Part shown: in pieces, positions 1 to 32,835 of the stretch
Layout of the letters: each line of letters starts with the position of its first letter
Numbering within the stretch: position 1 is the stretch's first letter
Source of the DNA: Guillardia theta CCMP2712
Taxonomy: Eukaryota > Protista > Cryptophyta
Length of the DNA stretch: 32,835 nt
NCBI RefSeq assembly: GCF_000315625.1
Contig: NW_005434651.1
Coordinates: 58,195 to 91,029 of the forward strand
Direction: 5' to 3'
Notes under the pieces: generated by a model
Databases searched by the model: none
What the model was told of the DNA's origin: nothing
Seen by the model: only the letters and a program-made list of their open reading frames with translations
Made by a program: the position numbers and the translations under genes

Positions 1-57
1 CCTCCTCCTCCTCCTCCTCCTCCTCCTCCTCCTCCTCCTCCTCCTCCTCCTCCTTCC
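1..57. repeat. (CCT)n microsatellite
   Basis: Near-perfect cct trinucleotide run at the window start. Confidence 0.95.
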
Positions 58-143
58 TCGTTCTCAGCTCCTCTTTGAGATACTATCCTGCAGGAGATCC
101 GATGACCTGGAGGATCGCTCCTCCTCACCCGCAGCGAGTGACG

Positions 144-3100
144 CCCAATACCATGATGCAGACAAGATTTCTTCCTCCTCAGGTTCCTACCCCTACCCCT
201 ACACCTTCCCCTTCCCTTTCCCTTCCTCTGCCCCTGCCCCTTCCCCTGCCCCTTCCCTTTCTCCTTCTTCTGCCCCTGCCCCTGCTCTTGTACCTGCTTT
301 TGCTGAGAGAGCTCATCATTAATTTCCTGGATGGAACTGAAAAGTCCGATCTTACACGTGTACATAATGATACAATAGTGTTGATACAATTTCAATCTTT
401 AAATCCGATTACAAACTCTTACACTCCCTGCCTCTCTCCCTCTACTCCTCCCGTCTCCTCTGTCTTCCTTCCCCTCCCGTCTCTTCCTTCCTCCTCTCTT
501 TCCCCTCCCGTCTCTTCCTCCCGCACGCATCCTCCACTCTCTGCGCATTTCACACGTCTTGCCCCATCCTAGCCTGCATCGACGCCAGCAGCGCAAGTGA
601 AGGGTTCGTCGACGAGCAAACAGTGCGCTGAGCTCTAGATCGCAGCTTCGCTCGGTCTCCTATCCTCTCCACTCCCACCTCCTTCAGCTCCTGCTCGTTC
701 ATCGCCGCCAGCGCCTCGACATCGATCTTCTCTTCCTCAAACTTGGGCAGCAGCTCCTCCAGCCCGAGCTCCTTCAGCCAGGACTGGATCTTCTTCCTCG
801 ACGCCTCCTCCTCCCGTGCGCGCGATCCACCCACGGGCTGGTATGGCTCGTTATGCATCATCGAGAAGAGGAAGTTGTTAGCGATCTTCCGCTGCTTCCT
901 CATCCTCTTCTCTTCCAGGTTGCAACTCTCGTCAAGGTCATGGTTGTGCTCAGGCATGACGCGCAGAACGACCCAACCGGCGACCTCTCCCTCCACCTCG
1001 CTCACGTACTCGCACACCATCTCCCACTTGCAACAAGGCTTGTCGTACGCATGCCCCATCCCGTGCGTGCAGATATACTTCTTCTGCGTCCCCTTGAACC
1101 CTGTTGCCTTCCTCCTCGTCTCCCAGCGCGCCGGCCAGCAGCCGGGGTTGCCGTCAGGCTTCTCCTTGTCTCCCACGAACTGCTCCAGCTCGTCCATCTG
1201 CCAGCTCCTCTTCGCTTCCGGCGGTGACATGGTTGTGTTCCTCATCGACTTACCCGCCCTCAGGTCCGAGCGATGGTCAGCTTGCCGCAGCCTTGAGCCT
1301 GCATGGTCTCTGCTCTTGCTCCCTCCCTTCCCGTTGGACTTCTTCGTTCGCTTCTTCTGCTTCTTCTTGGAGGATCTTCATGACGAGTCTCCTCTGCCCC
1401 ACCGTCGGCATGAGGCACGGAGCAGCGATCGCGGTTGTTTTTCTCCTGCTCTTCTGCGATATGGTCCAGCATATCAGCGCTGGAGTCTGAGAGAACTTCT
1501 CGGTTGCCAGTGAAGCCATCGTCATGATCGTCTTCATGAATCACCGCTGCCATGTTCGCTCCTGTCTCCGTCATCTCTCAGTGCCTCCACCTCAGACCAC
1601 TGCTGGTTGTCGGCATGAGGATCTTGAACTGCCCTCAATTGGGGAGAGGGAATGTTTTTAGTCAAACTGGGCTTTGAAGCGAGACAGTTAAATACTGATA
1701 TCCAATCGTTCATAGTGGTTTCCAACTGCCCTTGTGCTGAGAGGAGTTCGTACTAGATTTTCGGCCTAGACCCTTCAGTTTCAAATTTCCCCTGTCCTGT
1801 TTCAATCCTCCCCCTGCTGGTTTCGCCGGCTGAACAGTTCCCGGCTGCCAGCCCAATGGCCGGCAGCGGCAGCTGAAAATGCAGACAGCGCCGTCCTGAC
1901 GCGACGACACCCTCTGTTGTCCACTACGTGTGATCCTCCCCCTCCCTCTTCTCCCCTGTCGTGTACTCCCTTACTAGAAACGAAGCCTGTCGAACCCTCT
2001 TCTGCCAACTTCGCCTATCCCCATCTTTCCATACCTCAACTCAGACACGTATCTTCTCTCCCATTGGACCTTCGAGTACTCTTATCCCCCTCCTCGTCTC
2101 GAGTCCTTATCTTCAGATCTCAACGAGTTGCATCCAGCCATCACCATGGCAGAGTGTGTACTGGAGATGGTGCAATCTATTCTCGTTAGCATGTGGAATG
2201 AAGCACGTATGGTGATGACCAATCAGGAGCAGCTGCAGAGCCTGGCTTCGGATGTGAAGGATGTCATGAGCCCGCTCCTCGAGCTTTTGCGTCGAAGCCT
2301 TCGCATAGATCAAGAGCAGCAGGTAGGCTTCGCCCTCAACCGTGTCTACTTCACCCTGTCGTCGGTGCTCGCATTCATCAAGATGAAGGCGGGGGGTCGA
2401 TCAGAGTCGTCTGTGACGCTGGAGGGCAAACCAGATGCCGAGCTTGGCGGAAAGCGAGCGGAGATGTACTTCGCGGTAGAAGCCTTGATGCAGGCCCTGC
2501 AGGGCGAAGGCGGCACGGCCATGAGCGAAGCAGGGGACGGGAAGCAAGACGAGGTGGTAACCAGCAAGCCAGCATACAGGAGGATGAAGGAGGCAGCCGA
2601 GCAGCTGGCAGCTGAAGCCGACATCTTCTCTTCCTCAGAGGCTGAGGAGAGCGACGGGACGCGCCATCCATGGTGTCTGAATCCCTTGGAGCTGCAGGTT
2701 GAGCGAAACAGTCGTGGCAAACCAAAGCATGTGCTGGGGTCCGGAGGGTTTGCGGTCGTGTACCGGGCCTCGTATCAAGGCACGGAGGTTGCGGTCAAGG
2801 AGCCTCATAATCCTCGCGATCTTGAAGGCAGCAAGCTGATGCGGAAAGCATTCTTCAGAGAGGCCAACAACCTCTTCAGAATACATCATCGCAACGTGAT
2901 AGAGCTGGTCGGAGCCATGGTCGTGGACGAGGAAGGGAACCCTTGCTTCCTGCTGGTCACCGAGCTACTGCGGCGACCCCTCACCGAGTACATCGAGGAG
3001 ACGATGAAGCCAGCGAGTGAGAGCGAGCGAAGAGCGCGGGGCCACGTGGTGATGCTTGGACTGGCGGAGGGTCTGGCGTACCTGCACTCTATGCGCATCA

Positions 3101-3621
3101 TCCATAGGGACATCAAGCCCCAGAACATCATGCTTGACGACAAGGACATCCCAAAACTCATCGACTTTGGGCTCTCAAAGGAGAAGGAAGAGATTGCTCA
3201 TTCCAAAGGAAGCACTAGGCTTGCAGGAACAATGAGCTGGATGTCGCCAGAGAAGCGACGAAGCAAGCCTACGTCCACCGCATCTGACGTGTACGCCCTC
3301 GGGCTGGTGATGATGAATGTGATGACGCTTGAGACGCCGCCGGAGAGCCAGGAGGAGCGCGAGAAGCTGCTCAAGGAAACGAGTGACAAGGGAGTGAGCG
3401 GGCAGGTGTCGCTATGGTGCATACACGAGGACCCGTCGAGGAGGCCGACGGCGGCTACTGTTGCAATGAGCTTGACGATGGACCGAGATCTATGCGGGGG
3501 AGGGGAAGTGCTGACAGGTGAGTCGAAGGTGTAAATAAGGAAGGATTGTTTTGTAAGAGACTTGTATAGGAGGCGATCGGCAAGTATCAGATACCACCGA
3601 TGACGGAGAAACTATTGTTCG
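144..3621 (+). repeat. Segmental direct duplication, copy A (~3.45 kb; partner at 13637-17087)
   Basis: Sequence from cccaatacc(a/c)gatgcagacaagatttc through the SAM gene, the intergenic region, kinase exon 1 and the intron is near-identical to 13637-17087. Similarity collapses at the start of the WD40 array. Confidence 0.93.
550..1574 (-). CDS. FAR1/MULE-like (WRKY-GCM1 fold) Zn-finger + C-terminal SAM domain protein, copy A (exon structure uncertain)
   Basis: ORF 550-1245 contains YICTHG...CCKWEMVCEY...GWVVLRVMPEHNHDL (C..C..W.V...HNH.L pattern of FAR1/AFT-type domains) and IQSWLKELGLEELLPKFEEEKIDVEALAAMNEQELKEVGVERIGDRAKL (classic SAM). The upstream MTETGAN ORF (1260-1574) is out of frame here but in frame in copy B. 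Confidence 0.7.
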
Positions 3622-4771
3622 ATGGCAGGAACGTTGCTCATTTCATGGACATTTTCGTCAGATTTTGATAGTCTCATTGTCAAGGGATGGCAGTAAGGTT
3701 GTAACAGGGCTAGATGACAACACTGCAAGAGTCTGGGAGGCAAGCAGTGGTAGGCAATCTGTTTGCTTTGAAGGACACACGAGAAATGTCAAATGTTGCG
3801 TATGGACTTGTGATGGAGGATTGATTGCATCGGGCTCTGATGACAAAACGGTGAGAGTGTGGGAGGCGAGCAGCGGTAAACAAATCAGCTGCTGTAGAGG
3901 ACACACAGATGGAGTTACTACCGTGGTATGGTCTGGCGATGAAAAGCTTGTTGTAGCTGGATCTTGGGATTCAACTATAAGGGTATGGGATGCGAGGGCT
4001 GGGAGGCAAATCAGCTGCTTGAAGGGGCATACAGATGGTATCTATAGCGTGTCGTTGTCGTGGGACTCGAGGATGATCGCTTCAGGCTCAGATGACCGCA
4101 CCGTGAGGATATGGGATGTGAGCAGTGGCAAGCAGCTGAGATGCTGTAGAGAGCACAATGGCAGCGTCACTTGTGTCTCGTGGTCAGAAGATGGAAGGAT
4201 GATTGCCTCCGGATCAGATGACGGGACTGTGGGGGTGTGGGAGGCGAGCAGTGGTAACTTAATCAGCTGTTGTGAAGGTCATGAGGGTAGTGTAATGATA
4301 GTTGCTTGGTCAAGAGATGGAAGGATGATTGCCTCCGGATCAGATGACGGGACTGTGGGGGTGTGGGAGGCGAGCAGTGGTAACTTAATCAGCTGTTGTG
4401 AAGGTCATGAGGGTAGTGTAATGATAGTTGCTTGGTCAAGAGATGGAAGGATGATTGCCTCCGGATCAGATGACGGGACTGTGAGGGTGTGGGAGGCGAG
4501 CAGTGGGAGGCCTATAAGATCATGCAAGGAGAAAACAGATTTTGTCAACAATGTCTCAGGAGCTGTGAGATTGATTGAGACAACGAGTGGGAAGCTGGGT
4601 TATCAGATTGACCGTTCGGAAGGACCTCGTCCGTTTCCTACTCATATTGCATGGCTGGGAAATGGACAGCTGATCGCTTCGGGCACTGATGATCAAAAAG
4701 TTCGTCTCTGGGAAGGGATGTTTTTTGAATTGAAGGAGATGAGGAGGTCGAAGCGCTTGAAGACGGCATGA
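2146..4771 (+). CDS. MLKL-like helical NTD - protein kinase - WD40 protein, copy 1 (exons 2146-3517, 3570-4771)
   Basis: Kinase motifs GSGGFAVV, VAVK, HRDIKPQN, DFG, WMSPE, SDVYALG. A 52-nt phase-1 intron ACAG|GTGAGT...TGTATAG|GA (3518-3569) joins in frame (GGDRQVSDTTDDGETIVRWQERCSFHGH) to the WD40 ORF 3665-4771, which has about 8 GH..WE/WD repeats. Confidence 0.88.
4189..4506 (+). repeat. 126-bp (one WD40 unit) tandem repeat, about 2.5 copies
   Basis: Units start at 4189, 4315 and 4441 (agatggaaggatgattgcctccggatcagatgacggg...); the first two are identical. Confidence 0.95.
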
Positions 4772-5204
4772 TGACTGGCAACGAATCAGGACCGAAACAT
4801 TGAAGTCATGCATTCACTGACTTCCAGTGACAGTGAGGGATATCATATGATCTGATGGCGATTAAGATTGGTGAAACAACTGTCATAATTGTTGCGCAAG
4901 TATAAATTAGCGATCAAGCAGGCTTGACAGTACTCAGTAAAAAGTAACTCAGTTATGGTTTCAGCGTGTTTCATGTATGGCCCTCATGCAATGGTTCTGC
5001 TGAGTTGCTCTATGGAAGAAAGACTCCATTTGTTTGAGTTGTATGATACTCATTTACGCTCTCGTTCTCTCGATCGCGTTGAAAATATTTGATGCCGCAA
5101 GCATTTCTCTAAGAACTCTTTGTTTTTACCGCTGCAACGTTTACAGCCCCGTCATGAGAGGAGCAGGTTTTGTCTGATTTCCATCATACTTTCTGTGTGC
5201 ATTC

Positions 5205-7704
5205 TCATGCTCTCATTCTTTTACCCGATTGTAATTGCCCTTTCATCTCCTCTGCATCGCCATCTTCGTTATCACTCCCTGCTCTTCCTCTTCTCCTCTT
5301 TTTTGACAGCCATTCTCTCCAATTGATGCTTACGCGTTTAGGACTCCTGACCCATAGAATGCCTTGCCATATCTTGATTGTCCTGTCCCAGGACCCAGAT
5401 GCAATCACTCTCCCATTCCACGACCATGATACGCATGACACACCACTCGCATGACCTCTCAAATACCAGATTCTCTTGCCTGTGACGACCTCCCATATTC
5501 GCAAGGTTTTGTCCCATGAGCTTGATGCGATCATCCTTGCATCGCCCGACCATGACACACTGGTAACAACGTGTGTATGTCCCTCACAGCAGCTCATCTG
5601 TCTGCCCCCCTGTACCTCCCATATTCTCACAGTATTGTCGTGTGAACCTGATGCAATCATCTTGCTATCTGCAGAAAATGATACGCAGGTGACAGAGTGG
5701 GTGTGACCTTCTAGACAAGTCATCTCGCTTCCACTGCTTGCTTCCCATATTCTAATAGTCCCATCTTCGGATCCTGAAGCAATCATCTTCCCATCTCCCG
5801 ACCATGACACGCTAGTAACTTTGTTATTCGTACCTTGCAGGCGAAGAATTTCTCTCCCATTACTCACCTCCCACACTCTTAAAGTTTCGTCATTTGAACC
5901 CGAGACAACCAATCTCCCATCTGCCGACCATGATACACTTTTGACACAGTCTGTATGTCCCAAAAGACAGCTGATTTGATTTCGACTATTCGCATCCCAT
6001 ATCCTTATTGACCGGTCGTCTGAGCTCGAGGCAATAAATCTTCCATCAGCTGACCAAGAAACACAGTTCACGATGCCCGAGTGACCTCGAAAGCATGCAA
6101 CCTCCTGGTAAGTGTTTGGATCCCATAATCTCACAGTCTCATCAGCTGACCCAGACACTATGAACTTTCCGTCCCATGACCAGCAAACACTGCACACGCT
6201 GCCAATGTCTCCACGCAAACAGCTGTTGTACCTCCATTGAACCATATTGTCATCTTCTTCAGAACCCCTGATTAAACTCCCTCCCCTCCCTACAAAACAA
6301 AAGAATTAGCCCAAGAAATCCAAGCATGTTTTGACCTTTAAGAACCTGACCTCCCCCGCATAGATCTCGGTCCATCGTCAAGCTCATTGCAACAGTAGCC
6401 GCCGTCGGCCTCCTCGACGGGTCCTCGTGTATGCACCATAGCGACACCTGCCCGCTCACTCCCTTGTCACTCGTTTCCTTGAGCAGCTTCTCGCGCTCCT
6501 CCTGGCTCTCCGGCGGCGTCTCAAGCGTCATCACATTCATCATCACCAGCCCGAGGGCGTACACGTCAGATGCGGTTGTTGAGGGCTCGCCTCGTCGCTT
6601 CTCTGGCGACATCCAATCTAGAGTGCCTCCCCCTGCACTGTGCACTGGTGCAACCATGGATTGTTTCTCCTTCGAAAGCCCCAGGTCGATGAGTTTTGGG
6701 ATGTCCTTGTCGTCAAGCATGATGTTCTGGGGCTTGATGTCCCTATGGATGATGCGCATAGAGTGCAGGTACGCCAGACCCTCCGCCAGTCCAAGCATCA
6801 CCACGTGGCCCCGCGCTCTTCGCTCGCTCTCACTCGCTGGCTTCATCGTCTCCTCGATGTACTCGGTGAGGGGTCGCCGCAGTAGCTCGGTGACCAGCAG
6901 GAAGCAAGGGTTCCCTTCCTCGTCCACGACCATGGCTCCGACCAGCTCTATCACGTTGCGATGATGTATTCTGAAGAGGTTGTTGGCCTCTCTGAAGAAT
7001 GCTTTCCGCATCAGCTTGCTGCCTTCAAGATCGCAAGGATTATGAGGCTCCTTGACCGCAACCTCCGTGCCTTGATACGAGGCCCGGTACACGACCGCAA
7101 ACCCTCCGGACCCCAGCACATGCTTTGGTTGGCCACGACTGTTTCGCTCAACCTGCAGCTCCAAGGGATTCAGACACCATGGATGGCGCGTCCCGTCGCT
7201 CTCCTCAGCCTCTGAGGAAGAGAAGATGTCGGCTTCAGCTGCCAGCTGCTCGGCTGCCTCCTTCATCCTCCTGTATGCTGGCTTGCTGGTTACCACCTCG
7301 TCTTGCTTCCCGTCCCCTGCTTCGCTCATGGCCGTGCCGCCTTCGCCCTGCAGGGCCTGCATCAAGGCTTCTACCGCGAAGTACATCTCCGCTCGCTTTC
7401 CGCCAAGCTCGGCATCTAGTTTGCCCTCCAGCGTCACAGACGACTCTGATCGACCCCCCGCCTTCATCTTGATGAATGCGAGCACCGACGACAGGGTGAA
7501 GTAGACACGGTTGAGGGCGAAGCCTACCTGCTGCTCTTGATCTATGCGAAGGCTTCGACGCAAAAGCTCGAGGAGCGGGCTCATGACATCCTTCACATCC
7601 GAAGCCAGGCTCTGCAGCTGCTCCTGATTGGCCATCGCCAAGTGTGCTTCATTCCACATGCTAACGAGAATAGATTGTACCATTCCGTGAACGCTCTCTG
7701 CCAT
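5205..7704 (-). CDS. MLKL-like helical NTD - protein kinase - WD40 protein, copy 2 (exons 7704-6336, 6289-5205)
   Basis: Kinase ORF 6259-7704 (DLG variant). A putative 46-nt intron AAAG|GTCAAA...GCTAAT...TTTGTAG|GG (6335-6290) joins in frame (GRGGSLIRGSEEDDNMVQW) to ORF 5205-6245 with 7 WD40 repeats. The donor site is weaker than in the other copies. Confidence 0.82.
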
Positions 7705-9655
7705 GTTGGGAATCTAGGCAAGGAAAGCAAATCAGATCGAATTAAGAAGGTTTAGGAGTATGGGGGAGTAATGCGGACGGATTTGATTGGGATTTGGGAA
7801 TAGATTGTGAAGATGTCATGACTACATCTTTTTGAAGGCAGCACAGATGAGTCATGTAGAAGGGGATGAGACGCTTTGGCGATGTTGCATGCGAAGGAGA
7901 CGCATTCTAACAAGAGTCAGGTAGTTGCACTGTAGGTGGGCAGGCAGATGGAGAGGACTTGCAGGGATTGACGGTGTGATGCACACCCTCCATATGTGTA
8001 CCCCACCCTACGTTATGTCAATTTGGACCCCTACCCTTCTAGATGATTTCCTACCTACGTTGACCACCCACCCCTGCATCCATCCCCTCTATCCGAAAGG
8101 AACGCATCCTCTTCGGGCGCCCTCCTAGCTTCAACGTCACACTTCTCCATCATCCCCCGATCCCTCCAGACAATTGTTTCCCTTTATGTGCACAACACGA
8201 ACAGAAATCCAACCTTGACATGATTAACCCGCATTACTCCCCCATACTCCTAAACCTTCTTAATTCGATCTGATTTGCTTTCCTTGCCTAGATTCCCAAC
8301 ATGGCAGAGAGCGTTCACGGAATGGTACAATCTATTCTCGTTAGCATGTGGAATGAAGCACACTTGGCGATGGCCAATCAGGAGCAGCTGCAGAGCCTGG
8401 CTTCGGATGTGAAGGATGTCATGAGCCCGCTCCTCGAGCTTTTGCGTCGAAGCCTTCGCATAGATCAAGAGCAGCAGGTAGGCTTCGCCCTCAACCGTGT
8501 CTACTTCACCCTGTCGTCGGTGCTCGCATTCATCAAGATGAAGGCGGGGGGTCGATCAGAGTCGTCTGTGACGCTGGAGGGCAAACTAGATGCCGAGCTT
8601 GGCGGAAAGCGAGCGGAGATGTACTTCGCGGTAGAAGCCTTGATGCAGGCCCTGCAGGGCGAAGGCGGCACGGCCATGAGCGAAGCAGGGGACGGGAAGC
8701 AAGACGAGGTGGTAACCAGCAAGCCAGCATACAGGAGGATGAAGGAGGCAGCCGAGCAGCTGGCAGCTGAAGCCGACATCTTCTCTTCCTCAGAGGCTGA
8801 GGAGAGCGACGGGACGCGCCATCCATGGTGTCTGAATCCCTTGGAGCTGCAGGTTGAGCGAAACAGTCGTGGCCAACCAAAGCATGTGCTGGGGTCCGGA
8901 GGGTTTGCGGTCGTGTACCGGGCCTCGTATCAAGGCACGGAGGTTGCGGTCAAGGAGCCTCATAATCCTTGCGATCTTGAAGGCAGCAAGCTGATGCGGA
9001 AAGCATTCTTCAGAGAGGCCAACAACCTCTTCAGAATACATCATCGCAACGTGATAGAGCTGGTCGGAGCCATGGTCGTGGACGAGGAAGGGAACCCTTG
9101 CTTCCTGCTGGTCACCGAGCTACTGCGGCGACCCCTCACCGAGTACATCGAGGAGACGATGAAGCCAGCGAGTGAGAGCGAGCGAAGAGCGCGGGGCCAC
9201 GTGGTGATGCTTGGACTGGCGGAGGGTCTGGCGTACCTGCACTCTATGCGCATCATCCATAGGGACATCAAGCCCCAGAACATCATGCTTGACGACAAGG
9301 ACATCCCAAAACTCATCGACCTGGGGCTTTCGAAGGAGAAACAATCCATGGTTGCACCAGTGCACAGTGCAGGGGGAGGCACTCTAGATTGGATGTCGCC
9401 AGAGAAGCGACGAGGCGAGCCCTCAACAACCGCATCTGACGTGTACGCCCTCGGGCTGGTGATGATGAATGTGATGACGCTTGAGACGCCGCCGGAGAGC
9501 CAGGAGGAGCGCGAGAAGCTGCTCAAGGAAACGAGTGACAAGGGAGTGAGCGGGCAGGTGTCGCTATGGTGCATACACGAGGACCCGTCGAGGAGGCCGA
9601 CGGCGGCTACTGTTGCGATGAGCTTGACGATGGACCGAGATCTATGCGGGGGAGG
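6350..9655. repeat. Large inverted repeat: arms ~6350-7776 and 8229-9655 (~1.43 kb), 452-bp spacer
   Basis: Kinase exons of copies 2 and 3 plus about 70 bp of upstream sequence are reverse complements (7704 pairs with 8301, 7776 with 8229). The proteins are identical up to DLCGGG. Confidence 0.95.
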
Positions 9656-10710
9656 GGAAGTGCTGACCGGTGAGTCAATCAATGTCTTTGTTATTTTGAT
9701 GATGGTTTTGCTTGGGGGATCTTATTTAACCATTTCTAACAGGGGATTGTTTTGAGGGAAACAACAACCGATGTGATGATGATGAGATGCTTTTGTTGTG
9801 GAAAGAGGCGAAAACTCTTTCGGGTCATACCGATGTTGTCAACTGCGTTTCATGGTCGGGAGACGGGAAAATGATTGCTTCAGTGTCAGGGGATAAGACC
9901 TTGAGAATATGGGAGGCGAGCAGCGGCAGGCAAATCAGTTGTCTTGAAGGACATACAGACATAATCTGGTTCGTTTCTTGGTCAGGCCAAGGGGGACTGA
10001 TTGCGACTGCATCATCTGACAAGACTGTGAGAATATGGAACCCAGTTTCTGGTAAGGAACTTCGAATTCTCAGACACAAGAATCGAGTTAACTGTGTCTC
10101 GTGGTCTGGAGATGGAAAAAAGATTGTCTCCGGATGTTCAGACCACAAAGTGAGGATATGGGACGCAACTTTTGGATATGAAATCAAATGTTGTAAAGGG
10201 CATAGCCAGTTTGTCAGGTGCGTGGTATTTTCAAGCGATGGAAAGTTGGTCGTGTCGGGATCGATGGACAAGACCTTGAGGATGTGGGATGCGGTCACTG
10301 GCAAGGAAGTTCGATGCTGGAAGGCACACTCAAAGGGTATTAATAGTTTGTCGTTCTCACCAGATGGGAGCAAGATTGCATCCACTTCGTCAGACAACAC
10401 AGTGAAGGTCTGGGATGTTAGCAATGGAGATCAAGTACATTGTTTCGCAGGACACGAGGAAAAGGTTTTGTCAGCTTGTTGGTCAGCAGACGGTGGACTG
10501 ATCGCTTCGGGTTCGTCCGACAAGACGGTACGCTTGTGGGATGCGAGCAATGGACGAGCAATCCGATACCTGAAAGGACATACTTGGACTGTAGGAAGCG
10601 TTTCCTTCTCACAGAACAACATGATGATTGCCTCCGGTTCATCCGACAAGACCGTGAGAATTTGGGAAGCGACAGTATGGGTGCAGAGCAAACGCATGCG
10701 ACTCAAGTGA
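8301..10710 (+). CDS. MLKL-like helical NTD - protein kinase - WD40 protein, copy 3 (exons 8301-9669, 9743-10710)
   Basis: Kinase ORF (DLG variant). A 73-nt phase-1 intron ACCG|GTGAGT...TTCTAACAG|GG (9670-9742) joins in frame (GDCFEGNNNRCDDDEMLLLW) to ORF 9787-10710 with 7 WD40 repeats. Confidence 0.88.
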
Positions 10711-10904
10711 TGATGAATAGGGGAAAATAAGTTAGTGAAGATGAAATGATTGCTGAGAGTGATTGTAATGTTCTGAGTCAGAAACCCTCCAGCAGTGCTA
10801 GTCCGACCGCATGTGCCCTTCGCCCCCCCCTTCGCCCACCGCGTCTCGGGCACGGGGCTGGACGCCGCTTAGCTCAAGAACGTAATCGGCACGTCGCATC
10901 TGGC

Positions 10905-11206
10905 CTCGCAGGTGGCGATCAACGTGTCGGAGTACCAGGGAGTGGCGGGCGGGGCCGACCCGCGCTACAACTCGGTTGTCTGGTCGTCCGTGAAGAAGTA
11001 GGTGCTGTAGGTGCAGCGGAAGGTGCAGGCCATCGGCTGCAGGGTGAGGTGGACCGTGGCCGTCTGCAGTCATCGGTGGGCACGACGCAGCCAAGTACCT
11101 CGAGTGCATCCGGCGGGCGGAGGCGATGGGCGACCGCCGCATCGACAGCATCCCGTGCGAGAACCACTACACCGCCTGCTTCGACTCGCTCGCTATTTAC
11201 TTCTAG
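10905..11206 (+). pseudogene. GC-rich decayed coding fragment of unknown origin
   Basis: Codon-like GC3-rich reading SQVAINVSEYQGVAGGADPRYNSVVWSSVKK*VL*VQRK... and, after a frameshift, DAAKYLECIRRAEAMGDRRIDSIPCENHYTACFDSLAIYF*, with internal TAG stops. Confidence 0.4.
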
Positions 11207-11483
11207 CGAAGTAAATACATTGGAAACGTGAGGAGACAAACTTTTATAAATCAATCTAAAATTTCAATGATTTTTACGAACACCCAAAAAATACATTTAT
11301 TCCTCTTTATTTTCCTTACCGAATCCCTATTATATTTTATTCAATTAAAATAATAGCTGCGCATTGGTGCGGATCCGATCATCACACAAAATAACCAAAA
11401 ACAAACGAGCGCACACACGGAGTGTGCCAGAGCAAACATAATATCAATGAAAATTATGAATCCTTCAAGGATCATATAACAAA

Positions 11484-11840
11484 AGAGGCAAAGGGGCAGG
11501 TGAATTGAATTTCACCCTTTGCCAAAATTCACCCTTTGCACACACACACGGCTTAATAATTCTCATCTTTATTTTTTTCGCCTCTATAACATGCATAATT
11601 TATTTAGGCAAAGGGGCAAAGGGTGAAATCGTTATTTTCATATTCTATTCTATATACCCATAAAGTAAACAAAATTTTATATTATCCTAAAATTTGAATT
11701 TCACCCTTTGCCCCTTTGCCTAACGTCTATATATCCTCCTTTTACTCATCTTTTACCCTTGTACCCAGCTAAAACATGGCGAAGGGTCCCCTTTGCCACC
11801 CCTTTGCCACCCCTTTGCCACCCTTTGCCACCCTTCGCCT
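11484..11840. repeat. Array of (CAC)CCTTTGCC direct and inverted repeats, including a perfect 26-bp inverted repeat (11604-11629 / 11698-11723)
   Basis: ttaggcaaaggggcaaagggtgaaat is the reverse complement of atttcaccctttgcccctttgcctaa; four tandem ccctttgcca units lie at ~11789-11832. Confidence 0.9.
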
Positions 11841-11930
11841 ACCTCCTTTTTATTAAAACCCCTTTATCATTACCATTATTATACTAAATTATATTCTTTA
11901 TTTTATTATTATCTATCTTTCTTTATTATA

Positions 11931-12680
11931 AATGTCATGTGACAATAGATATCAAAATTTATATCAATAGGCAGCACAAACAGGACAACTTTACAACCTG
12001 AAATAAATCAAATCAATGCCGATATCAATATCCTTTATTCTAATGTCGATGTGCTCAATGATGAGACAAATTTACTATTTAATCGATATGAGACGATCGA
12101 AGCGCTTGCAATTGATACATCCAATAACCTAATATCAACATCTAATCAATTATATGAAGGTATCGAAGACAATTCGAATGAGATCAATTTTATTCTGCGC
12201 CGCATTAATGATCTATCACAGACCGAAGAAACAGTCATCATGAACCAAATGAGAATGTTGATCTATTTGAAATATGATCTTGATCTTGAAAAATCAACAA
12301 TTAAATTCGCTTTGGAAAATGGGAGCTTAATATCGATTCAATACATCAAAAATAAATTAGATGAATTAGCAGGAGCTGACCAAGCCGAGGATGCAGAGGA
12401 TGCAGCAACAGACGCAGCACAGGCAGGGGCCGATGCTGTCAAGCAGCTACTAGGGAAGCAGTTATTGCTTTGATGCGATATCTTCAAGATATAGATGATC
12501 AATTGAAAGTTCAAGATGATGTCATTAAGGGTTATTCAAGAGACCTTATAGATGGTGAAAATTTAGGCTTTGGATCTAATCTGAATTTTATATATGATTT
12601 AGAAATTGTGACATTGCCTAATGGCTGCAATGTCAATAAATGGACAACTCGACTTTTAGGCGAACAGATCTTAACATTAG
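11931..12680 (+). pseudogene. Disrupted coiled-coil, virus-like (possibly structural) protein gene
   Basis: ATG at 11931 is followed by stops/frameshift, then TTLQPEINQINADINILYSNVDVLNDETNLL...TSNNLISTSNQL (ORFs 12051-12473 and 12470-12763 in shifted frames). Confidence 0.45.
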
Positions 12681-12878
12681 GCGAAGAATTGACAGATAAT
12701 ATTCGCGCATTCTTTTGTTTCTTAGCTCTCGATATTCTGGGTCATTTGTGTATTTTTGTTTGATATATTCATTTATTCTCTTGCATTCTTTATCGTGAAA
12801 TTCTTTATCAGTTGCAATCTTCTTTTTATAGTGCAGTGCTTGTGGGGTTGGCATTGTTTTCGAAAGAAACAAATTCAC
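12633..12878 (-). CDS. Small basic hypothetical protein (virus-like)
   Basis: MPTPQALHYKKKIATDKEFHDKECKRINEYIKQKYTNDPEYRELRNKRMREYY; AT-rich, K/R/Y-rich helical small ORF. Confidence 0.45.
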   Translation of the reverse strand: MNLFLSKTMPTPQALHYKKKIATDKEFHDKECKRINEYIKQKYTNDPEYRELRNKRMREYYLSILRLMLRSVRLKVELSIY

Positions 12879-12954
12879 TTTAATATAAAGTAAGAAAGTT
12901 TTTATCTATTTACTTTATATATATTAAAAAACAATCAAATCATTTTTATATAAA

Positions 12955-13167
12955 TTAGATTATCCGGCTCTTCCATGTGTTACCTTCTTTGTATAGTTGG
13001 TATGTTGCCATGCTTGCGGCTGTAGGCTTGGCAGTGCCACCGGTTGAAATGATGTCATTTAATCTTTTTATTATCTTTCGAGCTGTTATTTTGTCCTTAT
13101 TATCTTCGTATTGCTGTTTTTTCTTATCTAATATATCGGCTTTCTTCTTATCATAATATTTCTTCTA
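12955..13167 (-). pseudogene. 5'-truncated small basic virus-like ORF
   Basis: Manual translation: *KKYYDKKKADILDKKKQQYEDNKDKITARKIIKRLNDIISTGGTAKPTAASMATYQLYKEGNTWKSRII*; it lacks a start codon and abuts GC-rich sequence. Confidence 0.45.
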
Positions 13168-13636
13168 GCGCTCTCAGTGCTGAGGTGATCCTCCTCCTCG
13201 GAAAGCTCCGCGATGTGCTTCCTGCGGAGGAAGTCCTTGGCGCAGTCGCGGATGGGGAAGACGCGCTCGACGTACGGGTCGGGCTTGATCAGGCCCTCCT
13301 GCTCGAACTCCTCCGCGATGGCTAGCCGGAAGATGCTGCAGCAGGCGCCCGCGGAGGACGCCACCAAGCCTTTCCTGGGTCGTCAATTTGTTGATCACGA
13401 GTGTAATCGTCTGATAAAGAAAATTGCTGACTAAATGGAAACGAAAGAGTAAACATGGTCCAAAATAGATGCACAGTCCAGCCTCAAAGGAACTTCTTAA
13501 TGTCCGGTTGAGCCGGCTCAACCGCAAATCTCTTTCCAGTCCAACACTATTCGAGGTGTAAGGTAGATGGACAAACATAAATACATTGGTAGTTTTTTGA
13601 GAGGTTCAATGCTTGTTCACAAAAAACATCTTTCGA

Positions 13637-16600
13637 CCCAATACCACGATGCAGACAAGATTTCTTCCTCCTCAGGTTCCTACCCCTACCCCTACCCCTA
13701 CCCCTACCCCTTCCCTTTCCCCTTCTTCTGCCCCTGCCCCTGCCCCTGCCCCTGCTCTTGTACCTGCTTTTGCTGAGAGAGCTCATCATTAATTTCCTGG
13801 ATGGAACTGAAAAGTCCGATCTTACACGTGTACATAATGATACAATAGTGTTGATATAATTTCAATCTTTAAATCCGATTACAAACTCTTACACTCCCTT
13901 CCTCTCTCCCTCTACCCCTCCCGTCTCCTCTGTCTTCCTTCCCCTCCCGTCCCTTCCTTCCTCCTCTCTTTCCCCTCCCGTCTCTTCCTCCCGCACGCAT
14001 CCTCCACTCTCTGCGCATTTCACACGTCTTGCCCCATCCTAGCCTGCATCGACGCCAGCAGCGCAAGTGAAGGGTTCGTCGACGAGCAAACAGTGCGCTG
14101 AGCTCTAGATCGCAGCTTCGCTCGGTCTCCTATCCTCTCCACTCCCACCTCCTTCAGCTCCTGCTCGTTCATCGCCGCCAGTGCCTCGACATCGATCTTC
14201 TCTTCCTCAAACTTGGGCAGCAGCCTCCAGCCCGAGCTCCTTCAGCCAGGACTGGATCTTCTTCCTCGACGCCTCCTCCTCCCGTGCGCGCGATCCACCC
14301 ACGGGCTGGTATGGCTCGTTATGCATCATCGAGAAGAGGAAGTTGTTAGCGATCTTCCGCTGCTTCCTCATCCTCTTCTCTTCCAGGTTGCAACTCTCGT
14401 CAAGGTCATGGTTGTGCTCAGGCATGACGCGCAGAACGACCCAACCGGCGACCTCTCCCTCCACCTCGCTCACGTACTCGCACACCATCTCCCACTTGCA
14501 ACAAGGCTTGTCGTACGCATGCCCCATCCCGTGCGTGCAGATATACTTCTTCTGCGTCCCCTTGAACCCTGTTGCCTTCATCCTCGTCTCGGTCACTCGC
14601 CATGGCCCCAGCGGATAGTCCTTGGGAAGGTTTGCTGGGATGTCGTACGTGCGGCAAAGCTGCAGGATCTGCCAGCTCCTCTTCGCTTCCGGCGGTGACA
14701 TGGTTGTGTTCCTCATCGACTTACCCGCCCTCAGGTCCGAGCGATGGTCAGCTTGCCGCAGCCTTGAGCCTGCATGGTCTCTGCTCGCCTCCTGCGGCTG
14801 CTCCTGCACAGCGCCTTTGCCATGATCTGCTCTCCTGGGAGGATCTTCATGACGAGTCTCCTCTGCCCCACCGTCGGCATGAGGCACGGAGCAGCGATCG
14901 CGGTTGTTTTTCTCCTGCTCTTCTGCGATATGGTCCAGCATATCAGCGCTGGAGTCTGAGAGAACTTCTCGGTTGCCAGTGAAGCCATCGTCATGATCGT
15001 CTTCATGAATCACCGCTGCCATGTTCGCTCCTGTCTCCGTCATCTCTCAGTGCCTCCACCTCAGACCACTGCTGGTTGTCGGCATGAGGATCTTGAACTG
15101 CCCTCAATTGGGGAGAGGGAATGTTTTTAGTCAAACTGGGCTTTGAAGCGAGACAGTTAAATACTGATATCCAATCGTTCATAGTGGTTTCCAACTGCCC
15201 TTGTGCTGAGAGGAGTTCGTACTAGATTTTCGGCCTAGACCCTTCAGTTTCAAATTTCCCCTGTCCTGTTTCAATCCTCCCCCTGCTGGTTTCGCCGGCT
15301 GAACAGTTCCCGGCTGCCAGCCCAATGGCCGGCAGCGGCAGCTGAAAATGCAGACAGCGCCGTCCTGACGCGACGACACCCTCTGTTGTCCACTACGTGT
15401 GATCCTCCCCCTCCCTCTTCTCCCCTGTCGTGTACTCCCTTACTAGAAACGAAGCCTGTCGAACCCTCTTCTGCCAACTTCGCCTATCCCCATCTTTCCA
15501 TACCTCAACTCAGACACGTATCTTCTCTCCCATTGGACCTTCGAGTACTCTTATCCCCCTCCTCGTCTCGAGTCCTTATCTTCAGATCTCAACGAGTTGC
15601 ATCCAGCCATCACCATGGCAGAGTGTGTACTGGAGATGGTGCAATCTATTCTCGTTAGCATGTGGAATGAAGCACGTATGGTGATGACCAATCAGGAGCA
15701 GCTGCAGAGCCTGGCTTCGGATGTGAAGGATGTCATGAGCCCGCTCCTCGAGCTTTTGCGTCGAAGCCTTCGCATAGATCAAGAGCAGCAGGTAGGCTTC
15801 GCCCTCAACCGTGTCTACTTCACCCTGTCGTCGGTGCTCGCATTCATCAAGATGAAGGCGGGGGGTCGATCAGAGTCGTCTGTGACGCTGGAGGGCAAAC
15901 TAGATGCCGAGCTTGGCGGAAAGCGAGCGGAGATGTACTTCGCGGTAGAAGCCTTGATGCAGGCCCTGCAGGGCGAAGGCGGCACGGCCATGAGCGAAGC
16001 AGGGGACGGGAAGCAAGACGAGGTGGTAACCAGCAAGCCAGCATACAGGAGGATGAAGGAGGCAGCCGAGCAGCTGGCAGCTGAAGCCGACATCTTCTCT
16101 TCCTCAGAGGCTGAGGAGAGCGACGGGACGCGCCATCCATGGTGTCTGAATCCCTTGGAGCTGCAGGTTGAGCGAAACAGTCGTGGCAAACCAAAGCATG
16201 TGCTGGGGTCCGGAGGGTTTGCGGTCGTGTACCGGGCCTCGTATCAAGGCACGGAGGTTGCGGTCAAGGAGCCTCATAATCCTTGCGATCTTGAAGGCAG
16301 CAAGCTGATGCGGAAAGCATTCTTCAGAGAGGCCAACAACCTCTTCAGAATACATCATCGCAACGTGATAGAGCTGGTCGGAGCCATGGTCGTGGACGAG
16401 GAAGGGAACCCTTGCTTCCTGCTGGTCACCGAGCTACTGCGGCGACCCCTCACCGAGTACATCGAGGAGACGATGAAGCCAGCGAGTGAGAGCGAGCGAA
16501 GAGCGCGGGGCCACGTGGTGATGCTTGGACTGGCGGAGGGTCTGGCGTACCTGCACTCTATGCGCATCATCCATAGGGACATAACTCCCCAGAACATCAT

Positions 16601-17087
16601 GCTTGACGACAAGGACATCCCAAAACTCATCGACCTGGGGCTTTCGAAGGATAGAAAGGTTGCAAATCAGGCTCCCACCACAAAGATTGCAGGTACACTA
16701 GATTGGATGTCGCCGGAGAAGCGACGAGGCGAGCCCTCAACAACCGCATCTGACGTGTACGCCCTCGGGCTGGTGATGATGAATGTGATGACGCTTGAGA
16801 CGCCGCCGAAGAGCCAGGAGGAGCGCGAGAAGCTGCTCAAGGAAACGAGTGACAAGGGAGTGAGCGGGCAGGTGTCGCTATGGTGCATACACGAGGACCC
16901 GTCGAGGAGGCCGACGGCGGCTACTGTTGCAATGAGCTTGACGATGGACCGAGATCTATGCGGGGGGGGGGAAGTGCTGACAGGTGAGTCGAAGGTGTAA
17001 ATAAGGAAGGATTGTTTTGTAAGAGACTTGTATAGGAGGCGATCGGCAAGTATTAGATACCACCGATGACGAAGAAACCATTGTTCA
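13637..17087 (+). repeat. Segmental direct duplication, copy B (partner 144-3621)
   Basis: Near-identical to 144-3621 apart from discrete swapped patches and scattered SNPs/indels. Confidence 0.93.
14020..15043 (-). pseudogene. FAR1-like Zn-finger + SAM gene, copy B, frameshifted in the SAM domain
   Basis: ORF 14207-15043 is continuous through the HNHDL motif. A 2-bp deletion at ~14224 (cagcctccag vs cagctcctccag in copy A) truncates SAM (ELGLEAAAQV*). Confidence 0.68.
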
Positions 17088-18147
17088 ATACAAACTGATC
17101 AGCTGTTCAAGTCAGTATGATGTCAACATCAGTAATGTTTCATTGTCAGGCGATGCGAAGTTTTTTGCTTCGATATTGTCGCAGGGAAATGTTATCTTGG
17201 TATTTGAGGCAATCAGCGGCAGGCAAATCAGTTGTCTTGAAGGACATACAGACAAAGTGAACAGTTCATCATGGTTGTCGTGTGGAAGTAGGATAGTGTC
17301 AGGATCCTTGGACGGGACTGTGAGGGTGTGGGAGGCGAGCAGTGGTAATCAGATTTGTTGCTGTCAGGGAGATTTCACATGGGTTTTGTTTGTTTCGTCT
17401 TCAAGGGACGGGCAAATGATCGCTTCAGGATGCTCAGACGGGACTGTGAGGGTGTGGGAGGCAAGCAGCGGTAATGAAATCAGCTGCTGTCAGGGACACT
17501 CCGGCAGTGTCACTTGTGCTTCATGGTCTCCTGATGGAAAGTTGATTGCATCAGGGTCCTCGGACGGGACTGCAAGGGTGTGGGAGGCGAGCAGCGGTAA
17601 TGAGATCAGCTGCTGTCAGGGACACACAGGAATAATTGAAAGTGTTGCTTGGTTAGGCAGTGGAAAGATGATAGCATCAGAATCCTTTGATGGGACTGTG
17701 CGGGTGTGGGAGGCGAGCAGCGGGAGGCAAATCAGTTGCCTAAACGATGACAACGGATATACGAAGAGCATCGCTTTTGTGCAGAGTTCAGAATTGATAG
17801 TTTTTGGATCCTGGGACGGGACTGTGAGGGTGTGGGAGGCAAGCAGCGGTAATCAGATTTGTTGCTGTCAGGGGCATGAAGGAGCAGTGAATAGTGTCAG
17901 CCTTTCAGAAGACGGGAAGTTGATAGCATCAGGGTCCACGGACGGGACTGTGAGGGTGTGGGAGGCGAGCAGCGGTAATCAGATTTGTTGCTGTCAGGGA
18001 CATGTAGGAGCGGTGAATAGTGTCAGCCTTTCAGAAGACGGGAAGTTGATAGCATCAGGGTCCACGGACGGGACTGTGAGGGTGTGGCAAGAAAGCTCAT
18101 TTGTCCTAAAACCATGTAGAAGACCAAAACGGCTGAAGTTCAGATGA
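15615..18147 (+). CDS. MLKL-like helical NTD - (pseudo)kinase - WD40 protein, copy 4 (exons 15615-16983, 17036-18147)
   Basis: Kinase with HRDITPQN and DLG. A 52-nt intron (16984-17035), identical to that of copy 1, joins in frame (GGDRQVLDTTDDEETIVQY) to ORF 17143-18147 with about 8 WD40 repeats. Confidence 0.87.
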
Positions 18148-18261
18148 CGAGCAACGATGGATCAAAACATTGACATCGTGTACGTCTAAGATCCAATGAA
18201 CATTGCAGGTATCAAAACATCTGCATATGATTGAATGGGTGAGGGATCAAGAGGGCTTTTC

Positions 18262-20447
18262 TCAGTGCCTGGCAGCCCAGGCGAGGTCGAGGGAGATATA
18301 AGGGGGAAGGAAACCTTTGCTGGCCGCCATCAGCTCAAACGCGAGGGCCCCGAAATGGCTGCTGAAAGTCCCGATGAAGTAATCGCAGGAGGAGAGCAGG
18401 AAGAGATCAAGGATGGCCGTCTCCCCCGCTGCCCCCGCGTCGAGCAGGCCGTGCCTGATTCTGTCCTCCACGTACCAGTTCGAAGAGAGCATGGAAACAT
18501 CCAGCTCGCTGCGGATGACATCCACGTCGAGCTTCGAGGAAATCTCCTTGATAGCCTCCTCGTCGTCACTTGCGATGAACACCTGAAGCTGCTTCAGTCT
18601 CTTCCTCGTCTCATCTAGCAAGCTCAACCTGCGTCGCTCCGAACTTGTCGATCATCGTCTGTATGCTCTCCACGAAGCGGGAGGATGGTTGGCAGGGAGT
18701 TCGATACCCCACAGAGGCTTCGCAAGCGTCTCCTCGCCTTATGTGAACCCCTATCACCCTCCCCTTAGCCCCGAACCCGATCCTGTTCTTGAGCATGCGG
18801 AGCTCGGCCTGCCTGCTCGGCCAGAGCTGCAGCAGGTGGAGGAGGACATGCGAGCGATACCAGAAGCTTCCCTGGTGAGGAGGGAGCAGCTCGCTGGGGA
18901 CGAGAATGCCGATGTTAGTGTTGAGGTTTCCCGTCTCCTCCATGGAGAGCCCAGCTCGCTTGATGTGCCCGCGCGTCAGCTGCTTTGCGTGTATCTCCTC
19001 TATGCTCTGAGGGGCGTCAGAGGTAGAAACACAGGAAGGAGCTCAACCTTGAACGAGCTGCAGTTGGTCAGTGGGAGGAAGTAGCACTCGAGGCTAGCTT
19101 GCCCGCAGTCTGCATGCTTCATCCATGGCCAGTCCTCCTGGTGAAGCACTAGGGTCCGCCTGGACATCAACGCTTCTGTGACACCAGCCACGAGGAACTG
19201 TATCATGATCCCGATCCCCTGCAAGGGAACGCGCAGCCGAAAGGCTTCACCGCATGCTGAGGGAAACTGCACTCGCGCGATCTGCATGCTGGGTCAGGAG
19301 AGGAGCTGCTGAGGTTGCGGCTGCTGCACCTGACGGGATAGAGCAGCCGCACCGACAGAGAAGGAGCTTGCGGCCTTGCACGGGTGGCTCGAAGGGTCTG
19401 TAGGAGGAAGGTACCTGGAGGTAGCAATGTCAGCTTGTCAACCACGGCGAGCTCTTGTGCAGACCTTGTTTCCTTCAAGATGTTGTGATAACATGTTTCT
19501 CCAAACCAATCTCTCTCACATTCACACTGTCCCTCCACGCACCTCCCATGACCTGAGCATGTCTGATTCTCCTCCTCCGAGCAGCTTTGAGACTTCTCAA
19601 AACATTTCAACCCAACCTTCGGCCGCGAGCAGGCGCTCTGACCCTGTGGAGCTGCCGGGTCGAATGAGTTGTTAACAAAGAATATTTGAGACGTTGTTTG
19701 TAAAACGTTTCCTTGAACGTCCTTGAGATGAACTACTAGCGTGTGTCTCCCCTCATCAAGATCCAGAGGAATCGCAATCTTCTTCGATCTTCGGTAGTCC
19801 CCGAGCACAACTGAGTCAACCTCAACTACCAGCGAGTACGGTCGTCTTTGAAAGATTGTGTTCCGGGAGTACATCAGGTCCATCGCCTCTTCCAGATCCA
19901 GCTGCATCTCCCTATCCGTGATTCTTGCCTCCACAAATCTCGGCATGTTCCTGCCGAAGGTGAAGTCCGGGGGAGGATGCTGCACAAGGACGGACATGAA
20001 CGACCGCAGCCAATCGTTCCATCGCTCTCCTCCCACCTCCTCCCCATCGAAAACCGCCCCGTCCTCGTTGATTCGCACGAAGAAGTTGAGCTCAGCGACT
20101 GGGCCTTGAAAGACTCCGTTGACGTTGGTCGACACCTTGAGCACGTGCGGCCCTTCCTCCAGCCCGGGTATCCTTGGCGTCAGGTCTGAGCTGATAGGAA
20201 GGTGAATGTGCCGGTCCCAGTCAATCTCAATGTCGATATCGCCCTGTGCTGATTCATCTGCCAACGAGAATGCGAGCTGCACGTCATCAGGATGCTCGAA
20301 GACGAAGTTCGGAGGCGGGAAACTCAGCTCCACCTTGAAGCCAGACTGCATTCTCTCGTCGTCGCTGCTCACTAGCGCACATGTTATCAGTAGACCAGCC
20401 AGGATGCTGAGACTCGTGCTCGGACGGGGCAGCCTCCTGCTCATCAT
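18262..20447 (-). CDS. Secreted/Golgi alpha-1,6-fucosyltransferase-like (GT23/FUT8-like) protein with EGF-like domain, multi-exon
   Basis: N-terminal hydrophobic signal LSILAGLLITCALVSS; EGF-like CSGHGRCVEGQCECERDWFGETC; GT23 motifs VIGVHIRRGDAC, VFIASDD, LDLFLLSSCDYFIGTFSSHFGALAFELM spread over ORFs 19203-20477, 19000-19287, 18611-18943 and 18262-18627. Confidence 0.8.
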
Positions 20448-20626
20448 CGCAGACCATCCAGGAGCTTTAACCTGCACATCTGTGGAGCAGTATCAACAAT
20501 GCGTGAATGCCCGACCAATTCCGTCATATTGACCTTGAGCACTCCTGCTCCCTCCCTCCTGCTAAAGTTCTTCCCTGTCCTTCCCATTACATTCATGTAT
20601 CCTCCTCCCCTCTTCACTAGTTTACT

Positions 20627-20686
20627 CCCCTGCCCTGCCCTGCCCTGCCCTGCCCTGTCCTGTCCTGCCCTGCCCTGCCCTGTCCT
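20627..20686. repeat. (CCCTG)n pentanucleotide repeat
   Basis: Tandem ccctg/tcctg units. Confidence 0.85.
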
Positions 20687-20837
20687 GTACCCTCCTCGCT
20701 ACTCCACTCGCTCCTTCATTTCATTCTCATTCATTTTCCCAGTCGGGGCAGGCGGGGAGGCTCATTTTCGTGCTCGCCTCAGAGTGACGTAACGGAAGGG
20801 GGTGAGCGAAACATGCTGCTGAGGGGTGCTTGAGAAG

Positions 20838-20940
20838 AGAGAGCAGAGAGAGCAGAGAGAGCAGGGAGAGCAGAGAGAGCAGAGAGAGCAGGGAGAGCAG
20901 GGAGAGCAGAGAGAGAAGAGAGAGCAGGGAGAGCAGGAGA
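20838..20940. repeat. 9-bp tandem repeat (GAGAGCAGA/GAGAGCAGG)
   Basis: About 11 tandem units, which generate spurious REQ/LLS ORFs. Confidence 0.88.
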
Positions 20941-21051
20941 TTGATAACAATGCTTGGAACAAGCAATGCAGTGAATGGTTTGAGGTGAAACAGAAACAGT
21001 TGTATACCAGCAAGACCTGGATAGACCGTGAGAGCGGTACTGCAACAAGAT

Positions 21052-22380
21052 ATGAGCATAGCGAGGAAGCTCCCGACGGAGAGTATCGACTTCTCATCTC
21101 CATCAAAACCAACCGCAAGCTCGTCCTCTCCTCAGCGGCAATACAACCTGGAGGGAAGAGTGAAGGGGCTGGAGGAAGCAGAACTAGCAGCATGGCTCCC
21201 CTACGCGCACCTGCGGTCACCTCCTTCGGTCGACAAGGTTGCAGCCGAGCAGAGCAAACCCTTGAAGGATGTTGAGGCAGACGGCGGGGAGACAAAGGAA
21301 GAGAAAGCGAGCGGGAAGCACGTGAAACCATGGTTACTGGACACCATGACCAACAGAGAGGGACTGCCTGACCTGCTGCTGGACGACAGCCGTTACATCG
21401 CTGCTCCCAACTGGAAGAGAGCTGAACTCCTGAAAGAGCTTGCGATCCATGGGGAGCGGGGAGACGCCAAGTTGATCGACGTGGGCAAGCACTTCCTCCA
21501 TGACCCGGAGGGCATGGTCCGTGCCGCAGCCCTGCGCCTGCTGGCCAAGGTGACGACTCGAGGAGACAAGTCGGTGGTGCATGACGTGCTGAGGCTGACC
21601 AAAGATGCGGCGAGCAAGGTGAGGATGGAGGCGTGCAACACGATCAGGGAGATAGGGAGCAGGGGAACTCCTGCTTCCAGCATCGCGGTACCTACGGGGA
21701 CAGCGGCAGACGTGAAGCTCTTGAACAGAGACGAAGCCTCGATCAAGGCTCTGATGCCGCTAGTGGATGACGACATGGGATACGTGCGAGTGGCAGCCGT
21801 TGAGGCGCTTGACGTCATCAACAGCGGGTGGCAGAGGTTCGAGTTCAACGAGAACCGACGAGACGATGCGAAGATGCTGTCGCAGCGCCGGCAGCCTCCT
21901 GTTCCCAGCCCTGTCAAAGCTAAAGTGCCAGAGCTCGAGGACGTCCTGCAGCGAAAGTCGTTCCTGCCGGATGTGCAAGCAGGGGCAGCGAAGAAGCTCG
22001 ACTTCGGCTCGAGGAAGGCAGCTGGGCCTGAGCAGGGGGCGGGGAGGAGGGCTGGGAGGTCTACGCTGGCGGGGTACAAGTATTCCTGGTACAACGACGA
22101 GCTGAGGCAGGAGCGGAGCGTGAAGCTGTTCGAGGAGGCGCAGGAGAAGGCAAGCTTGCAGCGCAAACACACGGTGCACGAGGTGACGGAGCCTGGATCG
22201 AGGAGCGTGACGACCGAGTGGATGGGGATCGAGTGGGTGGATCGAACGAAGAGGGAGTACTTCGGGAAGGTGATCCATCCTCTGGGAGCTGGAGTAGACC
22301 CAACGCGCGATGTCGTACCGGCGCCATACAACGCTGGGTACAACGGCTTCACGACGCCGCTGGGGTACAACTACATGTGA
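21052..22380 (+). CDS. HEAT-repeat (PBS-lyase-like HEAT) protein
   Basis: Long ORF with repeats FLHDPEGMVRAAALRLLAKV, LTKDAASKVRMEACNTIREI, LVDDDMGYVRVAAVEAL; start and introns uncertain. Confidence 0.75.
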   Translation: MSIARKLPTESIDFSSPSKPTASSSSPQRQYNLEGRVKGLEEAELAAWLPYAHLRSPPSVDKVAAEQSKPLKDVEADGGETKEEKASGKHVKPWLLDTMTNREGLPDLLLDDSRYIAAPNWKRAELLKELAIHGERGDAKLIDVGKHFLHDPEGMVRAAALRLLAKVTTRGDKSVVHDVLRLTKDAASKVRMEACNTIREIGSRGTPASSIAVPTGTAADVKLLNRDEASIKALMPLVDDDMGYVRVAAVEALDVINSGWQRFEFNENRRDDAKMLSQRRQPPVPSPVKAKVPELEDVLQRKSFLPDVQAGAAKKLDFGSRKAAGPEQGAGRRAGRSTLAGYKYSWYNDELRQERSVKLFEEAQEKASLQRKHTVHEVTEPGSRSVTTEWMGIEWVDRTKREYFGKVIHPLGAGVDPTRDVVPAPYNAGYNGFTTPLGYNYM

Positions 22381-22499
22381 GGGAGCGACGCGTGCTGCTT
22401 GCTCTGCTGTTCTTTCTTAGTAGTTGTAATTGTAATTCGATTCTCGGAGCGGAGGAGCACGGAAAGACCCTTGAGACCTGCTGGACCTGACGGAAGAAG

Positions 22500-24601
22500 T
22501 GACAGGGTCATGGCAAAGTTGCGATGAAGGGAGGAGGGAGGACGAGGTAGGGGGGCATGGCAGGAGGAGAGGAGGGCAGGAGGAAGCATGGGACAGGGAC
22601 CTTTCTCTTTCTCTGCTGCTGCCTCGCTCTTGCTCCATGAGTATTCTGAGTGAAGGATGAGCAACGTGGTAGGAAAAGGACGCCTGTCACCTGACGATGT
22701 ACATGAAGATGTTCACCACGTCCAAGTAGAGCTGGAGGGAGGATGAGACTCGCGATCGGTCAGCCAGCATCGACCTGTAGGGCGTGATGGACAGGGTCGA
22801 AGTCCGGCGCTCGAGTCCCCCATGGTGTGATGCGAATCTCCTGAAGGATGGGATGAGAGGAGTGGAGACAGCGAGGAAGTCTACCGATCCCGGAAGCTTC
22901 GAAGCCTCCTTCACCACCTGCCTGCTCCATCAGACCGAGCGAGAGGGCAGAGGCGTGTTGCCTTTGCTGTGTCGTACAACAAGTAGCCGCTGAAGAGAGC
23001 CGCACCAAAGTAGGAAAATCCTACATGCTCACCGAATCAATAGGGAGAGAGGAAGAGAGAGGAGGAGTGGAAGAGATAGGGAGAGGGAGGGAGAGGGAGG
23101 AGGAGAAGGAGGGAGGGAGGGAGGGAGACGTTGGAGGGAGTCAGCAAGAAGAGAGAAAGCAAGGAGGGAGGGTTCAGGGTTTACGTTTCGAAGTGAAGGA
23201 AGAGAAAGAGAAGGACAAGGACGGGGAAAAGAGGATAAAGGACCAGGAGGAGGACAAGGAGGAGGACAAGGATGAGGTTGAAGAGGAGGAGGAGATCACC
23301 AATATGCATGACTGATGAAGTTCGCCATATCATGTTGATAAGACTTGCTCCAATGAGCAAACCTGCAACCAGTCAACACCTTGCAAGAAAGGACGCGGCT
23401 GGTTACCAAGACCTCCCCCGAGAAACCCTCCTATCCAAAGGAAGTTTGTGGACGGTGATGCCGCAACGACGCAAGATATGGCTGCAATGCTCTCATGCAC
23501 AGGAGCAGCAGCAATGCTTGTCACCCGCGAAGTCAGCAGCTGTCAGAACAGCAGCTTGCACAAGAACGTCGAGGTAGCCGTGCTGTGCGCATATCAGTCT
23601 GATCACAAGGTCGATGCCAAACCTGAGCGAAGTTGAGAAGCAGAACAGACAGCAGCACTCCTTGCACTGCTGCAAACCCGTAGAAATGCAGAATCTTCTC
23701 TGTCCTGCTCAGAGACTTACGGTGATTGATTAATCGTTCACGTGCCTTCACCTGTCGTTGTCATAATCGAGCGCGCTCATCTTGTACACGATGGCAACAC
23801 CCATGAGACTGATCTGCGAAGATGTGAGAAGAAGCTAACAGAGCCCTTGGAGGTTCTCGAGATGTCAACTCACCAGCATCGGGGCCCATGAATGCATTGG
23901 AACTAACCCAAGCTTCCACAACAGGAAGGCTGTGCCCGACCAGATGATCGTACTAAGGGCGAAGTGTGTGTACGTTGTTCTTATCCTCGACCTCGTCAAC
24001 TTTGACCAATCTACATCAAGACAAGCTCAGTGACTTCAAACCTGTCTCAGTCTTCACCTTTTGTCCCCTTCACCACGTTTCCTGCCACCTGTTTGGCATC
24101 TTAGCCAAGGATCGCAGGGGATTAGGACCTGTCGCCTACCATGAGAGCCGCTATGCCGGCCATTGGTGCATACAGACCAAGGGCTGGACTAACTCCAGAC
24201 ATCTGAGGCAAGCTGAACAAGAGAAGCACGTATCACCCTTGTTCACAAACACCTTCCATGTTCCAAACCCGAGGGTTGAGGGGAGAGGCCTTCCACCCAT
24301 GGGACCGTTGACAAGTCCTCCCCTCATACGCAAGCACCTGATACGATTATAACCCTGATCAAAACAACCCTACGTTCTCCCATGTTCATCCGCATCACCT
24401 TCCATGTACTTGTTCCTCCCGCTCGTACGAGAGCCAGTGTTTTGTCGAGCTGACCTCTCCCGCATGTTTCATCGTGAGCACATTCATCTGATCAGATCGC
24501 TCATGCTGGTTTCTCTGCATGTCCACAGCCATCATTCGCAGCCCCTCTCCCCTCAGCGCCATCGTCGCCACCGCCAACACACACAGTCGTCGGCCTGCCA
24601 T
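22500..24601 (-). CDS. Bax inhibitor-1 / GHITM (TMBIM) family membrane protein, multi-exon
   Basis: Exon fragments on the minus strand: VVAASPSTNFLWIGGFLGGGLG/LLIGASLINM, YFGAALFSGYLLYDTAK, DFDPVHHALQ/LYLDVVNIFMYIV, which are hallmark BI-1/GHITM C-terminal motifs. Boundaries are approximate. Confidence 0.72.
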
Positions 24602-24763
24602 AGCGCAATCCTCAGACAAGCCCTCGTCCCCACCCCGACGTAAAAAGAAGAATGCTATAACACAAGGCCTGTAGTCAAGATAATACTACTGATTTCGACC
24701 TCTGTAGTCAAATTGTAACTGATATAATCAATGTCATCGGCCTTGTATGAAAAATCTGACGCC

Positions 24764-26716
24764 ATGCGCTTGCTGGTTCTGGCGATGATGGCGGCGTCGG
24801 CGTCGGCATGGCTGGCTCCTTCACTCGCTCCACCTGGCACCAGTGCCTTATCACTTCCTTCATGCACTTCCTCCTCGAGCCCCTCTTCCCTGCTCTGTAC
24901 CTCTAACAGAGCCTCGACGTTGCCCACCCTGGCCCCGCGTGTACGATCCCGATCAGGATCATTGGCGCTGCGCTCGCACGAAGGAGGAAGTGAGCCTGCC
25001 GTGGGTCGTAGGCAAGCAAACTTCATGCTGGGAGCGATTCTCCTTGCGGGATTCGCCCCAGCTGCTGGCGCAAAGAGTTCAACAGAGCTCGAGCGCGAGG
25101 TGGCTTCGCTTGAGAAGGAGGTTAACAGTGTGTTTGTGTCCCTGGCCTCGCTGATGCTCCTGGTCTAGGTTGAGGCCTCCTTCAAAGAAGCCGTCGGTGT
25201 GTCCGCCAAGGGCAAGTCCTCCTTCCAGAAAGCGCTCAAGGAAGGAGAGTCCATCAAGAGCTTGTTCGAGGAGCTCAAGTCACTTTCGGAGAAAGTGGCT
25301 GGGAGCTTCAACGAACTGAAGGATCTTGGACAGTCTGTAGCAGAGAAGCTAAGTGATGAAGAAGAGGCGCTGGGCGAGGCAGCTGTGCAGGCTTACGAGC
25401 AAGCTGAAGAGGCAAGCGCAGTCAGGAAGAACAGCGAGAAAACAGCAGAGCTGTTCGCCAAGGGCGACAAGTTGCGAAGCGAAGTGAGGGTGAAGGTTCA
25501 GAAGCAGAAGGACTGGCAGAAGAGTCTTGAGGAACTGAAGAAGGCCGAGAGCTTGTTTCAAACGTCTCTCAAGACCAACCAGAAAGCTGTGACCGACATC
25601 AAGAGCGCCATGGCAAACGTCTCGCTGGCCTCAGCGTCTTTCACCAAGGCTGTTTCAGAGATGAACAACGTGAAGCTCTTCAATGAGGCAGGAAGCCTTC
25701 CCAACGCTCAGTCTTCCCTCGCAACCATCAAGAATGCTGTCGAGCTCAACAAGAAGGCTTCCAACCTCGCCAAACAATCAGTGGGGGACAGTCAGCGAGC
25801 CAACAAGGTGTTGAATGACGCCATGAAGATCGCCGTCGAATCCGGAAAAGTAGGGCAGGAGGCGCTGAACAGCCTGACGAAGGGCAACAGCAAGCTCAAG
25901 GAGAAGTCGTCGAACAAGCTGAAGGATGCTCTTGCCATAGCTCAGGCTTTTGCTTCCAAGGCAATTCTTACCAGGACCTTGTCGAGAAACTGACCGTACT
26001 CCTGCAGTCTGCTGAGGCTCAGAAAAGGACCACTGCTTTCCTTGAGACCCTAAAAGATAGTGAGAAGAATGTGATGGAGGCTATGAACAAGGTTGGAATG
26101 TTTGCACTCTTGCAGAAAGTTTCAACTCACTGTCTTGTCACGACAGTACGCGCAAGCTGAGAAGTCAGGAATCAAGGCAGACAAGGTGTATGAGATGGTC
26201 AAGATTGAGGCACAAAAGGAGCAGGACGAGATCGCCAAGTACAGGAAGAACCGAAGGATGGAGACCAAGAAAGCTGCTGAGATGACGGCAGACACGTCTC
26301 CTCCCCCCCGCCAACCATCCAAGGCAGCACCAGGTGGAAGACAAACGACTGCTTGTGACCTCCCTCTGACTCTCCCCAGCTCCCGTCAAGAAGGAGTCTC
26401 CCTCCCCGCCGCAGGTTAAGCCGTCGGTGACTCTTCCCAGCACGGACTCGGTGAGGTCCACTCTATGCACAGACCCTCACTGACTGGGCCCAGCTGAAGA
26501 TTGAAGCTCCTGCTCCTCCTCCCGCCCCCAAGGCTCCCAAGCTGAAGAAGCTTGCGGAACCAGCGGCTGCTCCGGTGAGCTCGTCGCGATGATTCTAATG
26601 CCTGGTCACGCGACTGTCACGTGCAGGAAACGTCGGACGCTCCAGCCCTGAAGCCCAAGGCGACTGTGAAGGAGCCAGCCAGGGAGTCAGCTGGACCCGC
26701 GCTGACGTTGGAGTAG
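24764..26716 (+). CDS. Plastid-targeted, probably thylakoid-lumen, Ala/Lys/Glu-rich coiled-coil protein, multi-exon
   Basis: Signal peptide MRLLVLAMMAASASA|W, Ser-rich transit peptide, then VGRRQANFMLGAILLAGFAPAAGA|K (twin-Arg, hydrophobic, AxA). Introns 25121-25168 (GT-AG) and 25961-26007 (GC-AG) restore the frame; Pro/Ala-rich tail. Confidence 0.72.
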
Positions 26717-26884
26717 AGGACTTGATGATATGACTGAACTTATAAACATGTAAGACGCGTACAGCCGGGCTGGTCGGAGTAGAGAACTTGATGTGATTGA
26801 AACATCCTATACGGTCGCCCCCCGATCATCGGACGTCGGAGCCTCCGGGACGGCCTGCTCGGAGGTCTCGGCACAGCCGTAGCC

Positions 26885-27030
26885 ACTCGGAGCAGCAACT
26901 TGGAGCAGCACTTGGAGCTGACTTGGAGCAGTGACTTGCAGCAGCTTGGAGCAGCAGAGCTTCAGAGAGCTTGGAGTGCAGTTCAGTGGAGTGACCAGTG
27001 GAGCTGAGTGGCTGCTGAGTGGAGTGACTA
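26885..27030. repeat. Degenerate short-period repeat (CTTGGAGCAG / GTGGAGTG-like)
   Basis: Repeated ttggagcagca/ttggagc/agtggag motifs in the intergenic region. Confidence 0.6.
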
Positions 27031-27108
27031 CCAATTCGGGTCTACCGACATTCGCGGTACACACCAACTAGGGTTCTCTATCGGGAGTTGACGAGGCGGG
27101 GGGGCGCA

Positions 27109-30100
27109 ATGCGGGTCCTGACATGGCTGCTCTGCTGCCTCCTCGCCGCTGAAGCGCTGGACTACAGTGACCCCTACATGGATCTCTCATGGCAGGAAGT
27201 TCCCGCTGCTCCCGAACCGCTCGAGACGAAGCTCATCGACGGCCTGCTGGAGCAGCCGAAGTCGGAGGCAGGAGGTTGCGATGCGTCATCCCCTTGCCCG
27301 GCGCTCGCACCCCCGGTAGGATTCTTCCTGCTCATGAATCCGAACGCGACAGGAAAGAGCAATGCACTCCCTCCCAGCGGCATGAGGCTCAGCTCCACGG
27401 GCTTGACGTTGCCTGCTAGTCAAGCACCAACTTCATCATCGCCAGACAACGCGGGGACACGAGGCTATGTAGAATGGCCGGCGGATGCGCAGCCATTCCT
27501 TTCCAACAACTTCACGCTAGAGTTCTGGTTGTATCCTATGCAAGGGCAAGAAGAGCTTTCAGGGATAGCTGGCAACATGTACAGGTTTGATACTTTTTTG
27601 CCCGCAACATTTTATGTTCTGATTCGCTTGCAACAGTTCTGGGCTGAAACATTCTGGATGGGAGATATTCTTGACGAGTGAAAGCTGCGATCAACAACCA
27701 TGCACATTCAAGCTTGTATTCGTAGTATCAGACATGTCCCTACAGGTACCCTTATCTCTAAACGACGTTGCACTCTTGAGATAATTTCTGATGGACAGGG
27801 ACGATTGGAAGACATTCTTGTGAACGAAGCTTACTTCTTCATAGAAAGCAACACATGGACGCATGTGGCTTGCATGTTTGATCCAGTCAACGGTCCAGCG
27901 ATGTATGCGAACGGGGTCCTGAAATCGCAGAAACATGGGAAGGGAGGCGGGATTGATTACTCGATGCCAAACAGTTTCAGAGTGGGAGCTTACAAGGACG
28001 ACGAGATGGGACTGCGAGCATTCAGAGGAGGAGTGGACGAGGTTCGGCTGTGGCAGGGGAGAGTGTCACAAGCTCAGATCATGGCGAGGATGGCGACACG
28101 ACTGACAGGGTTGGAGGTCAGTCCTTGCTTGTAAGTTTGAAAAAGCCTCCTTATGCTCGCGCAGGGAGACCTGATGGGGTACTGGCCGTTGGATGAGCAG
28201 GAAGGATTCTACGCTTTGGATCTTGTGAGCGCAAACTGTTTCCAAGTTGCTCCGTCGACCTCGGAGGGAACCGATGGGAATTGTTTGTCGTCTGTTGGGA
28301 TTCATGGATACTTGATTCAATCCGAACTGCTGGAATGGAAGTCTTCAGACTGGTCAGAACTACAAGGTAGTGTAGCAGGTACGAGTGTGTTCCGGTTCAG
28401 CGACTACTTGAGAGATTATCTAGAGCTTGAGGTAGCTCCCTTCACCGTTGGGCAACATTCACACCTGATTACTCTGACTCCCAGGCGAATTCGAAGCAAT
28501 GTACCCACATCTGGGGATATTCAGCGCCTCTTTCCATGGTGGAAGTGTTCTTTCTGGGTCAGGTGTACAAGACGCAAACAGCTCGAGCCTTGACAGGTTG
28601 GAGGAGGTGGAACGCGAAGTGTTTTCTCACCCTTTTGACGTAGATGATTTCCCAACTGAGGGCATATGGAGTGTTTGCGTCGGGACTGGAGATGTGGTTG
28701 GAGGACCTTTCAAACTGTTTGCTCGTTCAGAAGGGGAATCTATCAGTTTGTCAAACGTCATGATAGGACAAGTGAGAGACTTGACCCGCGGTGCTGAAAT
28801 CGCACGTCACTCCGCAAGCAGGTTCCCAGCTCTTGCAGCAACAGCATCATCAACCTTGCTAGAGTTCCCCAGACTTGTAAGGAGGTTGAACAAGTTTCTT
28901 GCTCCTACCACCTCACTCACTGTGTTCCTGCAGAACTTCTACCCATCAGTCTGGTTCAAGAGGGTATGCCAACACATCTCTTGATCCCTCCCTGCCTTCA
29001 GCTCCCTCTCTCTCGTCCCTCTCACCCCCTCGGCGTGTACCGGCCTCTTCCTCCCTCCCCTCTCTCCCCTCCCTCTTCCTCCCTCCCCTTCCTCTACCTC
29101 CCTCTCTCCCCTCCCTCTACCTCCCTCCCTCTACTTCCCTCCCTCTACCTCCCTCCCTCATCTTTCACTTGTCTGTGGTTTCCTGTCGGTCACGACACGG
29201 TCAGGCCATCGCGTACTGGGGATTTGACAAGTGCGGGAAGAAAAGTGAAGGGCTCACTGAGCAGGATGTGCGCATCACCGGATTCTGTGATGAGATCGGT
29301 CCTGCTCCTCCTGCTCCTCCTGCTCCTCCTGCTCCTCCTGCTCCTCCTGCTCCTCCTTCTCCTCCTTCTCTTCCTTACATCATCTGATGCATGTGTCTCC
29401 TCCAGGGATCTTGAGCCAAGGATGGAAGTTCCATCCCAATCAGTTCCTTATGGTCCGAAAGTTCGGAGGAATTGCGTCCTCGCCCCTCGTCTCCTCCTCT
29501 CACTCTGTCTCCATGTGGTTCTTGATCCACAACATCACAGGTCTTGCTCCTCGTCCTCGTCCTCCTCCTCCTTCACCACCACCACCACCACCTGCTCCTG
29601 CTCCTGCTCCTGCTCCTTCATTTCCTCCTCCTCCCTCTCCCTTTCGCCCTCCTCCTCTCCCTTTTCCCCCGCTTCCTCCTCCTTCTCAGCTCATCTCCTC
29701 TACTATCAGATGGCGACATTCCTCTCGCCACACTTGGCAGCGCACGTCACTCGACCATCGCTGACCTTCTCAGCTCTCCCTCCCAGCTGAGCTCGGCCTG
29801 GGATTATCAAGTGCCAGTGAGTTTGCGCCTTCTTTCAATTTGGCGGTTACGTCTGTCAAACGTCAGAGTTCGGATCTGTCAACCTGGAAGTCCTTCTTCA
29901 CCTTACGAGCCTCGAGCAAGATGTGCAGAAACTCGACGGACGGGTTGTTCTCCTTCCTCCCTTCCTCTCCCTTCCCCGTCCCCGCACCCTCCAATCCTCG
30001 ACCTCCTCTCACGTCATCTCCTCCTACCTCCTCCTCCTCCTCCTACCTCCTCCTGCTTCCTGCTCCCTCTCTCGACTTCTTCCTTTCTTCTTCTGTCTTG

Positions 30101-31995
30101 ATGCCTTCCCCTCCTCCTTCACCTTCCTCCTCCTCCTTTCTCTTGCCATCGCACCCTGCCGCTCGTCCTCTCCTTGTAGTCCTCACACCTTTTCTCAGAG
30201 GAGGACCACACCTTACCTTCGGGGTCCTGTCAAGTTCACAACAAGACTACTTCCACTGCACTGGTACTGATAGGATGTTCTGATTTCTTCTTATCCCTGC
30301 ATTCTCTCCCTCTCCCACTGTCGTCCTCATCAGAATTTTCAGGAAATTCCCTCCTGTATGGCGTCTGGTATCATGTGGTGTGGAGCTACGACGACGAGAA
30401 TAGCGAGTTGAACTTCTGGGTCAACGGATTTCACCGAAGACGATTGCAGGTCATCGCTATGAACTCCTCCGCTTCCTCCTCCTCCTCCTCCTTCCCTCTC
30501 TTTCCTTTCCTCCTCCTTCCTCCGACTTTCCCTCGCTCGCTTCTTTCGTTGTTCCAAGTCTGAAGGAGGAGGTCAGGTCAGCGCCGCGATCGATCTCGGG
30601 GGAGAGGAGGAGATGGAATGTCCTTCATGCTCGGACGCGATCCTGCGACTCGCACAGTAAACTCAACGTGGACGGTGGACGAGGTGAGAGCAGCTTGTAG
30701 AAGAGAGCAAGAGGAGGAGAGGAGGAGGAGGACAGGAGGGAGACGGGAGCGAGGAGGGGAGGAAGGGAGAGGAGAGGAGAGGAGAGGAGAGGGAAGGGAG
30801 GGGAGGGGAAGTTACATGCGAAGTGGTGTTTGAGCGGACGGTGATTCTCCTTCAGTTGTTTGTGATGAAGGGGACGGTGACATCCGAAGACGTCAAGAAC
30901 TTGCTGGAATATCCTTACTCCGAGTACAAGAGCACAGAGCTGATGCAAGGATCGGTATTTTCTCTTCCTCCCTCCTCCTTCTCTCCTCCTCTCCTCTCCC
31001 TGGCTATCTCTTTCCCTCTTGCTCTCACTCCCTGTTGCTCTCCTTCCTCTCCCCACCTTTGCAACTTGTCCTGTTGCCTGTCCCATTCTCTTCTCCTCCT
31101 CCTCCTTCTCCTCCCACATCTCATCGCCTTTCAGTCGCAGTTGCTGGAGAGTTACAACCTCATCTACACGCTCAGCGGGAGCAAGAAGAGCAGCAACAAG
31201 CGTCCTCTCAAGCAGGACTACATCTCGCAGGGAGTTGACGTTGAGCTCGCTTCCTCCTCCTACTGCAGCAAGAGGATCCCTTACTTTATCGACGAGCAGC
31301 TCAACCCCCTGGTGCGAAAGTCCTTCCCACCCTCCTCTCCTCCTTCCCACCCTCCTCCCCTTCTCACTTCCTTGTCCTCCTCCTCTACCTTCATCAACCC
31401 CCTCGTTTTCTACTCCTCCTCTCCTTCTCTCCTCTCCTCTTCTGTTCTCTTCCACTCCTCTTCTTCTCCTTACCTTCCTTGTCTCACCTATCGCAGGGCG
31501 TTGGCCGCTGCACGACGGACTGTGACTGCTGTGGGTTCCGCAACTGCTCGGAGTTCGGCGTCTGTCTTGGGTCAGCTGACCTCCAGCTCAACCCTGACTG
31601 CCTCAACGTCTCCCATCCTCCCCGAACCTTCCCCGAGCTGCCAACCTACTCTGCCGAGCACGTTCGTCCTCCTCTCCAGCGACCTGCCGGACCGACTGCA
31701 CCCCTTCTTCCATCCCTCAGTTTGCTCCACAGGTGCTCCTCCTCTCCTGCAACCTCCTCTTTCACTCCTCCACTCCCTTCCAGCTCTTCTTCCTGCTCCC
31801 GTTCCAGCTCTGACGCTGATCCCCCTCACCCAGCGTCTCCCTCCCTTGCCGGACAAGAGCGTCGGACCGGACCCGAGCTACCTGCAGGCGAGTAGAGCAG
31901 CACGCGTGCGAGGTGATGGTGACAGAGGGAGCAGAGACTGGGAGGCATCCTCGACACGGCTGGGTACGGCGTGCTCAGCAACGAGAAGGATGTGA
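27109..31995 (+). CDS. Large secreted protein with LamG/concanavalin-A-like (LamG-3) domains, many exons
   Basis: Signal MRVLTWLLCCLLAAEA; LamG-3 motifs NFTLEFWLYP, WTHVACMFD, FRVGAY...FRGGVDEVRLW, LMGYWPLDE; a second domain (AIAYWGFD, HSVSMWF, HVVWSYD..LNFWVNG, FMLGRD..VDE); Cys-rich segment CTTDCDCCGFRNCSEFGVC. CT-rich introns; 3' end uncertain. Confidence 0.72.
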
Positions 31996-32194
31996 CGTCC
32001 CCGCAATGAGGAGAGCCTTGCTCGACCTTCATGGCAGGGAGGTGTAGGAGATGGAAGATGACGATGAAGACGAGGATGAAGATGTTTATGATCAAGTTAA
32101 TGTTAATGATAATGTCTTTGTAGCGATAGCAGTCAGCCCTGTAGATGTTCTTTATGTACAACAGCTCTTGTAACATATGCTTTCAATGTAACCC

Positions 32195-32640
32195 TCAAAC
32201 ATATTCTACTTGGATCTTGTCAGATTTCAAGGTCGACGCGTCAAGCCCTCCGTCGATGAATGTCTAAAAGCACTTCGTCACTCCTCCTCTCGTCGCGCCT
32301 CCTCCTCCTCCTCCTCCTCCTCCTCCTTCTCCTCCTCCTCTCGTACCTGAAGGAGTTTCCCCTCGTCCTTCAGCATCATGTCCAAGAACTAATCGAACGA
32401 ATCATCAGAATCCTTCCTCACCCTCCTCTCTCTTCTTTCTTCTCTCTTCTCTCTTCTTCTTCATGGATTCCTCTGAGCTCTCACCATGTCATTGCTTGAC
32501 AGGTCGTTTTGAAACACGCTGTGCATGCCGTTGGGGAACTTCTCCCGGATCTGCTTGATGTACTCGGGGGGACACCAGGGCCGCCAGTTCCCCAGCAGCG
32601 ATCCAGACCTGAATTTCCCGGATGAGATGAGCTGGTGGGC
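32195..32640 (-). CDS. 3' exons of an unknown gene extending beyond the window
   Basis: Exon-like fragments AHQLISSGKFRSGSLLGTGGPGVPPEYIKQIREKFPNGMHSVFQNDLSSNDM, FLDMMLKDEGKLLQ and TFIDGGLDASTLKSDKIQVEYV* separated by low-complexity GT..AG introns. Confidence 0.45.
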
Positions 32641-32835
32641 AGTTCGAGAGCGAGCGAAGGGAAATATGGAGACGAGGGGAAGGGGAGAGGAGCGGGGAGG
32701 AGAGGGGAGGAGAGGGGAGGAGAGGGGAGGAGGGGGAGAGGGAGGGAGGAGGGGAGAGGGAGGGAGGAGGGGAGGGAGGGAGGAGGAGGGAGGGAGGAGC
32801 TGGAGGAAGGGAGGGAGGGAGGAGCGGTGAAAGTA

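Follow-up and report, generated by a model that had tools for sequence, protein, structure and literature searches.

The N-terminal region (residues 1 to ~120) of a protein encoded by the cryptophyte Guillardia theta CCMP2712 is most probably a divergent member of the MLKL_N/HeLo-like four-helix-bundle superfamily, standing at the head of a gene in which the bundle is followed by a brace-like helix, a protein kinase domain and WD40 repeats. We give this placement a probability of about 0.8, and four independent lines agree on it: the Pfam matches of relatives, the predicted fold, searches of the ESM Atlas and the domain architecture. An earlier note, made by eye from the sequence, had read the first ~120 amino acids as a bundle of this kind, and the same four lines back that reading. 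Kinship to MLKL_N is supported by sequence and by modelled structure alike. Animals, plants and fungi use MLKL-type four-helix bundles to execute regulated cell death or immunity. Hardly any cell-autonomous death or immune receptors are known in unicellular algae.

Gene structure and copies of the bundle domain

The window, that is the whole stretch of 32,835 nucleotides analysed, carries four copies of the bundle domain at 96-99% identity. The first of these, copy A, lies on the forward strand; its ORF has its first ATG at 2146 and starts MAECVLE-MVQSILVSMWNEA..., with the peptide quoted in the earlier note beginning at 2167 and residue 121 ending at 2508. An N-terminal MAE... is common to the homologs, in favour of 2146 as the genuine start of the protein. 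The MLKL_N-like four-helix bundle occupies residues 1-121 (2146-2508), as judged from the AlphaFold helices, Pfam MLKL_N and fold searches, and is followed by a predicted brace-like helix at residues 133-164 (2542-2637), between the bundle and a kinase domain at residues 194-437 (2725-3456; Pfam Pkinase, E 1.8e-41, and motif scan). A 52-nt intron with GT..AG borders (3518-3569) separates the kinase exon from the WD40 exon and is removed in transcript-like contigs from runs X1 and X6, the RNA nature of these runs being presumed; exon 2 (3570-4771) encodes a linker and a WD40 beta-propeller (Pfam WD40, E 7.9e-78, eight stretches), and all of these features are on the forward strand. The exons are joined in frame to give 857 codons with no internal stop. 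Copy A is a single spliced gene of this length encoding bundle, brace, kinase and WD40. An alternative acceptor at 3671, also in frame, was displaced by the contig-backed intron, and raw RNA reads from run X20 numbered only six.

The remaining bundles of the window are found at 7342-7704 on the reverse strand (copy B, 96-97% identical), and at 8301-8663 (copy C) and 15615-15977 (copy D, 99% identical to copy A) on the forward strand. Elsewhere in the genome the domain occurs at five further loci, with 25-40% identity, and the paralogs on contigs C29 and C99 show the same domain order as uninterrupted ORFs of 1232 and 1250 aa. Recurrence in the window, in the genome and in a large protein set indicates that the bundle domain is no chance ORF.

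A profile built from the genome's own paralogs alone, run against 1.84e9 representative proteins, matched 16 of them at E<=1e-3; the relatives P0005 (E 6e-15) and P0011 (E 1e-7) were matched in this library. Judged by the proteins found, the bundle-kinase family is restricted to cryptophytes and unassigned metagenome contigs; word-indexed homolog searches, whether the query was the window protein or the N-terminal region of P0003, returned that query alone, the method being too insensitive for this family. Several traits of the family are receptor-like: its genes are expanded in tandem, and both the activation loop and the repeat domains, which may be WD40 or ARM, vary. The bundle of the window copies is acidic by calculation (net charge -3, pI 5.0), and the bundles of the metagenome relatives are mostly basic (computed pI 8.5-9.8). 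A caspase-domain gene adjoins one of the paralogs.

Sequence similarity to MLKL_N

The Pfam family MLKL_N (PF22215) has a curated gathering cut-off of 27 bits, and the window copy falls under it at 13.6 bits (E 0.05). Two relatives lie above the cut-off, P0005 with 29.2 bits (E 7e-7) and P0011 with 28.4 bits, and two others score in the same register (P0007, 22.8 bits; P0003, 16.2 bits). In all, five of the 20 family members examined match the profile in one register, in which residues ~12-140 align with profile positions ~6-128 and ~120 of the 142 positions are spanned; MLKL_N is the sole Pfam family matched by more than two of the 20. Membership of the window copy by Pfam score is thus, at the level of sequence, transitive only, via demonstrable homologs. 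The likeness that the earlier note had drawn extended to RPW8 and MCAfunc domains as well as to MLKL, with a profile search as its proposed check, and by Pfam only the MLKL part stood: HeLo (PF14479), Helo_like_N (PF17111), RPW8 (PF05659) and MCAfunc (PF19584) were absent among the 25 most-matched Pfam families (20 members, E<=10), and kinship to these groups is visible solely by fold and features, as in the Z of 8.1 for the NRG1 CC-R domain and the Atlas clusters described below.

Sequence identity to MLKL is 15-16%, and MLKL chains were absent at E<=10 from searches of PDB sequences with two profiles (A2 and A4) and with P0005. The best matches in those searches, to beta-enolase (E 1.3), to CheA P1 and to a coiled coil of Prp19 (E 6.6e-4), were judged to be spurious helical similarities. 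When alignment A4 was compared by hhalign with two canonical MLKL_N domains that the genome also encodes, the expected register was obtained with a probability of 6.9% (P 0.005); this is not counted as support, since the template was too shallow. PF22215 had no match in 14 control genomes, and weak matches on contigs C66 and C15 proved on reading to be unrelated proteins.

Searches of the ESM Atlas by features placed MLKL_N/MCAfunc clusters at the top (0.90-0.91), and by shape placed plant MCAfunc+kinase proteins first (TM 0.61-0.64), with RPW8-bearing clusters also among the returns of the feature and shape searches.

Predicted structure

An AlphaFold2 model of the bundle region, calculated from a 20-sequence alignment (pLDDT 78.8, pTM 0.73), shows four predicted helices at residues 2-22, 27-51, 54-82 and 96-119 and a disordered linker at 122-131. 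The following helix, predicted at 133-139/142-164, includes AYRRMKEAAEQLAAE, the segment that had been picked out by eye as a brace, so that this reading is borne out by the model.

The combined check of an AlphaFold model and a structure search suggested earlier gave a four-helix bundle with the MLKL N-terminal domain at the top in both Foldseek and VIA-align. In Foldseek against the PDB, ranks 1-3 were all MLKL N-terminal domains and five MLKL executioner-domain chains stood in the top seven (TM 0.50-0.58 by query, 0.59-0.70 by target), at E-values that are non-significant (0.16). In an exhaustive VIA-align search, rank 1 of 48,161 chains was the human MLKL N-terminal domain (6ux8_A; Z 11.4, rmsd 3.2 Å over 132 aa), the alignment to this domain plus its brace covering model residues 3-154, and mouse MLKL (4btf; Z 10.7, 2.3 Å over 100 aa) and AtMLKL3 (6ka4; Z 10.1, 2.5 Å over 119 aa) also matched; these scores should be read with caution, as Z below ~13 may be generic among helical folds, and Z 10-11 is also reached by helical bundles with no relation to MLKL, among them HIP1R THATCH, HHM and designed proteins. 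The model thus superposes on solved MLKL N-terminal domains as an up-down four-helix bundle, with other bundles within 1 Z. For the accepted pair of AtMLKL3 and animal MLKL the superposition has an rmsd of 3.7-4.0 Å (bioRxiv 10.1101/681015).

The model of the full-length protein (pTM 0.84) aligned end to end, among its 50 best Foldseek matches, only with AtMLKL3 (6ka4, 541 columns) and mouse MLKL (4btf, 462 columns), at an rmsd of 11.6 and 18.6 Å respectively, the inter-domain geometry being different or uncertain.

Kinase domain

Pfam places Pkinase at residues 194-414 and PK_Tyr_Ser-Thr at 194-437 of copy A, and a motif scan found canonical GSGGFAVV, VAVK218, HRDIKPQN, DFG340 and SPE motifs. 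DLG stands in place of DFG in copies B, C and D, the last of which also reads HRDITPQN, and the degenerate HGD/GFE pair is confined to the distant paralogs on contigs C112, C29 and C99; the most variable part among the copies is the activation loop. The domain is predicted to be a catalytically competent TKL-type Ser/Thr kinase, and as VAVK, HRD, DFG and the glycine loop are retained, the kinase of copy A is probably active. It had been proposed that the bundle was followed by the kinase as in MLKL. The domain order is indeed collinear; however, with neither HRD nor DFG degenerate, the kinase of copy A is no pseudokinase, and the pseudokinase-switch logic of MLKL need not apply to a kinase that looks active. 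Its nearest solved sequences are PknB, CTR1, IRAK4, FERONIA, BRI1 and B-Raf, and since MLKL and RIPK are absent among the best 60, no claim of orthology is made for this domain.

Discussion

One close counterpart of the algal protein is vertebrate MLKL (PDB 4BTF, 2MSV, 6UX8), in which an N-terminal 4HB/HeLo executioner is followed by two brace helices and a pseudokinase. The algal protein likewise runs from an N-terminal bundle through a brace helix to a kinase fold, its bundle has MLKL as best structural match, relatives pass the Pfam MLKL_N cut-off, and the HGD/GFE of the distant paralogs echoes the HGK/GFE reported for the MLKL pseudokinase (PMC6013482). However, the kinase of copy A keeps its catalytic motifs and its glycine loop, the protein ends in a fused WD40 (or ARM) domain, the window bundle is acidic, MLKL chains were unmatched by HMMER, and the kinase lies nearest to PknB, CTR1 and IRAK4. 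The plant MLKLs (AtMLKL1-3, PDB 6KA4, and wheat Pm13) and the MCAfunc/MLKL_N-kinase proteins share with the alga a HeLo-like bundle, a brace and a kinase-like domain, but plant MLKLs have a pseudokinase and a serine-rich C-terminal region (bioRxiv 10.1101/681015) in place of an active kinase with WD40, and the algal family is without the MCAfunc match of the plant MCAfunc proteins. A third comparison is with the fungal HeLo/HELL-NLRs and the plant RPW8-type (CC-R) NLRs, in which a bundle executioner is joined to a NOD and to WD40, ANK, TPR or LRR repeats: the algal genes resemble these in their N-terminal bundle, central switch, C-terminal repeat sensor of highly similar WD40 repeats and tandem expansion, as well as in the fold match to NRG1, but their central module is a protein kinase and not a NACHT or NB-ARC NTPase, and Pfam HeLo, Helo_like_N and RPW8 are unmatched. 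The same genome also encodes canonical MLKL_N proteins (contigs C93, C451 and C341; 37-46 bits), which are without a kinase and carry the bundle C-terminal to 28-residue repeats or a short leader; these are remote kin only of the window family (hhalign probability 7%, in the expected register).

By analogy with these systems, the protein of this single-celled alga may be a receptor of the cell-death or immune type. As in animal and plant MLKL, the brace and kinase would hold the bundle inactive at rest, and some event at the variable repeats (WD40 or ARM) would alter the state of the kinase, a change which could consist of autophosphorylation or of trans-phosphorylation of the variable activation loop. 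The freed bundle would then allow the protein to oligomerise and would engage the membrane, the end result being ion flux or lytic cell death, such that sensor, kinase switch and executioner would be united in one polypeptide. It is from this analogy that we infer autoinhibition, the route of activation, membrane activity and the role in immunity or cell death. In animals MLKL is phosphorylated on its activation loop by the upstream RHIM kinase RIPK3, and the MLKL bundle, which binds lipid via a basic surface, permeabilises membranes and kills on oligomerisation. A more specific version, which we regard as doubtful, places a complete necroptosis-like module in one polypeptide: the variable WD40/ARM domain would sense a cue of viral or non-self origin, the part of RIPK3 would fall to the fused active kinase, in cis or between subunits, and the released bundle would permeabilise a membrane and kill the infected cell.

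A possible minority view is that the region is a true MLKL_N homolog that does not kill. It would serve instead as a regulatory, oligomerisation or targeting module (to membrane or cytoskeleton) of a signalling kinase that is active and that binds partners through its WD40/ARM domain. Retention of all catalytic motifs fits with this, as does an acidic window bundle set against mostly basic relatives, and the arrangement would resemble AtMLKL immunity, which is separable from cell death and is accompanied by association with microtubules (bioRxiv 10.1101/681015); related plant folds (DUF7792+ARM and PUB N-terminal domains) are moreover not known as killers. Against a non-killing module stand the receptor-like tandem expansion, activation loop and repeat domains, the caspase-domain gene beside one paralog, and the fact that some paralogs without catalytic residues still keep the bundle, which suggests that the bundle rather than phosphotransfer is the conserved output.

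Convergence, by which a generic four-helix bundle or coiled coil (a lineage-specific domain through which a TKL kinase dimerises, for example) would have come to look like MLKL without sharing its ancestry, is improbable. Many unrelated helical bundles do give a similar Z, the Foldseek E-values are non-significant, PDB sequence searches found Prp19 and not MLKL as their best match and the window copy is under the Pfam cut-off. However, convergence does not readily account for two relatives above that cut-off, for a register shared by five members over most of the profile to the exclusion of any other Pfam family in more than two of 20, for language-model and shape searches that independently reach MLKL_N/MCAfunc, for the silence of PF22215 in the control genomes, or for a position, N-terminal and followed by brace and kinase, identical to that in MLKL. 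An actin- or cytoskeleton-binding five-helix bundle (four helices plus the brace) of THATCH or talin R13 type is very improbable: the HIP1R THATCH core, Sla2 THATCH and talin R13 reach Z 11.1, 10.2 and 9.0 and appear in the Foldseek list too, but at rmsd 7.0, 5.1 and 4.4 Å against 2.3-3.2 Å for the MLKLs and without Pfam or feature-based support, and THATCH domains sit at the C-terminus of endocytic adaptors rather than at the N-terminus of kinases.

Full-text literature searches found no paper describing a cryptophyte bundle-kinase family. Convergence has been proposed for plant and animal MLKLs, and to the shared order of bundle, brace and kinase the cryptophyte family, as read from its sequences, adds an apparently active kinase, a WD40/ARM fusion and tandem expansion, its paralogs being a mix of active-looking and MLKL-like degenerate (HGD/GFE) forms. 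Should the necroptosis-like proposal be true, a bundle-kinase death switch would either predate, or have arisen a third time outside, animals and plants, and the HGD/GFE paralogs would represent the same pseudokinase drift as in MLKL. The family bears on the question of whether the bundle-kinase module is ancient. With it, the control of such bundles by a kinase fold can be examined in a third lineage, deeply separated from the others, and a unicellular alga has a candidate receptor for cell-autonomous death or immunity.

The gene and its family

Within the window, contig C23:58195-91029 of this 87.1-Mb, 669-contig eukaryotic genome, the gene occurs as copies A (N-terminal domain and kinase; start 2146, plus strand), B (7704, minus), C (8301, plus) and D (15615, plus), each with a WD40 ORF downstream, and the N-terminal domains of the four share 96-99% identity. 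The first ORF of copy A runs from the first ATG at 2146 to 3534 and its product begins MAECVLE-MVQSILVSMWNEA...; the peptide quoted in the earlier note is indeed present in it, beginning at 2167. A protein kinase occupies residues 194-437 (Pfam Pkinase, E 1.8e-41). Just before the end of this ORF lies a canonical donor (ACAG/GTGAGT at 3517/3518), and a 52-nt GT..AG intron (3518-3569) is absent from contigs of the public runs X1 and X6, presumed to be RNA by an automated guess. With 2146-3517 spliced to 3570-4771, a frame of 857 codons free of internal stops results, which reads ...GGGEVLT-G-GDRQVSD... across the junction and runs on into the WD40 ORF (Pfam E 7.9e-78); the join being in frame, the copy A gene therefore comprises a helical domain, a kinase and a WD40 propeller. 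A long transcript-like contig spans 1900-3515 without a junction, thus placing the N-terminal domain and kinase in a single exon. The WD40 units are internally repetitive. In the WD40 exon of copy A (3665-4771) two exact copies of the 42-residue unit MIASGSDDGTVGVWEASSGNLISCCEGHEGSVMIVAWSRDGR adjoin each other, a sign of recent unit duplication.

Copies A and D each have, in head-to-head orientation, a neighbouring SAM-domain gene (SAM_1 E 1.6e-12) that also encodes a Cys/His-rich region (550-1245 and 14207-15043, both minus strand) and was duplicated along with them. Between the third and fourth copies, at 11000-13000, is an AT-rich island (GC 0.33-0.40 versus ~0.55 elsewhere).

Five further loci of the host genome encode the N-terminal domain at 25-40% identity, all five with a kinase downstream. 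The C-terminal repeats are WD40 in the paralogs on contigs C112, C29 and C99 and ARM in those on C51 and C44; the C29 and C99 paralogs show the domain order of copy A within one ORF each (1232 and 1250 aa). A search of 1.84e9 representatives with the profile A2, built from host-genome paralogs only, retrieved 16 proteins at E<=1e-3 (best E 2.5e-19), derived from cryptophyte transcriptomes and metagenome contigs. Those of sufficient length again have the N-terminal domain then a kinase, P0008 and P0016 bearing ARM-like tails, and the closest named relatives of the window protein belong to Hanusia phi and Proteomonas sulcata, both cryptophytes. The family with this N-terminal domain is real, conserved and narrowly distributed.

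Kinship of the N-terminal domain to MLKL

The proposal that the first ~120 residues form an MLKL/HeLo-like four-helix bundle is supported, both by Pfam matches among family members and by MLKL being the best fold match of the model. The first 185 residues of copy A score only 13.3-13.6 bits (E ~0.05) against MLKL_N (PF22215), below the cut-off of 27. Individual Pfam scans of 20 family members at E<=10 matched MLKL_N in five of them, and no other family in more than two. All five matches share one register: P0005 (29.2 bits, E 7.3e-7; protein residues 14-137 on profile positions 9-126 of 142), P0011 (28.4 bits; 12-135 on 6-122), P0007 (22.8 bits; 12-142 on 6-129), P0003 (16.2 bits; 34-141 on 28-128) and the window copy (13.6 bits; 11-74 on 6-68). 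P0005 and P0011 pass the curated cut-off, and their homology to the window domain is clear (paralog-only profile A2, E 6e-15 and 1e-7), so the link to MLKL_N is transitive but sound. The suggested likeness to an MLKL profile is above the cut-off in these two relatives and below it in the window copy; RPW8 and MCAfunc, also suggested, are like HeLo and HELL absent from the 25 Pfam families with the most matching members among the 20. Also counting against the kinship, HMMER found no MLKL chains among PDB sequences, and hhalign against two canonical MLKL_N domains of the host genome was weak (probability 7%, P 0.005).

PF22215 had no matches in 14 control genomes, and in the host genome it identifies three canonical MLKL_N proteins elsewhere (37-46 bits). 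These are without a kinase and lie at L022:1477-2922 (minus strand, C451), L023:1153-1872 (plus, C93) and L024:393-1772 (plus, C341); on C451 and C341 the bundle comes after about eight near-identical 28-residue repeats (KAGDIGKTIVDQVKDKTGVDLQSDDLRN), and the C341 copy has an apparent frameshift inside the bundle. Full-text literature searches turned up no account of an MLKL-like bundle in cryptophytes, and the single paper naming Guillardia and MLKL together is about RIP kinases.

AlphaFold2 with the 20-sequence alignment A4 (pLDDT 78.8, pTM 0.73) predicts four helices (2-22, 27-51, 54-82, 96-119) and, beyond a disordered linker, another helix at 133-164; the last, ahead of the kinase, agrees with the brace-like helix that the earlier note had placed there, as in MLKL. 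Foldseek against 350,542 PDB chains ranked the MLKL N-terminal domains 2msv, 6zvo and 6zz1 first to third (TM by target 0.59-0.65), with further MLKL entries and AtMLKL3 below; the E-values (0.16-0.26) are not significant. VIA-align, an independent and exhaustive search of 48,161 representatives, ranked the human MLKL N-terminal domain 6ux8_A first (Z 11.4, rmsd 3.2 Å, 132 aa), mouse MLKL scoring Z 10.7 (2.3 Å over 100 aa), AtMLKL3 Z 10.1 (2.5 Å over 119 aa) and NRG1 CC-R Z 8.1. The accepted superposition of AtMLKL3 on animal MLKL has an rmsd of 3.7-4.0 Å (bioRxiv 10.1101/681015). Unrelated bundles came within 1 Z of MLKL but at worse rmsd (HIP1R THATCH, Z 11.1 at 7.0 Å), and the search tool itself cautions that a Z under ~13 may mean no more than a shared helical character; the structural evidence is thus not decisive by itself. 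ESM Atlas returned MLKL_N, MCAfunc and RPW8 clusters by feature (0.91-0.87), and plant MCAfunc+kinase and DUF7792+ARM proteins by shape (TM 0.6). For the full-length model (residues 1-457; pLDDT 79.7, pTM 0.84), AtMLKL3 over 541 columns and mouse MLKL over 462 were the only ones of the best 50 Foldseek matches to align end to end, the low TM showing that domain orientation is different or uncertain.

Departures from MLKL and possible role

The copy A kinase retains all catalytic motifs (GSGGFAVV, VAVK218, the alphaC glutamate, HRDIKPQN, DFG340, SPE); in copies B and C DFG is replaced by DLG, and copy D has HRDITPQN plus DLG. By sequence, neither MLKL nor RIPK is among the nearest solved kinases, which are PknB, CTR1, IRAK4, FERONIA, BRI1 and B-Raf. 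Degenerate motifs accompany the same bundle in L005:658-2097 (C112), L009:1964-5662 (C29) and L010:1854-5606 (C99), with HGD for HRD and GFE for DFG, and on C29 also VAVL for VAVK. The MLKL pseudokinase shows substitutions of the same sort, HGK/GFE (PMC6013482), a likeness that may reflect convergent decay. Unlike this family, animal and plant MLKLs have no counterpart of the C-terminal WD40/ARM fusion. The window-copy bundle is acidic (net charge -3, pI 5.0) and most metagenome relatives' bundles are basic (pI 8.5-9.8). In the loop between helices 3 and 4 relatives keep a basic K(K/R)RG(K/R)xRS...LP(L/V)D, which could be a lipid-binding patch or phosphorylation site; the window copies have KMKAGGRSESS (residues ~79-95, nt ~2380-2430).

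In a model drawn by analogy from MLKL and AtMLKL, brace and kinase would mask the bundle until the repeat domain and the activation loop of the kinase change; once unmasked, it would oligomerise and engage membranes. A non-lethal signalling or targeting role for the bundle is a serious rival. An immune or cell-death receptor role fits several features of the family: tandem gene expansion, repetitive WD40 units, a variable activation loop and, beside one paralog, a caspase-domain gene. Copies that are nearly identical elsewhere differ most in this loop, with the differences clustered at 3166-3276, and a high-depth transcript-like contig with the B/C-type loop carries 38 substitutions and 9 indels, nearly all within that stretch. 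The caspase-domain ORF (645 aa; Peptidase_C14 E 7.9e-9, residues 23-211), at L011:4500-6437 on the minus strand of C51, is directly upstream of, and on the same strand as, the bundle-kinase-ARM paralog L011:1835-4192, so that a possible protease and a possible executioner stand side by side.

What the first reader, a model, noticed from the sequence alone, without database searches (positions are those of the whole stretch)
2146..18147. Cluster of four MLKL-like 4HB-kinase-WD40 fusion genes: candidate variable innate-immune/cell-death receptor system in an alga
Seen: the ORF track shows kinases and WD40 proteins separately, but in all four copies a short phase-1 intron at the same protein position (after DLCGGG-[EQ]VL[TK]) joins them in frame into one protein of roughly 780-860 aa. 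The NTD and kinase are near-identical across copies while the WD40 arrays are highly divergent. Established: MLKL is a 4-helix-bundle death domain plus a kinase fold, and fungal HET-D/E (NWD) receptors use hypervariable WD40 propellers as non-self sensors coupled to a death effector. Inference: this is an effector-switch-sensor receptor in which a kinase replaces the NACHT/NB-ARC module, i.e. a self-contained sensor plus necroptosis-like executioner family. I do not recognise this architecture as characterised.
Basis: partly seen in the sequence, partly recalled or inferred. Interest (0 to 1): 0.93.

Follow-up and report, generated by a model that had tools for sequence, protein, structure and literature searches.

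The report
MLKL-like kinase–WD40 gene cluster, cryptophyte
Four neighbouring genes of a cryptophyte alga each encode one protein that joins a helical bundle like that of the animal cell-killing protein MLKL, a protein kinase and a WD40 propeller; this layout suggests a self-contained sensor-plus-executioner, but the function is untested.

Summary
Four genes each splice a 4-helix-bundle+kinase exon to a WD40 exon through a 46-73 nt phase-1 GT..AG intron. The proteins are 857, 817, 778 and 826 aa. Transcript-like contigs remove exactly the predicted intron in c3 and c2, while a DNA-like run keeps both. The c1 and c4 introns were not tested with reads.

The N-terminal domain folds as four long helices plus brace helices. 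Its best fold matches are plant and animal MLKL. Eight of 25 family members match Pfam MLKL_N, one above Pfam's cut-off, so "MLKL-like" is supported.

Unlike MLKL, c1-c3 keep the catalytic residues.

The "hypervariable sensor" claim is not shown. WD40 exons are saturated at synonymous sites, so they are old. Exon 1 has dS of 0-0.04, so it has been homogenised. Predicted surface positions give pN/pS of about 1, not above 1. A divergent patch sits in the kinase activation loop.

At least 12 related loci exist in this genome, with WD40 or ARM tails. Two lie directly downstream of caspase-like genes. Named relatives are cryptophytes.

A cell-death or immune role is inferred, not shown. Other first readers in this scan noted parts of this cluster and an ARM-tailed relative.

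The parts
2146..3517 (+). c1 exon 1. 4-helix bundle about aa 1-120 (2146-2505), brace helices about aa 125-168, kinase aa 194-437. Motifs HRDIKPQN + DFG.
3518..3569 (+). c1 intron, 52 nt, GTGAGT..TATAG, phase 1. Not tested with reads.
3570..4771 (+). c1 exon 2: acidic linker, 8 WD40 blades and a basic tail (..SKRLKTA). Holds a 126-nt tandem unit at 4181-4506 (98% matches).
6336..7704 (-). c2 exon 1 (4HB + brace + kinase; HRDIKPQN + DLG).
6290..6335 (-). c2 intron, 46 nt, GT..AG. Removed in a contig of run X5.
5205..6289 (-). c2 exon 2: linker, 7 WD40 blades and a basic/acidic tail.
8301..9669 (+). c3 exon 1 (4HB + brace + kinase; HRDIKPQN + DLG).
9670..9742 (+). c3 intron, 73 nt, GT..AG. Removed in a 2419-nt contig of run X1 that spans the whole coding sequence.
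9743..10710 (+). c3 exon 2: linker, 7 WD40 blades and the tail ..SKRMRLK.
15615..16983 (+). c4 exon 1 (4HB + brace + kinase). The catalytic-loop Lys is replaced (HRDITPQN) and the motif is DLG.
16984..17035 (+). c4 intron, 52 nt, identical to the c1 intron. Not tested with reads.
17036..18147 (+). c4 exon 2: linker, 8 WD40 blades and the tail ..PKRLKFR. Period-126 array at 17417-18087 (76% matches).
6350..9655 (.). Head-to-head inverted repeat. Arms 6350-7776 and 8229-9655 are 99.93% identical and carry the exon 1 of c2 and c3. A unique spacer of about 450 nt lies between them and is presumably a shared promoter region.
   Evidence: one search shows no transcript depth over 7781-8148
144..3620 (+). 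3.5-kb unit duplicated at 13637-17086 (95.7% identity). It holds an upstream SAM-domain gene on the minus strand, exon 1, the intron and the first ~50 nt of exon 2 of c1 and c4.
3166..3285 (+). Divergent patch in the kinase activation segment (between D[FL]G and SPE). It holds 53 of the 82 variable columns of exon 1. Equivalent patches lie at about 6565-6684 (c2), 9321-9440 (c3) and 16635-16754 (c4).

Best explanation
Shown: the region holds four expressed or expressible paralogs of a family whose named relatives are all cryptophytes. Each gene encodes one polypeptide with four parts in order: an N-terminal four-helix bundle of the MLKL_N/HeLo/RPW8-CC type, brace-like helices, a Ser/Thr protein kinase and a 7-8-blade WD40 propeller. 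The kinase has all catalytic residues in c1, carries the DLG variant in c2 and c3, and has lost the catalytic-loop Lys in c4. The kinase and WD40 parts are joined across a conserved short phase-1 intron. Exon 1 (bundle + kinase) is kept nearly identical among the four copies by recent DNA-level homogenisation, either gene conversion or cassette duplication. The exception is an old, divergent patch in the kinase activation loop. The WD40 exons are anciently diverged.

Inferred mechanism: the propeller holds the protein in an off state and binds a partner or ligand specific to each paralog. Binding or partner loss allows kinase dimerisation and activation-loop phosphorylation. As in MLKL, this switch in the kinase domain is passed through the brace helices and frees the four-helix bundle to oligomerise on and disturb a membrane. 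The output would be regulated cell death or a defence signal. Paralogs with ARM tails or with dead kinases, and the conserved linkage of two paralogs to caspase-like C14 peptidases, fit a death or immune network rather than housekeeping signalling.

The confidence given (0.45) is for the whole statement including the inferred death or immune mechanism; the gene models and domain assignments alone I put at about 0.9.
For: Gene models: removing the introns restores all four frames. Spliced contigs exist for c3 and c2, while a DNA-like run keeps both introns. The intron site is conserved in paralogs that are about 40% identical, and two paralogs carry bundle, kinase and WD40 in single ORFs of 1232 and 1250 aa.

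Bundle domain: the AF2 model has pLDDT 76.8 and pTM 0.71, with four long helices plus two brace helices. The top Foldseek hit is the MLKL N-terminal domain 2msv (E 0.069, prob 1.0). Top exhaustive alignments are AtMLKL3 6ka4 (Z 10.8, 158 aligned residues), human MLKL 6ux8 (Z 10.6) and mouse MLKL 4btf (Z 10.0, rmsd 2.6). Pfam MLKL_N is the commonest match among 25 family N-termini: 8 match, the best being P0003 at 28.9 bits against a cut-off of 27, E 9e-7. One member matches RPW8 at E 3.4e-6. With the NTD+kinase model, mouse MLKL 4btf is the only one of the 50 listed Foldseek rows with an alignment long enough (464 columns) to span both domains.

Kinase: Pfam Pkinase E 1e-38 to 1e-41. Motifs are shown.

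Evolution.

Family context: at least 12 related loci with WD40 or ARM tails. C14 genes lie directly upstream of two diverged members; the C14 pair is 39% identical and the kinase pair 32%. NACHT-WD40 genes in the same genome were reported by other first readers and were not tested here.
Against: No functional data exist. Fold-match scores for helical bundles are within the range the tool warns can be a common arrangement (Z below 13; Foldseek E above 0.001). The window's own N-termini do not reach Pfam's MLKL_N threshold (c1 13.3 bits, E 0.061; c3 no hit), so sequence homology is transitive through relatives. The kinase looks active, unlike MLKL, and its nearest solved relatives are generic (PknB, CTR1, IRAK4). 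WD40 divergence shows no excess of non-synonymous change. The four window copies have no caspase neighbour. The basic C-terminal tails could be nuclear localisation signals, which would fit a non-membrane role.
Confidence: 0.45

Rival explanations
1. These are ordinary signalling kinases. The helical N-terminal domain is only a regulatory or oligomerisation module and the WD40 propeller is a scaffold for substrates, as in bacterial PkwA-type kinase-WD40 proteins or the kinase-WD40 unit of LRRK2. No death or immune function is involved.
For: The kinase keeps all catalytic residues in c1-c3. Its nearest relatives outside the family are bacterial Ser/Thr kinases, some with WD40 or TPR tails, and PknB, CTR1 and IRAK4 among solved structures. 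The fold matches of the bundle lie within the noise range the tool quotes for helical proteins. WD40 exons evolve under purifying to neutral regimes. The basic tails look like nuclear localisation signals.
Against: MLKL entries take the top ranks in two independent structure searches, and MLKL_N and RPW8 are the Pfam families hit by the relatives. Three paralogs have lost catalytic residues but keep the bundle. The linkage with caspase-like genes is conserved. The family is lineage-restricted, multi-copy and clustered.
Confidence: 0.3
2. This is the reader's version: the WD40 arrays are hypervariable non-self sensors under diversifying selection, evolving by repeat shuffling as in fungal HET-D/E.
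For: Variation among the 30 repeat units peaks at positions 14-16, 18, 34 and 36, that is after GH, at the start of strand a, and before the conserved Asp. By general knowledge of WD40 structure, not tested here, these positions lie on the top face of the propeller. There are two recent 126-nt unit duplications, 99.2% identical in c1 and 95.2% in c4.
Against: Synonymous sites between copies are saturated (pS 0.73-0.86) and pN/pS is about 0.44 overall. The variable positions give pN/pS of 1.04-1.06, which is neutral rather than positive. Repeats of c2 and c3 are at most 65% identical to one another at the nucleotide level, so there is no high internal conservation. Surface positions being the most variable is generic to WD40 proteins. 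No population data are available: the other runs carry almost the same sequence.
Confidence: 0.2
3. The proteins are upstream signal transducers, not executioners. The active kinase phosphorylates a separate effector, for example the pseudokinase paralogs or the caspase-like peptidases, and the bundle serves as a homotypic adaptor.
For: Active-type kinases (c1-c3, and L012 with an HKD variant) and dead kinases (L009, L010, L011: HGD + GFE) coexist in one family. This resembles the RIPK3-MLKL division of labour. Two members are linked to C14 peptidases.
Against: No interaction was tested. Both the active and the dead forms carry the same bundle.
Confidence: 0.15
4. The cluster is an assembly or annotation artefact, or decaying pseudogenes.
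For: The near-perfect inverted repeat (99.93%) is hard to assemble. c4 has a K-to-T change in the catalytic loop. The SAM gene copy upstream of c4 has a frame change.
Against: All four reading frames are intact over 778-857 codons. Spliced transcript contigs exist for c2 and c3. Contigs of an independent DNA-like run cross three of the four unique/repeat borders (6350, 8229 and 9655).
Confidence: 0.03

Closest known systems
Animal MLKL (necroptosis executioner)
   Same: The order is the same: N-terminal four-helix bundle, two brace helices, kinase-fold domain. MLKL structures are the best fold matches of the N-terminal domain, and family members match Pfam MLKL_N.
   Different: The kinase in c1-c3 keeps its catalytic residues, whereas MLKL is a pseudokinase. 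A C-terminal WD40 (or ARM) repeat domain is added. No RIPK3/RHIM partner is known. Sequence identity is only about 14-15% in the structural alignments.
Plant MLKLs (AtMLKL1-3; Mahdi et al. 2020, as cited in PMC12881547)
   Same: Both have a HeLo/4HB domain, a brace and a kinase-like domain, with an immune role in a photosynthetic eukaryote. AtMLKL3 (6ka4) is the top exhaustive structural match, Z 10.8 over 158 residues.
   Different: From my own knowledge, plant MLKLs are pseudokinases with a C-terminal extension that lacks repeats; neither point is stated in the passages read or tested here. The algal proteins carry WD40 or ARM arrays and mostly active-type kinases.
Fungal HELL/HeLo-kinase proteins and HET-E/HET-D/NWD NLRs
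   Same: A review states that some fungal HELL domains sit in proteins with kinase or pseudokinase domains, and that effector domains can be fused directly to WD40, TPR or ANK repeats (PMC12881547). NWD proteins pair a death effector with WD40 sensors made of 42-aa units.
   Different: No NACHT or NB-ARC domain is present here. The WD40 arrays lack the high internal conservation of HET-D/E except for two units. In the papers I could search I found no description of the full bundle-kinase-WD40 protein.
Bacterial PkwA-type Ser/Thr kinase-WD40 proteins
   Same: A Hanks-type kinase is followed by a regular WD40 array. Bacterial kinases are the closest non-family sequence relatives, at about 30% identity, and PknB is the top solved match.
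   Different: The bacterial hits listed carry no Pfam MLKL_N domain. The algal genes have spliceosomal introns.
LRRK2/ROCO kinases
   Same: The kinase is followed directly by a WD40 propeller. An ARM_LRRK2 Pfam match occurs in the ARM-tailed paralog L012.
   Different: No ROC-COR GTPase, LRR or ankyrin modules are present, and the N-terminal domain is different.

Membership tests
MLKL / Pfam MLKL_N (PF22215) superfamily (4HB, HeLo, RPW8-CC) | The N-terminal domain matches the MLKL_N profile at or above Pfam's gathering score (27 bits). | tested here: inconclusive
   Window copies fall below the cut-off: c1 scores 13.3 bits (E 0.061) and c3 has no hit. Eight of 25 family members match. P0003 scores 28.9 bits (E 9e-7), above the cut-off, and P0007 scores 22.7 bits. 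P0020 matches RPW8 at 27.2 bits. P0003 is tied to the window's domain at E 2e-15. The link is therefore transitive.
MLKL / Pfam MLKL_N (PF22215) superfamily (4HB, HeLo, RPW8-CC) | Four-helix bundle followed by brace helices leading into the kinase N-lobe. | tested here: met
   The AF2 models show helices 2-22, 27-51, 54-82 and 92-119, then 132-139 and 142-164, then the kinase. MLKL entries rank top, but Z of 10-10.8 is below the tool's caution level of 13 for helical bundles.
MLKL proper (animal and plant) | Pseudokinase: loss of catalytic residues. | tested here: not met
   c1 has GSGGFAVV, VAVK, HRDIKPQN and DFG. c2 and c3 have DLG. c4 has HRDITPQN + DLG. Only the paralogs L009, L010 and L011 are degenerate (HGD, GFE; L010 also lacks the VAVK Lys).
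MLKL proper (animal and plant) | Activation by an upstream kinase (RIPK3), followed by membrane permeabilisation and cell death. | not testable with these tools
   No assay was possible.
Fungal NWD/HET-E type NLR (STAND) | Central NACHT or NB-ARC NTPase. | tested here: not met
   No NTPase domain appears in any of the eight ORFs. A kinase occupies the central position.
Fungal NWD/HET-E type NLR (STAND) | WD40 array with high internal repeat conservation and positively selected surface positions. | tested here: not met
   Only two unit pairs are at least 95% identical, and the mean within-gene unit identity is 52-58% at the nucleotide level. The variable positions give pN/pS of about 1.0.
Kinase-WD40 proteins (PkwA-like) | Hanks-type Ser/Thr kinase followed by a WD40 propeller in one polypeptide. 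| tested here: met
   Single-ORF paralogs are shown.

The most novel reading that the evidence does not exclude
Cryptophytes may possess a kinase-centred, NTPase-free class of all-in-one death or immune receptors. In this reading a repeat sensor (WD40 or ARM) gates an active kinase, and phosphorylation of its divergent activation loop releases an MLKL-type pore-forming bundle. Pseudokinase paralogs and linked, possibly fused, caspase-like peptidases would form a necroptosis-like network that arose independently of the animal RIPK3-MLKL axis. This network would be available for defence against algal viruses or for bloom termination.
Probability: 0.3. Interest if true: 0.85.

Novelty: new variant of a known kind. 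Interest (0 to 1): 0.68.

Why it matters
MLKL-like executioners are known from animals, plants and fungi. In those lineages the sensor and the activating kinase are usually separate proteins, or the switch is a STAND NTPase. Here a candidate sensor, a candidate switch that looks catalytically competent, and a candidate executioner sit in one chain. They occur in a protist lineage where regulated cell death is ecologically important but molecularly obscure.

The family offers a natural series for experiments: active and dead kinases, WD40 and ARM tails, and caspase-linked members. That makes the question "how old and how modular is necroptosis-like death?" directly testable.

There is also a practical point. 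The one public gene model I could see for c1 is a 316-aa kinase-only fragment, so the architecture is invisible in that public annotation.

Finally, the contrast between a homogenised effector/kinase exon, ancient sensor exons and an old activation-loop patch is a clean case of mosaic concerted evolution.

Tried and rejected
- **PDB profile searches with the N-terminal domain.** Nothing was significant for MLKL. The best hits were the ZAR1 CC domain at E 0.92 and the Prp19 coiled coil at E 5e-4, which I take as compositional.
- **Foldseek of the N-terminal domain.** MLKL ranks top, but no match reaches E 0.001.
- **ESM Atlas shape search.** Only weak rows came back. The best is a plant DUF7032-ARM family, TM 0.51.
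- **Structure search with bundle+kinase.** The kinase dominates and no specific kinase subfamily emerges.
- **Protein search with the 1250-aa paralog, region 1-450.** Nothing at E 1e-15 or better among proteins of 687-2187 aa. This means no long fused models were retrieved. The search is word-limited, so it is weak evidence.
- **The look-up of encoding contigs for the public c1 model.** The record was withheld.
- **Raw RNA reads, run X20.** Only 19 reads were laid, at the gene 3' ends, so this run says nothing about the junctions.
- **Test for positive selection on WD40 surface codons.** pN/pS is about 1. Divergence is too saturated for more.
- **Idea that the activation loop co-varies with the WD40.** Rejected: c2 and c3 share the loop but have WD40s only 40% identical.
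- **Organism name.** A paper search for the assembly statistics found nothing. The Guillardia theta guess rests on my memory of an ~87-Mb genome and is unverified. The cryptophyte placement rests on named relatives from Proteomonas sulcata and Hanusia phi.

Full report
**1. What is there**

The window is G000:C23:58195-91029 of an 87.1-Mb, 669-contig eukaryotic assembly. Between 2.1 and 18.1 kb lie four pairs of long ORFs, each a kinase ORF followed on the same strand by a WD40 ORF. These stretches are 3518-3569, 6290-6335 (minus strand), 9670-9742 and 16984-17035. They are 52, 46, 73 and 52 nt long. The products are 857, 817, 778 and 826 aa. Exon 1 is 1372 or 1369 nt, so every intron is phase 1 at the same residue.

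**2. Are the fusions real?**

One reads call was allowed, and I used it on 5205-10710, which covers c2 and c3.

- In run X1 a 2419-nt contig with no mismatches covers 8290-9668 and continues at 9742-10710. It skips exactly the predicted 73 nt (GT..AG). It begins 11 nt before the ATG and runs 66 nt past 10710, which makes it a full-length spliced c3 message.
- In run X5 a contig covers 5205-6288 and continues at 6335-6379, skipping the predicted 46 nt of c2.
- Both runs have zero depth over the intergenic stretch 7781-8148.
- Run X13 behaves as genomic DNA. Its contigs read through both introns and part of the spacer.

The run type of X1 and X5 is only guessed by the tool, but this pattern is what RNA gives. 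The c1 and c4 introns are identical to each other, with GTGAGT and TATAG ends, and remain untested by reads.

Independent support comes from the paralogs. A 41-nt phase-1 GT..AG intron sits at the same protein position in the paralog on C112. The paralogs on C29 and C99 have in-frame GT..AG candidates of 36 and 45 nt at that site. These two therefore encode bundle, kinase and WD40 in single ORFs of 1232 and 1250 aa whether or not the candidates are spliced. A metagenomic relative, P0019, also runs from the N-terminal domain through the kinase into WD40 repeats.

**3. Domains**

*Kinase and WD40.* Pfam finds Pkinase at residues 194-437 (E 1e-38 to 1e-41) and seven WD40 hits per second ORF. By hand the arrays have 8, 7, 7 and 8 blades of a very regular 42-aa unit. 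Each array is followed by a short basic tail.

*N-terminal domain.* The first 190 residues have no significant Pfam hit in the window copies. c1 touches MLKL_N at E 0.061. An AF2 model built on six paralogs has pLDDT 76.8 and pTM 0.71. It shows four long helices (2-22, 27-51, 54-82, 92-119) followed by two further helices (132-139, 142-164) that lead into the kinase. A second model of bundle+kinase has pLDDT 80.3 and pTM 0.83 and repeats this layout.

- Foldseek puts the MLKL N-terminal domain first (2msv: E 0.069, probability 1.0, TM 0.56/0.67), with several other MLKL entries in the top ranks.
- The exhaustive aligner puts AtMLKL3 first (Z 10.8, 158 residues), human MLKL second (Z 10.6) and mouse MLKL sixth (Z 10.0, rmsd 2.6). 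The plant NRG1 CC-R and Rx CC domains appear lower in the list.
- The tool warns that helical bundles can reach Z of about 13 by common arrangement, so fold evidence alone is suggestive only.

Sequence evidence closes part of the gap. A profile of the domain finds only 17 cluster representatives among 1.84 billion proteins. All eight that I fetched and read are followed by a kinase. When 25 family N-termini are scanned one by one, MLKL_N is the commonest Pfam match, with 8 members. P0003 is above Pfam's own cut-off (28.9 against 27 bits, E 9e-7). One member matches RPW8 (E 3.4e-6).

I therefore accept "MLKL-like four-helix bundle with brace" as the best reading of the domain. Homology is shown transitively rather than directly.

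**4. The kinase is not an MLKL pseudokinase**

- c1 has the Gly-rich loop, VAVK, the alpha-C Glu, HRDIKPQN and DFG.
- c2 and c3 have DLG. From memory, the active kinase RIPK1 also has DLG.
- c4 has additionally lost the catalytic-loop Lys (HRDITPQN).
- The three large paralogs elsewhere have HGDLQPKN and GFE, and one of them lacks the VAVK Lys. These look catalytically dead.

Nearest solved kinases are S. aureus PknB, CTR1, IRAK4 and FERONIA. This places the kinase with bacterial Hanks-type and eukaryotic TKL/IRAK-like kinases, without a specific family.

**5. Evolution**

Self-comparison shows two structures. A 3.5-kb unit (144-3620 and 13637-17086, 95.7% identity) is shared by c1 and c4. It ends about 50 nt into exon 2. 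A head-to-head inverted repeat (6350-7776 and 8229-9655, 99.93% identity) carries exon 1 of c2 and c3.

Among all four copies the homology block coincides with exon 1. Within exon 1, 82 columns vary. Of these, 53 lie in nt 1021-1140, the activation segment between D[FL]G and SPE. Another 13 lie in the first 120 nt, which encode helix 1. The remaining ~1100 nt are about 99.3% identical.

Nei-Gojobori estimates:

| Region | dS or pS | Other values |
|---|---|---|
| Bundle (NTD) | dS 0-0.044 | |
| Kinase core | dS 0-0.014 | |
| Activation-loop patch | dS 0.39-1.6 between the three loop variants (c2 = c3) | |
| WD40 exon | pS 0.73-0.86 (saturated) | amino-acid identity 40-51%; pN/pS about 0.44 |

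So the WD40 exons are old, the activation-loop patch is old, and the rest of exon 1 has been homogenised recently at the DNA level.

Across the 30 repeat units, variability peaks at positions 14-16, 18, 24, 34 and 36. By general knowledge of WD40 structure, positions 14-16, 18, 34 and 36 lie on the top face of the propeller. However, six of these positions (14-16, 18, 34 and 36) give pN/pS of only 1.04-1.06, against 0.45-0.51 elsewhere. Only two unit pairs are recent duplicates, at 99.2% and 95.2% identity. This is not the HET-D/E pattern, and diversifying selection is not shown. With one strain and saturated divergence it cannot be excluded either.

**6. The wider family**

The genome holds at least 12 related loci:

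- the four copies in this window;
- three with double-length WD40 tails and dead kinases (C112, C29, C99);
- two with ARM tails (C51, C44);
- three shorter or incompletely resolved ones (C33, C67, C21), of which only C21 showed a bundle-like N-terminus by eye.

In two of these loci, C51 and C21, a caspase-like Peptidase_C14 ORF lies immediately upstream on the same strand. It is 645-688 aa long and carries AGHG and DACR motifs, the candidate catalytic His and Cys. The two C14 proteins are 39% identical and the two kinase partners 32%. The linkage has therefore outlived deep divergence. At C21 a 56-nt GT..AG stretch would fuse the C14 frame to the bundle frame, and the bundle ORF has no ATG of its own there. 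This is untested. The C14 family itself is expanded, with at least about 20 near-full-length matches and a cluster on C97.

Named relatives come from the cryptophytes Proteomonas sulcata and Hanusia phi. The genome is therefore a cryptophyte. Guillardia theta is my unverified guess, based on remembered genome size.

The public model of c1 is a 316-aa protein. It starts at an internal Met and ends by reading into the intron, so it lacks both the bundle and the propeller.

**7. Mechanism**

Shown: one chain contains bundle, brace, kinase and propeller; c2 and c3 are transcribed and spliced; the family holds both active-type and dead kinases; two members are linked to caspase-like genes.

Inferred, by analogy with the MLKL molecular switch as described in PMC12881547: the propeller is the regulatory or sensing end. 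Partner binding or release permits kinase dimerisation and activation-loop phosphorylation. The brace then transmits the change and frees the bundle to oligomerise at a membrane. The divergent activation loops would set paralog-specific thresholds or partners.

I put about 0.45 on this death or immune reading as a whole and about 0.9 on the gene models and domain assignments. The main rival, at about 0.3, is a non-lethal signalling kinase with a helical regulatory domain.

**8. Comparison and novelty**

The proteins work, on paper, like MLKL. They are not members of MLKL proper, because the pseudokinase criterion fails for c1-c3. They resemble fungal NWD/HET-E receptors in logic but fail the NACHT criterion. 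They share kinase-WD40 adjacency with bacterial PkwA-type proteins and with LRRK2.

A recent review notes fungal HELL domains fused to kinase or pseudokinase domains, and effectors fused directly to repeats. I found no description of the full bundle-kinase-WD40/ARM protein, nor of MLKL-like proteins in cryptophytes, in the searchable library. That library is incomplete. I class the finding as a new variant of a known kind.

Other first readers of this scan flagged the palindromic pair, the 126-bp unit duplication and an ARM-tailed relative. I re-derived all three with tools.

Noticed in passing
L012:6500-8437 (-) and L029:5322-7385 (-) (G000:C51 and G000:C21): Caspase-like Peptidase_C14 ORFs lie directly upstream, on the same strand, of two diverged bundle-kinase genes. 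At C21 a 56-nt GT..AG stretch would fuse the two frames. The C14 family has at least about 20 near-full-length matches, with a cluster on C97 at 155-232 kb.
   Followed up: partly
window 3166-3285 and the equivalent patches in c2-c4: The kinase activation segment is an old, divergent patch (dS 0.4-1.6) embedded in an exon that is otherwise about 99% identical. There are three variants among the four copies. Why homogenisation spares it is unexplained.
   Followed up: partly
window 550-1245 (-) and about 14023-14716 (-): A SAM-domain ORF with a Cys/His-rich N-terminal part lies inside the 3.5-kb unit shared by c1 and c4. The copy upstream of c4 changes frame at about residue 164, at the start of the SAM domain.
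   Followed up: partly
window 2146-3534 (public model P0018): The public protein for c1 is a 316-aa kinase-only fragment. It starts at internal Met147 and ends inside the intron, so it misses the bundle and the WD40 propeller.
   Followed up: yes
window 4741-4771, 5205-5240, 10675-10710 and 18115-18147 (C-termini): All four proteins end in a short basic tail (..SKRLKTA, ..GKRMRA, ..SKRMRLK, ..PKRLKFR), and the ARM-tailed paralog on C44 ends ..SKRMRL. This could be a nuclear localisation signal or a membrane-binding patch. The dead-kinase paralogs lack it.
   Followed up: no
window 2146-2210 and 8301-8365 (N-termini): The family N-terminal consensus MAExxLxxVxxxLxxxxxEA loosely recalls the plant CC-NLR MADA motif MADAxVSFxVxKLxxLLxxEx (PMC6944444). 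The best, non-significant, PDB sequence hit of the first profile was ZAR1 residues 5-68. This is a lead only.
   Followed up: no
window 11000-13000: An AT-rich stretch (33-40% G+C against about 55% elsewhere) lies between c3 and the c4 unit. It has no recognisable protein domain.
   Followed up: no
L020 (G000:C122:53219-56893, minus strand) and L016 (G000:C28): WD40 arrays of the same regular type are also attached to an unrelated kinase-like N-terminal ORF (C122) and to an ORF with a motif (DGYDEMG) that by eye looks like a NACHT Walker B (C28). Neither was scanned against Pfam. Over 180 WD40 matches to the c4 propeller exist in the genome.
   Followed up: partly
window 19203-20477 (-) and 21028-22380 (+): The neighbouring ORFs carry EGF-like and HEAT repeats. 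No link to the cluster is apparent.
   Followed up: no

Follow-up and report, generated by a model that had tools for sequence, protein, structure and literature searches.

Four paralogous kinase–WD40 genes (c1–c4) are arranged in a tandem cluster within 16 kb of the Guillardia theta DNA analyzed here, a stretch of 32,835 nucleotides to which the term window refers hereafter. Their first exons are nearly identical, except for one short segment that covers the activation segment of the encoded kinase and is found in three clearly different versions. This raises the question of what has kept such a small segment different within exons that are otherwise alike, and in particular of whether the differences are functional, as an earlier note on this DNA had proposed, a by-product of DNA repair, an import from other kinase genes, or an error of the assembly.

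Layout and transcription of the kinase–WD40 cluster

Each gene consists of two exons separated by a short intron (Table 1). Exon 1, of ~1.37 kb, specifies a helical region of ~180 residues and, after it, a protein kinase (Pfam Pkinase, E 2e-41), while the product of exon 2 is identified by domain search as a seven-bladed WD40 propeller. The introns of all four genes are confirmed by GT..AG joints in RNA-derived contigs, and c1–c4 are all transcribed, each of them being spliced to its own WD40 exon. Among the raw RNA reads of run X24, only two could be placed on the analyzed stretch. The sole database gene model for c1 (P0001, 316 aa) begins only at residue 153 and runs on into intron sequence, thus missing both the four-helix bundle and the WD40 exon.

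Table 1. Positions in the window of the exons and introns of the cluster, of the divergent islands and of a nearby group of base changes
Feature	Position	Strand	Content or basis
c1 exon 1	2146..3517	+	Four-helix bundle, brace and protein kinase; nearly identical among the four copies except in the island
c1 intron	3518..3569 (52 nt, GT..AG)	+	Spliced joint in RNA-derived contigs of run X2
c1 exon 2	3570..4771	+	WD40 propeller, strongly diverged among copies
c2 exon 1	6336..7704	-	Spliced RNA-derived contig in X5, continuing into 6289 downward
c2 intron	6290-6335	-	
c2 exon 2	5205-6289	-	WD40
c3 exon 1	8301..9669	+	Spliced RNA-derived contig in X2, continuing into 9743 onward
c3 intron	9670-9742	+	
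c3 exon 2	9743-10710	+	WD40
c4 exon 1	15615..16983	+	Spliced X5 contig with the c4 letter at 3588, continuing into c4-only sequence
c4 intron	16984-17035	+	
c4 exon 2	17036-18147	+	WD40
Island, c1	3166..3276 (111 bases)	+	Boundaries from DNA alignment and clustering of differences
Island, c2	6577..6684	-	DLG...VAPVHSAGGGTLDW...GEPSTT; 100% identical to the c3 island
Island, c3	9321..9428	+	Identical to c2; letters seen as loose ends in X1 contigs
Island, c4	16635..16742	+	Alignment; loop words in runs of several studies
Three base changes within four bases	16583..16586 (c1 equivalent 3114-3117)	+	In c4 only; 49 bases upstream of the island
Island B	1112..1195 (84 bases) vs 14580-14666 (87 bases)	-	Neighboring Zn-finger/SAM gene
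Island C	1316..1368 (53 bases) vs 14787-14837 (51 bases)	-	Neighboring Zn-finger/SAM gene

Identity among the copies extends beyond the exons. Genes c2 and c3 form a head-to-head inverted repeat, the arms of which (6350-7776 and 9655-8229) differ by one mismatch in 1427 bases (99.93% identical). The c1 and c4 copies share a near-identical repeat of 3.4 kb (c1 155-3587), which includes 570 bases of intergenic DNA as well as a divergently oriented neighboring Zn-finger/SAM gene. Within this repeat, a (CCCCT/CCCTT)n microsatellite (window 202-269 and 13694-13739) differs in length between the two copies.

The WD40 exons contain near-identical or identical units of 126 bases (window 4070-4506 and 17206-18096); the tandem duplicate of 42 residues in c1 is exact, and that of c4 differs at one residue. 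The WD40 repeats evolve through duplication or conversion of their units. Two open reading frames located downstream, at 19203-20477 (-) and 21028-22380 (+), give EGF-like and HEAT-repeat matches and are unrelated to the kinase cluster.

The divergent island over the activation segment

Differences between copies were counted within positions 2225-3517 of c1 (1293 bases), and they proved to be strongly clustered. Of 53 differences between c1 and c2, 44 fall in the island (binomial P 2e-38); the corresponding values are 42 of 49 for c1 and c4 (P 8e-38) and 31 of 43 for c2 and c4 (P 5e-24). Outside the island, copies carrying different loops differ at only 7-12 positions over ~1.18 kb. At the protein level, the island corresponds to residues 341-377, from the F or L of the DFG/DLG motif to eight residues past the SPE motif, equivalent to APE, and it therefore spans the whole activation segment and the start of the loop that follows. 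Three loop versions exist (c1; c2/c3; c4) rather than an open-ended series. Translations and DNA alignment agree with the earlier note, which had described a near-identical kinase exon with an activation segment replaced in three alleles; all the peptides and coordinates that it quoted match, save that the c4 island, given as ~16635-16700, extends to 16742.

Several distinct elements of the kinase change within these boundaries. The DFG+1 residue is F in c1 and L in the other copies, the residues within GT..W are MS or LD, and the stretch past the APE-equivalent motif reads SKPTST or GEPSTT, while an S or T that precedes the GT motif by five to six residues is kept in all three loops. In the AlphaFold model of the c1 protein, residues 346-360 (~3181-3225) constitute the sole low-confidence stretch inside the kinase core (pLDDT <50). 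The c4 island is itself a nested mosaic, its 5' 17 bases being 100% and its 3' 45 bases 98% matching to c2/3, which leaves a unique core of ~46 bases. This nested pattern looks like the result of conversion tracts eroding the island from both sides.

A group of base changes specific for c4 lies shortly upstream of the island (Table 1) and converts the catalytic-loop motif HRDIKPQN to HRDITPQN. It could be a multi-nucleotide mutation or else a very small relic, and the replacement may weaken catalysis in the c4 kinase.

Assembly is difficult where repeats of 1.4-3.4 kb lie within 16 kb and are nearly identical, and the island might consequently be an artefact, namely a collapsed or chimeric consensus of diverged paralogs. 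In the best DNA run (X1), which may however be the source of the assembly itself, the c1 loop was recovered without any mismatch in a 171-base contig (3136-3306) with a depth of 95, near the 84-94 seen for the WD40 sequence unique to c1. The shared flanks, on the contrary, appeared as contigs of 993 bases (2173-3165) and 227 bases (3277-3503) with depths of ~250, ~2.6 times that of the loop-specific contig. Moreover, loose ends at 3238 and 3277 carry c2/3 loop letters joined to the same shared flanks. Such a pattern of depths and loose ends is the one expected if copy-specific loops sit between multi-copy flanks that are identical. All sampled words of the c4 loop were additionally found in runs of two other studies, and part of them in a run of a third, and the RNA-derived contigs link the shared end of exon 1 to four different WD40 exons. 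An assembly artefact is therefore considered extremely improbable.

Age of the island and its possible origins

The different parts of these genes appear to be of different ages. Values of pS in the island amount to 0.59 (c1/c2), 0.56 (c1/c4) and 0.37 (c2/c4), with pN of 0.27-0.32, in contrast with a dS of 0.01-0.03 for the kinase domain outside it, whereas the WD40 exons of c1–c4 are saturated (pS 0.69-0.85) and encode propellers with an amino-acid identity of 42-53%. Synonymous differences are found even in the conserved codons of DFGLSK and GT..W (CTC/CTT, TCA/TCG, GGA/GGC/GGT). DNA distances among copies within the island (0.30-0.39) equal that of c1 to L010 and L011 (0.38), two dispersed paralogs with a divergence of ~40-44% from c1 throughout. 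The contrast between the island and the rest of the kinase, together with the saturated WD40 exons, indicates that c1–c4 are most probably old paralogs, whose exon 1 was recently homogenized and in which the island would be an unconverted relic. The proposal of the earlier note that the loop is shielded from homogenizing gene conversion is supported by this mosaic.

Replacement changes are not in excess, the island dN/dS being 0.36 (c1/c2), 0.33 (c1/c4) and 0.68 (c2/c4). An alignment of 18 relatives from outside the cluster, comprising seven dispersed paralogs of this genome and 11 proteins of other organisms, points in the same direction. In it, the 37-residue window of the island exceeds 72% of exon-1 windows in conservation, and its 15-residue core stands at the 32nd percentile overall and, for the kinase domain only, at the 14th. 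Residues 121-180, 281-300 and 401-420 are much more variable in the family, yet they are identical among c1–c4. The loop that the earlier note had called hypervariable is hence not so across the family; the island would correspond to an ordinary, constrained activation segment in three old versions, and it is conspicuous only because the surrounding sequence has been erased. Of 19 family-conserved positions in the island, 16, 15 and 17 are kept in the three loop versions. These numbers, along with a dN/dS below 1, indicate that each version has been maintained, and the idea of a canonical c1 with degenerate versions in the other copies is rejected. Two findings had been named in the earlier note as speaking against its interpretation, collapse of the assembly and a loop no more divergent than elsewhere in the family; the latter is what is observed, while the former is not.

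The best relatives outside this genome are cryptophyte and marine-protist transcripts, as for example those of Proteomonas sulcata. In the search for close relatives suited for a test of concerted evolution, the best outside proteins of the protein database were 35-47% identical, and a metagenome scan for the cluster of a sister species gave identities of at most 46% over a short segment only. The paralog pair L008/L009 (~7% diverged), in which a replicate of the pattern was sought, exhibits no sharp peak in the loop. No description of this cryptophyte kinase–WD40 family was found in the literature.

Some further features of these relatives can be mentioned. The dispersed paralogs L007 (C29), L008 (C112) and L009 (C99) have HGD for HRD and GFE for DFG and look like pseudokinases, being in that respect closer to MLKL. 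In the P. sulcata transcript P0004, a 31-residue activation segment, DFGLSKEWETLTTSRSKTAVVGTPGWMSPEK, occurs twice in exact tandem (residues ~331-392), which could be a real duplication or an artefact of transcriptome assembly. Finally, contigs of X2 and X5 that touch 2851-2875 and 3061-3090 encode AGIIHKDIKS, the catalytic-loop sequence of L010 (C51:307836-309191), so that this dispersed paralog would be expressed if X2 and X5 are RNA, as their spliced joints suggest.

The c1/c4 repeat offers an internal comparison, since it contains two further islands, B and C, in the neighboring Zn-finger/SAM gene (Table 1). Island B is in frame and encodes a different peptide of 28 or 29 residues in each copy. 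The c4-side gene carries a 2-base deletion at 14223 (c1 equivalent 754-755) that breaks the SAM frame, and only the c1-side gene gives a Pfam SAM match. Block-type islands of this repeat are confined to open reading frames, the 570-base intergenic part being devoid of them. Islands B and C show that the pattern is not peculiar to the activation loop and, together with the damage to the c4-side gene, suggest that at least some islands may survive at this locus without obvious selection.

Donors were searched for all three loop DNAs in the whole 87-Mb assembly of 669 contigs, and only the cluster copies matched; the same result was obtained for both versions of islands B and C. A search for local templates on both strands of the window retrieved nothing for the patches beyond chance 9-15-mers. 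The sole visible exchange is internal to the cluster, and it affects the whole island between c2 and c3 and the island edges between c4 and c2/3.

Taken together, these data can be accommodated by a model in which exon 1 of old tandem paralogs would be kept practically identical by interlocus gene conversion, that is, by concerted evolution, with conversion acting from arm to arm in the head-to-head c2/c3 pair. We infer that gene conversion is the homogenizing process. The WD40 exon and the 111-base stretch of the activation segment would have escaped it and gone on gathering differences, and the island would persist mainly because selection removes activation segments that are converted or chimeric. 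Under this model, each paralog would need its own co-adapted set, formed by DFG or DLG, the loop core, the P+1 residues and the post-APE stretch, that would determine how the kinase is switched on or with which partner it docks. The DFG+1 residue, the loop core, and the GT..W and post-APE residues together line the substrate and activation surface and could plausibly behave as a co-adapted module. A peak of divergence is a recognized signature of selection in duplicates under conversion (PMC3924837). Such a reading is suggested here by the mosaic of ages, and the nested c4 island is expected if conversion tracts erode it from the sides. The confinement of block-type islands to open reading frames also favors selection, while a dN/dS below 1, the fact that only three variants of one strain are at hand, the two comparable islands in the neighboring gene and the missing loop peak in L008/L009 all count against it. 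Selection against converted or chimeric segments is accordingly given about an even chance as the force that preserves the island, the confidence being lowered by the presence of islands B and C in a gene that is damaged in c4.

Among the alternatives, a mosaic without function is rather unlikely, yet the likeliest of them. According to it, strong heterology (~40% mismatch and 3-base indels) stops the extension of heteroduplexes or escapes mismatch repair, so that the differences survive with no consequence for the protein. Two more islands of 50-90 bases in a neighboring gene that looks damaged in one copy, the coincidence of tract ends with the edges of heterology and an island dN/dS below 1 all speak in its favor. 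On the contrary, the parts of exon 1 that vary most in the family and are rich in indels are identical in c1–c4, and it is a family-conserved segment that has remained different, which argues against a barrier driven purely by divergence. Heterology is neither an absolute barrier, given that island edges were converted between c4 and c2/3, nor does it account for how the island first escaped while its flanks stayed identical or for the constrained positions being kept in all three versions. An origin by import, in which recent exon-1 duplicates later had their activation segments overwritten by short tracts from diverged kinase paralogs, the donors being now lost, appears improbable. It would fit the 3.4-kb identity of c1 and c4, which resembles a recent segmental duplication in that it includes intergenic DNA, as well as the location of block-type islands in open reading frames only, where paralogous donors could pair, and the island edges that c4 has in common with c2/3. 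Nonetheless, no donor exists elsewhere in the assembly for the loops or for islands B and C, island distances to the nearest dispersed paralogs are 0.38-0.46, and the saturation of the adjoining WD40 exons downstream implies that the genes, taken whole, did not arise by recent duplication. The exchange of the loop as a cassette, also contemplated in the earlier note, is thus not supported.

That the loop was diversified after a recent duplication by local hypermutation, or by strong positive selection on point mutations, is largely refuted and retains only a very small probability. The variable core does coincide with the disordered, surface-exposed part of the activation loop in the predicted model (see above), and the 3-base cluster alters a catalytic-loop residue in c4. 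Synonymous sites of the island are nevertheless as changed as replacement sites, even in codons of conserved motifs, and with so high a synonymous divergence neither process fits alone; in addition, there are only three variants, and the segment is not hypervariable across the family. It is likewise quite doubtful that the activation segment is a second specificity module in an algal family of MLKL-like death-switch receptors, with loops tuned to different upstream activators or baiting different pathogen or virus factors, and with balancing or diversifying selection opposing conversion independently of the WD40 sensor. The second diversified bait module of the earlier note is disfavored by the dN/dS values, by a loop that is not hypervariable in the family and by the occurrence of islands in the neighboring gene as well.

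Returning to concerted evolution with selection against converted segments, the island would in that case point to the residues by which kinases that are otherwise identical differ in function, whereas if neutral it would simply be a by-product of repair across heterology. In either case, ~1.3 kb at a dS of ~0.01 around 111 bases at a pS of ~0.6, with boundaries nested in three lineages, provides a clean case for the interplay of conversion and divergence. Furthermore, its predicted fold makes the family resemble a cell-death switch of MLKL type to which a WD40 sensor has been fused, and innate immunity is essentially unstudied in such cryptophyte-like algae.

Comparison with known systems

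The AlphaFold (AF2) model of the c1 protein (mean pLDDT 82, pTM 0.85) folds the N-terminal 172 residues into a predicted four-helix bundle (helices 2-22, 27-51, 54-82 and 96-119) and two brace helices (132-139 and 142-164) that precede the kinase N-lobe. Full-length MLKL is the first Foldseek match, and the full-length alignment to 4btf spans 466 columns. In a separate, non-Foldseek search against 48,161 chains, the top three matches of the N-domain were the human MLKL N-terminal domain (6ux8_A, Z 11.7), Arabidopsis AtMLKL3 (6KA4, Z 11.2) and mouse MLKL (4btf, Z 10.8), Z values that lie in a range reachable by helical bundles by chance. The Pfam MLKL_N match stays below the gathering score (13.6 bits against a cut-off of 27, E 0.049); weak MLKL_N matches were obtained for five of 17 family members, and RPW8 was matched in one member at 2.7e-6.

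The architecture of c1–c4 is thus predicted to be MLKL-like at the level of the fold, with a four-helix bundle, two brace helices and a kinase fold in the same order as in MLKL and plant MLKLs (4BTF, 6UX8, 6KA4). It differs by the addition of a C-terminal WD40 propeller. Moreover, MLKL is a pseudokinase, while the catalytic motifs of c1 are complete, namely VAVK (K218), HRDIKPQN (HRD, K324, N327) and DFG; c2–c4 have DLG, and c4 additionally HRDIT (T324 in place of K324). In keeping its catalytic motifs c1 resembles the wheat Pm13 MLKL-K, to which it is closer than to MLKL (PMC11297308). In MLKL, phosphorylation of the activation loop by an upstream kinase releases the killer domain; in c1–c4, all three loops keep an S or T ahead of the GT motif (see above). 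Of the MLKL analogy drawn in the earlier note, the architecture stands, while nothing was found to support the loop as a trigger or as a target of effectors.

Plant decoy or guarded kinases (PBS1, PBLs, ZED1/ZRKs) have activation loops that are modified by pathogen effectors. They share with the present genes the idea of an activation loop as a variable, recognized element, and the resemblance is conceptual only: no NLR guard, effector, or cleavage or modification motif is evident, and the island dN/dS is below 1. In particular, a search of the encoded proteins and of the remaining large open reading frames in the window detected neither NB-ARC nor NACHT. Fungal HET-E/NWD-type receptors, with their internally homogenized, variable WD40 repeats, resemble the cluster in having tandem paralogs, near-identical 42-residue WD40 units, an N-terminal domain of cell-death type and an evolution driven by conversion. 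They differ in that a kinase takes here the place of the NACHT/NB-ARC NTPase and that the variable element is in the kinase instead of in the repeats. As there is no NLR-type NTPase, membership fits neither in the decoy kinases nor in the fungal NWD receptors.

The closest parallels are the peaks of divergence described under interlocus gene conversion for exon 5 of the human red/green opsins, together with the model of Teshima and Innan (PMC3924837), and for GOT1 of Tigriopus (PMC3728101). Unlike them, the cluster is known here from the sequence of one strain, and similar islands are present in a neighboring gene; its island is also far more diverged, with synonymous sites near saturation, and is shared by three lineages in which it is nested in size. 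As in them, the paralogs are near-identical but for a short, sharply bounded divergent segment that is functionally critical, at the edges of which the tracts end. The island in this sense adds an unusually clean case to a known pattern.
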